DNA of 63,996 nt, filler included, from Asterionella formosa (lineage: Eukaryota): the NCBI GenBank assembly GCA_002256025.1. It is 14 parts of 14 records of this genome, joined end to end, with 100 filler letters (N's around TTAATTAATTAA, not from the genome) between each part and the next. Parts side by side here need not be neighbours in the genome. Positions count along the whole stretch, not along the records: positions 53,600 to 55,001 come from NKIB01002601.1; 13 more parts are not named here. One strand, written 5' to 3'. The notes below the pieces were generated by a model, which searched no databases, had not been told where the DNA came from, and worked only from the letters and a program-made list of their open reading frames with translations. Of the stretch, positions 1 through 63,996 are shown piece by piece. The translations under genes and the position numbers were made by a program. Positions within the stretch are counted from its first letter, which is position 1. Every line of letters begins with the position of its first letter.

Positions 1-221
1 CTTTTCTGCTATCATGGTTGTGTTCTCGTTGTCGTTATCGCTGTCCCTGCTGTTTCTGCTGTCATTTTTCTTGTTCTTATTCTATTGTTCTTTCGTTGTG
101 GTTACTGTGGCTGTATACCCTTCTCTTCCTTGGTGTTCCTCGCCCTGCGTTTAAACTTGAACATGCATTTTTTGATATGGAATGTAAAAAGGTCTTGTTT
201 GTTAAAAACCAGCCATCATCT

Positions 222-1240
222 GACTCTGTGAATCTTGTTCTTCGCTTCCAGATAACAAGAAGGACTCTGTTGTGGGCCGGTTCCTCTGGAAGAAACAGGC
301 AGGCATTTTTTGTTTCTCCTTGCTTGTCATCACAGAAAGGATGCATCTGAAAGTTCGAGAAATTATGGTAAGCAGTTAATATTTTGGGAAATGGAACAGG
401 TCTTTTGTCACATTGCTGTTGTTCTTTTTGTTGTTGCTCTGCACCGTCGCTCGTTTTCTTTGTCTCGTGTTCGGAACTATGTTTGATTGCTGTTGTAGTT
501 CCTTTACCTCCATTTCGTTCTTCCTCTTACTTGTGCCGTTTGGAATTGGAAAAGTGGTCAGTCATGAACATACTCTGTGAACCTTGTTCTTTTTCTACAG
601 ACAATCAATCTGTTTTTGGCAGGGCAGGGTTGAACCTTGGGAATAATGAAATGCGTCGTGCTCTGCCTGTGTCAGGATGGCTATCAATCATTTGTTATTC
701 GCATTGTTGAAAGGATTCCTCTGGTGCATAGGGGAAAAATGTATACATGGTAAGCAAGTGCAATGTTTTCTTGCCTTCTGCTGATATTGTTTGCTGTTGC
801 TTGTTGTGGGCGGATCTCCTCTCCTATTCTCCTTCGTCTTTGTTCGTAATTGTTAGCGCAGGCATTGCCTATTTGTAATGAATTAGAAGAATGGCTTGAT
901 TTTGTGCTTGTTAATTGTTGATCACGAACTTACTCTGCAAACGCTGTTCTTTGTCTACAGACAATCAATCTGTTGAGCAAGGGATTTGTTGGGAATCAGG
1001 CGGCATGGTAAACACAACAAGAACGATGCCTTTGTAACAATTGTTCGTCCATGAAATCACTCTGCGACCGTTGTTTACTGATTGTAGACAATCAATTTGA
1101 TGAGGGCTGGGTTGGACATTGGGGAACATGGTAAGGAGCACACAGAACCGAAATCATGGCTTCGCAACTTTTGCTATCTCATCAACTCACTCTGCAAATG
1201 CTCTTGCCCTCTTGTTTCTACAGCAGACAATCAATCTGAG
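222..1240 (+). repeat. Degenerate repeated intron-3'-end/short-exon-like module (about 4-5 copies)
   Basis: ACTCTG...pyrimidine tract...YAG followed by ACAATCAAT at ~601, ~961, ~1088, ~1227 (weaker at ~250); several units end in ATG-GTAA (~366, ~747, ~1005, ~1128). No intact frame. Confidence 0.45.
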
Positions 1241-2764
1241 CAATGAGAATGAGCAGCCGGCTCATTTGCTATGAATTGATCGACCAATAGTAGCAACAGG
1301 GACTCCTGCAAGTATGAGTAGCCAGGCAATCTTGTGAGTCGTTACAGCATCCAGCTGCAAGAATGAACATCCATCGCTTGTCGTATTGGTTTGAGAATCA
1401 CATTCTATAGAAAGTATCAATATAGACTATATAGCGAAGCGATTAATTTGATTGATTTTGCGATTGTAGCTAGAATTCAATTTAAACGTTGATTGCTTAA
1501 ACATAATTATTTGCTTGACTAGCATTTATATTTGTTTAACCTTGAGGTATTAATGTGATCAAAGTAAAGATAAAATGGGAGCGAACAAACAGAATTAACG
1601 GTAGTCAGAGTGAAGAATATTTGTGAACGGAAATGTTGCGAATTGTAGAGAAAAGTACCGTATTATAGAGATTATTACTGAACCAATTTTTCTTCGTGTC
1701 GCCAGAAAATATTGTCAGTTGGCCCCAAAAATTATGTGGGTTTTAAAATAATTATGGAAGTTGTCGAAACTATTTTAGTTCACTCCGTTCATATATATTG
1801 TATGATGCATCATAATTTTTTATGTGATGTCATACCCTTAAATTATGTACGTAGCTAAATTCGTCATATTGGGCCACCCAAATAATTAATTTGGGTGATC
1901 ATATTTGACTAGCGTTTTTTTTGTGGCGGCTGTACCAGTAATCGGCGTTGTAGATGTACTAGGTGATGTCACAGCCCTGTTACCATCACGAAAATGTTGA
2001 TCAGCATCACAAACCCAACTTCCACTCCTTCTTAGCTACTTCTTCAATGGGATACATGATCTCTCCTCCCATGCAGATGAATTCACATAAGTAAAGAGCG
2101 TAGTAACCGCAAATACTGAATTTCCTGTAACATAGAAATAATCTTTGTCTACTTTTGCTCTTCATTTGATACTCATGTTGGAATACCATGATCACCTTCT
2201 TGCCTCTAGAAAACTTGAACTCATTTGGTTCCAAAAATTGGTTTGGAAAAAACTTCTTTAACTAACTTATCAATCTAATGAATTGTATTTTTCATGAAGA
2301 TATTCCTTGAATTGACCAACCGGGAACCAAGCACCATGTATTGCAAGGTCACTGATGGCAGCCATAATTGAAATTGCTATATTTATTTAAGCATCTGGTG
2401 AAAAGAAGTGATTCCCCAAAAGCATTTCACTCATGACATAATGAACAGTTCTAAAAGTCTTTGGGGATTCACTTTTGCGCAAGAAACGACGACGGAGATC
2501 TTCAGTAACGTGGTGAGCCGATCAAAGCAAACAAAATGGCGTGATGTTTAGTACACCTATAGGGATAAGGATAATATTTTGTACCAGATCCACGTGGGCT
2601 ACTATAATTATTATTTTAATGTAATCAGCCATATGGTTGCCATACATTTTCATATCTGGGGCTCACAATTATTATTTTAAATATTTACAATAATTCAAGT
2701 GATCAACCAATTATAATCCTTTACAATAGAGTCACTATCTTTTTTCACCTTGTTGGCCTTGAAC

Positions 2765-4021
2765 TCATAAACTATGATGACTTTGAACACCATTGGTGAG
2801 CTTGATGTCACTGCGTTTTGTGCATTTAATTTCCGAGCCATCACTGACAACGACTGTGACACTGACTGGGCGTACATTTGTCATACCGATGTCACTCATT
2901 GTGATATGGGCAGTAGCTCCAGTATCAGCGAGCCAATTCTCCTGTGGGGCAAGAGAGCAAGGAGCAACAGCAGAAGCACAAAACTCTTTGGTATTAATTT
3001 TTACATCAACAATCAATAATTTCCTCACAAATAACAATGAAGGTCCATTCTTTATCATCGTTCTTGTTGTACTTGTTATTCATATCTTGTTTATTTTCAT
3101 TCGCTTCGATGTCTTCATAGTCAATTGCACACATGCCAACAAACATGCCGGTCTCTTTCATAGTATTACTTTCTCATTTGGGTTTGGGGAATCTTTTGCG
3201 ATATGTCCGGCATGGCTGCTTGTTGCAATTAAACACTTAACACCTTTCGGAGGAGGCCTGTTTCCGTATCTGTGCGTCTTGTTCTTGACTCAACAATCGG
3301 CTGCCTTGTGTCCTTGCTTGCCACAAGAGCGGCAGAGTTTTTTGAACTTAGTTCCAAAGGCAGCAAGAGCAAATTCGCCATCCGACTTTTCGTTCTTAAA
3401 CTTGCGTTTGAAGAACGCGCATATCTTGGCCTTAAGGTTGTCTAGTGTTAGAGAGGGCATAGCCTCAACCATTGTTACCGCTTCTGAGTACACCTTAGGT
3501 AGTTTGTCAAGTATGTGGGAAATCATCTCGAGATTCTTCTTTTTGTAGGCAGAATCAATTGTTGCCATTCGATTCCTCAACAACTTGAGTTGGATGAACC
3601 ATTCATCTGGGTCTTGCATCTTCCCCTCACAGATGCACTTGTTGAACTGTCCTGACAGTTGGATTAGGTCACTTGTAGCACTAGGAACATAGCGAGCCTT
3701 GAGGTAGGTCCAAGCAAGGAATGCATCGCCGTCTTGATGATTCTTTGTCTTGGCTTGGTTGACCAAACCGAATGCAATCCCAGTGCAACTCATAACCAGG
3801 AGCTGGTATGTGCGATCGTTCATCTTGTAGATCATCTTGACATCGTCTTTGTCTGTAGTTTCGTAGACAGCATCGCTGCATGGATTGGTATCCTTCATGT
3901 AGGCATTCTTGAATCCTCTTGTCTTGGCTATTGCAAGTGTCTTCACACTCCACTCATGCCAATTGGTGTCCTTGCCATCAAACTTCACAAGGCGAAAGGT
4001 CTCACCTTTGTCTTCAGTCAT
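2765..4021 (-). mobile_element. Degenerate Ty1/copia LTR retrotransposon: gag plus aspartic protease, truncated
   Basis: Gag motifs FDGKDTNWHEW and DGDAFLAWTYLKARY, zinc knuckle CRSCGKQGHKAADC followed by a stop at 3290; copia protease motif WLADTGATAHIT in the 2765-3058 ORF; no integrase or RT downstream. Confidence 0.88.
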
Positions 4022-4053
4022 ATTGCAAAACGAAGTTGATCCACTAGCAAGCT

Positions 4054-4196
4054 TGTTAAATTCTTCTGCAGTCTACAATAGGGATTACATACCAGGTTTT
4101 CACAAGGTGTTCAATAAGATGTATGACAACCTATTCCGTCCTCCTCGAAAATGTATATAAATTTATGGGCATTTATGAGGAAAAAAGTATACCACA
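4054..4196 (-). mobile_element. Possible 5' LTR of the adjacent copia remnant
   Basis: TG...CA-bounded 143-nt segment ending ~30 nt upstream of the gag ATG; no second copy in the window to confirm it. Confidence 0.3.
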
Positions 4197-4612
4197 TATG
4201 TACTGCCATGACCCACTGAAATCACTTTTTAGCTGTTTTATAATCATCGTACCCTCTGATGAAATCGTTCAATGAAAATTTTAACATGACAGCTTGATTG
4301 ATCAAGGTTGTGATGGTCTCCATCGAAAAATTGGCACTTACAGCCGACGGCATGTGTGTCTAATTGTTGGAATTTAGTGACTGATATTGGTACTATGTAC
4401 ATGAAAATGGGCTCATCAGTTTCTTTTATTATCATCCTATGCTCCCCAGTGCTGGCTACCTTTCCTTTGTATATGGTCATAGCCCTTGTTCCCATGTATA
4501 CAGCTTCCGTTCTTTTTTATATATCCACATAACTTGCCTGCCGTATTGTTCGTCTCCTTAGCTTCGCGTATGCGCATCATTCTTCATTTTGTGCAAACAT
4601 ATATTTCCTTCT

Positions 4613-7109
4613 TTACCACTTTATAGTTAACTTGCCCTTGTCTGTATCCTTTGCCGCCACCGCTACATCCAATGAACTGCTTCCTATTCTGGACTCTCCA
4701 CCGTCACTACCTCGTGCCAATAGCCGATCAAATTGACGGTCATTTCTGACCAGCTTGACAGCAGCTTGGACTTGTGTATCAGTTTTGATAGACCGCTCGA
4801 TCAACATGCTTTCAGGCAGGTATCTGGCCAAAATCCCAGTCGCCAAATCTTCCTTGATGTCATCCTGGTACTTGTCAAAGTCCTTAATGACTTCTCGAAC
4901 AATACTCGCTTGGAGCTGCTCCAAATCCCTTGTAGAGCCCTTGTAACCAGATTGTTTTAAGATTTTGCGCAAGTCGTTGATTGGCCCATTATACAGAGCT
5001 TCCAACTTGATGTCTCCATCCTTTTGCTTCTGTTGAACAAACGCTTGAAATTCTTTATAGGTATCGTCATCCACTTGAAATTGATTGGTCAATTCATGAG
5101 TTCGACTCCACTGCGCTGCAAAGTCGTTGACAATACCTGATCGTAGTAACGTGACTTCTAAAGCGGAGGCCTTGGGTGCCACCACTTTGTAATCTACTTC
5201 AATGCCTCCTCCATCTTGAACCTCTCGACCACGTTTGGTGTAGAACGTAGTCTTGTCCTTGTCTGCAACTTTACTTGCTTGGAACTTCCCGCCATCGGCA
5301 GCATTGAGCCCCCCTCCTTCCTTGTATTGAATACCCTGAATGCATCTACCACTGGGAGTATAGTACTTGGCCACAGTGAATTTGAGAGCCGTGTTGAAAG
5401 GCAAGTCTTGGACATTTTGCACCAACCCTTTTCCGAACGTCCTATCTGCCCCGACAATGATTCCAACATCCAAATCTTGAACAGCCCCCGATACAATCTC
5501 AGCGGCGGATGCAGTTCCCCCGTTGACCAACACAGCCAACTTAGTTCTGCTATCCAGTACAGGGTCAATCCTAGATCGATACATGACGCCCGGAAACCCC
5601 CTGCCCTTGGCTGATACAATGTCTGATCCCTTGGGCACTAACAACGACGCCACATCAACTGCCGAAGTTAAGAGTCCACCTGGATTTCCTCGAAGGTCCA
5701 GAACTAGTCCCTTCAAGGAGGTGTCTCCATTGGTAGCATCTTCAGTCAATTGCTGCAAGTACAAAATCGCATTTCTAACTTCCCTCCCAGCATCTGATGC
5801 GAATCCAGTCAGTTGAATGTACCCAATTCCATCCTTGGCGTCACCCAGCAGTGTCGCAAGTTTGACATCCCTGATTCTCACCACAGTCCTCGGGACACTC
5901 ACTGTCTGCACTTCCTTGACTCCTTCTCGTTCAAAGGATACATCTACAAATGTCCCCGGTTCACCCCGTAATCTATTCCTCACTTGATCAACAGTGGTGG
6001 CTGGTCCAATGGTCATGTCATCAATGGCCACAATTTTGTCTCCCACTCGCATTCCAGCATCAAACGCGTATCCTTCAAACGCCGAAATGACCCGAATCCC
6101 ATGATCCTTGACTTGTCGAATGACCTTTTGTTGTTCGGATTCAAAATCCATTTGTTCTTGTTCTTCCTCAGTCAATGCTGCTGCTGACGACATTTCCCCA
6201 CTATTGAACAATAGATTCTTACTCTTCTTGATTGGTGCAACTGTTGCTGATTCATCCTTCTCACCTCCCTGTATCATGGCCAGATCCTTGGGAGTAGCAC
6301 CAGAAATGACCAACCCTACTCCACCATACTTTCCATCAATACTTTCATTCAATTCTACTGCTTGTGACTTGCCTTCAAATTCTGTGTATGGATCTAGCGA
6401 TTGCAACATGGCAGACACTCCCGTTTCAAATAGTTTTTGTGTGTCCACCTCATCGACATAGGCTCTATCCAAATCCGTGAGAATGGTTTCAAATAGAGTA
6501 ACAGGTTCCGTAAGAGATTCAACTTGTGTGTAAACGGGAACAACAATGACGGCCAATGTTATAATGGTCCCAGTGATAAAGGACAAGACAGCAAGTTGTA
6601 GAGAAGGTAACCAAAGAGAGAACTTTTCAGACAACAAGTCAAGAAACGTGAGGAGTCTATCGGGCAGCTTGTCTCGTAGTTGGAGGAGGATGGAGTCTAG
6701 AGTGAGTAGGATCTTGTTCACGCTCTTGTTCTTCTTGTTGTTGCTGTTCTTGGCCATGTCAAGCCGACTCATCGAGGTCGTCCTTCGAGACAAAATGGGA
6801 GTGGGCTTCCAGCATAATGTTCGAAGCCTAGCCCCATTTGGAGTAATATCGGACATGGTTAGTACAATGCAGTGCAATGCAATGCAATACAATACAATAC
6901 TACGCAATAGGACCGCATGGAACGCACCATTTGTCGTGCTTTCCGAGTTTCTGAAGGTCCACATCATTGGAAATCACTCGCGGCAACCCAAGTGCATTTC
7001 TCCGTCCAGCGGAAGAGACAAAGGCGTCAGTGCCGCTGTTGCAAGATGCAAGAAGAAACAGCAACAGCAGCAGCGGTGCAGGATCATCATGTCGCAAAGG
7101 ATTCTTCAT
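4613..7109 (-). CDS. C-terminal processing peptidase (S41A, CtpA/Prc-like, PDZ domain), probably plastid-targeted; 2 exons (7109-6928, 6827-4613)
   Basis: Motifs LDPYT, GVGL, GYIQL, LDLRGNPGGLL, TASAAEIVSGA (catalytic Ser), TFGKGLVQ (Lys). GT-AG intron 6927-6828 with TACTAAC branch site keeps the frame (KHDKW|LRTL). Exon 1 has a signal peptide ending TDA-FVS. Confidence 0.92.
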
Positions 7110-8346
7110 TCTACTGGTATCCACGCTCTGTTGTGATTGTAGAATGACAAAATGTGATTTCAATGTCCAGAAATTATTATGATATTGAACAATTTACTTT
7201 CTGGTCTCAAAGAATTTCGTGTCGAGATCGTTGTTCCCAAAATGTACCGTACACACACACACTCAGGTATGATATGCCTGATGTGCGTACATATCTAGCA
7301 ACAACTAATAATATTAGGCCTTACATAGTACCGACTATTCTTGTATGGAATTGTCGTACCGGTATCAGATGTGGAACATTGTTTGTGACGACGAGGGTCC
7401 TGGTGAGCGATCATACGAAAGGCAAAAAGAATATTAATTTTCTTCTGCTGCTCCAAACGACGACGACAGAGCGGGTACATAAAATTCTGCTCGTCTTGCC
7501 GCCGACGTGGTCAAGATGGAAATTCTGCCATCATGGCTGACGAAGGCCCCTCGTGACAACAACCTCCATGGAATACCAGTACATTTGTCGTGATTGTATC
7601 AGATGCCAGGTATATCAAAAATAATAACATACCGGAACCTGGTACCAGGTACCACACATGTGTTCACGTAATCACCAGGTGCCGTAGACAGGCCTATTAA
7701 TTGAAGTGAGCTCATCTACCGGTACGTAGTTATGACTCGGAGTCAAACAATTCGAATGAGTCAACTTTGATGTACCAACCTCTCATCAACCACACATTAT
7801 ACTTTGTTAATCCTCCTATAATGAGCCGGACGATATAAGCTATTTTGGAAGACCGATAGTTTGAAAATGAATGATCATGGTTAAAAACCTGTGATCAGTA
7901 AGTGTGAGATAGACATGGGTCTATCTATGATTGCATGTTTCTAGAAATGCAAACAGCATTTAGAGAATAGTTTGTTTGTTTGTTCAAACAGAACAACCTA
8001 AACTAGATTAGTAAAGTCACAATAAGAATATAGAAACGGAAAGAGAAACGAACATCTCTATCTAAAGTCTTCTTTGTCTAATGATATAGATCTATCTAAA
8101 AGGTAATACTTTCACAGTATCCGTGGTGCAACACAATGCATGAACAGAACATTTTAACACTGGAGGGTACCAAGGTTGAGTTTTTTAAACTCAAGCTATG
8201 CATTATACCAGTAACAAGTTAGTAACTCATGTTGTCCTCCACTATATTGAACCCCATTTATCAAGTAACACTCCCCTCTTCAAAATGAATGTTGCTGTGT
8301 TCTACCCTAAATGTTTATACTTACTATGTTTAATAGTGGTCTCCTC

Positions 8347-9438
8347 TCATGAATCTAAATACTCCAACACCAGTTTCCTCCATTTGAATGGACATTCAAA
8401 TGGGACAGCATGTCCCACATTCTCCAAAATGATTGGATCATTCCATCCCAATTGCCGTGACAATTGCAATGCATGTTCAGGTGGTGCCATGCAATCAGCT
8501 CCTCCAACTACCAATTGACCACCATGACCAGCTCGACATGACAATGATGACAAAGATGATATATAATGATCATAATAGCCATCCACCTCATCATGCAACA
8601 ATACACGAAGGAGTTCCGTGGCTTTATTTTCTTGTTCAACAAAGTTTACCCATTGAGATATGCGATCCTTGTTCTTATATAAAAAATCACTTGAATATGT
8701 TGTTTGCAACATGCTCCAACCATAACTTTTGTTGGATTGCAAACAGTCTATCCATCCCATCATAGCAACTTTGGATGCCACACTGCGTTCTGAGGCAATT
8801 CCTGTCAAGTGTATCTTGTGAATACTGCCACTACTACTGGTTGTAGCAGTTGTTGGATTTGAATCATTCTCTTGTAGCAGCATGCTGGCGTAGGCCAACA
8901 GTATCCTAGCTCCTAACGAGAATCCAACCAAATCGAATGAGGGTGGTACTTGAGAACTAGTAGTACCAGTAGTACCAGAATTAGTAGTACTATTCCAATG
9001 TTGCATAATTATTTGATGCAACGCTTGGGCTTGAGAAATGAGTGAATAATAACAATGATCGGTTCCATCAAACTGGTCATTAACAACAGTAGTGGTTGAA
9101 AAAGACTTTCCTACTCCCAGTGGTTCCACGAGTAATACATTTCTTGTCGTGGATAGAGCTCGTGCAGTTGGTTCCCATGCAGCCAAGGGTTGAGCCATAC
9201 CACCCATTAGAATAATAGTTGGACTGTTGGTATTTTGAATTGTTGTTGGAAACCATAACGAGCGCTGATGATTGTGATGATGATGATGATGATTATGTGA
9301 TGCTAGTAGTGACAGTGACGATACGTTATCACTCAAGATGAAACACTGCAAGAAGGTGAGGAGAATAGTAGCGACAGCAAAAGTCATGAAATGAAGAAAT
9401 GATTGCTGTAACGAATTGATTAATGTCGTCGTATGCAT
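8347..9438 (-). CDS. Alpha/beta hydrolase fold protein
   Basis: Nucleophile elbow LVGFSLGA, oxyanion-region GGM, GGAD, C-terminal VGHAVPFE; first ATG at 9438. Confidence 0.85.
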   Translation of the reverse strand: MHTTTLINSLQQSFLHFMTFAVATILLTFLQCFILSDNVSSLSLLASHNHHHHHHNHQRSLWFPTTIQNTNSPTIILMGGMAQPLAAWEPTARALSTTRNVLLVEPLGVGKSFSTTTVVNDQFDGTDHCYYSLISQAQALHQIIMQHWNSTTNSGTTGTTSSQVPPSFDLVGFSLGARILLAYASMLLQENDSNPTTATTSSSGSIHKIHLTGIASERSVASKVAMMGWIDCLQSNKSYGWSMLQTTYSSDFLYKNKDRISQWVNFVEQENKATELLRVLLHDEVDGYYDHYISSLSSLSCRAGHGGQLVVGGADCMAPPEHALQLSRQLGWNDPIILENVGHAVPFECPFKWRKLVLEYLDS

Positions 9439-10326
9439 TTTAAATTTTAGGCGATGCTGCTGCTGATGATGATGATGGCACCAATTTGTTGTCACGTGAT
9501 GAAAGCTGATCAATATTCAATACCGGTATATGTACCGGAATACTGTCAATTATTTACCGCATGCATATACCGGTAGCTATGATACGGTTTACCGGAGTAG
9601 TCTAGGATATTAGTTCTGTATACCGGTACTCGGTATCATGTCAAGATGTGAAGTATGATGATACCGGTGCCGCACAGGGTCCCAAAATACAGGCATGTTG
9701 TGAGTTGGTGTTGGTGTTGGTGTGTTGGAGTGTACTGGTATTTGTTTGTGGTCGTTCCATCATTGAATCCAAAATCTCCCCTACCAGACCTCATGCAAAT
9801 GATGGAGTGCTAATTAATAATGATTCAAGAAATAAAAGACTTTTAGTTATATAACTATGAAAGTGATTGCCACATAGTTCTTGTTCCCATCAAAGGCAGC
9901 TGAACAAGCCTCTTTTGCATTTCCCTTTCCAAATAGATGATACATTTGCAAGCAGTTAAGCACTTTATGGACTATAAATTATAGTAACTGGCAATCTGGG
10001 CCAATACATCAACATCTTTAAAAAGGGGTGGGGCTGCTCCCATTATTTTTTGTATCATTTTTCCATCTTACAACCAAGTAAAGCTGAATACTGCACTGAA
10101 GAATATATAATAAAATGAATTCACTTTCTTCATATTGCTAGACCTGCAGATTGAACATAATCCAAGCATGCTCTAGTGTACTTAGTTCGAAAAGACCGTC
10201 ACATGATGGTACTGTTGTGACAACTTAAAAAGTAATAACTAACGGACAATTGCAATCAAGGAAGATTTTGTATGGGTGACAATAGTACGACAAACAACAA
10301 CACCTCAACGTAGTTCATTCTCAGTG

Positions 10327-10875
10327 TTATCTCCTTCGCCTTCTTGGCTGTTCCGCCCTTTCAATCTGAAGAGGCGCATCCATTGCTGGTGACTCATTTT
10401 CCTGACGAGCAATGGTCCGTGCTAGCTCCCACATTCCTCCCTTGTCTAACCCACCCTGCGACAAGGAGGCTGCTAATGCAACTTGGCGCCTTGTTTCGGC
10501 ATTCATTTGGAATTTTAGATTTTGGCCAGTCTCGTGGAGAATCCATATTCGCAGCGACTCATCACTCCACTTTTGTGGCTGCTCGATAACTTTGGTTTGA
10601 CCATTGACTTGTTGAATCGACTCAAATGCTTGACGAATTCGAGTAAACTGATCTCCAGAGGACGGACACTTGGATGTCGAGGTGTCGGGATGATGCTCAA
10701 GGGCTAGTTTCACAAATGCAGCCTTCACTTCACTGTAAGGAGAAGCTCGGGGTATACCCAAGACATGAAATGGACAAGAGACCGAGGAAAGGAGGCGGAT
10801 TCCTTGCCGTTGAATACCGGTAGTGCAGGGACCTTGAATCATACGTGACAGCAAAAGCGATACTAATGATGCCAT
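10327..10875 (-). CDS. DnaJ-domain protein, possibly mitochondrial
   Basis: PFHVLGI...EVKAAFVKLALEHHPD...FTRIRQAFE is a J-domain with the HPD motif; Arg/Ser/Leu-rich N-terminus. Confidence 0.88.
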   Translation of the reverse strand: MASLVSLLLSRMIQGPCTTGIQRQGIRLLSSVSCPFHVLGIPRASPYSEVKAAFVKLALEHHPDTSTSKCPSSGDQFTRIRQAFESIQQVNGQTKVIEQPQKWSDESLRIWILHETGQNLKFQMNAETRRQVALAASLSQGGLDKGGMWELARTIARQENESPAMDAPLQIERAEQPRRRRR

Positions 10876-11683
10876 GATTATTATTTTTTCTGGATTTTAA
10901 TTCTTTGTTCCGTCACTTTGTTGCTCCAAAAAATCACTCGTTCGTATCAACTACCATATGACTGACTCATACTGAAACCGACAATCATTCATGTCTCCTG
11001 CGTTGCTATAGTCCCCCACCCATCAAACGTTATGTCTGATCAAGCAAAGCAAATGGTTGGCATTTGTCGTGTCGTTCCTGTGGTGGGTTTTACCTGCCTT
11101 GAGCCAGAGAGTAGAATAATAGAAATATCATGTACTCTATACATGGCTGTATATACCGGCATACCATCTGCGACGACAGCGGGTGGGGCGACGTGCATGG
11201 AATGACAATACGGTACATCTACTACTGGTACTACCGGTATACTGCATGGTATACCACGTAGGTTGTGTTATCATATGATTAATTATAACTATGCATCATG
11301 TCATATTTTTCATGATCAAATGGAGGTGTATATAGAGAATTGAGGAATGCCTCATATAGGGCATCGTTTCAAAAGGAGCACCAGCCCGACTGTCAATATA
11401 TGTATTCCGGTATGAACAATGCATAAATGATCCATTACAGCCTTTTTTTTAAACTGTGGTACCAGGTACTGAATGTATTTTTACACGTGCCTACAATTTG
11501 ACATACGAAACATCCTCGTGATGGATTACCGGTAGTCGAGGAGTCGTCACGGTTGAAAAAGATTTGGACTTTTTTTGAATATCGCTCCGCAAGATGCTGC
11601 CTCATTTTGTGTTCTCATAATAGAAGTTTCTGATTTCAAATGTCACTAATATTCCATTTCTGCAAATCACTGGTTTTCAAACG

Positions 11684-13345
11684 ATGAGTCTCAAGGTACA
11701 AAAGCAGATTTACTGTGGCCTTAAAGTATTTGTGCTGACAGTGTTTATGATACTGTTGTTTCTTAGCAGTTGGCTCAGCAGCAGCAGTAGCAGTACCGGT
11801 AGTAACAGAACAACTTATGTGGTTTCTATGCATCAAGATGAAAGCCATGCACCGACACTCCCTGGTGCTTCTGGAAGCACAACATACAACGACGTTACCC
11901 ACCTGAAAGTTATGACTGGAGAACTTCCAGGATACACTGGATGGGCTAGACCAGACCGTACATTGGCAGGATACTTTAAAGTGGTGGAACCTCCAAGCAC
12001 CCATGACAGTTTTCAATTCGTTGTGCGCCTGAATTGCACGCACCCACTTTGTCAACATGGCGGATCCAAGTTCTATGTAAGATCCTATGGGCCATCGGTC
12101 GTGGCGGGAAGGACAACAGACCACAGAAATGGAAGCTATGACATATTCTGGCCAATAGGGACAGAACATGAACAATTCACTGTGGAGGTTGTTTTAACAT
12201 TTTCATCAACGCCGGAATATAAGAACTTTCCCCTCCGTGATGCTGCTGCTGCGCCTGCATACGAAGGACATTTAATACCGGGATTCCCCTTGCTGATCAC
12301 GTCGAACAAAACGATTATAGCAACACCAGACCGTATCTGTTCCTCCAAGGACTTATATGTTTCCTCTTCCCTTGGAGGGTACAGTAAAGGACGTTGGGTA
12401 GTGGTTGACAGAGTTTCAAATCCAACTTATTTTTCAAATGAAACCGACGAGTTTTCGGTTCAAGGATATCAACATGGTGGAAATGCGTTGGGTATCTTCA
12501 TGAACTATCAGCCGTACCATTGCCGTTTTCCCCTTTTATTAGATCAAGCCAAGAATTGGTTCCAGTCCTGCGAATCGCCAAAGAAACCAACACGTTTGAT
12601 ATTCATTGGTGATTCTGTCATGAAGATGCAAGAACATGCCTTCGTCAAGGCTAAGATACACGGCATCCAGATAACCTTCATCAAGACCCATACAGGTCTT
12701 CACAATATCCTCCACAATGTTGAATCGGCGCTTTCGGACAAAGCTTTGAGAGAAGAATCGGAAGATCTTATCATTGTTTTCAACAGTGGACTTCATGACA
12801 TTGCACAACTCTGCAGCCCAATTTCGAAGCGGAGGCGGGATAAGATGAATTTGGATTTGCACAATGAAAGGTGGTATTCATGCGTGGATCACTACAAACG
12901 ACTTTTCACCAAACTTGCGAAAATTATTTCGACTTTTCCCGCGAAACTACGAGTCTTCCAAACGACCTCAGCAGGATGGATGAAGTATGGAAACTATGGC
13001 TTTGCCTGGTCCCCATACAAGCAGCAAATCCTACCGTTTGATACAAGCTTTGCTGAACACTTTAATGAGATCGCCTTTGATGTTCTCAAGCCATTCGATA
13101 ACATACAGATCGTTGATGCATATTGGCTCATGTTAGCTCGTCCCGACAATCGAGAAGTCGACGCTGATCAAAGTATCGGGAAACACTTGGTCCACCCAGG
13201 AAATGAAGTGCTCGGCGCCCTCACTTCTATCTGGATGACAGTATTTGCGGAAACCTTGGATGAAAAGTGTTTTGCAGAATATGAAAAACAATATTCTCGC
13301 CGTGGTAGTCGAGGAAAGCGTAGTTCTGAAAACAAGTACCGGTAG
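11684..13345 (+). CDS. Type II membrane protein with SGNH/PC-esterase-like (NXPE/TBL-like) domain
   Basis: 553-aa ORF, N-terminal TM helix, DHRNGSY Ig-like segment, motifs IFIGDS, NSGLHD and a C-terminal LVHP. Confidence 0.75.
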   Translation: MSLKVQKQIYCGLKVFVLTVFMILLFLSSWLSSSSSSTGSNRTTYVVSMHQDESHAPTLPGASGSTTYNDVTHLKVMTGELPGYTGWARPDRTLAGYFKVVEPPSTHDSFQFVVRLNCTHPLCQHGGSKFYVRSYGPSVVAGRTTDHRNGSYDIFWPIGTEHEQFTVEVVLTFSSTPEYKNFPLRDAAAAPAYEGHLIPGFPLLITSNKTIIATPDRICSSKDLYVSSSLGGYSKGRWVVVDRVSNPTYFSNETDEFSVQGYQHGGNALGIFMNYQPYHCRFPLLLDQAKNWFQSCESPKKPTRLIFIGDSVMKMQEHAFVKAKIHGIQITFIKTHTGLHNILHNVESALSDKALREESEDLIIVFNSGLHDIAQLCSPISKRRRDKMNLDLHNERWYSCVDHYKRLFTKLAKIISTFPAKLRVFQTTSAGWMKYGNYGFAWSPYKQQILPFDTSFAEHFNEIAFDVLKPFDNIQIVDAYWLMLARPDNREVDADQSIGKHLVHPGNEVLGALTSIWMTVFAETLDEKCFAEYEKQYSRRGSRGKRSSENKYR

Positions 13346-13438
13346 CTGGGTTGCTACTTACGATGTTAGTTGCACTAACAAAATATCTCCCCACAACAAG
13401 AAATCAGAAAATTAACAGTTACAGCGATAAAAGGTATG

Positions 13439-15465
13439 CTAGACCTGCAAAGGTCCAACCTGAACGTATCCTTGTCGGCCTGCTCGGTCCAATGGATTAC
13501 CAGTAAAAAAGACGCGGTTGACACCGTAAACCAAGAAAGAAACGAAGAGAAAGGGAATCAGAGCCATCCCACCCTTCTTGGCCACGTCGCCTGCATTATC
13601 GACATTCGAGTTAACTACTACGTTACTCAAAGCATCGTCTTCTGAAGTGCTGACATCGTCAGTCATCTGTTCCTCAGTCGATGGAATGGGTGCTGGGGTG
13701 GCTTTGGCACGTGCCTTAGCGTCGTCCGATTTTTCATCCGCGGTCTTGCCCTTGAGCAAGGAGTTTCCATGCGAAATCACCACGTCATCGTCGATTTTCA
13801 CCCCTTGCCAATTGTTCTTATCTCCAGATGTGGGGTCAGGAAATTCGTGAACGATGTCCATGCTGTCATTGGTGCGAAAGATGATGTTTTCACATATTCC
13901 ATACAAGTCAACCGAAGCCACACTGGGGTCCGGAATGCGGGGGATCCATCCCTCTCTAATTCCCCGCATAAAGTTCCATTCGGCAAAGGCTCCACCTTCT
14001 GTTTTAAAGGTCCAATAGAACCACCCCCTCGATATTCCTAAATCTGCGGCTTCGTATGTGACCATTTGAGCTTGTACAAAGTTGGACAAGAATTCTTTTC
14101 GTCTGTTGGAAATGGTTCGATCTAGAAACGGAGCAGTACCATTGCGTGCTATCCCCTTCATGACGACATCCAACATACTAATGACTAATGTATCAAAGGA
14201 TGCCGACCACTCTCCAAATACGCGTGAAATTCCTTTGGAAGGGATAGTTTTGTTTTTTGGATCATTCCAACAGCAAGCATCGGCTTCTCTAGTATTCTTT
14301 TGGCAGACGTAGGCAATGTGCTGACGAGGGGATAGAGCACGAGGGCGTTCTGCAAAGACTGTGGGAGGGGGGGAGAGAGAAATGCTGGTGAGAAAAAGTT
14401 GACATTATATTGATTGTGATTGTAAAAGTAGTAGTAGTCGCATTGTGGTTGACGAATAATAATAAACCTACCATGATAGTAATGTGAATCCAAAAACGTA
14501 TTTTCATACTTTTCGTCAGTCCACCATCCATCTGCAAATCTGGTCGAATTGAAGATATCTCCCACATACACACTGGTCGCTGGTCCCATATTTTTTCTCA
14601 GAATAGCCAGTGCCCTTTCATTATAGTCTCTCACAATAACATCACTGCAATCCACAAATGGTTCATTCAATGTTCCAAAGCCCGTGACAACATCACTCAA
14701 TCCATCATCGACAATGGCTTGACTAATATCTTGTACAGCTTTCAATGTCCTGTTAACATTATTTGGATCATTTTGCCAATTTGTACATGTTGGATTCGGC
14801 AAAGCATGTCCACTATTGTCAAACCCGTTTTGACTTCCCGGCGCTGTATGAATGTCTGGCCAAACTTGAATATTAAATTCCCTGCACCAACTTACCAATC
14901 GGATAAAGTACAACCACCCCCCCTCTACCCATGGTTCGTCTCCTATAGTAGCACTATCCTCCAGTATCCAATGAGGCACAGGGACTCTCACATGTGTCAC
15001 ACCAGCTTCATGGAGCGTTCTAATATCATCCTTGGTAACAAAGTGCTCCCAATGAAACTCCAACCATCGTTTGGCAATGTGTTTGTCATGAAAGGCAGTT
15101 AATAATGTGTACATATCGATCGGGTAGTCCAACTCTCCTGTGTTACTCATGAATTGCACTGGTTTGCAATGAAACAAATCACATACTTGATAGTCGGGTG
15201 AATCCAAAGGTGGGGCATCTACTTGGCCAGGATAAAAACAAAAGTCTCCACGCAAGTGACATGTCGTAATGGCAAAGAAGTAGGGAGTAATGAAACGTTC
15301 CATGACAAGCCAGCCACCAATGTTGACTCCGCGGACCCAAGGTTTAGTAGTCTTTGCAGTAGTCATGTTGGCAGAGGCAGAGTCCGACAGGAATACCACT
15401 ACTGCTAGTGCAAGTGCAGCAGCTGCTGCTGCTGCTGCTGGTAGGCACGCGAGTTTCATCATCAT
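13439..15465 (-). CDS. Secreted/membrane-anchored GH5 exo-beta-1,3-glucanase-like protein; 2 exons (15465-14472, 14358-13439)
   Basis: RGVNIGGWLVME, HVRVP, DIHTAPGSQNGFDNSG, LNEP (acid/base), DSHYYH, GEWS (nucleophile), GWFYWTFKTE. GT-AG intron 14471-14359 restores the frame (YYH|VFAERP). Signal peptide and C-terminal TM helix. Confidence 0.93.
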
Positions 15466-16126
15466 TGCTGTGCTGTGCTGTGCTGTGCTGATAAATGTTC
15501 TGATCTGTTCTGCTTTGATCTGGTTCTGATCTGCCGCAACTAGCTGTGAATACCGGTAATAGCCAGAATTTTGTAGAGCACTTTACATATGTTTTATTTA
15601 TTGTTGTGGTCTCAACCACAAGAAATGGTAAAGACTTTCACAGCAGAGGAGTACCGGTACCGGCATACGATTGTGGTAGGACAATACATACAAGTAAACG
15701 CTAGACTGTGGTACCAGGGTACCTGGTACATAGGAAGGATGATGGTGGTTGATGATAATGAGCCAATGACAGCCAGTATTTGAAATCTGCACATCTGTAC
15801 GAACACAGGTGCCGGGTTACCTTGTACCAGCAGAAGATGTCGAACCCCTATACAATATGTTGTGGTACTCCCTGATAAATATGAATGTGGAATAATCACG
15901 ATGCCGGTAACGGTTTGACAACACTGTATACATACATTGTCACGATGAATGCTCTATGTATAACATACCGGTGTGTGCATAAAACGAAATATTATTATCA
16001 ATCTGTGGACCCTGTTACCAGTACCTCGGAATACCCCAGTAACAGGTTATCGATGACATTGGTACCAGGATAGGTGGAGACCGTTAATCGAGAAATTTAG
16101 GCTTAGCCTTATTAAGTAAACATCGT

Positions 16127-16539
16127 NNNNNNNNNNNNNNNNNNNNNNNNNNNNNNNNNNNNNNNNNNNNNNNNNNNNNNNNNNNNNNNNNNNNNNNNNN
16201 NNNNNNNNNNNNNNNNNNNNNNNNNNNNNNNNNNNNNNNNNNNNNNNNNNNNNNNNNNNNNNNNNNNNNNNNNNNNNNNNNNNNNNNNNNNNNNNNNNNN
16301 NNNNNNNNNNNNNNNNNNNNNNNNNNNNNNNNNNNNNNNNNNNNNNNNNNNNNNNNNNNNNNNNNNNNNNNNNNNNNNNNNNNNNNNNNNNNNNNNNNNN
16401 NNNNNNNNNNNNNNNNNNNNNNNNNNNNNNNNNNNNNNNNNNNNNNNNNNNNNNNNNNNNNNNNNNNNNNNNNNNNNNNNNNNNNNNNNNNNNNNNNNNN
16501 NNNNNNNNNNNNNNNNNNNNNNNNNNNNNNNNNNNNNNN
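16127..16539. other. Scaffold gap (N run)
   Basis: Run of N; it truncates the 3' end of the adjacent CDS. Confidence 0.99.
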
Positions 16540-17122
16540 CACCCACACTCATGGAAGCAGATGTTGGCTTGGTCATGGTCGATGATGCTGGTGCAGGACT
16601 GCTCACAGGAGTTTCAGTAATGCTCGATGGTGGACTCACCAATCGCATGCTAGTAGCATTCTCGCAAGATGTATCTGAAGGATAGACATTTGTCACGAGC
16701 AACCTTGGTGGTGTTCCTGAATAGTTAGTATCCAAGACACCCACCACCGTCGCAGCAAAGCCATACATTTGACCCCCATTTGGATTGGCACATGTGCCAC
16801 ATCCTCCCACTTGAAGGGCAAGTGCTCGTACCATGGTGTTTCCTGTCGAATCCAATTCGACAGCTCGTTCGTACTCTGAGGCATTTACATCGACTAGTAC
16901 TTCGTAGCCACTATCAACACAATCAGAAAGTTCAACCAAGCAGTGAATCGAATGATTTTCTGGCTGTTTCAGTGTGGGTAGGCCATTGTCGATCATGAAA
17001 CCTTTATCGATGCAGAATTTGTCCATAATGTATCCAGTGTAGCAGGTCTCATTTTGCGAGGCAACGAGTCTACTAGCCAGGGCTAGGGCAAAGATCAAGC
17101 GAGGGATTGTGTCAGTGAACAT
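16540..17122 (-). CDS. Secreted Cys/His-rich domain protein, paralog 1 (3' end lost in gap)
   Basis: Signal peptide; GYIMDKFC...HSIHCLVE...CVDSGY...CGTC; S/T/P-rich tail; highly similar to the two neighbouring paralogs. Confidence 0.85.
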
Positions 17123-18812
17123 GAGGTTATATTTGATTCTTGATGAATACCGTAATGTGTAATAGTTACTACAAGCAATTGTTTTGACAATGTGAGAAGA
17201 TTTGTTGTTCCACCCTCACTTTATCTTTTTTATGAGCAAACAATTTTATTTTTCTGGATGTATTTATCTGAACGAAAATATGTACTACAGCTACGAAAAT
17301 GGTCAAAGAATGCTCAAGCAACCATTTGCGTGCCTCTGCCCAGGTATATGGGACGATAATAATGCAGAAATAATGATTGGGATTTCAAAAGCGACATAGA
17401 CCTACCCGAACTAGTAATTGCACTTATGTAGACCCTCGTACATGGTACCATTTACTGAACAACTGTATTTATAGACTACATTTAAACTACCGGTAGACAT
17501 AATACACAATTCCACTCTTGTTAAGATATCACGGAACTGATACTTACCGGCCATATACTGGTAGACTCCCGATACTGGTATTTGCGTGTACGTAGATTGC
17601 TCAGTTATCAAGGGATAATTCTCCTGTGTCCTCCTTCCTCGATGCCAACTCAACCACAGGACAAAAACTTGTCATATTCTTACCCGGTACCCTGCTCTCA
17701 CTCGTCCAATACCCATGCAACAACATGGGCCACTCTCGCTAACGGTACTCACATCACATCGAAACTGAAAACACCAGGCAGCCATGTTGGCTGCTACTCC
17801 TAGTATACTATGGTAGCTAGACCTAGAATGCGGAATGCAATTCTTCGGAGAGGAAAATGGTAGCACACCTCCAATCTGGCCCCTTTTAAGAAACTCTATG
17901 TACACTCTTCCTCTACACATTCAACAACACCTTTTACAAGCAATCGAACACAGACTGGAACCGTAGCTAGTATTCTTCTTCGCTGATAGGTAGCACTCAT
18001 CTGAAGGGAAATGATGACTCTCAAGGACAAACGGTAAGATAGGTCCGAGAACGTAGGGACTTGTATGTAGCTACGTAAACTTCAATACCGGTGAGCTACC
18101 CCTTAGTTTTGTCGCGTGAAATGTATAAATATATTCAAAATGCGTCTAATACTTACCGGTACTCCACATAATACTGGTACATACCTCAAGTAGCTAATAG
18201 TTAAAAATGGTCGAGCTTGTGTCTTCTCGTTCTTCATGTATTCATTTAATAAACATGTCATCTGAAAAACATACACCTGGATACTGGGACGAAGTACTTA
18301 AAAGATACCATGCCAAGAAATGTAAATTTAGGAAAATGATATTTCGTTCTCCCTACCGGTATTTCGATATGTCGTCCCCCTAACCCTAACCCTAGACTTT
18401 TCCAAGGGAGCATCCGTTCATATTTTACCGGTAGTAATTAACATTTACATACCGGTCGTACATTCATAATTAACTATCTACGAGTAAAATACATCCAAAA
18501 AGGCGAACTCATGTGGAGCAACAGGATTGCTGTGACTCTCCTAATTTTAGATATATATCTTACCAGGAGTGCAGGAAACCAAAAGATAGCTTGAGGAGCA
18601 GATGGCAATTTTCGTACTGTGTGTACTGGGTCTTTTCAGGTATACCACCAAGAAAAAATCATGAAACAGGAACACAAAAAATAGGAAAGTGAGAACAAAA
18701 CGATTCTCTTCTTTGTCGAAACAATTGCTTCTTGGAAGTATTACACATTACAGTATACATCAAGAATCATATAGATTGTTGCAACTATCACACATTTCGG
18801 TATTCATCAAGA

Positions 18813-19427
18813 ATGAAATATAATATTATGTTTCAGCCTCGCTTGATCTTCGTCCTTGCCCTGACTATTAGTAGACTCGTTGCATCACAAAATGAGACCT
18901 GCTACAATGGATACATTATGGACAAATACTGCATTGATCAAGGTTTCATGATCGACAATAACCTACCCACACTGAAACAGCCAGAAAATCATTCGGTTCA
19001 CTGCTTGGTGGAAATTCCTTTCTGTGTTGATAGTGGGTACGAAGTACTAGTCGATGTTAATGCCTCAGAATACCAACGTGCTGTTGAACTGGATTCGACA
19101 GGAAATACCATGGTACGATCACTCGCAATTCAAGTGGGAGGATGTGGTTCATGTGCCAATCGAAATGGGGGTCAAATGTACGGCTTTGCTGCGACGGTGG
19201 TGGGTGTCTTGGATACTAACTATACAGGAACACCACCAAGGTTGCTCGTCACAAATGTCTATCCTTCGGATATTTCATGCGAGAATGCTACTGCTATTGC
19301 ACCTGCACCATCAGTGAGTCCTCCATCAACCAGCAGCATGCCGACAAGTAGTACCAAAAGTTCGCGATTAGGAGCATGGGTGGGAGCAGCTACAGCAGTG
19401 GTTGTTGGAGGTATTGTTTGGCAGTAG
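18813..19427 (+). CDS. Secreted Cys/His-rich domain protein, paralog 2, probable GPI or membrane anchor
   Basis: Same domain; short S/T/P linker; hydrophobic C-terminus WVGAATAVVVGGIVWQ. Confidence 0.85.
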   Translation: MKYNIMFQPRLIFVLALTISRLVASQNETCYNGYIMDKYCIDQGFMIDNNLPTLKQPENHSVHCLVEIPFCVDSGYEVLVDVNASEYQRAVELDSTGNTMVRSLAIQVGGCGSCANRNGGQMYGFAATVVGVLDTNYTGTPPRLLVTNVYPSDISCENATAIAPAPSVSPPSTSSMPTSSTKSSRLGAWVGAATAVVVGGIVWQ

Positions 19428-19913
19428 TTGCTTTGTTTATTTCAACCATTTTGGATTTAGCGGCTCCAATATTGTAGATTTCACCTTGTTTCGTCATGTT
19501 TCGTCATGGCTGTTGGAGTATAATAATCGATACTTGCATGAGTGCATTCTTTCCCTTGAAGACTTTTTTTTTAATTTAGTTTATCTGCGTAGATGTTGCT
19601 TCAGTAGTGGATGGACTTTTAACCTTGCCGTAATCTCAAATCTAGGTATGCTTTGCAAAGATTGCCTGCCTTTTCATTAGACTGCCAGTCTTACTAGATT
19701 ATATTCTAGTACTTACCGAAATCCTTACTGCTAGACTATGTGATATTTGGATTTTAAAAATATTTACCATTACACACACAACGGCGAAATCATCCTCCAA
19801 AAAGCACAAAACTGTTTCAGGATGTTTGATAATTATAAATGAAATGACAAAAGAAGCAACCTTCTACACAATATTTCCACAAAATCTGGATGCCTCCAAA
19901 GAAAATACACCAG

Positions 19914-20750
19914 CTACCAAACCATTCCTCCTCCAAGAGCAATCACCACCGTAGCTGCACACACCCACCCTTCGCATCGCGCATTCGTCGAACTCGTGGC
20001 AGTAGCCGTCGGCTTGATTGTGGTCGATGATGCTGGTGCAGGACTGCTCACAGAAGGTATTGTAGTCGTTGGCGACATGGTCGTGCCCAATGGTGCAGCG
20101 CTGCTCACAGGAGATTCAGTAGTCGTCGGCATAGTCATGCTAACTGGTGCAGGACTACTCACCGGAGATTCAGTAGGCGTTGGCATCGTGATGCTCAATG
20201 GTGCAGGACTGCTTACCGGAGGTTCAGTATCCATGGTCGTGCTCGATGGTGGACTCACCAATCGCACGCCAGTAGCATTCTCGCATGAAATATCCGAAGG
20301 ATAGACATTTGTCACGAGCAACCTTGGTGGTGTTCCTGTATAGTTAGTATCCAAGACACCCACCACTGTCGCAGCAAAGCCGTACATTTGACCCCCATTT
20401 GGATTGCCACATGTGCCACATCCTCCCACTTGAGTGGCGAGTGCTCGTACCATGGTATTTCCTGTCGAATCCAGTTCAACAGCACGTTCATATTCTGAGG
20501 CATTAACATCGACTAGTACTTCGTATCCACTATCAACACAAACAGAAATTTCTACCAAGCAGTGAACCGAATGTTTCTCTGGCTGTGTCAGCGTGGGTAG
20601 GCCATTGTCGATCATGAAACCTTGATCAATGCAGAATTTGTCCATAATGTATCCATTGTAGCAGGTCTCATTTTGTGATGCAACGAGTCTACTAATAGTC
20701 AGGGCAAGGACGAAGATCAAGCGAGGCTGAAACATAATATTATATTTCAT
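19914..20750 (-). CDS. Secreted Cys/His-rich domain protein, paralog 3, with mucin-like 16-aa repeats and hydrophobic tail
   Basis: Same domain; about four TESPVSSPAP-type 48-nt repeats; C-terminus WVCAATVVIALGGGMVW. Confidence 0.85.
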   Translation of the reverse strand: MKYNIMFQPRLIFVLALTISRLVASQNETCYNGYIMDKFCIDQGFMIDNGLPTLTQPEKHSVHCLVEISVCVDSGYEVLVDVNASEYERAVELDSTGNTMVRALATQVGGCGTCGNPNGGQMYGFAATVVGVLDTNYTGTPPRLLVTNVYPSDISCENATGVRLVSPPSSTTMDTEPPVSSPAPLSITMPTPTESPVSSPAPVSMTMPTTTESPVSSAAPLGTTMSPTTTIPSVSSPAPASSTTIKPTATATSSTNARCEGWVCAATVVIALGGGMVW

Positions 20751-21005
20751 TCTTGACAAGGAGATAGATTCGTTGTTCTGTCACTTATTAATAATGTGCC
20801 GGTTTCATCTATAGGAACTGGAGCATTCTACTACCGGTACATTATATTGACCTGCGGAAATGCTCAAGCAACCTTCTGCTCTTCTGCAGAGGCACGATGA
20901 AAGCAGGAATATGGACAGGAAGATACTTACGGTACCGGAATTCATATTGAGTAGAGATTGATGAGTGAAAATCAAACACAACACAAGAACCTACCGGTAC
21001 CGGTA

Positions 21006-21329
21006 TGTCAGAATGTGTCTGTCAGGCTGTTGATATCGACAGGTGTCCGACGACTAGATTTAGTCTTAGGAATGTCTAAATCATGCATGGGCGGAAATAG
21101 AAACAGTATTTGCATTGTAGAATAATATATGCGAACGAACGGCGCGAGATAATAGATATTGACTGGTCATTCCAGGGCAAAGGAGCACGTTATGTAGGAA
21201 GAAGCGCCGTACCGGTAAATTAAAAGAAACCTATACCCGTACTATATATAATATACCGGTACATCTGGAAATTGGTGTTGATGACAATTAAATACGCTAT
21301 ATATTTACGCATACGGTACCGGTGGCACA
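21006..21329 (-). mobile_element. Possible LTR next to the gypsy remnant
   Basis: TG...CA-bounded segment directly following the truncated pol; no second copy or TSD. Confidence 0.25.
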
Positions 21330-22936
21330 TGTAAACTATGGTTGGTTGCAACCTGAAGATAAATATGCATGAGTGTATCTGCAACTAGCAATGCTTTCAT
21401 TTCCTCAAAAGGTTGTTGATGTATAGGTAACCATACAAATGGATCAGTTCCAATTAAATCCATAAGTGGTCCAAGAACATGAGATTGTCTAGGAAAGCAA
21501 CATCTCTCGATAGTACTAAGTAACAGCACCAAGAAACAATCTGACTTGTTTAAGTTTGGTAGGTGAAGACAAATTAATCAATGCTTGGAACTTTTTAGAC
21601 CAAGGTTTCAGTCCATTAGGAATTAACCAATAGCCTAACCAATCTGTCTCTTGGACTGCCCATTCACACTTAGATGGATTAATTATAAAACCATTTGCCT
21701 GGAAACGATGTAAAATAGTGTCCAATAAATGAAGGTGATCCGAAAAATTCATTGAAAAACAACCCACATCATCAATATAAATTTCCACATCATCTAAATC
21801 ACTAAGAACCTGTTGCATAGTTTCTTGTGCGATGTCGGATGATTGTTTCACCTCCATAGGGAGACGTAATTATTTATATAAACCAAATGGAGTGGAAATA
21901 ACGCACAAATTTTGACTCTCCACACACATCCAATGCGAAGGTATGATAATGCATAGACACATCCAATTTGGTGAAAAATACATATCCAGCACGTTGAGTG
22001 ATAATAGTTGTATTCGAGGTATAGGGTATATATTGCAATTGATGACTTTATTGAGTTCACGAACATCTGACACCCATTGGACACTTCCATCCTTTTTAGG
22101 AATAATAAAAGTGGGAAATGCCCATTTAGAATCACCACATTTTTTAAGGACTCAAATATCACACAACCGTTGTAATTCGGTTTTGAAACCTTCTAAATGA
22201 ATATGTACTACCGGATATGCTCGTTAAAAACAAGGGATGGCATTTGATGATATTTCCAAATGTACCTGTTTATGAGGATAAACTTTTAATTTTACATCAA
22301 ATAATGTTTGATTTCAACCAATATAGTTCGTAAACATGATCATTGCATTGTTGTCAAATGTATCTGTTTATCCACCACTGTATCAATATTCACGTAATTA
22401 TATTCAGCAGCTTTGATTTCCAACGCATATGAAGATTCCACAATCATGGGTGCATCAAAATACAACAATACATCACGTAAACGTTCTCCGTCATCAAAGA
22501 AATGTGAGGGGATGCATAGGAACAATCATTTCCATACAGGACATGGTATTATTTACGAAATCAATGGTTAAACCAACTTGACGAAGGAAATCACGTCCTA
22601 AAATAGCATCAAATGTGCGTATTCCATTAAAAACTTGACACTTTTGTTGTAAAATTCGAGCAGATCGATTAAATTCAGGTAGAATCAGGTTAAGTAAAAT
22701 AACACTGGCATGAGATGAATAAGTACCAGCTATGTTATGTATCAATTGGGAAGTCTTGTTAGACGAAGAAATACCTTGAGGCATAACCTGTTCATGTATT
22801 AAGGATAAGGATGCTCCACTATCAAAAAATGCTCGTAGTATTTTATACATAGGCATACTAGCATCCACCAATCGTGGCGCTAAAAGAGACATCGGAATTA
22901 AATCAATTGACGATAATATCGTCTGTAAATAAAAAA
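21330..22936 (-). mobile_element. Degenerate Ty3/gypsy pol (protease, RT, start of RNase H)
   Basis: Protease FDSGAS...ILGRDFL; RT motifs DVRELNK, YPIPRI, TPFGLY, YIDD, KCEWAVQETDWLGY; PR-RT order; many stops and frameshifts. Confidence 0.9.
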
Positions 22937-23036
22937 NNNNNNNNNNNNNNNNNNNNNNNNNNNNNNNNNNNNNNNNNNNNTTAATTAATTAANNNNNNNN
23001 NNNNNNNNNNNNNNNNNNNNNNNNNNNNNNNNNNNN
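22937..23036. other. Artificial contig linker N44-TTAATTAATTAA-N44 (also at 45965, 47470, 48975, 50480, 51997, 53500, 55002, 56505, 58008, 59511, 61014, 62516)
   Basis: Identical 100-nt spacer with stop codons in all six frames, repeated 13 times. Confidence 0.98.
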
Positions 23037-23568
23037 GTACAAAATCAACCGTCAATGCAACCGGGTTGATTTTTTCTTTGTTGTACAATACTGTATTTTC
23101 TCGTGATCAAGTACGGAAAAATACCGTCAAGGTATTTTACCATCCGCAGTAGAACGATACTTGAGGCCTACAGAAAAATACAACCTGGGTTGATTTTTAC
23201 AAGTAATACCTGGATACTATCAGTAAATTCGACTTTTAAAAGCAGACGTCGCGAGGCAGTATGTGCAGATGATGCCGAACGACCACCCGCCATCAATGAC
23301 CTTCTCCTGCATGTCCATTTTTGAATTTGATCATTATAATACTATTCGTTGTGAATGAATTTTATCAATCATTTTCGCTCGCTGGCTTGATCATGTTTGG
23401 TGGGTATCGAGCAACAAAGCAAGGAACCAGGGGCACATTTCGGCAACATCTCGTATGAACCGAGTTTCCCAAAAGTACAATCCCAATTTCGGGAACATTT
23501 AAAGTTGAACGCTAGGTGGGGTAAACAACTGGCTACAGTTCACTCTCAGTCCGTGATTTGCTTCTCCG

Positions 23569-26325
23569 ATGGAAGGAGAAGGCCCCGATAGCATCAACAC
23601 TGCTTCGAACCAAGCAACGAGCATTCAAGCTCGTATGCAGTCTAAAAGGTTCAAGCACATCCATGCCCTTGCACACAAGAAACCAGATCCAATGTCGGGA
23701 GTTCCAACGGCGCATTCAGCCTTCACGAAGAAATGCCTTCCTCCTCCCACCGACACATTGATTGCGGAGTTGAATGAACTCATCGATTTGGTGACTATGA
23801 GGGTGCAAGGAGCTGAAGCCAAACGAGGACAACAGCTACAGGATGAAGAGATTGTTGACATTGTTAGGGATGTTATGACTGACCTGACAAACGACGATTC
23901 AATGAGTGAAACGACGGGACAAAATAGTGACTCCTTCGAGCCATGTCTCTCCCGACTCAAAACTGACTCTACACTCCAAGCAGTTGTTTCGTCCATGCTC
24001 ACCCTATTGCTGCAGCAGCAGTCTAGCCGAAGTGCATGTTCTGCTGGACTGCACCCAGAATCAGGCACTTTAGTCCGTAAAAGGACTGATGTGGTTCCTT
24101 TCGTTGAAGCCATCACTACTCATCAAGAGGTTGATTCGCTCCAGCATCCGCTAATGGAGCCTTCCACTTCGCATGATACGGAAAGTCTTCCAATTCGCCC
24201 GGACAACGAATACTCTCCTCTTGTGGAAACTCGTCAATTGATGGCTCACGAAGATGGGATTGAACAAACGGTGGAAGAACTTCGGGCTGTTATTGCCTGC
24301 GCTGATGCTGAACGGAATGATGCAGGTGATGACGACTCGACTATCTTGACGACAGCCACCGAATTATCTTGGGAGAGTCAACCTAGCACCTTGGAAATTG
24401 CATTTGAGGAAGTTCTGCAACTCATCGAGTCTGGCATGGGATTGCAAACTCGTCAGGAACGCTCCATGCCATTCGATTACGACGAAGAGGGGACGGTGGG
24501 CACTGGAAGTGTTTGTTATGATGACGGACAAACTCTTGAAAGAAGTCCCCCATCGTTGCTTTCCACATTTTTTGATACAAGCAACATGTGGGAGGAAGAG
24601 GTCATGCGTGACCTAGGAATTGCTTGTCAGTCGGACCCAGGCCAAGGCAATAGTGGGCTTGGTAATATGATGGCTTCAGGAGAAGACTTCGAAGACCAAA
24701 GCGACATCGGGAATGACGCCGAAGCGAGGTTCACTCAAGTTTCTGATGTCTGCCAATGTGCTAGTAACGATCCAACCAATACCACACAGTATTTATTTGG
24801 ATTAGTTGGCGCTGTGTCTAGGGATGTAGGAGAGTTAGATGTATCCACTATTGTGGAAATGGACGAAACATTCGAAGGCACCTTGGGCGATGACGTCACC
24901 ATCGACACCTACGACTTCGTGGCTACTGGATGTTCTAGCGATGCTATCCAAGACAACGAGGTTGAAACTCTCCTTCTTGATTACAGCGATGCTACAAAGG
25001 TATACAACGATGAGTGCAACAATAACTGCAACGCAGAAGTTATGTGTGGAACCCACATGGATAAAAAGTTCCTGTGGCCTCTAAGTGCACTCAACCCAGC
25101 CAAGCCACCGACCACTAGGGTCGTGTTGGCCCATGTCCCAAATCCCGAACTACTTAACAAATACGCACAACCAGTGGATGAAACTTTTGATAGCACACTG
25201 GAGGATGAACCTACTCTTAACTCATTTGTTGATGACGCGCCGTTGGCTGGAATTTCCAATGTTGGTACAAGGAATGAATCGATTACTCGAGAGCATTCAG
25301 TTGGGCTAATTCGAGAACGCAAAGGATCAGTTACTGATTCCAGCAAAGAGGTGCACTTCGCATCCACGACTGCACCAACAATGACGATTCCCTTTCATGC
25401 CGAGAAGTTGGCACCTCCAGGTGCGCCAAATCAATTGAGGATTCCCGTCTCGAAAGTGATGGTAGAGTCACCCTCACCTTCTGAACTGAAAGAGGGCTCG
25501 GGATTTGAAGCTGCTCTTTTGCATGTGAGTCAGCAACACTTAATTTCTGCTACATCCTCCCTTCCTGTGAGAAAGGCTTTATTGAATGATTCCACAGAAG
25601 TGGTTTCGGATCGACTTGAAATAAGAGTCCAAGATTTAAATGAAAGGGTGCACAAAACCAACTCAGCTGTTTTGGGGGTAGCAATTACTTCTCCCCACAG
25701 CGAAGATGTTGACCTAACAAGATCTGCAAAAGTGGGTTGCTTTGGCGAACTGATGCCGATTGAGAAACATATTTCATCAGAGGAAAATCATGGCTGTTCT
25801 CGTCAAGATCTATCGGATATGGAGGCTCGACGACGAAGAAGGAATCATAGGAAGTTGCAATCTGTTGCCAATGCGAGAACCAGACCTGGAAATATAGAAA
25901 CTCCTGACGGCCATGTCAAGCAACTTCCGCAAACTGCATCTGCCAATCTAAGTGTTACTCTCGATATGACGAACTTGGCAGAGATCAAAGCCCCGGAGCC
26001 TATAACCGTAACGTCAATTGAGAATCTTCAACCGAACTGTAAGTGCACTCGTGTGGTTCCGCCTACCACAAATGATCAAACCAAAACCATCATTATGAAG
26101 TCAGTAGAAATGTCTGAAGGGCCCACATGGGACTTCGGCCATCTTTTCGAACCTCGTTCTTTTGACTTTTTTGGTCTGCCTGAAACAACCAAATTGGAAT
26201 TTTTCTCAGCAGATGAGTTAAGTAAAGAAAATTTTCACCCGACTGAGGAACTTGTTCCCAAAATTGAATTGGAGAATCCCAGGAAAACTACTCTAACTAG
26301 GCCAATGAGACAAATTGACATCTGA
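23569..26325 (+). CDS. Hypothetical acidic, largely disordered protein (918 aa)
   Basis: Long uninterrupted ORF; no domain recognised. Confidence 0.65.
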   Translation: MEGEGPDSINTASNQATSIQARMQSKRFKHIHALAHKKPDPMSGVPTAHSAFTKKCLPPPTDTLIAELNELIDLVTMRVQGAEAKRGQQLQDEEIVDIVRDVMTDLTNDDSMSETTGQNSDSFEPCLSRLKTDSTLQAVVSSMLTLLLQQQSSRSACSAGLHPESGTLVRKRTDVVPFVEAITTHQEVDSLQHPLMEPSTSHDTESLPIRPDNEYSPLVETRQLMAHEDGIEQTVEELRAVIACADAERNDAGDDDSTILTTATELSWESQPSTLEIAFEEVLQLIESGMGLQTRQERSMPFDYDEEGTVGTGSVCYDDGQTLERSPPSLLSTFFDTSNMWEEEVMRDLGIACQSDPGQGNSGLGNMMASGEDFEDQSDIGNDAEARFTQVSDVCQCASNDPTNTTQYLFGLVGAVSRDVGELDVSTIVEMDETFEGTLGDDVTIDTYDFVATGCSSDAIQDNEVETLLLDYSDATKVYNDECNNNCNAEVMCGTHMDKKFLWPLSALNPAKPPTTRVVLAHVPNPELLNKYAQPVDETFDSTLEDEPTLNSFVDDAPLAGISNVGTRNESITREHSVGLIRERKGSVTDSSKEVHFASTTAPTMTIPFHAEKLAPPGAPNQLRIPVSKVMVESPSPSELKEGSGFEAALLHVSQQHLISATSSLPVRKALLNDSTEVVSDRLEIRVQDLNERVHKTNSAVLGVAITSPHSEDVDLTRSAKVGCFGELMPIEKHISSEENHGCSRQDLSDMEARRRRRNHRKLQSVANARTRPGNIETPDGHVKQLPQTASANLSVTLDMTNLAEIKAPEPITVTSIENLQPNCKCTRVVPPTTNDQTKTIIMKSVEMSEGPTWDFGHLFEPRSFDFFGLPETTKLEFFSADELSKENFHPTEELVPKIELENPRKTTLTRPMRQIDI

Positions 26326-27188
26326 TTTGAATGATGCCAACCAACAATGACCTTTGCCGGTATTCTTCCTAGGAATCTTTCTTGCTTTGGGCTAAATGGA
26401 ACTGTCGAAAGAGGGTGGAAATGACAGTGTTGCTTATGATTATAGTGATAATGCAGAATGGTCAACAGGAAATAGTATGTGTTGAGGAAAAGGCTGTCAG
26501 AGTTGTCCTCGGAGGTGTATCGAGAGGACGAGGCATGCTGCTTCATCTTGTCGTCGACGTGTACAGACATCCTAGTAATATATTTGTTGATCTCATTTTG
26601 TACTTTTCTTATGCAACCTTTAGTTGTTCAACCTATTTGCATTCAAAAATACCACTCCTATGGATATATCCCTACTATGCTGCTCTTCGCACACTACTGC
26701 TCAAACTTCGAATTGCCTAAGAAGGATATTGTACATTAGGAAACAGATCAGAATGCTTAAGAACCTGCAAGTCCAAGCAATGCACGCGGCAAACAATGAA
26801 ATTCGTCAATCGAACAAGAAGTCAAGAATGTAGGAAGACGTCGGGATGCATCAGCTAGATGAAGAAACATGATATTCAACTTTGAGCAACTAAGTGGAAA
26901 GGAGAAGATCGCTTCATCTGGACTAGTATGGGCCGAGAACTACGTTGAATCATTGGTGGGTTCCTTTCGCGAAATTGTCGTTTTGGGCAACAAATTGGAG
27001 GTTACTTTGTTATGTATCATCGTCACTTGGGTGATATGGCTCCAACCATTGCTCTTTGTATTGGCAAGGTTGGCGCAAATGCCGTAGTAATGAAATCACT
27101 AGATATCACAACACATTTGAACTTATATTTTACACACAACAAGTAGCAGTCATTCATCAACCAAAAATCAGAAAGGTATTTTCCGCCT

Positions 27189-28340
27189 CTACATCATGAT
27201 TCCGGGACCGGATGGAAGCGCAGATTTTTTGGTATCTGGGAGCACATGTGAATCCGGCACCATTCTCCCAATCAAATCTGCTAATGCATCAATCTTTAGC
27301 TCTAATCTACTGATTTCTTCAGCTAAAACAGCAATGTCGCCTTGCCATTGCTTACCGGTATTAGCGGAAGCTTTGAACACTGATTCACACACTACTGCGA
27401 TAATCAGGTTCAAGAAAAAGTAGCTCGAGACAATAACAAAAGTGACGAAGGGAAACCAGGCCCATGGTTTTACTAGCATCACCTCCTTGGCTATTTTGGA
27501 CCACCCGTCCAGAGTCATGATTTGGAACTATGAAGGGCGAAAGGTTTGAGTATCAACTCATACAACAGCTGATTCACACTACCATGTAGGAGGAATTATA
27601 CTTACCAATGTGAAGAACGTATGGTCCAGCCTTGAGAAGTAATCATCCGAAGTAAATCCATCGTTGTACAATTCTTTGAACATGTCAGTGAAGACGACAG
27701 CGAAGATGAAAAACATCAAAATCATCAAACAACCAAGCGAAATCACTTTCGGAATGGAATCAATGAGCGATATTGCCAGATTTCTCAAATCCCGCACACG
27801 CGATACCAGTCGCATCGTTCTAACCAACCGAAAGGTCCGAATCATCAGCAAATATGAAGTAACCCAACTCAAGCTAATCACCAAAAAGTCAAATAAAAGC
27901 CAACCATCATAAAACAACGCCCATTGATGATATAACAGTTGCAAAGCAAGTTCGACAGTAAAGAGGACCAAGAAAGTAAGGTCCTTAAGCCGAAATATAA
28001 TGCTCAAGGCCTCGTTCGTAGAGACAACATCGCTCGTAGCCACCCCCATGAGAATGGCATTTAAGACAATGAGCAAGATCACAAGTCGTTTGAATTGTCG
28101 TGAATTCACAATGCGCCCAGCAAATCTCGAAGTTCTACCTTTCGATGACTGGGCTATATCATCATCTATCGAAATAGCGTGGCTACCATTACCTTCTGTA
28201 ACGGAAAAAGTATGCTCTGTGTCAATACTCCTCAGAGACATGCCATCGGAATCTTGTAACACGTAGGAATTTTGTGAAGCCTCTGCTGCTTTGTCTTCAG
28301 GTCGTTGCTTCGTAAGCCCGCTGCTACCCCATTTGGCCAT
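27189..28340 (-). CDS. Single-domain voltage-gated Na+/Ca2+ channel (BacNav-like, EukCatA type); 2 exons (28340-27606, 27527-27189)
   Basis: 6-TM layout; S4 IRTFRLVRTMRLVSR; pore FFTL|FQIMTLDGWS across GT-AG intron 27605-27528; S6 FLNLIIAVV; C-terminal coiled coil. Confidence 0.92.
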
Positions 28341-29427
28341 TTCAAATCGTTGCGAAATCTGCGATCTAATTGCGCACAGGTTAAGAATAGCTGAACGATT
28401 ATGAAACAGCCAGGTACGTCAGTGCTATGGAGTATCGGAAGTCTTGCCTGGGACGAGTAGGAGGTGTGAACGCCTCGAATTAATCCTGCTTCTGTCTGGA
28501 ATAATTCCGATAAACATTTGAAGGAAGAAATGTTGTACATTACATTTACACATAAATGCAACGTTCCAAGAGTACCATCATCATGTCCTTGTTTACAGAC
28601 AAATACATGTATTCATCAATGTAGAAAATAACGCGCCGTTTTGTAGCCCTGCTCGCGCAATCAACCGAACCAGCTACCATCAGTTGATGAACAAGGAATA
28701 CAGACTACCGGTACATATCGCGCTGGACTTTTGTCTCTACATAAATCCTAGGTATTCATTGGTAAGTTTTATAAAAAGAATGCATAGGACACTTAATTAA
28801 CCTAACGCCCGAATTTGATGTCATAGTACACGTTACCTGGTACCAGGTCCTACGAGTATCCTGGTACCTGGGCGCATAGAAGGTGAGGGCAACGGTACCT
28901 GGTAACAGGTTTTCCTATACCGGTAAGGTACCTGGTACTAGTACTGATACCAGGTACAAGGACCTACTAATGCTTGACAGATGGTGCGGTACAAGGTACC
29001 GGTATGCCCTGTGCTCTCTTACTGTCGGCCGTTGAACCTGCCTATTTACAGGACTGTATGCATACCGGTAAGTACCTGAGCGATACCCATTTTTCCAACC
29101 GCCCTCCCCCAACATCCAGATCAGTACACTAGTAAGTACAAGGTACTCCATTGTTGCACTTGTCAGTGGCGCCGGTAAGCAAACTCAAAGGGTATTGTAT
29201 TTATCTATTTCTTCCATTATAGTGCACACAAAGTCGATTATTAGATATACGGAGACATGTGCATTGCTTAGTTTTGAGGCATTTCAGAATTAATGAATAT
29301 GCACACTTCGCACCATCAGCACACCGATTATCCCAGTTATTTGAGAAATAAGACCAGCAGGTGTAGCAGTCCTCATCCTTGTTGCCTACATCTAGGCGCC
29401 CTGATCAAATATTAGGCTTTATTGGTA

Positions 29428-30392
29428 CCACCTAAAAACTGAGAGTCAGGATTTGAAAGATTTTGAACTGAGAGTCAACGTTAAATCGAGTAAATTCATG
29501 TTTTGGGCTAAATATGCTAGATACGAACATAATTATTCAAGCAATGTTGTAGTGATTCATGTACTACCGGTAAGTAATAATGATCGTCCTTTGAACTCGT
29601 CAATTAGCTAGCGTTATTTCCGTATCTGGTCCCAAAGGTTGCTGTCGACGAGAAATGAATTAAAGAAGCTAAATTAATTTATACTCCATTCAGCTGGCAT
29701 CACCATTTATATATGTATACAAGTATTTGAAAGTATTTCTGTCGGTAGATTCATGTAGTGTCCGAATAGATTCATTTGTTAGGGTAAAATATTTAACGAA
29801 GTCATTTTGCAAACTCCTCTACCTAAATGGAGAACATCATCTGCGACCTCTCGGCCAGACTACCTGAAAAACTACATACAAGGATTTGTCATGAAATCAC
29901 AAAAATCACCCGTGAAATGAATTGAAACAAGAGGAGGACCACCGGACAGATGAGAACTTGAAGTGATTGATATGCGAGGTCCGAACGAACACTTGACCAA
30001 TTTGCTACCAGTACTCGGCACTTTTAACCCTGGTACCTGGCACCTGTAGCTGGTACCAGGTACCGCTAATTATAGGATCAACAAAAGTAATAGAAAATAG
30101 TTTTTGTGGTAACAATCGAGTTAACAAAAAACGGTTTGGGGGTAAAAATCTTCATGTTTATATAAAAAAATATGTACTGAGAGTCAAAGTTTCGAGTCTA
30201 AATGGGTATGACTAAATGGCTTAGATCTTCATAACTGTATGTTCTACTTCAGAACTGATTAAATGATAGCTATCCCAGTTCTATCGACTACAATAAAGTT
30301 CGTACTTGGTTCGAATTTTATCATTTAAGAAACTTCGATAATTGTAGTCGAAAGAACGAGTACTGACATGTTGACTCTCAGTTTTTAGGTGG
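29428..30392. mobile_element. Non-autonomous TIR DNA transposon (965 nt), TA-flanked, related to the pogo-like element at 61328
   Basis: Perfect inverted repeat GGTACCACCTAAAAACTGAGAGTCA at 29424-29448 and 30372-30396 (reads as GG-TA-[CCACC...GGTGG]-TA-CC); internal ACTGAGAGTCA copies at ~29467 and ~30176; 29635-29725 aligns to 61531-61620. Confidence 0.85.
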
Positions 30393-30602
30393 TACCTTTT
30401 TTAAAATTACACCACTCCTGGAGCTCATCATTTATTTTACTGAAACTGTTGAAAAGATATTTACATGTTGTAAGTGATGATTCTATCAAATCGATATCAG
30501 TAGCTTTCCAAACGATGCTGACTACATGCAGCAGTTGCTATTATGGTGCAATTTCAATGTATAATCTTTTGTTTCTCATTCTTTAAAACCATCCACATGA
30601 GA

Positions 30603-31520
30603 CTAGTGCTCCGTTGTAAATGACGATATGAATGATGTGTATGGATCCAAGTTGATGGTGGCATGCCACCATAGATTTGGAAAATAAATAAGATCACCTG
30701 GATAGAGTGTGCACTCATAGGGTAAGTCCTTCTGTGGTAGTGCCGTGTACTCATGTTCCATCCAATATCTGGAGGTGTAGTCTGGATGATACTTTGGTTC
30801 CAAATGCGGTGGGTACAAGATCCAATGCTTCCTCCCATGCAATGCCTCTGAAAAGCCTGGTCCATGAATGTGCCATTGGACCCCCGAGCCTCGGTTCCCG
30901 ATCCCAAAACTGAGGGCAGTCAATTCATTAGTGCACGTGTGACACATTGGTAATTCATAGTTGCTCAATAGGTCGCTCCATGCCTCGGAGAAGGTCTCGC
31001 CGAAGAGATACCATGTTTCATTTGAAAGGATGTCGGGCGTCGTTTCTACTAGGTCTAGTATTTCAGTCAGGTACTGTGTCAAAGGAATGGTTCTCCGATG
31101 CTCGGAAAATGAATTGGAACTCGATAGCGTCACTTTCAATGCTTGCGGAAGTGACGTGACAATCTGCTCCAGCGATGTCATTTTTCGGAACTTTGCGTTT
31201 CGAATAGTTGCATTATTGAAGGCAAGTTTAATGATAATCGGAGTTGGATACAGTGGCGGCAGCCCTTGTTTTGTAAATCTGGCATAAAATGAATCTATAG
31301 TCACACTCTCAATGTTGCACCGATGTTGTGCTTGAGGGTCCCATTTCCACAGAGGATAAATCCCACGGTGGTCAATTGTTTCTTGCGCGTCCCCTGAATC
31401 CAAACATGGAGCAGCTGATAGTTGATCCACCTCGAATTTCAGACTACTAGTCGCTGATAGACAAAAAAGCAAAAGTAAAAATCGCGGGCTCAGAAACGAT
31501 CTCCCTGTCATGGCGTTCAT
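30603..31520 (-). CDS. JmjC-domain protein with signal peptide (JMJD8-like)
   Basis: GSGVQWHIHGPGFSEALHGRKHW and PGDLIYFPNLWWHATINL; HxH...H metal ligands as in JMJD8. Confidence 0.88.
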   Translation of the reverse strand: MNAMTGRSFLSPRFLLLLFCLSATSSLKFEVDQLSAAPCLDSGDAQETIDHRGIYPLWKWDPQAQHRCNIESVTIDSFYARFTKQGLPPLYPTPIIIKLAFNNATIRNAKFRKMTSLEQIVTSLPQALKVTLSSSNSFSEHRRTIPLTQYLTEILDLVETTPDILSNETWYLFGETFSEAWSDLLSNYELPMCHTCTNELTALSFGIGNRGSGVQWHIHGPGFSEALHGRKHWILYPPHLEPKYHPDYTSRYWMEHEYTALPQKDLPYECTLYPGDLIYFPNLWWHATINLDPYTSFISSFTTEH

Positions 31521-31743
31521 TGCATTGCTTTTTCGACCCAGCCATCCAGCTGGTTGAACTCTACATAGTGGTGCTCTATCAAACTATCGTATGGTGGAAG
31601 GTTACGTAGGTGTATGTACCAGGTTCCTGGTATCAGGTAACATGTACCTCAACTGGTACCTGGTACCTGGTACTCCTACCTTGTACCTGGTACCGGGTAA
31701 CCACGGTAAGTGTTACTGGGTACCTGGTACTCCTACTCCAGTA

Positions 31744-31839
31744 CCAGCAACTTCCGGTAATTTTGCTGAAACTAAAGATTTAGCTACCTTTTTGCCAGAT
31801 GAAAATGTTAGTTTAAGCAAAATGACCGCAACGTGCTGG
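31744..31839. mobile_element. 96-nt MITE with CCAGCA...TGCTGG ends and TA target duplication
   Basis: Imperfect ~23-nt TIRs, TA at 31742-43 and 31840-41; second copy at 62796-62943. Confidence 0.8.
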
Positions 31840-32107
31840 TAAAAAGGCACGTGGTAGGTGGTACCCTGGTACCCAGAGCAAACGCTGGCCTGGCTGAAGC
31901 ATCACCCAATTCTTGTGATGACGATGATCCAATGGCATTGTTGTGGTTTGTTACAGACGAGAGTCGAAACACGAAAGTCTTGCTTTCCATCACTCATTTG
32001 GTGCCATAAACGTTGTCACGAAAGCCAAGTAATATTCTCCAGCTGCTCCATCCTCATTTTATGTAGTGCAACAGCAATAGCAATAGCAATAGCAACGCAA
32101 GACAATC

Positions 32108-32812
32108 ATGATCTCTAGACTGCTCTCCCTTGTATTTTCATCATGTTTGGCTCTGCACAGTCCGACCGCAGCCTTCACTCTTGTGGTCCCTGCTGCACGA
32201 TTGGCTGTGACTCGCTCTACGTATGCGCCACCATTGTCTCGAAATGTTCACTTCGCAATCCAAAAGGACGACGACGAAGCCTTGACTTCTGAAGGTGCCG
32301 ATTCAATTTGGGTCAAACTCAATGAAGCTGGAATGACGCTCAAACCCAAAGCGATTGCTGCCAAGGAAAAGACAGAATCTGCTTCGACAACAACGACCCA
32401 AAAACTTAACTACGCTCTTCAATCGTCGATTCTCTATGCACTCTTTATTGTTTATCGTGCCTTTCGAGGATTTTGCGTCATTTTGCCAGCCGTCTTTACG
32501 GAAGTACGACGAAAACTGAGGCTCGCCATGGAACAACCCCTTGCGGAGGAAGACCTTGCAGTGGCGGACGACATTAATCCAAAGACTGGAAAAGTGAGAT
32601 TCCGTACGTCTATTGTGGTTACTATTTTGGCCAGTATTGTGACGGTCAAGTATATTGTGTCTGGACTATTTCGAGTGGTTGGAAAATTGGTCATGCGAGG
32701 ATCATTTTCGGCAGCTGCAGATGAAGTTGCTGATGTAGAAAATGAAATGATGTATATGACCAAGGAACCAGGGGGTATCAATGGAGATACCACTGGAACA
32801 TTGGCTCCCTAA
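32108..32812 (+). CDS. Hypothetical plastid-targeted membrane protein
   Basis: Signal peptide followed by TAA-FTL cleavage-like motif, basic transit-like region and two hydrophobic segments. Confidence 0.75.
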   Translation: MISRLLSLVFSSCLALHSPTAAFTLVVPAARLAVTRSTYAPPLSRNVHFAIQKDDDEALTSEGADSIWVKLNEAGMTLKPKAIAAKEKTESASTTTTQKLNYALQSSILYALFIVYRAFRGFCVILPAVFTEVRRKLRLAMEQPLAEEDLAVADDINPKTGKVRFRTSIVVTILASIVTVKYIVSGLFRVVGKLVMRGSFSAAADEVADVENEMMYMTKEPGGINGDTTGTLAP

Positions 32813-33416
32813 AGAGCTGCTTTTGTATTGCGTTTTTTGCAGCACAACATGGGACCGAGGGGACACCATGCTATCCACAATAAACCATTATCCAACCCTT
32901 TTGGGGGGAGTGGCAAATGCAACGTATCGCCATGATCATTAATCATGACTAAATTAATAAATGCTAAGATTCTGCAACTATTGAACGTTTACATTAGATG
33001 AACAAGAAGAATGATAGAAATACAGGTTGAAGAAGGCGATCGATCGCATTTACGTTTCTTACGATTACAAGTTACTTCTACTGGATGCCCGAATATCATT
33101 CTACTTGCACTACCGGTATCTTAATTCAGCGTAAGAAAGAAAATGATCGTGTATGCAGCAAAACGGGGATGTGAAGCGATCTGGCGAAAGGGGCAATTTT
33201 TATTTTTATTTTTCATTCATAAAGCATATTTTGTTTGGGATGAATTCTCTCGGTCTTCTAACGATGAAATCTCTCGAATCTTCCTTTTTAATCCTACGTA
33301 GTCGTCACAAATAATGAGATGAAAGTCGTAATGGTCGGCTGGCTTTGTTTGAGAATGATGTACATTCTCTCATTTCCATGATAATGAATAAAGTAAAAAT
33401 CAACACTTGTCAGTTT

Positions 33417-35293
33417 CTAAAGTTCCATGGGGACAATAGAAGAAACCTGATCATTTCCCGCGCTTGTCATAGCAGCAGAGTATTGCGTTAAAAATGCCCC
33501 AAGGGTGGCTGCTGCCACTGGCAACTCCACCGAGTAGTCTGAAGAGTCCACGTTCGCATCATTGGAACGTTTGTTGGCCTCGTCCGCCGCAGCTGCTGCC
33601 AACGCCGTCACAGCATCAACATGCGTCTTGAATGCATCAGGATCGGCAGTGATGGCCACGAGACGCTCAACAAACAATTCCTGCATGGATGGAGGAAGAG
33701 ATGCCAAAGACTCGCTCAACTTCTTCACGAGTTCTGGGTCCGGAGAGACGTGATCAACAACGGTTGGCGCCTTCTTTGGTTTGGGCATGGAAGGTGTCAT
33801 GTCTGGGAGAACTGTAGGCTTCGAGATTTGATCCTCACCGAAATCATCCGAGAGATTGATTTCGTCTTGAAAAAGTTCCAACAAGTCCTGATCCAAGGAA
33901 TTCATGGATTCGAAGCGGTCCAAGCCCTTCAGAGGCAAAATACTACCAGGAAAGTACTCATCCTCCACTTTCACGATGGGGGAATTCGTTTCTTCTACGA
34001 AGAATTCAGCTTCAGTAGAAGGATCAGGAAGCGAGCTAGACCCAACGTGCAATGGAGCAATGGGAGCAACTGGCTGAATGGGAACCGACGAAGATGGGAT
34101 TACAACTGGCTCGATCTTTCGTTTCTTTGTACCAGGAACAGAGGAAATCTCTTGAGCTGCTTGTACTTTCAAGACAGTTTCCATCATTGACGACAAACGA
34201 CCCATTTCATCTTCTATCGATGCCAGTCTTGACTGGAGTACAGATACTTCATTCTTCAACACGTCTACTTCCACTTTATCTGCGGAGTCATGAGTATTCG
34301 CCTTCTTGATTTCCCCTAGTAAGTCTGGTCGTCCACGTAAAAACTTTTCGTGGCGAAAGCGCAGGTACTTGGAATCTTCACTGTAGGGAGAAGAAAGCTT
34401 AATTGGCTCCGACTTCACCTTGCGGAAACCGTAAAAATTAAGCTGACGAACGAAGGAACTGAGGTTGTTGTGCTTGTAAAATTGAGGAATAACATCACGA
34501 GCGAAAGTCTCAGGATCTTTAACGATGAATGTTCTGCCATCCTTGGACCTGAAGAAAAAGGAATACGGACGAGGCAAATAAATGGGTTAGCCATACGCGG
34601 TGTCAAACCAGGTGACACAAAAAAGAAGACTCCACGTCATATGCGATGCACTTTGCATAGAGAGAATCAGAGTGACGTCACAAGACTCAAGTCAAAGTGT
34701 CAAGCATGCTTTGAACCCGAACTTGTAAAAAGACTGGTGTTTTGGGCAATGGCCGCTCTCGTGCGCTTTTCTGAACTTACCATGTTGCGATTTCAGGACT
34801 GCAGCTATCAATCATGTGATAAGTCTTCTGCAAGGCGGAAGGAGAATACGAGAGTGAGTAAAAATGAAAAATGAATAAGGATTAGGGACCCGGACAAAGT
34901 ACCATGATTAACCACGCAAGTCAGGAAACGCCGCGTCGCGTCCATGGCTAGCCTTTCAAAGCATTGCACTCTACATCATGAGATCCTTCCTGAGCGATGG
35001 GGGATTAATCCACTTGAATTCATGGCCGCAGCAATACGGGTTGACAACAAAGGTTACCATGGTTCACAGTCATGCCACAATACAATTTTGTACCAGTTTC
35101 ACGTAGAAACGAACGACAGAGGCGCCAGACTTGCTTTACATCACACCGTTTGACTTACTCTTAGAAACAATGGAGCATTATCCTCAGTGACCTTCTGGAC
35201 AGGTCTTCCTTTCTTAATTCCCTTATTGATTGATGCATTTGATTGAACAGCGGAAGGAGTTTCGTTCATAAGGTCCATGGTGATGGATTGCAT
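33417..35293 (-). CDS. Heat shock transcription factor; 3 exons (35293-35159, 34827-34781, 34548-33417)
   Basis: Spliced DNA-binding domain [28 protein letters not shown]...[20 protein letters not shown]...FRHEKFLRG; both introns GTAAGT...CAG and frame-consistent; followed by a coiled coil. Confidence 0.93.
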
Positions 35294-35793
35294 TCCCGGT
35301 AGCTATTTGCTTTGCGTTTTGGCGCTCTCAAAAATTATAAGACATTGAATTTCCTGAATCATTGAGTCACAAATCAGTGGCTTTTGTGCGGAGAATTAGT
35401 TAGAACAAATTGGAACCCATTCATAAAAGTTAATTTTAACTTGGTAACATGTAGGTCATACTGACAGACAGGAGCTTTGGCAAGATTGCCACCAATTGAA
35501 TTTATGATATAAATAATGGTGAGTGGGTAGAGGAAGATTATGTTATGTAGGAATGCGACGTGGCATTTTTAGTGACGTGTAAATAGCACTTGTTGTCTGT
35601 ACATAAAATAATGTAGTGCATGTAATATCCAATTGCCGGTATAGATACAGGGGAGCGATACCCATATTTTGTGTTCGTATTTTAGCGGTAAATATAATGT
35701 TATCCTCCGTCCTCCCCCTTTGCACTGAGGAAGCACTCTCGTGCTGCTTGTTCTCAAATGCACCGAATCCATCGAATATCTCGTAATGTCGCA

Positions 35794-37542
35794 ATGCATC
35801 GATCCATAGGTGTGTCTTGCGCTCTGCTTGGTTCGGCGGCCGCCTTTTCTGGTGGGCCTAGAAATGTCTTGTTGGAGGAAACGCCCAACGACAAGAAAAC
35901 GGACCAAGTTCCCTTTGACCTTACCAAGGAGTGGAGTCGAAGCAATGGTTCAGAGTTTCTAAAGAATCTAATCGTTACAGATAAATGCAAACCCACGAAG
36001 GAACAAGAACCGGGCATGGTAAATCCACTGTTGGACTGGGTGGCCCAGAAACTAACTCCAGTTGATGATGAAGTTATTGATAGCAATAATGAAAGCTTTC
36101 TGTCGACTATCAAAGGTTTTACTTCATTATTGGTTGGAACGGGTAAGTAATGACTTGATGCTGTTCATCCATTGTGGCGTGCTAGTATCCCCGAAAGGAT
36201 AATCCCAACTCACCCAACGGCCTTAGACGAATCGAAGGGAGAAGCATTGCAAAATCTCATTCAACGAGCAAGGTCGGCCTCCAATGGTGACCAGCAAGGT
36301 GATATTCGAGATTCTCAGAGCTGGAATGAAATTTTGGCTGTCCTGCGACAGGATTTGGATGTTGTGAGTCAGTCACTTTCAGGACCGATGGGTCAAATCA
36401 ATTTGAGTCAGCTCTTTCCTACGAGCTTGTTTTATTATTTGGAAAAGCAAGACGAGCAAAAGAATCCAAGTTGGAAGCGACGAATGCATCGATTTTGTCC
36501 AGGTATTAATATTGATGAAGTCAATTACCTGAATGATGCCTTGTACCTTGCAGAATTGGCATATGAAACGACGGTGGACTCAATCAAGGCTGGTCTTGAC
36601 GATGCCAACGACCCCTTGGAGCTTGTCTATTGTACCATCGAAGGAGAATCATGCAGACCGGCACACTTTGTTGCACTCAAAAGGAACCAGTCTGTGTGGA
36701 GCTCGGCATTGGAAGTTGTCATGGTCGTTCGAGGTACGTCCTCTATAACGGACGCCATTACTGACGCCATGTGTAACCCTGTCGACTACCGCGGGGGAAA
36801 GGCACACGCCGGAATTCTGGAGAGTGGCAAGTACTTGGCAGTGACGCATGTGGAACTATTGGAGAATCTTCGACGAATGTCGGGAAAACGAAAGGTAAAA
36901 CTAACATTGGTGGGACATTCTCTTGGGGCTGGTGCGGCGGCTATTGCAGGCATGGAATTGAAAGCATGTCAAAGTAATTTTGATGTGAAAGTGATTGGCT
37001 TTGGATGTCCTGCCTTGTTGTCGGAAGACCTATCCAAGGCCGTATCAAGCTACATGACTACTGTTATTGGTGACTCTGACTTGGTACCTCGAATGAGTGG
37101 AGCTACTATTGGAAATTTATTGCTGGACATTCAAGAATACAACTATGTACCTAATGCGAGAAGGGACATTGAACAAGCATTCGATGAATTAGAATATGTC
37201 TCCCCAGGTATTCTTTCTAAAGGTTTCGTGGATGGACTCATGCATACTGTGGATTCTCTTTTTGAGAATATCGTCGATCCAACAATAAAGCCAGCAACAG
37301 TAGAACGGAGTGTGCCGGTTCTCTTTCCTCCTGGAAGGTGTGTGCATTTCTATCGCGATGGGTATGGCGTGACTGGGAGCGTAACACCATGTAAACTTTT
37401 CAGCGAAATTGACCTCAGTCGAAGAATGATTGACGACCACCTCATCACTCCTGGGTACCGGCAGATCTTCCTCGACTTGATGCGTCAATACCATAACGAC
37501 CAACATTTTTCTTTTAGTGAGGTCAGACCCGGAAAGAATTGA
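35794..37542 (+). CDS. Class 3 lipase, probably plastid-targeted; 2 exons (35794-36142, 36227-37542)
   Basis: VRGT, AHAGIL, VGHSLGAG, FGCP, DLVPR, DDH; GT-AG intron 36143-36226 in frame; signal peptide ending AAA-FSG. Confidence 0.92.
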
Positions 37543-37585
37543 GGCTACAGAGAATCAGTTTCAGTTAAGTAAAAAATAACTAGAG

Positions 37586-38872
37586 TTATGTAAAGGCAAC
37601 CGGTGTAGTACCTTCACTTTTTATGCGTGTCCTCTTGAAGACCATACTAGCTCTTGCCGCCTCGTCATTCTTATCATCAGCAGTTTTGACAGTGTGTTGA
37701 AACCTGATTTGGCAATCATTCAGCATTTCTGTCACATCACCCTCCATTACGACAAAGTTGTGAGGTTGTTGTTGTTGCTGCTGTTTTCTTTGGTGACGTG
37801 AAGTTGGTTGATGGATTGATTTATCGCTCTCTGAGGGAATATCACGAAATGCAAATTTTCTAGTAGCTCCCACACTCACCACCACAGTAGCATAATCCCA
37901 TAAAGTCCCTTGATCGGGATCACTATGATATCTCATCCCACTACCACCATCGGGATACAAATTCAATAGACAGCCATTATAATATTGCCCTGTCCGTGTT
38001 ACTAGACAATCTCGAACAGCTTGGACGAGGGGTGACCACGATCGAGTAGGCATGGACTTTCCAGAATAAGAAAATGGAAAAACACCTTCGTCACCTTCCC
38101 ATGCAGTTTTTCGACGCTCAGCAACAATTTCATTGGACATTGTTTTGATCTGATCCACGGAGAAGTCCACTTGATTTACCAAATTAGGTATGCTTAACTC
38201 TGGTACGTCATTCTTGAGACAAGCTGGAATAATTCGAAATGGAATCTTGAGGTCTTCATACCGCTTGTGCAACACTGTGGGAAGGGTTAATTCTTGCATG
38301 TGAAGTGCAAAAGTGTCATACGCCCACTTTATTCCAGTCAATTGATGAGATACTAGTTCGGTATGAATCTTCAATGCTTGCTCCTCCCAACTTGCCAGTA
38401 GAGGTGACCATAAACCTGAGGAAGACGTTTCGGGGAGTACACGTGAAATTATTGAAGCAGCCTTAAGTCCGTCCACGGCGGATTCCAGCTGCAAGGGGGT
38501 CCACGGGATAGTGATACCAGTGGGTTCCATCATCGAACGATTCGCCAGGACCGAGCATGTCTGTTTCCAAGCCTTTTCATTGTTGCTATTCCATGCTTCA
38601 CGTTTCCATTGTGATCCATCATGCTGCGCATAATGGTTTTGGTTGTCTAGGGAAATGATTTGTTTTGCCAATCGAACTAACACAAGAGACGCTATAGAGC
38701 CATCTGGATCCGTTTGTGGGGACAGTTCGCAAGCTACACGTTGCAATACATCTTGAGGTGAAAGGCACTGCTGCAATGCAAATTTGAGAGATTGTTGCTG
38801 TTGCGAGCTGCTGCTGAGCGCCTCTGCCGAGCTAACCAGAGAAGCTAGCACTGTGACAAAAGCGACTCTCAT
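37586..38872 (-). CDS. AlkB-family 2OG-Fe(II) dioxygenase with N-terminal presequence
   Basis: YNGCLLNLYPDG, YHSD (HxD), VSVGATRKF, FQH, RASMVFK. Confidence 0.88.
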   Translation of the reverse strand: MRVAFVTVLASLVSSAEALSSSSQQQQSLKFALQQCLSPQDVLQRVACELSPQTDPDGSIASLVLVRLAKQIISLDNQNHYAQHDGSQWKREAWNSNNEKAWKQTCSVLANRSMMEPTGITIPWTPLQLESAVDGLKAASIISRVLPETSSSGLWSPLLASWEEQALKIHTELVSHQLTGIKWAYDTFALHMQELTLPTVLHKRYEDLKIPFRIIPACLKNDVPELSIPNLVNQVDFSVDQIKTMSNEIVAERRKTAWEGDEGVFPFSYSGKSMPTRSWSPLVQAVRDCLVTRTGQYYNGCLLNLYPDGGSGMRYHSDPDQGTLWDYATVVVSVGATRKFAFRDIPSESDKSIHQPTSRHQRKQQQQQQPHNFVVMEGDVTEMLNDCQIRFQHTVKTADDKNDEAARASMVFKRTRIKSEGTTPVAFT

Positions 38873-39379
38873 CTTTGATCATTGGTCAAAGAGTGGGTTG
38901 TTGGTGGAATGATGTCGGTTATTGTTGAAGGGGACCAGGCAGTCTGTTATCAAAGTGCATACCAGTAGTACTGGTACCAGGTACCATATCATAATAAATC
39001 GAAAATATTAACACGTCTCGCTGAATCACGAGAGAAAGAACTTGCTTGCTTGCTGGTATTTCGGCATGGTGAGCTGTGCATACCGGAATATTACGGGACA
39101 CAAAGATGCTACCAGGTACCTGGTGCTGGCACTCCGAGTACTAGGTACGGCCAAGTACTACCAGTTGCTCTCATGTGCAGGACCAGTACGGTCCAATCCA
39201 GAGCAAATACCGGTATGCCTGAGAGATCTCCACATACCGGTTTGCCCAAGGTTCAAAGGTACCGGTAGATACATAATAGGCAGTATAGCTTGTTCCATAC
39301 ATAGACAGATCGAGGGATATGTATCATGACGAGATAAAAGTTGAGAGGGGTGGATAACTTCATTTATTTATTGAAATGC

Positions 39380-40930
39380 CTATCTCTCGCCATAATTGGA
39401 AGCAATACCACTGTCTCCAGACTTGGCAGCGTGCACTTGTGTTTCACCAAGAGCAACGTCAAGACCTTGGAATTCCCGTTGCTTCAAAAATTCTGCTGCT
39501 TTGGATTGATGAACAATTATCTGTCCCTTTCCAGGAAGTGCCTTCAAATCGATTTCTCCGTGCGTTTTCGTGTCCATGTATGTTCCGGTGGCTAATGAAA
39601 AGTACGGTGCATCAGCATCAGCATCAGCCTCATCATTATTGATCGTACTGGTACCATCCTGACTCATATATAGTCCCAGAAAGTCATTATAATCCAATGA
39701 ATATACCCCCCACTCTGTGTTCCCAAGTGCGATATGTAATTCAAGAGGTGTAATGACTGGAACATGTAGGTCGCGTTCGTCGTCCAAAAGAGAATTTTCA
39801 CCACAAGCAACAAGGACGTAACAATCAATCTCAGCGAAATTTGCAAGTTTGGCAGCATTTATTTTACCAACGGCGAATGTATACGATGCTTTTCCTGCAT
39901 CTTGAATGACTTGTCGTAACGAGGACACTACCGAGGTAAAATTCTGTTGAGACAAAGTTCCCACCAAAATACCAAAACAAGATGCGTCGCGAGCCTTTTG
40001 AGTCAAAAAGAATCTTCTTTGGAGTTTTCGCTGCAAACCTGATGGTAATGATGTTTCCATGGATTGATCCTTGGGAGAATACGACCAAAAGGAAGTTGGA
40101 CCATTCGGTAATGTTATGAAGCGGAGCATAGTGTTTACGTATTGTCGACTGGATGAAGCTGCATCAACAATGAACACCAAGGTGTATGTAGATAGGTCCA
40201 CAGTAGCAGGGACTTGCAGTCCTCCCACCAATATATAGTCCGGTACCAATACTTCGCCTTGTCGTTCCCGAGACCCATCGGCAAAACAACAAGGCTGGGG
40301 AATTTGCCCTTTTAATACCATCACATCTCCTCGTTCAATCAATTGCTCCTGCAATTTTTCCATGGCATGGTGATATCTGACTTCATACAACAAAATTATT
40401 TTTCTAACCTGCTTCTCCTTTGCTTCTTCTAAAACGGTCGCGACACAAGCATCCACATCCATGTCAGTAATACCAAAACTGTACAAAACTGGCAATTGTT
40501 GCGCTGGACTTAAACAGGCATGTCCATAATGGACCAACACATGAGCCGTTAAATGCAAGGCAGCTACTTCGTCCGGACAACAAGATCCGAATGTTGTGTC
40601 TCCTAGAACAAACACCAGCGACGGCTTCGAACTATTAAGCTGTCGAAGTGCCTCTTCCATGGCCCAGCAAACATCTGGAGCGTCGGACAATAAATGATCT
40701 GGAAATTGAAGTGCCACTCGACATGCCCAGCCATCTTCGTCATTGTTATTCGATGCGAGTTGGATGATCTGTTGGGAAATGCGATGGACTTCGTAGTACT
40801 CCTCGACAGATCGATGGCCTCGAGGGGAAACGGCTATTAGACCAGCATCGTATTCATTTGATGTGTTGATAATGCGCGAACCATCATCAAACATCAGCTG
40901 AGGTGGCGGTGTGTTTCGTTCTGATGACAT
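39380..40930 (-). CDS. DPH2: Diphthamide biosynthesis protein 2
   Basis: VALQFPD, LGDTTFGSCCPDEVAA, VHYGHACLS, GKINAAKLANF, VACGENS, PVITPLE, C-terminal SGIASNY. Confidence 0.93.
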   Translation of the reverse strand: MSSERNTPPPQLMFDDGSRIINTSNEYDAGLIAVSPRGHRSVEEYYEVHRISQQIIQLASNNNDEDGWACRVALQFPDHLLSDAPDVCWAMEEALRQLNSSKPSLVFVLGDTTFGSCCPDEVAALHLTAHVLVHYGHACLSPAQQLPVLYSFGITDMDVDACVATVLEEAKEKQVRKIILLYEVRYHHAMEKLQEQLIERGDVMVLKGQIPQPCCFADGSRERQGEVLVPDYILVGGLQVPATVDLSTYTLVFIVDAASSSRQYVNTMLRFITLPNGPTSFWSYSPKDQSMETSLPSGLQRKLQRRFFLTQKARDASCFGILVGTLSQQNFTSVVSSLRQVIQDAGKASYTFAVGKINAAKLANFAEIDCYVLVACGENSLLDDERDLHVPVITPLELHIALGNTEWGVYSLDYNDFLGLYMSQDGTSTINNDEADADADAPYFSLATGTYMDTKTHGEIDLKALPGKGQIIVHQSKAAEFLKQREFQGLDVALGETQVHAAKSGDSGIASNYGER

Positions 40931-41231
40931 GCGTGATGTTTGTGGATGACAAACGGGGAACCTGTTACGGTTTATAGGATAAAGGAGTTGGAATGTTCAT
41001 CAATTCCAGCTTGCTTATTTCATCAATTATACCGGTACCGATAGTCTTCTATCACAGAGCATTTATTGTGCCAGTGGTACCAGGTACCTTACCACAAATG
41101 GAAAATTAATTCTACCCCCACACCATTTTTAGCCGTAGTGGAAGCTAGTGCACTAGGTAATAGTTTACTAGAATGACGTACAAAGCATGTACTGGGATAT
41201 GGTGTAGATGATCATTTTTGGCTTGGTGGTA

Positions 41232-41553
41232 CCTGTTACCTGTTACCTGTTACCTGTTACCTGTTACCTGTTACCTGTTACCTGTTACCTGTTACCTGTT
41301 ACCTGTTACCTGTTACCTGTTACCTGTTCCCTGTTCCCTGTTCCCTGTTCCCTGGTCCCTGTTCCCTGTTCCCTGGTCCCTGGTCCCTGGTCCCTGGTCC
41401 CTGGTCCCTGGTCCCTGGTCCCTGGTCCCTGGTCCCTGGTCCCTGGTCCCTGGTCCCTGGTCCCTGGTCCCTGGTCCCTGGTCCCTGGTCCCTGGTCCCT
41501 GGTCCCTGGTCCCTGGTCCCTGGTACCTGGTACCTGGTACCTGGTACCAGGTA
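41232..41553 (+). repeat. 7-bp tandem array, 46 units, with ordered variants
   Basis: CCTGTTA x13, then 7 mixed CCTGTTC/CCTGGTC units, CCTGGTC x21, CCTGGTA x4, CCAGGTA x1. Confidence 0.97.
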
Positions 41554-42336
41554 CTACATGTCAACTCTCGCCTGTGGTATATAAATAGCCACAGTATACC
41601 GGTTTATGCACGCTATCATTCAATGCGAAAATAGTTTTACTGATTCTTTATTTGCTAATAGTTGATTAATAAATGAGTGAGCTTAATGTAAATTTGGATG
41701 AATAGTTTTGAAACATCCAAATCCATCATGCATGTTTCAAAAAGTATAGGTGATCTTTGGAGGCAAGGTTCATTTGCATTCTCAATTTGAAAAAAATCAT
41801 AAATGTAACTAGTTTTTTCTCGACCATTTCTTGATTTATTGGACATCTTTGTTGTAGCCTACTAAAAATTCAATCATTATTGGATACTACGGACAAGATG
41901 CTTCCTATATTCCCCTTATTAGAGACAAAAATAACATCTTCTGAAAAAATCCTCTTGCATGGTGGCACTCATTACATGGTCCTATGTCATTACTTGTCTT
42001 GAATTAACCAACAAAGTGTTTGTTGTTCGTGTTTTCAGGAATGCACAACTCAGGGTTATATGATAAGAAAGGAACATTGATGATGCACACCACCTTGACA
42101 TCACCTGATTTGGAATCAAGAACAATGCATTGCTTTGGGGTTCAACTTATCCAGGTATGCTGGTATATAATAGTTTGCAATAGATAAGTTTCAACATCAT
42201 CGCATTTAATATATTTTTGTTTGTTCAATATTACAGGAAGGTCCAGTAATCAGCACACTGCATATAGCGGTTTTAAGCTACTTCATTAGAAGTCTGACCG
42301 GCTTGCTCATTTCAAAATTATGAGATACTTCAACAT

Positions 42337-42452
42337 GCTGACTGCTGACTTGATTTGCTGAAAATTTGAAATATTCGCTGACTTGCTGACGTCATCTGCT
42401 GACTACTGACATGAAATCGCTGACTGCTAACTTCAACTTACTGACTGCTTAC
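42337..42452 (+). repeat. Cluster of (G)CTGAC(T) short direct repeats, possibly a transposon subterminal region
   Basis: Roughly ten CTGAC-like motifs within ~115 nt. Confidence 0.5.
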
Positions 42453-43702
42453 TTCAAGTTGTGTTTGACGATTAAATGACAACGCACCGGGTAACGTCTT
42501 AACGTTTATGCAAACAAGTATTTGAAGAAAACAGATTGGCCCAAAATTTAGGGGTCCGACATTTTTGGGGGATGCACCCCTGCCTTTTTTCGCATTCTTT
42601 GAGTCTTTAACAAGAAAACAAGCAGCTTGCGCGCTATTTGGGCTGAATATCGGACCTTCCATTACATATTTCTTATAAATATGATGCGTGCATGCACATA
42701 TCATACCGGTGAAAACATATGTACATATTAGGTCATCAGGTACAACGTTATATATTTGGATGTACCTACGACATTCTGTCGTTCAGTGTACATTTACAGG
42801 TCGTATGCAAAATACCTCTGTTAAGGATTCTACATACACTCCATTGTGAAACCTCAATATTCGTCGGGTTGCTTAATTGTCATAAAATTCAAGTTGGTAT
42901 CGGGGGCGCATATAAATACATAGCATTGCATTTACGGCATGTCTGGCCCCAATATATGTGTATTTCGGTACTAGGACCAGGACCAGGGCCAGGTATGGTA
43001 CCATCCATAACGTCGTGAGGAGGGGAGGTGGGCGGCGGGCTCCTGACCACATGTATGTAGGGGAAATATTCTAGAAAATTTCAATTTCAATTACCGGTAC
43101 TTGTCAACTCTCACGACTAATTCTCCTATCAAACAGGCGATGGGGAGAATACTGAACCTAATGTTGCAATTAGCGCTATCGAAGGGTACCACATAAAAGA
43201 AGTAATCACAAAGCAATATCCAACACAACTTGTTGGATGGGAAAAACTCGACATATTCCAGACAAGGATTACCCACTCAAGGATGACCGAAATACACGCT
43301 GGTCATACAGGCCGCTAGTACCAGGCGCCTGCATGTCACAAGACAGACCTCGCAGGAATACACCTAACGGTTTCCCCGTTGAGCATACGCCTGAGACACC
43401 CTGACATATACCCAGAATTTACCAGTCCCCCCACGGTGGTAACCATGCCAGATGCCACCGTGAAAACGCTTCTCCATTGCAACAATAACGACCGGTTCTG
43501 CCAGTGATCTTCATCACTCAGTCCATTTTGGGCTGTACCATGTATTCCGATTCGCAACCCACTGTCTTCCTATTCCGTTTTGGAAAAGAACAGTAGTCAT
43601 TGAACCTTGTTCTGTATCAAACATCACTTAATATCGCTCTCAAGCAATGTTCTAATAGATATAACAGAAACAATTTAATATAAAACACTCCTGCTCAGTC
43701 AG

Positions 43703-45964
43703 ATGTTAGAAATGGCCCTTGCTGATGGCGGCGCCTCAGTACACTCAAGGAAGTTCCCCGGGGATGGGCGGTCTGCATATTTGAGCATGCATTCTCAATA
43801 TCAGAGTACTTCCAAAAATGAAACCAGGGTTCAAGAAGTGAGGAACAAACTCAAAACGTTACAGTATAGGGCAACGAAAAACTTCCCCTGGGATAAGTTC
43901 AGCAACACCTTGTTGAGTTATCACCAAGAACTTGAAAGCATGAAGGCTGGAGTGGACAAGCATACCCAAGTTCGTGATCTTGTCAGCATGATCCTCCATG
44001 AAAAGACCAAGGGCATAGCAGCTGAGATTGTTGCTACTGACAAAAAGGCGAAGAAAAGTCTTCGTCATGCCTTGGCCAAGATTGGAGAACGCATGGCGCT
44101 ACTTGGCACATTAACTCAGACGGGTGATGATGGTCAAAATAGCACTCCAAATCGGCAAATCAAGAAACTAAAGTCAAAAATCAAAGCATTGAAAAGAAAG
44201 GATTCCGAGAAAGGAAGAGGGATAGGCGATAAGAAACAACAGAGCGAGAACAATTATATTCCAGATAATGTAATTGAGGCAGTGAAGAAAGCTGGAGGGA
44301 AATTCGGGAGCAAATATGTGAGCTATCTGCTCAGGGGTCGAAATAAAGAGGAAGGCCGTGTTGTTAAATCGGTATCGAGTGAAGGACATGACAATGAGCG
44401 AGCCGATTCTGAAGATGATGCGACTGAAGGTCCCAGCCACATGCCAAGTGACGCTGCTTCCGCATCATTCGGCCGCGACTCTTGGAATAGGCATTCTGAG
44501 AACCCAACCAAAAAGCAAAAGGTCAGCTCAACAAGCAGCACCCGTAGGGAGCTCGCTGGTGTGGTGACTCACTGTAAAGTGGGCTACAAGGTTGGAAAGG
44601 CACTAGTCATACAGCATCCTAATGACTTTAAGGTCACAGCTCGTCTGGAAGTGGATTCCAGAGCCGACACATGTTGTTTTGGGAAAACATTCCGCCTACT
44701 AGAGCAAAGCGATCGAGTGGCAGATGTTCAGGGCTTCTCTGGGGAGCTAGGATCCTTTTCAGATGTTCCAATTGGCACATGTGCAACAGCACTTGACCTA
44801 ACAGGGCTACAGGAAACCATCATTGGTGTCTGGAACGAAGGCCTTTACTTTGGCAAGCGTTTAGACGATTCACTCCTCAACCCTAATCAGTGTCGAGCAT
44901 ATGGTATTGTAGTCGACACCTGCCCCAAGCAATATTCCCAAGGAAAATCTTTGCATGGAATTTATGTTCCAGAACAAGACCTTTTCTTCCCATTTAAGAT
45001 GCATGGATGCATCAGCTATCTCACTACTCGCCTCCCTACCGATGATGAATTAGTCAACTGTCGGCACGTCACATTTACTTCCGATGCAGCATGGGACCCT
45101 TAATCGCAGTCCTTTGCCAACCTTGAGAAGGTTTATGAAAATGTTGCTCGTGGAGATACAACTGGGGAGTTCTTTAGCACACATGGCGACATTGTGCACT
45201 GTGTTGGAGCCACTTCCAGCACAGATCGCCGCTCAACTGTGGATGCAGCCACACTGGCCCGACGATGGGGGACAAGTTTGGCAACTGCAGCGAGTACCCT
45301 GCAGGCATCTACAACAAGAGCAGTTCGGTTTTACCCACAAATGGAAGAGCTCTCCCGCCGGTTTCGTACGCGTCAAGGACAGCTACGATACCCTCACCTT
45401 CGTACTAGGTGGTACACTGATACCATGTTTCCCAAGGACAAGGTGAAGTCGGTGAGGGGACACACATGTGCACAACTTTTCTGTAATGATCAGTGTTGGG
45501 CCAAGGTGTATCCAATGCGCTCTGAGGCAGATTGTGGGGATAGATTCAATGCGGCCATCCGGCAATATGGGATTCCAGAACTAGGTATCCACTCAGACAA
45601 TGCAGCTGCGGAAACGGGGGACTTCACAGAGTTCGAGAGAGTCCGGAAGATCCACTTAGTTCCTCGCACAACAACAGAGCCTCACAGCCCCTGGATGAAC
45701 AGAGCTGAGAGCGAGATTGGACAATTCAAGACGCATTGGCGTCGTATCATGAATAGGTACAGATGTCCAGACATGCTGTGGTGTTTTGCAGCGGAATATA
45801 CCTCCAACATCCGTGAGCTCATGTCTAGACCTGCACTTGAGGGTCGATCTCCATATGAAGTAATGACAGGTGAGACTCCTGATATTTCGGAGTATACAGA
45901 TTTCGATTTCTATCAGTTTGTGATTTACTATGATCCCAATGATATGGACGAGAGTGGCCTGGCC
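43703..45964 (+). mobile_element. CoDi-like Ty1/copia element: gag 3' part, protease, integrase (one in-frame stop at 45101-45103; cut by contig end)
   Basis: Protease EVDSRADTCC, SLLNPNQ; pre-integrase LARRWG; integrase YTDTMF, HSDNA, PHSPWMNRAESEIG, TGETPDISEY; ORFs 43703 and 45194 share a frame. Confidence 0.92.
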
Positions 45965-46495
45965 NNNNNNNNNNNNNNNNNNNNNNNNNNNNNNNNNNNN
46001 NNNNNNNNTTAATTAATTAANNNNNNNNNNNNNNNNNNNNNNNNNNNNNNNNNNNNNNNNNNNNAAGGATAAGAAGCATCTTGACGTCTAATTGCACGCA
46101 ACTTTGGTCAATGCGGTGGAGGTGCTCTACATGATGCGCTAATACTACCGGCACACTACTAGCTCGTACCATGTCGGAATAATAAGACATAGACAATGCT
46201 AGAAACATGCAATGACTTGATGGACTTACCGGTAATAAAAATGTAATGACTTTGAATACCGGTACCAAGTATATATTATTTGCGCATGAACTATTGGACA
46301 TTGGGAAGCAACCCTTGTACACTGGTAGCTGGTACCAGGTCCCGGGTTTATTGGCATGCACATATTCGGTCTGCACTTTTCGAATTCACGATTGCCCCCC
46401 ATCATAAAAGGTGCTAAGGGAGCCAAACCCGGCAAACCCCAGCATGACGAAAATTGATTTCAATCAAGTTGTCACAAACTGAAAGCGCAAGTACC

Positions 46496-47469
46496 ATGGA
46501 TCCTTATGAAGCATATTCGTACAATTATGCCAGGCGAAGCGACGGTAGTTCCTCGAGCTCGTCAGATTCAAGTCGCAGCAGCCCTTCTTTGTCGGATCAA
46601 ACGTCGAGTTCGCCAGCGTCCCAGAGTGAAACTCCTTCTTCTAGCAACAACAGTAACCGTAGCAGCAGTGAATCAGAAACCAGCTCTGGAAGTGAAGCTG
46701 CAGTCATGTCATTAGTTGAAGAAGAAAGCACTGAATCGGATTTTTCGGAGTCTCAGTCACAAGACACTTCGGAAAGCGAATCGCAAAGTGAATCGGGGTC
46801 AGAATCATCGAGCCCTTCCGAGTCATACTCTGAGCTTGGCGAAGGTGATGAAAAAATTCGCGCTCAAGCAGAGAGAAATAAACCACAAGTTGTACCTGCT
46901 ATTGTTACCAGTCGGTCAGCTTCAACGTCCCAACGACAGACCCAGTCTAGCTCCACGTTGTCCAACAGTGCAATGGATAGTCAATCAGACAATTCTTCAG
47001 AAATTATGGTGGAAAGTGAGTCAGAATCTTCCAGTTTACTCGAGTCTTCTAGTGATGAAAGCACGATGGAAAGTGAGTTAGAACCTTCTAGTACATCTGA
47101 GTCTGCAAGCGCTGAAGGATCGGAAAGCCCTCCACAAAGTGGTGCTCGAATGGGAGGCACACATGTACGTAGCAAAACGAGAAATCTGCCCGCCATCTTG
47201 GACCGCCCTCCTAAAGCTAGTGATAACAATCAGGCCAAGCGAAGTTCGCAGCAGCTATTTCTAGCAAGCAATCAAGGCCCATTAGTTGGTGTTCCTCTCC
47301 GCCGAGCTCAATCTCTCACAACGACTGTATCGTCTCTTAGTGGTTCACAGTTAACGAAGCGCATTTACGACCACAATACTGCTGAAGAAGATTTGTTTAC
47401 GATAGCGCCAATCAACATAGGTACTCGGCTTAAACGCAAGGGTCAAGAATATGATATACTGCATGAGCT
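46496..47469 (+). CDS. Ser/Glu-rich low-complexity protein, N-terminal fragment
   Basis: Open frame from MDPYEAY to the contig end; no domain recognised. Confidence 0.6.
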
Positions 47470-47569
47470 NNNNNNNNNNNNNNNNNNNNNNNNNNNNNNN
47501 NNNNNNNNNNNNNTTAATTAATTAANNNNNNNNNNNNNNNNNNNNNNNNNNNNNNNNNNNNNNNNNNNN

Positions 47570-48974
47570 GTAAAACCGGATGGGTTTGAGTATTACGAAA
47601 TGATTCTTGTATATGTTGATGACATTCTTTGCATTTCAGCGCAGCCTCGAGCGACTATGAGCGGGATACAGTCGACCTTCAGATTGAAGGATGATAAAGT
47701 CGAGAAGCCGGAAAATTATCTGGGAGCCCAGGTAATGCAGAAAATAGTCGGCGGAGTTGAGTGTTGGGCCATGACTTCCGAGCAGTATGTCCAGGCAGCC
47801 ATCGCCAACGTATAGTTCAAACTCGACGAGTCGGGTCAGCGGCTTCCAACGAGGTGCACTACCCCATTGCAGGGGAATTATAGACCGGAACTGGATATTT
47901 CTGCCGAACTCAAGATTGAAGGCGTGAGATACTACCAGGAATTGATCGGCGTGCTCCGCTGGGCAGTGGAGCTTGGACGAATAGACATTGCTATGGAAGT
48001 TTCTATGTTATCTACTCACCTAGCGTTGCCGAGGAGCGGACACTTACAACAGGTATATCACATTTTCGGATATTTGAAAGCGAAACCCAAGAGGACGTTG
48101 ATCTTTGATCCGACACACCCCGATATAAACGAGTCCAGGTTTGTTAAATGCGATTGGCACGACTTTTACAGGGGAGCGCAGGAGTCTATTCCAGGGGACG
48201 CACCCAAGCCCAGAGGTAACGTTGTAACTACTCACTGTTTTGTGGATGCGGATCATGCGGGGAATCGGGTGACGAGGCGCTTGCAGACCGGGATTCTGAT
48301 TTTTGTGAATCGTGCTCCAATTATATGGTACAGTAATCGACAGAGCACTGTCAAGACATCGATGTTTGGTAGCGAATTTGTGGCACTGAAAATCTCGGTT
48401 GCACTGATCGAGGCATTGAGGTATAAGCTGAGACTGTTTGGAATCCCAATTGATGGACCGACTAACGTTTTCTGTGACAACGAGGTGGTGATGAATAGAC
48501 ATTGAAAAAGAAACATAATGCGATAGCGTATCACAGAGCGATAGAAGCTGTGGCGGCAGGGACGATTCGGGTAACGAAGGAAGATGGAATTTGGCTGATG
48601 TGCTCACGAAGCCATTATCCCAAATTACACGAGAGTATTTGTGCGACAAGTTCATGTATTGATGGCTGTTGGATCACAGTGGGTCGAAGATTGAAGCCAA
48701 GGTTCATCGCGATGTCACAACCTATGACACCGGTTACCTCCTGGGCACGCAATGACGTGTGGCACCGAATCCAGGTCGATGTTTAGTTGTATATTTGTTT
48801 GGTTTCATCTCCCATGTATTCGAGGGGACTGAACGAATATTGCAGTGCAGTGTGGGCGCGTGGATGAACGTACCGTGTCATACGGTACAGGGGACTAACT
48901 AGCCGTTAGAGTGTTTTAGCGATAGTACAGCATGCAAGCTTGGAGCAGCGAATGCGCTAGAACGGCGTAGGTTT
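47570..48974 (+). mobile_element. CoDi-like copia RT C-terminus, RNase H, polypurine tract and start of 3' LTR (degenerate)
   Basis: LVYVDD, YQELIGVLRWAVELGRID, FVDADHAG, SEFVA, FCDN, KKHNAIAYH; stop at 47813-15 and later frameshifts; GAGGGGA at 48822-28 followed by TG at 48830. Confidence 0.92.
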
Positions 48975-49074
48975 NNNNNNNNNNNNNNNNNNNNNNNNNN
49001 NNNNNNNNNNNNNNNNNNTTAATTAATTAANNNNNNNNNNNNNNNNNNNNNNNNNNNNNNNNNNNNNNNNNNNN

Positions 49075-50185
49075 TGAATGCTGCAACTCGATCGAAAATG
49101 GAAGTTCGTTCAAAAGCTACTTGGTCACTGCATTTTCCCGGTGCAATTACACCAAAATAAATAAATCTTGAGTCAGCATCACAAACAGCCTGGACATTGA
49201 TTCCATAAGTCATGTAGTGACCGGAAAAAAATGAACCAGGGTTGTTGCCACTTTCAACTATAGTCGGGCGGTTGATGGTGGCTAGGAAGCCGTCAATAGC
49301 ACCAACACATCCTCTCATCATGCCCTCTGAGCTTTTGCATTCAAAGCTGGAAGCCAATTTGATAAATTCTTCTTTTTCTTTTGGAAAAACAATTTCGAGT
49401 TCTCCACAGTTTAGTACAGCATCAATGAACAAATCACGACATCGATAAAGTGAAGCAATGCTACAACCGTAGGCATGACGAATGTCGATGTAACTGCCAC
49501 CAGCCAGCCATCGCAAACCAATGGCTACCACAATTTCGGGAATTATGGGCTCAGAAGTGCCACATTTGGAATAATTCCCTGCAATCTGAATTTCCAGCAT
49601 GGAGGTGAGTTTTTTGAATGCTCTGTGTGACATTCTGTATGTCTTCTCGAAAGCAATCTCGTGATTGAGTTTCTCGACATGTGATTGCCAGGAGATTCTT
49701 TCGTGGTGCCACTTGTGCCTTCGTTGTCGTCGTCGTTCAGATGACTGAAGCTGCCGTTTACAGCGTCGCCTTTGTCGTTTGGATGAGTGTTCTTTTTCCT
49801 CTGCTTCCTTAGCTAAATGACAGAGGAAGAAGAAATCAAGATCACTACTGTCATCGTCATTATCATCAAGTAAATCAAATGGCGACGACATGATTCATGC
49901 AAATGTGTGTTTTTAATATTATATTTAGTTTCCCGGTAATTATATTTTGTTGTTGCTTGATATCAAGACCATCATTATATTCCGGAGGGATATACACATG
50001 ATCTTCGCCAGCCAGTTGCCGTTGAAGATTCATTTTACTCCATGATACAATGTGATCACAAATTAGTGATACAGTGACACTTTTGGAATGAATGAAATTC
50101 AGTTCAAATCGAGTTACCGTTGCTGATACATTTTCAAAAAAATTCAAATTCCGTGATACACGAAAAAAAATGATAAGAACGACCC
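49075..50185 (-). mobile_element. PIF/Harbinger DNA transposon 5' part; transposase ORF 49891 to contig end
   Basis: YRMS..F..L, LRWLAGGSY, GCVGAIDG, NVQAVCD (HARBI1/DDE_Tnp_4-like); candidate terminus TTA|GGGTCGTTC at 50185 on the minus strand. Confidence 0.88.
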
Positions 50186-50579
50186 TAAGTTTGAAATCAA
50201 ATACGCTGCATACCGGTATTGATGTGGTATTCCTGTGTCGCTGTGGTTTCCTTGGCTGCTGTGTACCCTGGTACCAGGTACCTATCTTACCGGGACATAT
50301 GCATTATGATGGGAAAAAGCAGAGCACAAAAAGAATACTGGTATGTACGGTACATACAGTTTACAAAACTGAATCGTTGGCTGTGCTTGGCACTGCACAC
50401 CCATTTGAAGACAACACCATGAATATGGATTACCATACTGTACTTACTACGTATGTACTAGTACCTACCTGGTTGATGCNNNNNNNNNNNNNNNNNNNNN
50501 NNNNNNNNNNNNNNNNNNNNNNNTTAATTAATTAANNNNNNNNNNNNNNNNNNNNNNNNNNNNNNNNNNNNNNNNNNNN

Positions 50580-51996
50580 GTAATATTCCATCGTGTGGAT
50601 GCAAGAACAATTGTGATTCAAATGAAGACTGCCTGGATGTGTCAACTTTGTCAGCACCATTGTGTTCATTGTTTATCATCATTTCATTCCTCATTCCATT
50701 CAACTGGTCCTTAATTCCCTCTAGGTTTGATCCAACAACCTTCTGAATTAACTGAACCATTCGAGACTCCGACAATACACCTCCAAATGTCCGATCATCA
50801 AGCATTTTTTCGAATTCCTTTAGCAGTGATGGTCCAAGTGCCTGTAGTTCGCCTCTCATGCTCCTGATGGCTGCAAGATGGGCAACATGAGGAGGTATAC
50901 CTGTTAACTTCACAGCAAATGAGGATTCTTCCTCACATGAAAGATATCGAACAAAAATATGTTCATCAAGTGCCAAAAACTCCCTTGATGTGTAGATAGC
51001 AGTCTTACTCACTGCCGACTTGTCAGTACAAAGTTGTTGGAGATGTTTTCTGTGGTGCAGGATACATGCTACTAGTCCAACACGAAGAAATGGAAGCACC
51101 ATACTAACTTGCCAGTGAATCACATCACCAAACAGGGAACGTAAAGCCAGAATCACTTTTCCATCAAGCTCTGTTTGCTTTACTCGTGCATTTGCATCAT
51201 TGGGGTTTCGAATCCAAAAGTTTGGTTCTGAAACCGCAAAACAAGCAGATAGCACCACTGGCAATCCAGCCAATATTCGACCAACATGCATAGTGGTCAC
51301 CTGCCTTTTCATAAAGCATATAGACATCTCACACAGTGCCTAATGTCCAACCACCTCGATTGTTGATTGCTACACTTGATGGACTTGCTGTAGAGCCACT
51401 CGATGCATATGTTGTTGCACCCTTCCTGATGCTGTGAGTACCAATATCCTCCACCTCATATCCATCTAGATCGCCTTCATGTCCATGTAACAACCTCTTG
51501 ATAATTTTTCTGAATCGATCTTCCTGCTCTGCACCAGGAAACAATAGACCATCTGTATCTTGTAGAATTTTCCGGAAAGCATGTCATGTACTCAAACAAT
51601 GCAGTTATTGGGCACAATGCAAAATCTTCAGGGTTGGTGTAGCAGTGTCAGGGCTTGAAATTCTTGGAGCCATCTTGATCATTTTTTGTATGAGAAAATC
51701 GAATCCCCACAGCATCTTGACTCCAAACCAAATGCTTGATACAGACACCATCAGTACTACTATCAACACAGCACATCAAATTCCAAGTTAGACATAAAAA
51801 TGCACGTGCAAAAACAGCTGATGGAGAGCCATCTTCAATCAACCATATGCTTATTTTTCGGTACAGGTTGATTGTCAATTCACGTTTTCCTTCCTCAAGG
51901 CTACCCATCCCATCTTGTTTTGCCTTACTTGCAATTCGTTTGACGCCAGCAATGAGATCTTTCAGCTCATCATCAAAGTCGTCTGTAACCTTCATC
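50580..51996 (-). mobile_element. Crypton-like tyrosine recombinase transposon fragment, copy 1 (frameshifted)
   Basis: TWNLMC, HTKNDQ, LFPG, GTHSIRKGA (HxxR), RGGW...VY; stops and frameshifts; catalytic Arg codon changed to Cys. Confidence 0.85.
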
Positions 51997-52096
51997 NNNN
52001 NNNNNNNNNNNNNNNNNNNNNNNNNNNNNNNNNNNNNNNNTTAATTAATTAANNNNNNNNNNNNNNNNNNNNNNNNNNNNNNNNNNNNNNNNNNNN

Positions 52097-53499
52097 GGAG
52101 CTCATATGTGCTAAATTTGATGTGTCTTGATATGGTGACAAGGAAGGGCATACTGTTGACAAACATGATGTCACCTGCAAGTGTCACAACACGGTACTTG
52201 TCGATAATCCCGGCGGGGATGGTGGTAGAGCTGGTCCTCACTGGCACTGAACCACGGTGCACTGTTTTCCCTTTTAGCGAGCCCACATCGGGCCCGAAGA
52301 TTTGTTCTGCCGCTATAATGTCATCGCGTGTGATTGGGCAGTTTGGGAACAGGTTTTTCTCGACAATCTTGATGAATGTGCGGGTACTAGGACGCCCAAT
52401 AACCTTCTGTATCTTTCGGGCTAGCACAGCTTGTGAGTAGTCACGTTGGGAGTAGCTAGTACGGTTATCGTCTACCGTATTGATAAGGGTGACTCCAGAG
52501 CGATCCTTTGTATCCATGTAGTATAGGCCTTTCATTGATTCTTTGAACACTCTATAAGTTCCGTCATGTTTGTGAACATGGAATGCATTGCCCTGGCTGC
52601 TATCAAATGTTACCCTGTATCCATGCTCCTTGACACGTGCGAGGGACAGGATGTTCGCGATTCCCTTTGGGTTGTACCATACTGTTCCATATCCATGAAG
52701 GTCTCCTATGAGTTGGGTGCTGACTATACCAGCGTTGCAGTGGATATCCATCTTACTGGTGTGGACACGGATGTTGCGTAGGAGTTCCGCGTTATGGAAC
52801 ACATCAACTGTTGACTGATTGTCTAATAGTATCCATGTACGTGGTAGCCTTCCATCGGGCCCAATTTTCAGACTCACTCCTCCTTGATTTAGAAATTGGA
52901 AGTGTACATTTTCCTCGAATTCTCCCTCATGCACACCATCCATTAGTAGTGTGGTGGCGGACTGGGTCGATGTCGTTTCAGTTGTGGGAGGAGTACTGGT
53001 GGTCAAATTCCTAGGGACAGGTGCAGGCTCCTCACATTCCGTAGCGTAGTGCCCCTTCTTTTGGCATCGGTGGCACATGATGTGTGCCTTTCCTTTTGGC
53101 CTTTTCCGCGCGCCATTCTCGCTGTTGTTGTTCAGTGTCGTTCCATCTTCGTCATTCACATTGTGAAAGGATACGCCGTCACCAACTGCCCCTACTTCGC
53201 GTAGCCCATGCCGTGGATCCTGCTTCCAGTTTGTTAGTAGATGGTAGGCTGCACTGACGGTCTCGGGGTAGTTGTTTCGTCCTTGTAGGAAGTCGTTCTC
53301 CATATTTTCAACCAGACGGCCGTAGCGTACACGATCAGCTCCTACTAGGAATGCTACTGCTGTGAATCGCTCGAGTACCTCTGCCTTGAGTTCACTTAAC
53401 TGTTGATCATTCATGTTCTCCTTGCTAGTTGTCTTTTCATTCAGAATCATGTTCTCGATTCCTGAGTCGCCAGCAATGGTCCCTCCGCTGTGATCAATA
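52097..53499 (-). mobile_element. CoDi-like copia gag-protease-integrase N-part, copy 1 (open frame)
   Basis: LVENMENDF..G.NNYP, zinc knuckle CHRCQKKGHYATEC, protease WILLDNQST, ANILSL, CPITRDDI..A..IFGPD..SLKGKT, DIMFVN. Confidence 0.9.
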
Positions 53500-53599
53500 N
53501 NNNNNNNNNNNNNNNNNNNNNNNNNNNNNNNNNNNNNNNNNNNTTAATTAATTAANNNNNNNNNNNNNNNNNNNNNNNNNNNNNNNNNNNNNNNNNNNN

Positions 53600-54562
53600 C
53601 AACTTGGCAGTGTACAGCTTCCACCAGTTGTAACCATCGGGGATTTCATCTGCCTTCAGTTTCTTCTCCGTAACAATTTTCATGTACTGTGTAAGTTTAC
53701 ACATACAGTCAGTGAACGAATTATGAAACTCACGGAGAGATCCTCTTTCAGTAAGACAGAGTTTGTCCAACACCTTGTTGTACTTTTTGATCCAGTGAAT
53801 GACCAATTCTTCCCCTTCGTAGTATCCACGGAGTTTGTGCCAAGCTTCATGTCCATCATGCTCCTCATTGGTGGTGAGTGCCAATCTTGCAACTGCTGTA
53901 GTTGAGATGGAAGCAACCAACATGCCCCAGACAAGGCTGTTTTCATCAGGGTTCCTATGGGCATAGTTTCTGGATTTGATCACCTTGATGAGGTTCGAGG
54001 TTGCAAAATGCCCGATACTCTGCTGGCTCCATTCCAACCAATCTCCGTGGTCGCCGGAAAATTGTCTGAGCTGCTGGACAGGTGTAGTGAAGACACGTTG
54101 GACTGATTTGTTCCCGGGCCCCCAGTGCACAAGAGGTGCTGGGGTGGGCCAGTTATGAGCTACATGGCTGTAGCGAGCTGCCACTTCACGTTCCATCTCG
54201 TAGAAGTCCTCCGGGATCTCCTCAATTTCCAAGAGCTGCCACTTAGCTAAGACAGTAAGCCATTCGAGAGCAGGTTGGACTGAATTGATAAATGCTGGGC
54301 TTTGGATTTGGTGAACGTTAAGGACGTTGCGCAGGTTGTCCATCCCAGTCACTTTCATGGTGGAAAGGATTTTCCGCATTGCAACAGCATCAGTATACCC
54401 ATCTTCATTGGGGTCATCCGAATGCCTAAGATCGACAAGGAGAAGATCGAGGATCATCTGATTTAGCTCGGGAGATATGCTTTCAACATTATTCTGCACG
54501 GCCACAATGGCATCGACCGCACGGTTGTGAATAGGTAGATCCATATTTGGGCTGGTACTCAT
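53600..54562 (-). mobile_element. Copia-type gag-like ORF, N-terminal part
   Basis: FSGDHGDWLEW and DGHEAWHKLRGYYEG resemble copia gag motifs; frame open to the contig end. Confidence 0.7.
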
Positions 54563-55001
54563 CTGTGTGTTCGAGATAACGTGTTAGTCAGTTTTATAAA
54601 CAAAGGTGATCATCGGGTCTTTATTCTTTTTGTTATTGTAATTTTCCTTTCAGAATTTACGTATGAACGAACGAACAAACGAACGAAGAACGAACGAACG
54701 ATCGAATATATAATGGAAGATACGATAGGGTTCGTGGATTTGGACCCCCTCATCCCCGAGGGGTTGATTGTCATGTCGTAAACAAGACATCCTCCCTTGA
54801 ATATTGTACATGCGTTACTTATGCGGGTCACACTTGGATATCCCTGGCCGGGATCCTCCACAGCCACCTCCACACATTGAATCCCCTTAGGAATAGAGAG
54901 CCAGAAATGAACTTTGCTACTTTAGGCCACTTCCGTATGGGTCTGATGGTCCATTGCTGATGAAATCCAGCTTTCCGTTCGCTCCGGGTGCATTACTACC
55001 G
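54563..55001 (-). ncRNA. Structured 5' leader upstream of gag, homologous to 63842-63992
   Basis: 107-nt ungapped match to the last contig, several hairpins, a (TTCG)n tract, and GACTAAC...CAG directly before the ATG. Confidence 0.55.
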
Positions 55002-55101
55002 NNNNNNNNNNNNNNNNNNNNNNNNNNNNNNNNNNNNNNNNNNNNTTAATTAATTAANNNNNNNNNNNNNNNNNNNNNNNNNNNNNNNNNNNNNNNNNNN
55101 N

Positions 55102-56504
55102 GGAGCTCATATGTGCTAAATTTGATGTGTCTTGATATGGTGACAAGGAAGGGCATACTGTTGACAAACATGATGTCACCTGCAAGTGTCACAACACGGT
55201 ACTTGTCGATAATCCCGGCGGGGATGGTAGTAGAGCTGGTCCTCACTGGCACTGAACTACGGTTCACTGTTTTCCCTTTTAGCGAGCCCACATCGGGCCC
55301 GAAGATTTGTTCTGCCGCTATAATGTCATCGCGTGTGATTGGGCAGTTTGGGAAGAGGTTGTTCTCGACAATCTTGATGAATGTGCGGGTACTAGGATGC
55401 CCAATAATCTTCTGTATCTTTCGGGCTAGCACAGCTTGTGAGTAGTCACGTTGGGAGTAGCTAGTACGGTTATCGTCTACCATATTGATAAGGGTGACTC
55501 CAGAGCGATCCTTTGTATCCATGTAGTATAGGCCTTTCATTGATTCTTTGAACACTCTATAAGTTCCGTCAGGTTTGTGAACATGTAATGCATTGCCCTG
55601 GCTGCTATCAAATGTTACCCTGTATCCATGCTCCTTGACACGTGCGAGGGACAGGATGTTCGCGATTCCCTTTGGGTTGTACCATACTGTTCCATATCCA
55701 TGAAGGTCTCCTATGAGTTGGGTGCTGACTATACCAGCGTTGCAGTGGATATCCATCTTACTGGTGTGGACACGGATGTTGCGTAGGAGTTCCGCGTTAT
55801 GGAACACATCAACTGTTGACTGATTGTCTAATAGTATCCATGTACGTGGTAGCCTTCCATCGGGCCCAATTTTCAGACTCACTCCTCCTTGATTTAGAAA
55901 TTGGAAGTGTACATTTTCCTCGAATTCTCCCTCATGCACACCATCCATTAGTAGTGTGGTGGCGGACTGGGTTGATGTCGTTTCAGCTGTGGGAGGAGTA
56001 CTGGTGGTCAAATTCCTAGGGACAGGTGCAGGCTCCTCACATTCCGTAGCGTAGTGCCCCTTCTTTTGGCATCGGTGGCACATGATGTGTGCCTTTCCTT
56101 TTGGCCTTTTCCGCGCGCCATTCTCGCTGTTGTTGTTCAGTGTCGTTCCATCTTTGTCATTCACATTGTGAAAGGATACGCCGTCACCAACTGCCCCTAC
56201 TTCGTGTAGCCCATGCCGTGGATCCTGCTTCCAGTTTGTTAGTAGATGGTAGGCTGCACTGACGGTCTCGGGATAGTTGTTTCGTCCTTGTAGGAAGTCG
56301 TTCTCCATATTATCAACCAGACGGCCGTAGCGTACACGATCAGCTCCTACTAGGAATGCTACTGCTGTGAATCGCTTGAGTACCTCTGCCTTGAGTTCAC
56401 TTAACTGTTGATCATTCATGTTCTCCTTGCTAGTTGTCTTTTCATTCAGAATCATGTTCTCGATTCCTGAGTCGCCAGCAATGGTCCCTCCGCTGTGATC
56501 AATA
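55102..56504 (-). mobile_element. CoDi-like copia gag-protease-integrase N-part, copy 2
   Basis: Same length and breakpoints as 52097-53499, about 17 substitutions by eye; open frame. Confidence 0.9.
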
Positions 56505-56604
56505 NNNNNNNNNNNNNNNNNNNNNNNNNNNNNNNNNNNNNNNNNNNNTTAATTAATTAANNNNNNNNNNNNNNNNNNNNNNNNNNNNNNNNNNNNNNNN
56601 NNNN

Positions 56605-58007
56605 GTAATATTCCATCGTGTGGATGCAAGAACAATTGTGATTCAAATGAAGACTGCCTGGATGTGTCAACTTTGTCAGCACCATTGTGTTCATTGTTTA
56701 TCATCATTTCATTCCTCATTCCATTCAACTGTTCCTTAATTCCCTCTAGGTTTGATCCAACAACCTTCTGAATTAACTGAACCATTCGAGACTCCGACAA
56801 TACACCTCCAAATGTCCGATCATCAAGCATTTTTTCAAATTCCTTTAGCAGTGATGGTCCAAGTGCCTGTAGGTCGCCTCTCATGCTCCTGATGGCTTCA
56901 AGATAGGCAACATGAGGAGGTATACCTGTTAACTTCACAGCAAATGAGGATTCTTCCTCACATGAAAGATATCGAACAACAATACTATGTTCATCAAGTG
57001 CCAAAAACTCCCTTGATGTGTAGATAGCAGTCTTACTCACTGCCGACTTGTCAGTATGAAGTTGTTGGAGATGTTTTCTGTGGTGCAGGATACATGCTAG
57101 TCCAACACAAAGAAATGGAAGCACCATAACTTGCCGGTGAATCACATCACCAAACAGGGAACGTAAAGCCAGAATCACTTTTCCATCAAGCTCTGTTTGC
57201 TTTACTCGTGCATTTGCATCATTGGGGTTTCGAATCCAAAAGTTTGGTTCTGAAACCGCAAAACGAGCAGATAGCACTGGCAATCCAGCCAATATTCGAC
57301 CAACATAGTGGTCACCTGCCCTTTCATAAAGCATATAGACATCTCGCACAGTGCCTAATGTCCAACCACCTCGATTGTTGATTGCTACACTTGATGGACT
57401 TGCTGTAGAGCCACTCAATGCAAATGTTGTTGCACCCTTCCTGATGCTGTGAGTACCAATATCCTCCACCTCATATCCATCTAGATCGCCTTCATGTCCA
57501 TGTAACAACCTCTTGATAATTTTTCTGAATCAATCTTCCTGCTCTGGACCAGGAAACAATAGACCATCTGTATCTTGTAGAATTTCCGGAAAGCATGTCA
57601 TGTACTCAAACAATGCAGTTATTGGGCACAATGCAAAATCTTCAGGGCTGGTGTAGCAGTGTCGGGGCTTGAAATTCTTGGAGCCATCTTGATCATTTTT
57701 TGTATGAGAAAATCGAATCCCCACAGCATCTTGACTCCAAACCAAATGCTTGATACAGACACCATCAGTACTATCAACACGGCACATCAAATTCCAAGTT
57801 AGACATAAAAATGCACGTACAAAAACAGCTGATGGAGAGCCATCTTCAATCAACCATATGCTTATTTTTCGGTACAGGTCGATTGTCAATTCACGTTTTC
57901 CTTCCTCAAGGCTACCCATCCCATCTTGTTTTGCCTTACTTGCAATTCGTTTGACGCCAGCAATGAGATCTTTCAGCTCATCATCAAAGTCGTCTGTAAC
58001 CTTCATC
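56605..58007 (-). mobile_element. Crypton-like tyrosine recombinase transposon fragment, copy 2 (one premature stop)
   Basis: TWNLMCR, HTKND, PRHCY, CPITAL, GTHSIRKG, RGGW...RDVY in one frame, broken only by CGA>TGA at 57530-32. Confidence 0.88.
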
Positions 58008-58942
58008 NNNNNNNNNNNNNNNNNNNNNNNNNNNNNNNNNNNNNNNNNNNNTTAATTAATTAANNNNNNNNNNNNNNNNNNNNNNNNNNNNNNNNNNNNN
58101 NNNNNNNGGCACAGTGTGAATTGCAATCACGTTTTGTTGGTTTGCTGATCAATGCCAGTACAGACGAAGCATTTTGCTTCTTGGTGCTGAAAGGAAAATT
58201 CAGATTGCAACAAAAATATTTGGTTTTCAATCCAGTGTCGCAGGAAATTTCAGAGAAGGAACGATATTCGTCATTCTACTGATTTTGTCGACATTGGTGG
58301 GAAACCACTTATCAAAACAAGTGTGAGGGAAGAAAGTTCAGTTTCAAATGGTCTCACTGATCAATGGACTGATGATATTGATTTACTCGGTTATTATAAG
58401 GAAATCTACACTGGACTTTCACAAAAGAATCGATCTGAATATGGAAGTAATCCTAGTGGTTTTGCTACTTCCACAACAAATATCAGCTACCCACACTCAT
58501 ACTTCTCATTTCCCAATGTAAGTGAAGAGGATATGCATCAATATGTTGAACCACTTCAACCAAATGTTCCTGAGAAGAATATTGATTACAATGAAAGCAT
58601 TAATCAACGGGACATTGATGACAACGTTGATTTTGAATGGATCTAATAGAATCCAATGCATGCTTAGTTAGTACCGTAGTTACATAATAAAAATAGTTCT
58701 TGTAAGACTTCTACAATGCACAAACCATATCATAGATGTTAGGAAAACATTGATGTTACTCTATACTACTAGTAGTGGCGCCTGTACTGTATGTAGCGGT
58801 ATACCTCCATTTTTACTACTATGGTGGAGTGATAATTTCACAACTCTGTTTTGTCCAGCACAGCATGATCGGAGTGATGCTAAATTTATTATTAATAATT
58901 CATTTTCATGATATCCTGTTCATATCCTGAATTTGTCATCAT

Positions 58943-59506
58943 TTGAAATTTGCAATGTCTTTGCGGACATTGTATTGGTGTTATCTGTGTAACTACAAAT
59001 TTCGGAAGAACAAATCCCCATCTGAGTCTAACAATCGAAATTGTAGCAACAGTGTTTCCTATGCATATGGTCACTGTCAACATAGCATGCAAGAACATCG
59101 AGTTCCTGGAATACAGAATGAAACTATGTATTGCGGTAGTGCATCGAATCATTCAAGGAAAGAAGTTGATGGCAGTGTAACTGCTGCAGCATTTAGGGAG
59201 AGTAGACAACAAGAAGAGATTATGTGTGCTTTCCTTGAATCAAGTAGCCACAATCATCCATTTCATGAAAACAGCGACGATTCAGTTGATAACAATATTC
59301 AGTCACAACTAAACGAACAATTGAGACTAAAAACTCTCCAAGGATTGAATTCAGAGACGATGCAATATTCAGATTTCCAAGGTCACACCGGCTTTGTCCC
59401 TGAAAATGCAATGGAATTGCCCCTTCCTCCTCAATTTCAACTTCCAAGTAAACATTCCCTAAACATGCGCGCATCCAATCGAATTAGAACTCATGTTATT
59501 CCTTAA
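58943..59506 (+). other. Unassigned ORF with CxxC...H pattern, possibly transposon-derived
   Basis: YWCYLCNYKF...H; lies on a repeat-class 1.4 kb contig; no family recognised. Confidence 0.25.
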
Positions 59507-59610
59507 CGAGNNNNNNNNNNNNNNNNNNNNNNNNNNNNNNNNNNNNNNNNNNNNTTAATTAATTAANNNNNNNNNNNNNNNNNNNNNNNNNNNNNNNNNN
59601 NNNNNNNNNN

Positions 59611-61013
59611 TCAAAACCCTGGGGAAGGTTCATGTAAATAACAACATCAAGATCGGCTTGAGGAAAAGCTAAGACAAAATCAACCTGACGGGTATGGAGA
59701 TTTTCAATGGAAGCAATGATAAGAAGAAGGCGAACAGTGGCCCACTGGACAACAGGAGAATAGGTATCCCAGTAGTTCAATTCGAAAACTTGGCGATGGC
59801 CACCAGCACAGAGACGAGCTTTATGTTTGACAAGGGAGCCATCAGGGCGAATCTTTCGTTTCATGGACCAGACAGCGGGGATAGGGGTGTGGTGTTTTGG
59901 CATGGTGGAGCGAGGTACTTTAAGCCAATGACCACGAGCCTCATGTTCTCGGACTTCATGATCGGCTGCCCGTAAGAAATCAATAGCGTCGGGTTCAGCA
60001 AGAGCCTGGGTGAAGGTGAGAGACTCAGAGTTGGGAGTAGACACAAGGAAGGTAAAAGGGTGTAGAAAATTGATGGTACTGTCAAGATTATCGTAGAGAC
60101 GTTCAACAGAAGTAAGAGCAAGGGAGGCACAATTGAGTGGATAGGAAAGGAAAGCAGCCAGACCAAAGAAACGTCGAGTGGAAGTGTGTTCTTGTTGACG
60201 TAAAGAAGGGAGCCGGATGCGACCATAGCGAGAAGTAGAAGGAGGATCCACAGGAGGAGCAAAATGAGCTCCCTCGGAGGTGGTGATGGGAGCGCCAACA
60301 GTAGGAGGAGCAGGAGGAGCGGCGCCATCAAAAGGGGCGGGATGAGCTCCCTTGGGAGGGACGAGGAAAGCTCCCTCGGAAGCGGCGATTTGAGCATCAA
60401 CAGCAGGAGGAGCTGCTCCCTTGGGAGGGATGGTGATGGGATCCAAAAGGGGAGCAGGGGGATCGGCGGGGACCGCCAGAAAAGGTACCGGAAAAGGAGA
60501 TAATTGGGAAGGATTAGGTTTGGTAAGAAAATAGCGAGGACCAATATCGACAATAGGCTGCCATGCAATACGTTGTGTAGAGTCGAAGGTAGTAGAAGGG
60601 GGACCAAGTGTAGGGTCGAAGAGTTCATCGGGATCAACAAGACGGACATGACGTTGGGCGTAAAGGTCAGCCCAATGATTAGGGACTTCTTGACGGGTCA
60701 GCGATTCCACAAGAGAAAAATCGTCATCGAAAACGACGTGGAAAGGGGTAGTGACATGACCTGTAGCGAGATTAAGAACCAAAGGGACACTAGATGCATG
60801 GTACTTGGAACTCCCAAGGTATACACCCACCCAGCAGCGTTGTTCCCAGCGAGGTATACTATTGCCGGAGGAGTGCAGGCGATCATCGAGGACAACGACA
60901 GGGCAGCCAAATGGATGGTAGTGGGAAAATGAAGGCAACACATCAGAGAGTGAAAGGCGCTGGAGGTAGCACGGACCATCAGAACGTGGTTGAAGATTAC
61001 AGAGATCATTAGC
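59611..61013 (-). mobile_element. CoDi-like copia integrase C-terminus, Pro-rich linker and RT N-terminus
   Basis: HPFGCPV, GVYLG.S..HASSV, TGHV...FHVVFDDDF; RT WSMKRK, KARLCAGG, DTYSPVV.W, DFVLAFPQA; IN-before-RT order. Confidence 0.93.
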
Positions 61014-61327
61014 NNNNNNNNNNNNNNNNNNNNNNNNNNNNNNNNNNNNNNNNNNNNTTAATTAATTAANNNNNNNNNNNNNNNNNNNNNNNNNNNNNNN
61101 NNNNNNNNNNNNNTTGAATTCAAAGTGAATTATCTAACTAGAAGTAGTAGTATTTGTTGAATATATGAGCTTATTAATTAATCCTTATGTACAACTCGTT
61201 TCCTAAACTGACATCAAAGTATACAATGGGTGTTAGTCGAATTCTCTCATTTTTGAATTCCGATATATTTGATATATCCCTTACCCTATATACATCTTGT
61301 ACGATGCGGAGGATTGCTCACCTGGCA

Positions 61328-62515
61328 CCACTTAAAAACTGTAAGCCACCGCTACGGCGACTTTTGAACTGTAAGCCACCGCTAAACGGAGTAAACGCAC
61401 GGTTTGAACTTAGTTTACAAGATACGCTATTTATTGTCACGAACGAGTTGTTCAGATTTATATAGCGAGTAAATACTTCCGTACTTGTATTGTTGCATTG
61501 TGTACATTGTTAATTAGGTATTATCGCTAAAAGGTTGCTGTCGACGTGAAATTGCGAAAATTGGATATTTTCACGTTTACTCGATTGAGCAAGCATCACA
61601 TTTTATATACGTATTCAGCTATGATAATATTCCTCCGCTAGAAAACTAATTTAGTATCCTCTAAAATTTATTTAATAGGGCTACGACCTCATTGCGCTTT
61701 CGCTCGTGCGCCATAATAACGAGATAATTCAGTAATGGAAAACGTCAAATAGGAATTCCTGGCGCGCCCGACTTATGAGTACAAAAATTAAATGCAAACA
61801 CACAACAATCACCCATCACCCATCACAACACCAACACCATGACCTCGAAAGCGCCTCGACAAGGCAATGCCCAACTCTTTGATTGCTGGTACTGAAACTA
61901 TGGCAAAGGTGAACAATTGGAGAGAAACAAATTGCATTCCATTCCAAATCAACAAAAAGCCTGAACTTGGGAAATCCTATTGGAAAGGATTTATGAAAAG
62001 AAATGCACAGTTAGTTACAGCAAAGAAGGGAGTAAAGTTTGAGAGCAAACGTGCAGATTGGTGTACATACCAGTCCTTCTTATCAATGTATAAAGAAGTC
62101 TATAAAGAAATGGTGGCTGGAGGAGTTGCAAGACAAAACCCAAGCAAACAATGGTACTCAAAAGAAGGGTTAGTAGTTGAGGAGCAGGAAGCATTTGGGT
62201 TAGCAAGTGAATATGAGCTAATCAGACCTGACCGACTCCTCTTTGTGGACGAAGTTGGTTCCAATACATCCCAAACAAAAGATGGCAACGTTGGTGGCGA
62301 AAAGTTTCTTTGCATTGCAGGTGGCCGTCCTCAAATCCGGGCCTCGACCAAAGATGCACACTTTACTGTCCTAGGATTCACTGCAGCTAATGGTCAACCA
62401 ATCATGTGCGCAATTATTTTTGCCGCAAAAGCCCTGGAAGACGAATGGGTGCTTGGCCTAGATCCGTTTGCTGCTTGGGAAGGAGAAGATGAAAACATAC
62501 ATGGCAACAGCGGAA
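61328..62515 (+). mobile_element. pogo/Tigger-like (IS630-Tc1-mariner) DNA transposon 5' part; transposase fragment 61867 to contig end
   Basis: YWKGFMKRN (CENP-B-type HTH end), LFVDEVG, HFTVLGFTAANG.P.MCAIIF (DDE_1-like); terminus CCACTTAAAAACTG resembles the 29428 TIR; duplicated AACTGTAAGCCACCGCTA subterminal repeat. Confidence 0.8.
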
Positions 62516-62795
62516 NNNNNNNNNNNNNNNNNNNNNNNNNNNNNNNNNNNNNNNNNNNNTTAATTAATTAANNNNNNNNNNNNNNNNNNNNNNNNNNNNN
62601 NNNNNNNNNNNNNNNTATCTTAATTAATAACGGTACCTGGTACCAGTAGTCTACCATGTACCTGGTAAATTGTATGTACATACCGGTTGGAGGGTAGGAG
62701 TACCAAGTACCAGGTACCAGGTACCAGGTACGAAGTACGAGGTACGTAGTCTACCCTTAAGTCTACTGGATGGTACCGGTACCATGTACCTGGTA

Positions 62796-62943
62796 CCTGT
62801 GCAAGTTGCGGTAATTTTGCCGAAACTAAAGATTTATCATACCGGTAGCTATGTAGTTTTATCCCAGATGAAATTGTTTGTTTACCGGTACCTGGTACCT
62901 GGTACCTGGTACCTGGTAAGCAAAATGACCGCAACTTGCTTGG
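62796..62943. mobile_element. Second copy of the 96-nt MITE, expanded by TA-anchored insertions, within a TACC(W)GG-rich cluster (62632-63066)
   Basis: Inverted repeat GCAAGTTGCGGTAATTTTGC (62801-20) / GCAAAATGACCGCAACTTGC (62920-39); TA flanks; aligns to 31744-31839. Confidence 0.82.
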
Positions 62944-63409
62944 TATGCATGCACTGTAGACAAATACAGGTAAATATGCTTCTTGTTCGCGTCGAGTGTC
63001 GAAGGGCCATGTCCCGGTATGTATGATACCAGTACCAGGTACCTGGTACCAGTAGTCTACCAGGTAGTGTGTCGTTCGTATGTATGAGGTGGTAAGAGAG
63101 ATGATGGTGAAGAAAGGTTTTAGAGTCAGGTTCCACAGTACGTATTTTGTACATTGTATACCTAGGGCGGTCGTTTTGAGAAAAGGTTCATGAAGGACAT
63201 TGTCAGTACATGCGAGATGTGTAGAAGTACCATCTTAAAGTTATGGATACAATAGACAATAGTCCAGCCAAATGTTTCGTCGTATAATATTGTATTACAT
63301 TTGTAGTGATTTGCAGTACGGGCCTGCCTACTGTTGTGAAGACTGAAACTGAAACTGAAACTGAAACCAAAACCGCATGCTAACTCTAGCATTCGTGCTC
63401 ACTCGTAAA

Positions 63410-63996
63410 ACGGTGGGTTATAGGGAGTATCGTGCTGCATTTTCTTGCAGTGTGCCGCATACCTTGCCGTAGTGAAAACTCGGCAGAAAGACCGCGTGGT
63501 TGCCTGTAGAGTCACAAGAACAACGGCGGTTGCAACAGCACAGCTGTCAGGTACACATAGTACATTGGCATGTAGCTCCTACGGGCAAGCGATGAAAGTA
63601 GTGATTCCAACTACTGTAATATACTCACTGCCTGATCAAGGACGGGGTCACACAAAACCTCGTGGGGAGTAATCCCCCTTTGTGTGATAGACTGGGACTA
63701 CCTCCAGGTTTAGGTCTATCGGGTACGAAGCAATATGGAGGGACTGCATCTATACGTACGTTGTGATGTGGGTAGCAGGAGTCGTACGGCGAATGCGATG
63801 CTGCAGGAGCATAATAAACCTGCACGGATCCATGCACCAACCGGGAGTAACGCACCCGGAGGGTACGGGAAGCTATTTTCCAGCAGCAATGGACCACCAG
63901 ACCCTTATGGAAGAGGCCTAGAGTAATCTAGATCCTGACTGGCTCTCTGTGTAGGGAACGAACCTATAACCCGGTTAGTTCCCGAGGGGATTGCCT
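63410..63996 (+). ncRNA. Candidate large structured RNA, probably a retrotransposon 5' leader
   Basis: Dense hairpins with GAAA, UACG, GUAA (x2) and GGAA tetraloops on the + strand; 3' part homologous to the leader of the gag at 54562. Confidence 0.6.

What the first reader, a model, noticed from the sequence alone, without database searches (positions are those of the whole stretch)
54895..55001. Conserved leader block with covariation and a candidate conserved uORF
Seen: minus 55001-54895 aligns without gaps to plus 63842-63948 (about 84/107 identical by hand). Hairpin CCA-UA-C-GGAA-G-UGG versus CCU-UA-U-GGAA-G-AGG shows an A-U>U-A swap and C-G>U-G under a GNRA loop; YCAG/CUGG pairing is kept; the 63k copy then carries a ~30-nt insert that forms its own hairpin before the shared UUCC..AGGGGAUU. 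The same block reads GSNAPGANGKLDFISNGPSDPYGSGLK* versus GSNAPGGYGKLFSSSNGPPDPYGRGLE* (end of ORF 63735-63926), with 7 of 16 changes synonymous including TAG/TAA, and identity falls right after the stop. Inference: dual constraint (structure plus small peptide) is possible, but two sequences cannot separate the two.
Basis: partly seen in the sequence, partly recalled or inferred. Interest (0 to 1): 0.72.

Follow-up and report, generated by a model that had tools for sequence, protein, structure and literature searches.

The report
Retrotransposon LTR end plus primer site
The "conserved leader block" is the last stretch of the long terminal repeat and the tRNA primer-binding site of two related copia-type retrotransposon copies, so its similarity reflects shared descent of a mobile element rather than a regulated cellular leader.

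Summary
In detail: 55001-54895(-) and 63842-63948(+) align without gaps at 84/107.

**What it is.** Both copies lie in short unplaced contigs chained by N/TTAATTAATTAA linkers. They belong to two subfamilies of one Ty1/copia-type LTR retrotransposon (RVT_2 pol, gag-like ORF).

**Boundaries.** Contigs of three public runs break at one place and continue differently. That puts the LTR end 9 nt before the block's end, so the block is 98 nt of LTR 3' end plus the first 9 nt of the primer-binding site (TGGCTCTCT). The "30-nt insert" extends that site.

**Conservation.** The block (78.5%) is no better conserved than the rest of the leader (81%) or gag.

**Coding.** The signal is not significant: omega 0.42, p 0.18, against 0.145 in gag. 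Frame-breaking variants exist.

**Structure.** Neither folding energy nor covariation exceeds chance.

**Extra result.** Three protein variants, counted on 15 contigs, join the LTR directly to gag at exact GT..AG bounds. This suggests the block lies in a leader intron; no RNA read confirms it.

The parts
54904..55001 (-). 54k copy (subfamily A): last 98 nt of the LTR, probably the U5 side. Its 5' side is cut by the contig edge and linker at 55002.
   Evidence: Aligns to L002 4739-4836. Contigs of runs X1, X7 and X19 leave the reference after L002 4836 with different continuations, which marks the LTR end (table 7).
54895..54903 (-). 54k copy: primer-binding site TGGCTCTCT, directly after the LTR end.
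   Evidence: 9/9 identical between subfamilies, while the preceding 13 nt are 6/13. It starts with TGG. It occurs only at the two copies in the window.
54917..54919 (-).
   Evidence: P0160 (109 aa) ends with the same 27 residues.
54563..54894 (-). Rest of the 5' leader. It is the 3' part of the proposed leader intron, with branch-point-like CTGACTAAC at 54591-54583 and AG at 54564-54563.
   Evidence: The stretch GAATAAAG..CTGACTAAC..ACACAG is near-invariant in the window copy, L001, L003 and L005. P0001 residues 54-75 match from 54562 on.
53600..54544 (-). gag-like ORF, open to the contig end. A subfamily-A-only upstream ATG lies at 54562.
   Evidence: omega 0.145. The full-length relative L001 300-1769 has a weak Retrotran_gag_2 match (E 0.0084, below cut-off).
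63546..63939 (+). 63k copy (subfamily B): whole 5' LTR, 394 nt. Ends are GTCAGG..CCTGAC. TATA-like TAATATAC lies at 63617 and AATAAA at 63813.
   Evidence: 96% identity to L001-L003 starts at 63546. One contig of X7 has a loose end before L002 4442, and there are loose ends behind 4836.
63735..63926 (+). Small ORF of 63 codons, starting 21 nt before the proposed 5' splice site and ending in the block.
   Evidence: P0159 is the same ORF in L001-type copies.
63756..63761 (+). Proposed 5' splice site GTACGT inside the LTR.
   Evidence: P0001 and P0160 share 53 residues (51 identical) and part exactly after the codon that precedes this site.
63842..63948 (+). The block in the 63k copy: LTR positions 297-394 plus 9 nt of primer-binding site.
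63940..63964 (+). Primer-binding site with extension (25 nt). Its reverse complement ends ..CCA and contains GGTTCG..CC, like a tRNA T-arm plus acceptor end.
   Evidence: Read directly from the sequence. It is the first part of the 29-nt 'insert'. It pairs with a downstream near-copy in the MFE fold.
55002..55101 (.). Assembly linker N44-TTAATTAATTAA-N44. What lies beyond it is an unrelated contig.

Best explanation
The block is the 3'-terminal 98 nt of the long terminal repeat, most likely the U5 side, plus the first 9 nt of the tRNA primer-binding site (PBS) of a Ty1/copia-type LTR retrotransposon. It is seen here in two subfamilies about 20% apart.

**Shown**
- The 54k contig aligns along its whole length to the LTR, leader and gag of a 6.7 kb element assembled from metagenome data. 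That element has a gag-like ORF and an RVT_2 pol ORF.
- The 63k copy is 96% identical to the same element, starting from its LTR start.
- The LTR end lies 9 nt before the end of the block.
- The next bases, TGGCTCTCT, are the only perfectly conserved run there.

**Inferred**
- In unspliced genomic RNA the PBS pairs with the 3' end of a host tRNA to prime minus-strand DNA synthesis. In subfamily B it extends to 25 nt that mirror a tRNA acceptor and T-arm.
- The LTR terminus is copied into strong-stop DNA and serves as the integrase end.
- The similarity of the two copies is common descent at about the element's background rate. It is not extra constraint from a peptide or a special hairpin.

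**Inferred with less certainty (about 0.6)**
- The block lies inside a leader intron. The 5' splice site would be in the LTR (GTACGT at 63756). The 3' splice site would be just before gag (..ACACAG| at 54563).
- Removing this intron would give a gag-pol mRNA without the PBS and without 12 of the 15 upstream ATGs counted in L002.
For: **Context**
- The window tail is a chain of ~1.4 kb contigs joined by linkers.

**Element identity**
- The downstream ORF has 10 relatives.
- 5 metagenome loci were fetched. L001-L003 are permuted contigs of one 6.5-6.7 kb unit with 123-nt end overlaps, i.e. collapsed LTRs.
- L001 carries ORF1 of 490 aa and ORF2 of 1394 aa.
- ORF2 matches RVT_2 at 4.8e-17. ORF1 matches Retrotran_gag_2 weakly, E 0.0084, below cut-off.
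- 118 of the 120 listed pol relatives carry PF07727.

**Homology of the window copies**
- 63546-63996 is 96.0% identical to the unit.
- 55001-54895 is 79.4%, 54877-54817 is 80.3%, and 54815-53600 is 88.6% (alignment).

**LTR bounds (table 7)**
- Loose ends behind L002 4836 appear in X1 (1 contig), X7 (1) and X19 (2), with different continuations.
- One contig of X7 has a loose end before 4442.
- The terminal inverted repeat is GTCAGG/CCTGAC.

**PBS**
- It is 9/9 conserved, against 6/13 just before it.
- The motif is found only at the two copies.

**No excess conservation**
- The leader after the block is 272/335 identical.
- gag has dS 0.341 and dN 0.049.

**Intron**
- P0001, P0013 and P0016 (440 aa; 3+8+4 contigs) read ..MEGLHFY|MSTSPNMDL...
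- Residues 33-53 match L001 6282-6344, the codons just before GTACGT (19/21). Residues 54-75 match window 54562-54497 at 100%.
- The unspliced counterpart P0160 shares the first 53 residues and then reads on into the block.
- 387-aa forms on 10 contigs start at MSTSPN.
- The 3' intron end, with CTGACTAAC, is near-invariant in 4 of 4 sequences.
- There are 15 ATGs before gag in L002, 12 of them inside the proposed intron.

**Expression**
- 19 of the 20 runs that hold at least half of the sampled words are recorded as RNA.
Against: **tRNA and PBS**
- No tRNA gene could be compared. The window has none and no genome is held, so the identity of the primer tRNA is untested.
- Rfam found nothing in the 32-nt PBS stretch.
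- The PBS of subfamily A is only 9 nt before the copies diverge.

**LTR features**
- The LTR ends are not the canonical TG..CA as read (GTCAGG..CCTGAC). The flanks seen begin or end with T and A, so the true ends may be one base further out.
- The U3/R/U5 bounds are guessed only from TATA-like and AATAAA motifs.

**Intron**
- No contig in the 4 runs laid joins L002 ~4652 to ~5280 (table 5).
- The spliced form is known only from predicted proteins of subfamily A, whose DNA or RNA origin I could not see.
- In subfamily B the same junction would be out of frame with gag (read).

**Small ORF**
- It is open in three lineages, with three one-residue in-frame indels in P0163.
- Amino-acid identity between subfamilies A and B is 59/77.
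- Some coding constraint is therefore not excluded.
Confidence: 0.85

Rival explanations
1. The small ORF that starts in the LTR (MEGLH..) and ends in the block encodes a functional peptide or protein part. In unspliced RNA it would be a regulatory uORF. In spliced RNA it would be an LTR-encoded N-terminal extension of Gag.
For: - The ORF is open in subfamily A (109 codons, P0160), subfamily B (63 codons from ATG, P0159) and a third lineage (P0163), which differs by three one-residue indels that keep the frame.
- The stop is at the same column in subfamilies A and B.
- Omega is 0.42 in this frame, against 2.2 and 1.7 in the other two frames.
- There are no indels between A and B over the 77 shared codons.
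- In subfamily A the spliced form puts 53 upstream codons in frame with gag.
Against: - Omega is not distinguishable from 1 (Fisher p 0.18). Codon-position counts of 4/4/8 are reached by 31% of random placements.
- dN of 0.163 is 3.3 times that of gag. It is close to the Jukes-Cantor distance I work out by hand from the 272/335 leader identity (about 0.22).
- Many replacements are radical: S/R, F/C, I/S, N/Y, D/V, S/P.
- P0161 has a frame-shifting deletion inside the block.
- A 5-nt insertion behind L002 4815 stands in contigs of X7 and X19.
- Subfamily B has stops just upstream of the ORF, and its junction is out of frame.
- It is one of 15 upstream ATGs.
- There is no Pfam family.
- The representative search found only copies of this element, 3 of 4 hits; the fourth is a low-complexity repeat.
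- Relatives found by protein search are biased towards copies that kept the frame.
Confidence: 0.12
2. The block carries a conserved RNA structure, namely the reader's GNRA-type hairpin or a U5-PBS stem. It would act in packaging, dimerisation or primer placement and be kept by compensatory change.
For: - The hairpin at block positions 62-75 is kept in both subfamilies with one double-sided change.
- RNAalifold pairs positions 26-37 with 96-107, i.e. U5 with the PBS.
- Such U5-PBS pairings are known in retroviruses (established knowledge, recalled).
- In the 63k copy the PBS extension pairs with a downstream near-copy.
Against: - MFE z-scores are +1.47 (186 of 200 shuffles fold as well) and -0.57 (53 of 200).
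- 96.8% of column shuffles show at least one compensated 3-bp stem. The data show 5 against a mean of 3.6, and 29.8% of shuffles reach 5.
- The covariation term is +0.79.
- There is no Rfam match.
- Only two independent sequence types exist.
- Variants replace or delete part of the block. In an X1 contig, 4737-4801 is replaced by 70 other letters. P0161 carries a deletion.
Confidence: 0.15
3. The block is a leader element of an ordinary cellular gene family, not of a mobile element.
For: The downstream ORF has no Pfam family in the window piece.
Against: - Full-length relatives carry an RVT_2 pol, a collapsed LTR, a PBS and a purine-rich tract before the LTR.
- Both copies sit in unplaced repeat contigs.
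Confidence: 0.02

Closest known systems
Ty1/copia-type LTR retrotransposons, including the diatom CoDi lineages (Maumus et al. 2009, PMC2806351; I ran only a term search of the main text)
   Same: - An RVT_2 reverse transcriptase and a gag-like ORF with a weak copia-gag match.
- A ~395-nt LTR with short terminal inverted repeats.
- A TGG-initiated PBS next to the 5' LTR, and a purine-rich tract before the 3' LTR.
- The only organism-named pol relative among the 120 listed is from a diatom, at 38% identity.
   Different: - gag and pol are two separate ORFs.
- The LTR ends read GT..AC rather than TG..CA.
- By recall, the PBS is not the initiator-Met type common in copia elements.
- Membership in a named CoDi group was not tested.
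- That paper's main text has no occurrence of 'tRNA', 'intron', 'splic' or 'primer binding'. Its one 'PBS' is the buffer.
U5-PBS region of retroviruses and of yeast Ty elements with extended tRNA complementarity (recalled knowledge)
   Same: - The PBS lies directly 3' of U5.
- In subfamily B there is further complementarity that mirrors the tRNA T-arm.
- A possible U5-PBS pairing exists.
   Different: - No sequence relation.
- The primer tRNA is unidentified.
- Subfamily A lacks the extension.
Alternative splicing of plant Ty1/copia elements: EVD shGAG (Oberlin et al. 2017, PMC5580714, abstract read) and BARE (Chang et al. 2013, PMC3735527, abstract read)
   Same: Separate RNA forms for translation and for replication. 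The spliced RNA cannot be the replicated one.
   Different: - There the intron is centred on the protease region and yields a gag-only RNA.
- Here the proposed intron lies wholly in the leader, removes the PBS and keeps gag-pol.
- It rests on predicted proteins only.
Retroviral leaders with the major splice donor in R, upstream of the PBS (foamy viruses, HTLV-1), and leaders with several uORFs (Rous sarcoma virus), all recalled and not checked here
   Same: - A splice donor inside the LTR, 5' of the PBS.
- Many upstream ATGs in the unspliced leader.
   Different: - In those viruses the acceptor lies far downstream, before pol or env genes.
- Here it lies 1-19 nt before the gag start.

Membership tests
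Ty1/copia-type LTR retrotransposon | Reverse transcriptase of the RVT_2 (copia) type | tested here: met
   L001 ORF2 matches PF07727 at E 4.8e-17, 62.8 bits against a cut-off of 31.6. 118 of the 120 listed relatives carry it.
Ty1/copia-type LTR retrotransposon | Integrase encoded upstream of reverse transcriptase | tested here: inconclusive
   Only a sub-threshold integrase-core match (rva_4, E 0.095, residues 350-438) lies before RVT_2 at 902-1101.
Ty1/copia-type LTR retrotransposon | Long terminal repeats at both ends | tested here: met
   The evidence is indirect.
- Three contigs are circular permutations with 123-nt end overlaps, i.e. a collapsed repeat.
- Contigs break at L002 4442 and 4836 into different flanks.
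- The window copy diverges from the unit exactly at 63546.
- No single genomic copy with both LTRs was seen.
Ty1/copia-type LTR retrotransposon | PBS complementary to a tRNA 3' end, next to the 5' LTR | tested here: inconclusive
   - Position, TGG start, 9/9 conservation and a T-arm-like extension are met.
- No host tRNA was available to test complementarity.
- Rfam was silent on 32 nt.
Ty1/copia-type LTR retrotransposon | LTR termini TG..CA | tested here: inconclusive
   The ends read GTCAGG..CCTGAC. The flanks are T (2 of 2) and A (3 of 3 loose-end consensus lines), so TG..CA is possible one base out.
Conserved regulatory uORF / small protein | Purifying selection in the frame | tested here: not met
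   - Omega 0.42 from 6 synonymous and 9 non-synonymous changes, Fisher p 0.18.
- Codon positions 4/4/8, chi-square p 0.37.
- The gag control has omega 0.145.
Conserved regulatory uORF / small protein | Frame kept in all copies | tested here: not met
   - P0161 shifts frame inside the block.
- A 5-nt insertion variant is seen in 2 of 4 runs.
- The frame is kept in P0159, P0160 and P0163.
Structured RNA element | Folding or covariation above chance, or a match to a described family | tested here: not met
   - z-scores +1.47 and -0.57.
- The shuffle control reaches the observed count in 29.8% of trials.
- Covariation term +0.79.
- 0 Rfam matches at gathering score.
Spliceosomal intron in the leader | GT..AG bounds and a branch-point-like motif | tested here: met
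   - GTACGT at 63756.
- ..ACACAG ending at 54563.
- CTGACTAAC 20-28 nt upstream of the AG, invariant in 4 of 4 sequences.
Spliceosomal intron in the leader | RNA molecules that lack the interval while the DNA has it | tested here: inconclusive
   - Three protein variants, counted on 15 contigs, bridge the junction.
- An unspliced counterpart exists.
- No joint appears in the contigs of 4 runs.
- The RNA or DNA origin of the bridging contigs is not visible to me.

The most novel reading that the evidence does not exclude
This copia-type element of a freshwater or estuarine protist, probably a diatom, has an intron confined to its 5' leader. The donor lies in the LTR upstream of the primer-binding site, and the acceptor lies at the gag start.

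- Splicing would yield a translation-only gag-pol mRNA. It would lack the U5 end, the PBS, any packaging sequences in the leader and 12 upstream ATGs.
- The unspliced RNA would remain the replication template.
- In subfamily A the splice also fuses a 53-codon LTR-borne ORF in frame to Gag.
Probability: 0.5. Interest if true: 0.45.

Novelty: new member of a known kind. Interest (0 to 1): 0.27.

Why it matters
The finding itself is ordinary: it is the U5/PBS junction of a retrotransposon. The result removes a false lead, since there is no evidence for a dual-constraint leader.

It also shows that the tail of this window is a chain of unplaced repeat contigs. Neighbouring sequence across a linker therefore must not be read as context.

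The by-product could matter modestly for mobile-element biology. If the leader intron is real, it would be a simple way for an LTR element to separate the RNA that is translated from the RNA that is packaged and reverse-transcribed.

Two features make it worth a look:
- It occurs in a lineage where retrotransposon gene expression has hardly been studied.
- By public records, the element is present in RNA libraries of many lake and estuary samples.

Tried and rejected
- **Rfam.** The whole window at gathering score gave 0 matches. Both contigs at E up to 10 gave only chance-level hits, none on the block. The 32-nt PBS stretch gave 0 matches.
- **tRNA genes.** None in the window.
- **Whole genome.** Not held.
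- **Earlier notes of this scan.** Nothing by place, by sequence or by words.
- **Relatives of gag in viral contigs.** 119 pattern matches, none confirmed.
- **Spliced joint in public runs.** No contig joins L002 ~4652 to ~5280 in X1, X4, X7 or X19. Contigs drop rare forms, so this says nothing either way.
- **Representative search with P0160.** It gave 4 hits. P0162 (2503 aa, 29 stretches) is the translation of a low-complexity tandem repeat and was set aside.
- **PBS candidates elsewhere in the leader.** I considered ..CATGGACAAC.. and rejected it, because its TGG is not conserved in the 54k copy.
- **Literature.**
  - Search 40 (diatom, Copia, retrotransposon, primer binding site), search 41 (LTR retrotransposon, spliced, leader intron, gag) and one search (retrotransposon, splice donor, primer binding site, upstream of gag, Copia) listed no paper on a leader-confined intron in a copia-type element. 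'Leader intron' had 0 occurrences in all 15 papers listed by one search.
  - Search 53 led to the CoDi paper, whose main text lacks the relevant terms.
  - I read listings and abstracts only, so I do not claim the idea is absent from print. No supplements were opened.

Full report
**1. The observation**

The two stretches exist as described. blastn of the window against itself gives one ungapped 107-nt match between 55001-54895(-) and 63842-63948(+). It has 78.5% identity (84/107), E 4e-20, and there is no third copy. The translations, the stops at the same column and the tally of 7 silent changes out of 16 are right.

One point changes the reading from the start. From 45965 on, the window is a chain of ~1.4 kb contigs joined by N44-TTAATTAATTAA-N44 linkers. 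The block's 5' edge at 55001 is such a contig end. The sequence beyond 55002 is therefore not its neighbour. The block is 107 nt long only because the contig stops there.

**2. What the copies belong to**

- On the minus strand, the 54k contig continues into an ORF that stays open to the contig end. It has no Pfam family.
- The ORF has 10 relatives in the protein collection.
- Five metagenome loci encode it.
- L001, L002 and L003 come from three records. They are circular permutations of one 6.5-6.7 kb unit, 99.7-99.8% identical over the long shared parts. Each has a 123-nt end overlap, the usual result when an assembler collapses two LTRs.
- L001 has a 490-aa ORF1 and a 1394-aa ORF2.
- ORF2 matches RVT_2 at 4.8e-17. 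ORF1 matches the copia-type gag family weakly, below cut-off. A sub-threshold integrase-core match lies upstream of RVT_2.
- Of 120 listed pol relatives, 118 carry RVT_2. The only one named with an organism is from a diatom, at 38% identity.
- The 63k copy is 96.0% identical to this unit from 63546 to the window end.
- The 54k contig aligns to the unit along its whole length: block 79.4%, next leader piece 80.3%, remaining leader plus gag 88.6%.

So the two copies are members of two subfamilies of one Ty1/copia-type element. I call them A (54k) and B (63k, L001-L003).

**3. Where the LTR ends**

I laid contigs of three RNA-library runs and one run not recorded as RNA (probably DNA) on L002:4300-6300.

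- Contigs of X1 (1), X7 (1) and X19 (2) follow the reference up to 4836 and then go on with different sequences.
- One contig of X7 joins at 4442 from an unrelated sequence.
- The window's 63k copy also departs from the unit exactly at the base that matches 4442 (63546).

The LTR is therefore L002 4442-4836, which is window 63546-63939. Its ends are the inverted repeat GTCAGG..CCTGAC. The flanks seen end in T and start with A, so canonical TG..CA ends one base further out cannot be excluded.

In block coordinates the LTR ends at position 98. Positions 99-107 read TGGCTCTCT.

- This run is 9/9 identical between subfamilies, while the 13 nt before it are 6/13.
- It starts with TGG, as primer-binding sites do.
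- It occurs nowhere else in the window.

In subfamily B the run continues to 25 nt (63940-63964). The reverse complement of that stretch ends in ..CCA and contains GGTTCG..CC, the look of a tRNA T-arm and acceptor end (read).

I could not identify the tRNA. There is none in the window, no genome is held, and Rfam is silent on 32 nt. From recall only, an acceptor end of this type, with A at position 72 and G at 73, is typical of eukaryotic tRNA-Asp. That is a lead, not a test.

**4. Is the block specially conserved?**

No.

- The non-coding leader between the block and gag is 272/335 = 81.2% identical in aligned columns, against 78.5% for the block.
- gag has dS 0.341, dN 0.049 and omega 0.145, with differences by codon position of 28/12/51.
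- Fisher's test gives p 0.18. The codon-position counts 4/4/8 give chi-square p 0.37. 31% of random placements of 16 changes put 8 or more in one phase.
- The block thus diverges at about the element's background rate.

**5. The small ORF in other copies**

A search with the 63-aa peptide found 3 proteins.

- P0159 is the same ORF in L001-type copies.
- P0160 (109 aa) is the subfamily-A form. It ends with exactly the 27 residues of the 54k block.
- P0161 is a B-like copy that shifts to another frame inside the block. I read this as a deletion of about 40 nt.

Other observations bear on the frame:

- A 5-nt insertion behind L002 4815, near the stop, stands in contigs of X7 and X19.
- In one X1 contig, 4737-4801 is replaced by 70 other letters.
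- A search of 1.84 billion representatives with P0160 gave 4 hits: P0159, P0161, a spurious repeat protein, and P0163.
- P0163 is a third lineage. Its ORF differs by three one-residue indels that keep the frame, and it then runs straight into the gag N-terminus.

This last point counts for the ORF. However, protein searches can only find copies that kept a frame, so it is biased.

Amino-acid identity between subfamilies A and B is 59/77, with many radical replacements. The ORF is one of 15 ATG-started frames before gag in L002. I put a functional peptide at about 0.12.

**6. Structure**

- MFE z-scores are +1.47 for 54870-55001(-), where 186 of 200 shuffles fold at least as well, and -0.57 for 63842-63990(+), where 53 of 200 do.
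- Column shuffles give a mean of 3.6 such stems. 96.8% of shuffles have at least one, and 29.8% reach five.
- RNAalifold on three sequences gives a covariation term of +0.79.
- There is no Rfam family.

Some U5-PBS pairing is likely in any retroelement. The evidence here does not show it.

**7. An unexpected by-product: a probable leader intron**

- P0001, P0013 and P0016 are three sequence variants of 440 aa, counted on 3, 8 and 4 contigs. They carry 53 residues in front of the gag start and read ..SIGYVAIMEGLHFY|MSTSPNMDL...
- Residues 33-53 match the LTR of L001 at 6282-6344 (19/21). Those are the codons directly before GTACGT, which is window 63756.
- Residues 54-75 match window 54562-54497 at 100%, directly after ..ACACAG.
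- P0160 has the same first 53 residues (two differences) and then reads on into the LTR and the block.
- 387-aa forms on 10 contigs start at MSTSPN. The unspliced DNA has a stop just upstream.
- A branch-point-like CTGACTAAC lies 20-28 nt before the AG. The last ~65 nt of the interval are the best conserved part of the leader in 4 of 4 sequences.

The interval would be about 627 nt in L002, roughly 4653-5279. It contains the block, the PBS and 12 of the 15 upstream ATGs.

I infer that a spliced RNA serves translation and the unspliced RNA serves replication.

Results against this reading:
- No contig of the four runs shows the joint.
- I could not see whether the bridging contigs are RNA or DNA.
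- In subfamily B the same joint would be out of frame with gag.

Support for expression in general: of the 20 runs holding at least half the sampled words of the B leader, 19 are recorded as RNA libraries from lake, estuary and freshwater samples. DNA carry-over cannot be excluded.

Copia splicing is known in plants, but there it is centred on the protease region (PMC5580714 and PMC3735527, abstracts read).

**8. Verdict**

The finding is the LTR end plus primer-binding site of a copia-type retrotransposon in two subfamilies. The special-constraint reading is not supported. The leader intron is the only part that deserves follow-up.

Noticed in passing
window 45965-63996: The tail of the window is a chain of 13 pieces of about 1.4 kb (the last running off the window end) joined by N44-TTAATTAATTAA-N44 linkers. 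Adjacency across linkers is artificial. A separate 413-N gap lies at 16127-16539.
   Followed up: partly
window 50480-52040 vs 56505-58051; 52041-53543 vs 55046-56548: Pairs of chained contigs are near-duplicates at 97-100% identity. One pair encodes a 467-aa piece with a weak zinc-knuckle match, from another repeat family.
   Followed up: partly
window 49075-49894 (-): ORF piece with a DDE_Tnp_4 transposase domain (E 4.6e-9, above cut-off), i.e. a DNA transposon fragment.
   Followed up: partly
window 59611-61013 (-): Piece of a different copia-type pol: an SH3-like integrase end followed by RVT_2 (E 4.1e-18). It does not match the element studied here.
   Followed up: partly
window 62620-63250: GGTACC-rich short repeats lie upstream of the 63k LTR (families D9 and D13). 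A similar sequence follows a break at L002 4736 in two X19 contigs (table 7). That break is 3 nt before the block's start.
   Followed up: no
P0163 (124 aa; no locus): In a third lineage the LTR-borne ORF runs in frame, after ..GSSAPTGY, directly into the gag N-terminus. This skips the rest of U5, the PBS and the leader. It could be a deletion copy or a second splice form; the DNA could not be fetched.
   Followed up: partly
window 54665-54705 (-); L002 5150-5180: A (TCGT/TCGTT)n microsatellite lies in the leader. It varies between copies and runs: a 4-nt insertion behind 5154 and a 13-nt deletion at 5187.
   Followed up: no
L003 vs L001/L002: L003-type copies lack about 59 gag codons (alignment columns 146-204), giving 429-aa forms P0003-P0007. 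This is an in-frame internal deletion variant of gag, present in several records.
   Followed up: no

Follow-up and report, generated by a model that had tools for sequence, protein, structure and literature searches.

The intergenic DNA of the stretch analysed here, 63,996 nucleotides of the Asterionella formosa assembly GCA_002256025.1 with filler included (hereafter the window), is filled with short palindromes that carry TA at both ends, and the question it raises is what kind of process could have written such a repeat between its genes. A sequence-only reading of the window had proposed that these palindromes are stacked excision footprints of transposons that duplicate TA. Thus, we set the motif, the elements that lie amongst its copies and the contigs of public sequencing runs side by side, and ask how much of that proposal holds.

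The window comes from the nuclear genome of a pennate diatom. Its long, intron-poor ORFs code for an S41 peptidase, a heat-shock factor, a class-3 lipase, a JmjC/cupin protein, a 2OG oxygenase and the diphthamide synthase DPH2, whose closest named relative is that of Fragilaria (54%); protein relatives with 71-73% DPH2 identity also exist. Two long pieces (1-22936 and 23037-45964) are followed, from 45965 onward, by a chain of ~1.5-kb contigs, and all pieces are joined by 13 linkers of the form N44-TTAATTAATTAA-N44, including the one at 22937-23036. Since these linkers are artificial, distances measured across them are meaningless, and the MITE copy and motif runs within 62616-63996, a separate contig of the ~1.5-kb type, have no fixed place relative to the other pieces. 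The ~1.5-kb pieces are mostly retrotransposon fragments, amongst them near-identical pieces of Copia-type LTR retrotransposons (zinc knuckle, RVT_2), none of which contains a motif unit. Further retroelement fragments (RVT_1, retroviral aspartyl protease) adjoin a linker at 21519-22934 on the minus strand, and a short telomere-like run (CCCTAA x 2.8, 18378-18394) was seen in an intergenic spacer.

Gene models are ORF calls made in this analysis. Contigs of four public runs (X1, X2, X6 and X7, from four studies, including freshwater metagenomes) were aligned to positions 26300-41210 of the window, and the depths given for them are summed contig depths, not copy numbers. The set used for comparison with other diatoms comprised ~191 kb around DPH2 from other diatom-like contigs (L001-L021); DPH2 identity was 28-52% amongst the metagenome relatives and at most 49% for the diatom-like loci.

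Table 1. Elements, gains, motif runs and repeats of the window, with positions counted from its first nucleotide.
Feature	Position	Details
Non-autonomous element	29428..30392	965 bp (973 bp with TA and GG/CC); ends CCAC...GTGG; TA duplication
TACCGGTA inside the 965-bp element	29565..29572	absent from most other copies
MITE copy A	31744..31839	TA at 31742-31743 and 31840-31841; ends CCAG...CTGG
MITE copy B	62796..62943	TA at 62794-62795 and 62944-62945; on a separate small contig
Second gain in MITE B	62837..62847	holds TACCGGTA; 11 nt (earlier alignment) or 15 nt (MAFFT)
34-nt gain in MITE B	62885..62918	CCGGTA and four CCTGGTA; directly behind TA; clean gap in copy A
Motif cluster	28834..29070	3 TACCGGTA and 4 TACCWGGTA; unique DNA upstream of an ion-transport gene
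Degenerate 7-mer run	31616..31730	adjoins MITE A
Motif cluster	38965..39267	whole and half units, between the 2OG-oxygenase and DPH2 genes
46-unit 7-mer array	41232..41553	13 CCTGTTA, 6 CCTGTTC, 22 CCTGGTC, 4 CCTGGTA, 1 CCAGGTA
Motif runs	62632..62795	left of MITE B
Motif run	63027..63066	right of MITE B
Copia-type near-identical pairs	50480-52048 vs 56505-58059; 51997-52296 vs 55002-55301	97-100%
Copia-type near-identical pieces	52041-53450; 55046-56455; 59559-60941	97-100%

The excess of the motif is large and specific. TACCGGTA occurs 38 times in the window, where 100 dinucleotide-preserving shuffles average 0.39 and never exceed 2, and TACCWGGTA occurs 33 times (shuffle mean 0.38, never more than 3); under an order-2 Markov model, TACCGGTA tops the over-represented 8-mers of the window (38 vs 0.67). 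Every position at which the sequence-only reading had placed the motif does carry it, and the enrichment of TA-N(1-6)-TA words that it had suggested as a check, run here on the window, singled out TACCGGTA and TACCWGGTA alone, besides words derived from these repeats or from the linker. TA stands on both sides of 38 of the 139 CCGG, no base is preferred outside the 8-mer, and all information lies within the perfect palindrome. The middle base of the 35 one-base-spaced units is W in 33 and S in 2 (TACCSGGTA, n=2), and the W form is found mostly in a GGTACC context (GGTACCWGGTACC, 15 times). Single units with unrelated flanks in unique DNA make up 35 of the 37 TACCGGTA loci.

These units are mostly intergenic, as had been claimed: ATG-ORFs of at least 150 aa span 33,186 of the 62,439 non-N bases (53%) and contain 3 of the 71 units, all three of them amongst the 38 TACCGGTA and none amongst the 33 TACCWGGTA. 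One of the three, at 11794, falls in a serine-rich N-terminus, at which a 99% relative is equal in length and relatives of 50-53% do not align. As a separate observation, a 426-nt stretch at 20832-21261 lies between inverted copies of TACCGGTA and adjoining AT-rich bases (12 of 14 after the TA), and may be a chance arrangement or a small element.

Two element families lie amongst the units (Table 1). Both end in CCA...TGG, as had been noted from the sequence, and both now stand on inverted repeats and high depth. The 965-bp element has no coding capacity, is bounded by a perfect 25-nt inverted repeat (29424-29448 and 30372-30396) and is inserted in a lone GG-TA-CC within AT-rich DNA, the same GGTACC in which it had been placed before. 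Its flanks show no duplication longer than TA, which rules it out as a piggyBac (TTAA) element or one of a longer-duplication type. Of the MITE the window holds two copies, A with a 34-nt inverted repeat (85%, TA included) and B with a 20-nt one (95%; 62801-62820 and 62920-62939). Both families are high-copy: summed depth in X1 was ~130,000 over the 965-bp element and 138,000-236,000 over the MITE region, against ~800 in the flanks (50-290x the flanks), three other runs gave similar contrasts, and each of the four runs contributed dozens of contigs. Amongst these, 45 X1 contigs carry the family base at 29588 of the 965-bp element, and loose contig ends at 31741, 31836 and 31841 of MITE A number 15-42 contigs per run.

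With a TA duplication, terminal inverted repeats and many dispersed copies, these elements have the marks of non-autonomous Tc1/mariner-type elements (Stowaway-like MITEs). A Pfam scan of 53 ORFs of the window (14 + 39) found no Tc1/mariner/pogo transposase, and the only DDE match in the window is a PIF/Harbinger-type DDE_Tnp_4 fragment (49076-49894, minus strand, E 4.6e-9) on a small contig; one TACCGGTA and one TACCAGGTA stand 320-390 nt upstream of that fragment. Beyond the motif runs and an inverted gene duplication, a scan of the window for TA-flanked inverted repeats returned the 965-bp element only, and viral contigs gave no match to the MITE core or to a run of three units.

The tie between the motif and the transposon ends is the firm new result of this analysis. 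The termini read TA-CCAG...CTGG-TA in MITE A and TA-CCAC...GTGG-TA in the 965-bp element, and the inner CC(A)/(T)GG that the units hold between two TA corresponds to these terminal CCA...TGG bases; TA together with the MITE end (TACCAG) supplies six of the seven bases of the 7-mer unit TACCAGG. In the window, motif runs abut the MITE ends or lie 0-90 nt from them. The public contigs extend this pattern, in three or four of the runs, to other MITE copies, which are typically flanked on both sides by GGTACCWGG. Before 31741, the unaligned flanks yield consensuses that close with GTACCAGGTACCAG (37 X1 contigs) and, in similar form, with GTACCGGGTACCAG (20 X2 contigs). Behind 31841, the flank consensus of 42 X1, 30 X6 and 31 X7 contigs starts with CCAGG and passes into a run that resembles the motif, with X7 the cleanest and X6 degenerate. 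The agreement of these flank consensuses is just 0.4-0.46 overall, as expected for different loci, and the part that adjoins the element spells the motif; therefore, most MITE copies lie in or against the repeat. The GG-TA-CC site of the 965-bp element fits the preference for motif sites that the MITE flanks show. The elements may write the motif, or may be drawn to one that stood there before.

Motif units can also appear as small insertions where they were absent before. Three TACCGGTA lie inside element copies (29565, 62840 and 62883), and all three are missing from sister copies. The two MITE copies align in the way that had been described, and of the two TA-anchored gains that had been reported for copy B, the longer stands as a clean 34-nt gain behind TA; the other changes length with the alignment (Table 1) and its anchoring is ambiguous. 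At the third site, 24 X1 contigs break at 29576 and their shared consensus (agreement 0.79) is 6 nt shorter, such that the difference at 29565 calls for CCGGTA with two substitutions or else for the loss of 1 nt and the gain of 7. A clean single-event gain is thus seen in one of the three cases, and two (62837-62847 and 29565) need more than one event. A binding site that arose by point mutation would leave a different picture from these gains within elements. An origin of the palindrome from a hairpin (P-nucleotides) is out, since the clean gain at 62885 follows TTTA, not TACC.

Amongst the 12 best-supported of 135 indels in the aligned run contigs, none lay inside the MITE, despite the highest depth there, none was a presence/absence allele of TA against TACCGGTA, and none revealed one site in its empty, filled and scarred states. 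Net length differences of 7 nt were seen within 33850-36967 (X6) and within 31803-33232 (X7) and are left out of the argument here.

The tandem runs call for a different account. They had been put down to stacked footprints, with slippage as a possible partial cause, and here stacking proves not to be needed. The 46-unit array is built of blocks, in the order 13 CCTGTTA, 4 CCTGTTC, 1 CCTGGTC, 2 CCTGTTC, 21 CCTGGTC, 4 CCTGGTA and 1 CCAGGTA, and 28 of its 46 units lack TA. Such blocks are made only by slippage or unequal exchange, and with so many units devoid of TA we conclude that the runs grow by slippage, not by stacking. Amongst neighbouring W units of the shorter runs, 8 of 10 share their letter. 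Head-to-tail units in homogeneous blocks are what defines a slippage microsatellite, a description that fits the runs and within whose scope the 35 single TACCGGTA loci do not fall. A separate small repeat lies at 41122-41156; the depth of its bin is ~8x that of the flanks, and the loose ends of the 13 X1 contigs that break at 41122 are all the same (agreement 1.0).

The reading that we tentatively favour, plausible if still somewhat short of probable, is that TA-targeting elements prefer GG-TA-CC, that their excision seeds units and that slippage expands them. The units would be a by-product of a cut-and-paste transposon family that duplicates TA and ends in CCA...TGG, the transposase of which would prefer a TA between GG and CC, a site that resembles two abutted element ends. 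Upon excision, end-joining would keep two bases of each end, with or without a mismatched third, and the outcome would be TA-CCGG-TA or TA-CC(A/T)GG-TA. Each scar would then offer fresh GG-TA and TA-CC half-sites, leading to self-reinforcing hot spots that would lie mostly in open promoter DNA, whilst slippage would extend any run of at least two units, and some scars may later become protein-binding sites.

The interpretation of the units as footprints is partly supported. Excision of Tc1/mariner elements leaves two non-complementary 3-nt overhangs, and their joining gives an ambiguous middle base. The units resemble footprints of the IS630-Tc1-mariner group in this ambiguous middle base, in having TA on both sides and in inner bases that equal the end bases of a resident element; for Tc1 in C. 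elegans, taCATGta has been cited as a footprint, though a rare one (PMC3520976). The sequence-only reading had gone further and taken CC+GG, CCA+GG and CC+TGG to be exactly the footprints expected; the W in 33 of the 35 spaced units and the match to the element ends bear this out, and the frequency of the single-end forms does not. TACCATA/TATGGTA is at chance level (12 vs 11.9 expected), TACCTA/TAGGTA is not enriched (21 vs 27.4), and TACCATGGTA, in which both whole ends are kept, is rare in absolute terms (2 vs 0.16). Only forms that keep both ends are therefore enriched in the window, and single-end and trimmed forms do not feature in its spectrum. Known footprints are, moreover, rare, scattered and heterogeneous, whereas here two to three stereotyped forms recur about once per kb, with no enrichment of single ends and no donor-site pair seen. 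In natural comparisons of rice, just 8 excisions out of 94 were perfect, and deletions or filler marked most of them (PMC4423477). In addition, to leave ~100,000 scars per genome, excision would have to be extremely frequent, which counts against the units being scars.

The most serious alternative is that TACCGGTA and its one-base-spaced form are an old stramenopile binding site of a dimeric transcription factor, greatly multiplied in the promoters of this lineage, with elements that target the site or open chromatin and 7-mer runs that are microsatellites seeded from the site. We regard this as possible, though on the whole unlikely. In its favour, the identical palindrome has been predicted in oomycetes. 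As given in passages of the respective papers, TACCGGTA is M94, one of five palindromes amongst 103 Phytophthora infestans promoter motifs and listed as 'high-confidence' by Roy, Kagda and Judelson (PMC3597505). Its counterparts are motif-9 of Seidl et al. (PMC3520976), an inverted repeat that stands upstream of 1,284 genes, survived a conservation filter and shows three-fold enrichment at RXLR effector genes, and, in Plasmopara halstedii, streme-5 (PMC10031896). The likeness extends beyond the 8-mer that M94 and motif-9 share with the window, to an intergenic or promoter-side position, palindromy, abundance and stramenopile hosts.

Those oomycete motifs are nevertheless predictions, made, so far as these passages state, from over-representation, palindromy and a conservation filter (PMC3597505, PMC3520976), and it is there that they are read as sites of homodimeric factors. 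The sister palindrome of oomycetes, M93/motif-1 (TACATGTA), is not enriched in the window (1 vs 2.1), and the same passages do not describe the W-spaced form, the 7-mer runs or a tie to transposon ends. For TACATGTA, a Tc1-footprint origin was considered and dismissed over abundance and conservation, according to a passage of Seidl et al. 2012 (PMC3520976). Our own literature search gave no diatom paper on the TACCGGTA motif among the matches listed, and one for MITEs or mariner-like elements of diatoms yielded nothing of use. We know of no protein that binds the TACCGGTA palindrome.

Position within the spacers bears on the same question. Spacers at gene 5' ends hold 39 units in 12,160 nt, against 2 in 2,479 nt of convergent spacers (p 0.02, uncorrected for the clustering of units and based on our own ORF calls), and 18 of the 21 units in tandem spacers lie nearer the 5' gene. 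Although such a promoter-side bias is what a binding site would show, it fits both readings, because DNA transposons also favour promoters. The divergent promoter at 34578-36171, 1.6 kb in length, has no unit at all, which counts against a binding site. Three paralogous genes of unassigned family (16112-17122, minus; 18732-19427, plus; 19914-20759, minus; two of them in inverted orientation) have promoters that lose alignment within ~60 nt of the start codon, and no motif indels could be read from them; the region of the third also contains a 54-nt coding repeat (20089-20229).

Outside this lineage, both motif forms are present at far lower counts. In the ~191 kb of other diatoms, TACCGGTA was found 5 times (1.18 expected) and TACCWGGTA 8 times (1.04 expected), with all 8 W units contributed by L001 and L004, apparently two samples of a single organism. 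L001, whose DPH2 is 46% identical, holds 5 units against ~0.36 expected, all of them intergenic and with the two forms 8 nt apart in one place, as a binding site would predict; no element was seen beside them, which counts against an origin as scars. The cluster concerned, at 14363-14655 of L001, contains GGTACCCTGG twice, TACCAGGTA, and TACCTGGTA 8 nt from TACCGGTA. Single TACCAGGTA at 1336 and 5362 stand in two other L001 promoters, one of which is the DPH2 promoter, where the window has one TACCAGGTA as well, and L015 carries TACCGGTACCTGG. The two forms, then, travel together in more than one lineage, and the 50-fold excess is special to this one, the other diatoms coming nowhere near it, a restriction that speaks for the excision reading and against a binding site.

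Sequence change within units gives a mixed answer. For one-off variants of TACCGGTA, the count is 57 where 17.4 would be expected, with the CpG-transition variant alone at 20 against 2.95, and an excess of ~40 variants beside 38 intact copies is near the ratio of steady neutral decay; so many decayed copies speak against a binding site, although a degenerate binding site could give the same excess. The unit at 28706 persists in a haplotype with 4 differences no more than 7 nt away from it, in favour of a binding site, and the unit at 28918 is lost from the other haplotype through 28923 G>A, against it. The motif-rich spacer at 28669-29117 has a strongly diverged allele in X2, X6 and X7: an X2 contig over it has 41 other letters and 27 gap letters in 449 nt, whilst the neighbouring genes differ by well below 1%, and, apart from the substitution at 28923 that breaks a TACCGGTA, 28900 T>A flips the W of one unit. 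The confinement of all information to the palindrome is again what a bound site would give. What this explanation does not account for is the insertion of units into transposon copies, the W spacer in 33 of 35 units and the identity of element ends with the motif core. The protein-binding site under positional selection, which the sequence-only reading had itself named as a refutation, keeps its weight through the oomycete prediction and the promoter-side bias.

A further alternative dispenses with excision altogether, and we find it distinctly improbable. Units would come from an element end and its TA (TA-CCAG), slippage, unequal exchange or filler synthesis at junctions would make them into runs, the transposase would target end-like sequence, and isolated units would be decayed or shortened runs. 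The six of seven bases that TACCAGG shares with TA and the MITE end, the runs that abut MITE ends or lie within 0-90 nt of them and the slippage evident in the array all agree with this, as does the filler DNA described at rice excision sites in a passage of PMC4423477. The 34-nt gain of MITE B shows 97% complementarity with a run that lies 156 nt upstream of it, as copying of filler would give, but complementarity between two runs of near-palindromic 7-mers is trivial. Set against it are the 35 of 37 TACCGGTA loci that are single, in unique DNA and with random flanks, and the 6-nt unit without W, which is not found in any element end.

An artefact of assembly, vector or adaptor, which small contigs with artificial linkers in part of the window and the KpnI and AgeI sites within the units might have suggested, is refuted to the point of near impossibility by motif clusters between real genes in long contigs and by repeats and both elements in contigs of four independent runs from four studies, including freshwater metagenomes.

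Two other known systems share features with the repeat. Like Stowaway-like MITEs, the elements have a TA duplication, short inverted repeats, a high copy number and positions near genes, and, like transposon-associated microsatellites, the tandem runs grow by slippage; unlike in the latter, the unit here consists of TA and an element end, element copies sit inside the runs and most TACCGGTA are single. HIP1 of cyanobacteria is common inside genes as well. It too is a palindromic 8-mer that occurs about once per kb, in a prokaryotic host and with no link to transposons stated in the passage concerned (PMC4390886).

A wider proposal would follow from the excision reading set out above, and we offer it as doubtful: that TA-flanked promoter palindromes of stramenopiles (TACCGGTA in this diatom and in oomycetes, with TACATGTA of Phytophthora as an extension) are scars of TA-targeting transposons, that a cycle of insertion and excision at sites such as GG-TA-CC writes a genome-wide repeat, and that some of the scars may be co-opted as regulatory sites. 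If true, a scar origin would explain why such motifs cluster at genes in transposon-rich compartments, for example RXLR effector genes, and would change how over-represented promoter palindromes in diatoms and oomycetes are read. Should excision indeed write the units, a mobile element would be creating a genome-wide motif, at about one per kb, by its scars and not by its own copies; it would make its own landing sites, and the units would be a natural record of excision activity. If the motif is instead a binding site, it would represent an extreme multiplication through nearly all promoters, with a transposon family homing to the site. Under either reading, the tie between the motif and the element ends is real and testable.

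Follow-up and report, generated by a model that had tools for sequence, protein, structure and literature searches.

In retroviral leaders, the major 5′ splice site lies in the LTR or just behind it, and in R for foamy viruses and HTLV/BLV. Among LTR retrotransposons, the CoDi elements of diatoms carry ORF1 upstream of ORF2 (Maumus et al. 2009, PMC2806351). The same paper describes the Blackbeard LTR, of only 163 bp, as an instance of short LTRs that can be complete promoters, and a CoDi Gag that often occurs without a CCHC finger, the finger being reported for CoDi6.2-6.5 only (PMC2806351). The words 'intron' and 'leader' are absent from its main text (PMC2806351). In plants, Ty1/Copia elements are described as producing a short, gag-only RNA through alternative splicing (Oberlin et al. 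2017, PMC5580714).

Here we analyse a region of Asterionella formosa DNA, positions 63410-63996 of a longer stretch of 63,996 nucleotides that we call the window. An initial annotation, made from the sequence alone, had read the region as about 600 nt of densely structured, tetraloop-rich RNA. In our analysis it is probably composed of three things in a row: a flank, the 5′ LTR of a copia-type element (63546-63939) and a PBS-like block with the start of a leader.

With retroviral leaders the locus would share a splice donor placed in the terminal repeat or leader, and downstream sequences kept by the unspliced RNA only. In retroviruses, however, Gag is made from unspliced RNA and splicing serves the downstream genes, whereas here splicing would serve Gag. 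As in the Ty1/copia CoDi elements of diatoms described in the main text of PMC2806351, we find a separate gag ORF, a short candidate LTR, a high copy number and active transcription. Unlike in that description (PMC2806351), the termini are GT...AC; the likeness is one of description. As in plant Ty1/Copia (PMC5580714), the host spliceosome would make a separate Gag mRNA and the unspliced RNA would stay full-length. The intron of the plant elements, however, has the protease domain at its centre, lies downstream of gag and is coupled to premature termination (PMC5580714), whereas the putative intron described here lies upstream of gag, starts inside the LTR and would remove the PBS and the leader.

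Results

Two units meet at position 63545/63546

The window consists of pieces joined by 100-nt N linkers with a six-frame stop in mid-linker. The region under study belongs to the last piece, which spans 62616-63996 (1381 nt) and is among a dozen unplaced pieces of ~1.4 kb. The stretch is present, whole or in part, in 20 public runs from 12 studies, six of these runs being RNA. Four runs were compared with the contig: X1, X2 (polyA RNA), X3 (DNA) and X17 (metatranscriptome).

In X2, X3 and X17, the runs with listed pieces at this place, there is a break at 63545/63546, where the left unit runs on into different sequence (loose ends, agreement 1.0). Seen from the right, the sequence found 5′ of 63546 is equally foreign. 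In X2 record 24, a 5596-nt RNA contig with 0 mismatches over 63546-63996, it amounts to 4806 nt of other sequence; in X3 record 30, whose match starts at 63546, to 523 nt of unlike sequence; and in X17 record 15, whose match starts at 63544, to 28 nt. Sequencing depth at 63415-63555 is 1226-3301 in X2 vs 114 to the right, and 11025-31493 in X17 vs 467 to the right. As the runs break at this joint and the depths differ sharply, the first 136 nt of the region belong to another unit than the rest. The features on the left side are:

62616..63545, + strand: flanking unit, repeat-rich, with (GGTACCT)n runs
62801-62939, + strand: MITE-like unit of 139 nt within the flank, from repeat analysis

The last 162 nt of the flank (63384-63545) are abundant in the RNA runs, and we take 63410-63545 to be, with fair probability, the terminal part of an unrelated unit that is rich in repeats and transcribed. 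The alternative continuation of this unit gave 0 matches in the window. An inverted repeat that spans the joint, 62785-802/63538-55, probably arises from the GGTACC motifs. Further upstream, 63086-63367 is without cover in X2, a gap that gives no evidence for a transcription start.

Two other identities were considered and set aside. The left unit as an LTR ending in CA at the joint was dropped, the CA placement having been 10 nt off. A rDNA spacer, organelle rRNA or RNA-virus UTR came into question because many environmental runs contain the stretch; it was rejected on the grounds of no Rfam rRNA match, the link to gag and the repeat edges of the unit. On the taxonomic side, an S41 peptidase gene in another piece of the window (4616-6973) has a closest cluster that is mostly eukaryotic, with Bacillariophyta as the commonest group (with a very high score), which we record as a lead only towards a diatom.

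A candidate 5′ LTR followed by a PBS-like block

To the right of the joint lies a second unit with the following parts:

63546..63939, + strand: candidate 5′ LTR of a copia-type element, 394 nt, delimited by branch points in independent runs and by a terminal inverted repeat
63546..63551, + strand: left arm of the terminal inverted repeat, GTCAGG, pairing with 63934-63939
63934..63939, + strand: right arm of the terminal inverted repeat, CCTGAC, pairing with 63546-63551
63940..63948, + strand: PBS-like block TGGCTCTCT, a TGG-starting 9-mer, directly 3′ of the LTR and identical in the sister copy
63940..63996, + strand: start of the internal leader, cut by the window end and crossed in full by X2 record 24 and X3 record 30

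Both edges of the 394-nt unit are discrete, with differing sequence outside: 63544-63546 on the left (X2, X3 and X17) and 63939 on the right (X17 records 15 and 16, X3 record 31). At the right edge, X17 record 15 ends at 63939 and record 16 begins at 63910, a 30-nt overlap of the kind found at a graph branch. The match of X3 record 31 also stops at 63939, and the record then continues for 66 nt. Two others, X2 record 24 and X3 record 30, pass through 63939 and extend 339 and 88 nt beyond the window.

The edges coincide with the arms of a 6-nt inverted repeat. Its chance at two fixed places is 1 in 4096, a generous figure since the right arm was sought after the left edge had been seen. The termini read GT...AC, as opposed to the canonical TG...CA of LTRs. 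In the 13 nt before the PBS-like 9-mer, 7 positions differ between the region's copy and its sister; the 9-mer itself is identical, and the alignment ends right after it. No tRNA gene occurs in the window with which the putative PBS block could be matched. Together, the sharp edges, the terminal inverted repeat and the conserved TGG block suggest, on sequence grounds, a 5′ LTR with a PBS adjoining it.

Only the 5′ end of the element is visible: the contig stops ~20 nt after the window, before any second LTR, PPT, pol or target-site duplication. An AATAAA at 63813..63818 (+), in the loop of the hairpin 63802-63824, is a possible polyadenylation signal, whose use we infer. The X2 RNA contig, which runs from 4.8 kb of other sequence into the unit and on into the leader, appears to be what one would expect from the RNA of an LTR element assembled through its terminal repeat.

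This delimitation changes the reading of the region as one leader RNA of ~0.6-0.9 kb at the 5′ end of a copia element. The copia assignment stands for the right-hand non-coding part. The single leader does not: the left 136 nt (63410-63545) are another unit, and 63546-63939 is a discrete repeat with edges of its own. As the latter behaves as a 394-nt terminal repeat, most of the supposed leader is therefore LTR.

A sister copy stands upstream of a copia-type gag-like ORF

The initial annotation had pointed to a homology with 54895-55001, which we recover: 63842-63948 aligns to it on the opposite strand with 78.5% identity over 107 nt, ungapped. It is the only homologue of the region within the window, and it belongs to a sister family with these features:

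54895..55001, − strand: sister-family copy of 63842-63948, with the end of ORF0 (a short reading frame described below), the LTR end and the PBS-like block
54563..54894, − strand: leader of the sister copy, comprising the rest of the putative intron and ending in GACTAACACGTTATCTCGAACACACAG directly before an ATG
53600..54562, − strand: copia-type gag-like ORF of the sister copy, running into the contig end

The sister copy is placed 333 nt upstream of the ORF 54562-53600. The gag-like family to which this ORF belongs is abundant in public assemblies, in forms of 381, 387, 440 and 488 aa; its clusters count 17 and 62 members, and most of its contigs measure 2-10 kb. The Pfam family Retrotran_gag_2 gave a weak match in six of seven family members (best E 0.005), the only printed score being below the cut-off. 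A profile search against 1.84 billion representatives returned 89 distant relatives at E ≤ 1e-3, all of at most 585 aa.

We scanned 67 of these 89, an unsystematic choice that omitted the six closest or fragmentary ones and 16 that were mostly short. Retrotran_gag_2 was found at E ≤ 1e-3 in 20 of the 67, five of them above the Pfam curated cut-off; the others were two with Retrotrans_gag only, one weakly matching SR-25 and 44 without a match. As distant relatives match Retrotran_gag_2, the ORF 54562-53600 is a copia-type gag by transitive homology. The search found no longer, fused Gag-Pol relatives, which is weak evidence. With no Gag-Pol fusion found, and all 89 relatives of at most 585 aa, the term 'copia-type' is therefore taken from gag.

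An AlphaFold model of the gag-like protein has a mean pLDDT of 32.9, and a profile search against solved structures gave a single, meaningless match (E 0.32). Within the window, no pol is linked to the 63546-63939 unit. DNA patterns returned 0 matches, with two searched in metagenome_contigs (the first of which spanned the variable places 63899 and 63900), two in viral_contigs and one in genome_contigs; protein-profile scans of viral_contigs and genome_contigs gave no relative. A copia-type Gag downstream of the putative 5′ LTR is seen in the sister copy only, the two families aligning over just 107 nt; the gag of the region's own copy would lie beyond the window.

A short reading frame inside the candidate LTR

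The region had been described as free of any long ORF. This is correct; yet an ORF of 63 codons fills a third of it:

63735..63926, + strand: short ORF, here 'ORF0', 63 codons and a stop, starting with MEGLHLY, with an uninterrupted frame and a shared stop position in the two families

We consider it rather unlikely, though worth weighing, that the region is mainly protein-coding, with ORF0 (longer in the sister family) as a real small protein that explains the conservation. Two families whose ORF0 proteins are 73% identical share an uninterrupted frame and the positions of its start and stop, and the frame is called on 41 contigs. Over the 84 comparable nt (28 codons) there are 16 differences, half of them at third codon positions. 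They produce seven synonymous and eight non-synonymous changed codons; for the two alternative frames, counted across the 107 nt, the figures are 1/17 and 2/16. Identity between the copies is 81% inside ORF0 and 68% in the 22 nt behind it, and beyond the TGG block the sequences are unalignable.

The same comparison is, however, small, with just 28 codons covered at the DNA level. In a placement simulation, so few residue changes arise with P = 0.13, or P = 0.06 when the kept frame and stop are added. Gene callers moreover list open frames only and so hide broken copies, of which P0042 is one: it carries a deletion that comes with a change of frame, and it lacks a GT-compatible codon at the donor described below. 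The upstream extension of ORF0 in the sister family is closed in the region's copy by a 1-nt difference, and none of seven short frames from the contig had a Pfam match under E 0.08. Altogether, the pattern of conservation in ORF0 gives a hint of coding constraint.

A putative intron that begins in the candidate LTR

The first codons of ORF0 lead directly to a candidate splice donor:

63756..63996, + strand: start of a putative spliceosomal intron, donor GTACGT at 63756, continuing beyond the window

In the region's copy, the ATG at 63735 opens seven codons (MEGLHLY) that end in TAC/GTACGT, the slash marking the boundary at 63756. The sister copy provides the acceptor, a CAG at 54565-54563 (−), with its AG at 54564-54563, in the context CAG/ATG. 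About 20 nt upstream of this acceptor stands a CTAAC, which we take to be a branch-point-like motif. The boundaries are GT...AG and in phase 0, with donor and acceptor coming from different copies; by analogy with the sister copy, the putative intron would measure ~526 nt.

Two forms of protein in the databases correspond to the two possible readings. In the 440-aa proteins P0001, P0013 and P0016 (3 + 8 + 4 = 15 contigs), ...MEGLHFY is directly joined to MSTSPN...; that is, 53 residues ending in SIGYVAIMEGLHFY are followed by the start of the ORF at 54562. The 109-aa P0041 and its relatives (26 contigs) share the same 53 residues and then continue, unspliced, with VSFDVGS...GSGLK and a stop, in the frame of 55000-54920. 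Another 15 contigs, with P0040 and its relatives, read on unspliced as well, bringing the unspliced total to 41.

The spliced form is found in the sister family only. We treated the database proteins as gene calls collinear with their contigs; among them are one with V as its first residue and one that its source labels 'hypothetical protein'. On that assumption, the 440-aa form stems from intron-less sequences; were the proteins eukaryotic gene models, the intron would be a prediction only. The X2 RNA contig crosses 63755/63756 unspliced, which counts against efficient splicing of the region's copy, and no RNA read across the splice joint was seen in the compared runs. From the boundary signals and the two protein forms, an intron beginning inside the LTR is likely.

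Local hairpins without a conserved fold

All eight hairpins that had been listed for the region are present, and each folds as described when taken alone. We computed their pair probabilities in context, with a partition function over 63384-63996 and with a ninth hairpin, H9 (63841-59), added. The mean pair probability is 0.88-1.00 for 63597-615, the inner GGGGA/UCCCC stem 63664-77, 63687-719, 63918-31 and H9, and 0.55-0.72 for 63434-51, 63465-85 and 63802-24. Two of the claimed elements fare worse. The 'perfect 9-bp' stem 63648-56/63679-87 exists in the sequence but reaches only 0.24 in context; the CC-UACG-GG hairpin, likewise present as sequence, has a pair probability of 0.00. The best-folding part is:

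63597..63719, + strand: stretch with the hairpins 63597-615, 63648-687 (GUAA loop) and 63687-719, supported by pair probabilities and by the z of the enclosing piece

The qualification 'tetraloop-rich' was overstated. On the + strand there are three GNRA/UNCG loops with stems of at least 3 bp, and 0 on the − strand, vs an expectation of 1.54 from 1000 dinucleotide shuffles (P = 0.20). What remains of it are the loops on stems of at least 5 bp, two observed vs 0.22 expected (P = 0.019).

Compared with shuffles, the whole region folds modestly better on the + strand (z −2.51, 0/100 shuffles as good); on the − strand z is −1.69, with 7/100 shuffles as good. By part, the + strand gives −0.59 for 63384-63545, −2.84 for 63546-63755 and −1.54 for 63756-63996. 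The middle piece, at −0.65 on its − strand, is the sole part that stands out, and its 210 nt were delimited after the fact. As background we took 51 windows of 210 nt on both strands; these 102 values have a mean of −0.22 and a standard deviation of 1.10, one of them being as low as −2.84 or lower and 8 in 100 reaching −2 or below.

In agreement with the initial annotation, which recognised no known family, Rfam (release 15, whole window) gave 0 matches at the gathering score. At E ≤ 10, the best match in 62616-63996 is a H/ACA snoRNA model with 19.6 bits vs a gathering score of 100, and the remaining ones are miRNA models on GGTACC repeats. Nothing supports the ribozyme or IRES that had been suggested, and neither has an Rfam match.

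The comparison of the two copies is limited to two sequences and 107 nt. Their consensus fold has −12.7 kcal/mol over 163 columns, with 2 of 26 consensus pairs changed on both sides. Their alignment shows that the sister copy does not preserve the GUAA hairpin 63918-31. Folding of the sister leader, 54563-55001, is at the level of its shuffles (z −0.05, 50/100 as good). Conservation between the two families tracks ORF0, not the helices.

Sequence variants in the four runs are of two kinds. Those at 63595, 63604, 63694 and 63728 affect no stem position, and 63713 G>A converts a G-U into an A-U pair; base pairs are lost through 63824 A>T and through 63843 G>A. The interval 63605-63693 has no listed variant, but at the observed density 89 variant-free nt would be expected ~8 times in 100 by our own arithmetic. 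The variants are too few to decide for or against structure.

A functional cis-acting RNA in 63597-63719, for instance a signal for packaging or dimerisation or a regulator resembling the TAR or poly(A) hairpins, would concern this core only and not the whole 600 nt. In its favour are the z of the enclosing 63546-63755, lower on the + strand than on the − strand and matched by one of 102 control values, together with three hairpins (63597-615, 63664-77 and 63687-719) at pair probabilities of 0.88-0.96. The variant-free stretch fits as well, as do the five variants at 63595-63728, confined to loops, bulges, unpaired bases or the G-U to A-U change, and the AATAAA in the loop of 63802-24. Against these stand the choice of the piece after the fact, the low pair probability of the 9-bp stem, the two pair-breaking variants, the chance expectation for the variant-free stretch and the Rfam result. 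The only comparable homologous stretch, which lies outside 63597-63719, moreover has no shared fold. We hold a cis-acting RNA to be improbable.

The hairpins are probably the ordinary local structure of such sequence, and no conserved RNA fold is shown. The initial annotation had named outcomes that would speak against its structured RNA, and our results come near to two of them: folding exceeds that of shuffles only modestly, and in the sister leader it does not exceed it at all, while the conserved part coincides with a short reading frame. The single folded RNA domain is rejected, and 63410-63996 looks like flanking repeat DNA joined to an LTR and the start of its leader.

The joint between flank and candidate LTR

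The joint 63545/63546 is itself absent from the listed pieces of X2, X3 and X17, and it could be an assembly chimera instead of an insertion. In another reading, which we hold to be very unlikely, the whole contig is a chimera of two repeats, and 63546-63939 is not an LTR but some unspecific repeat or a section of a longer leader. This would suit the absence of the joint, the origin of the contig among many unplaced ~1.4-kb pieces joined by linkers and the termini other than TG...CA. Against it, independent runs branch at both edges, a 6-nt inverted repeat marks these edges, the conserved TGG block follows directly behind, and the place of the unit ahead of a copia-type gag is in keeping with a 5′ LTR.

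Discussion

Reading 63546-63939 as a 5′ LTR, and starting from the observed edges, sequence signals and two protein forms, we propose a pathway in which every use of the RNA is inferred. The LTR would supply both the start and the end of the element's RNA. Within it, the AUG at 63735 would be followed, seven codons on, by the 5′ splice site at 63756. Splicing to the acceptor directly before the gag AUG would remove the remainder of the LTR, the PBS and the leader, the last reaching the gag start ~285 nt beyond the window if the sister copy is a guide. The start encoded by the LTR would thereby be joined in frame to Gag, and the resulting mRNA would be suited to Gag translation. RNA left unspliced would keep the PBS and could act as template for reverse transcription; on it, the same AUG would read the 63-codon ORF.

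In its full form, the proposal is of a family that has the Gag start codon and the main 5′ splice site in its LTR. Spliced RNA would give Gag, and unspliced RNA would be the template and carry the conserved ORF0, with the hairpins 63597-63719 and the AAUAAA hairpin 63802-24 regulating the fate of the transcript. We put this forward as a tentative possibility. If true, tasks would be divided between spliced and unspliced RNA much as in retroviruses, except that Gag would come from the spliced form. To our knowledge, such an arrangement has not been described for copia elements; a literature search, not aimed at exclusion, found none.

For the region itself, the consequences are simpler. The undescribed 600-nt structured RNA does not hold, and there is no need to pursue it as a new RNA family. 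Left in its place is an LTR with clear limits, which belongs to a copia-type family that is active and widely sampled. Its likely leader intron, starting in the LTR, would add a splicing strategy different from that of plant copia elements.

Transcription and repeats in the flanking DNA

The final 162 nt of the repeat-rich flanking unit, 63384-63545, have a depth in the RNA runs 10-60 times that of their surroundings. Contigs of the polyA RNA run X2 start at 63384, and past 63545 the flanking unit continues into other sequence in other runs. Inspected by eye, the + strand of this segment contains no ATG; its folding energy against shuffles gives a z of only -0.59. An abundant transcript of another element or gene may have its 5' end in this segment.

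By far the highest read depth of the contig lies further upstream, over a MITE-like unit, reaching 1.4 million in public run X1 and 12600 in metatranscriptome X17.

62801-62939: MITE-like unit, 139 nt, with 20-nt terminal inverted repeats (62801-20 and 62920-39, 95%)

It is flanked by (GGTACCT)n runs, and many contigs of the aligned runs break at 62800/62801.

Organization and redundancy of the contig chain

The contigs of the window are joined by 100-nt N linkers carrying TTAATTAATTAA (region 16127-62615; linkers at 22937, 45965, 47470 and onwards to 62516), through which window features are not to be read. Between 46065 and 62515, linkers separate 11 pieces of 1402-1417 nt each, after which comes the 1381-nt piece containing the region under study. 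Some of the small unplaced contigs have near-identical stretches in common (97-100% over runs of 32-300 nt), and thus appear from their sequence to be copies of one another, which suggests that the assembly holds redundant repeat fragments.

50480-52048 and 56505-58059: pair with near-identical stretches in common
51997-52296 and 55002-55301: second pair of this kind

Other coding sequences of the window

4616-6973, - strand: C-terminal processing peptidase of the S41 family that carries PDZ domains; Pfam E 1.8e-42
52098-53498 and 55103-56503, - strand: two near-identical open frames of 467 codons, with a weak CCHC zinc-knuckle match

The peptidase most closely resembles a protein cluster mainly from diatoms. 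The two 467-codon frames, whose zinc-knuckle match (E 5e-4) is under the cut-off, probably represent pieces of gag or gag-pol from a different family of retroelements.

Database proteins of the gag-like family, represented in the window by the ORF 54562-53600 (-), differ at the N-terminus, which is either MSTSPNMDLPIHN... or MVLSFRNHAVHAN... (comparison of P0001 and P0011 with P0002 and P0020). The C-terminus likewise comes in two versions: one is short and finishes in ...KKRKKFEK, the other is longer by about 100 residues. Because N- and C-terminal alternatives are found in mixed combinations, these sequences suggest recombination between subfamilies, or further splicing or deletion.
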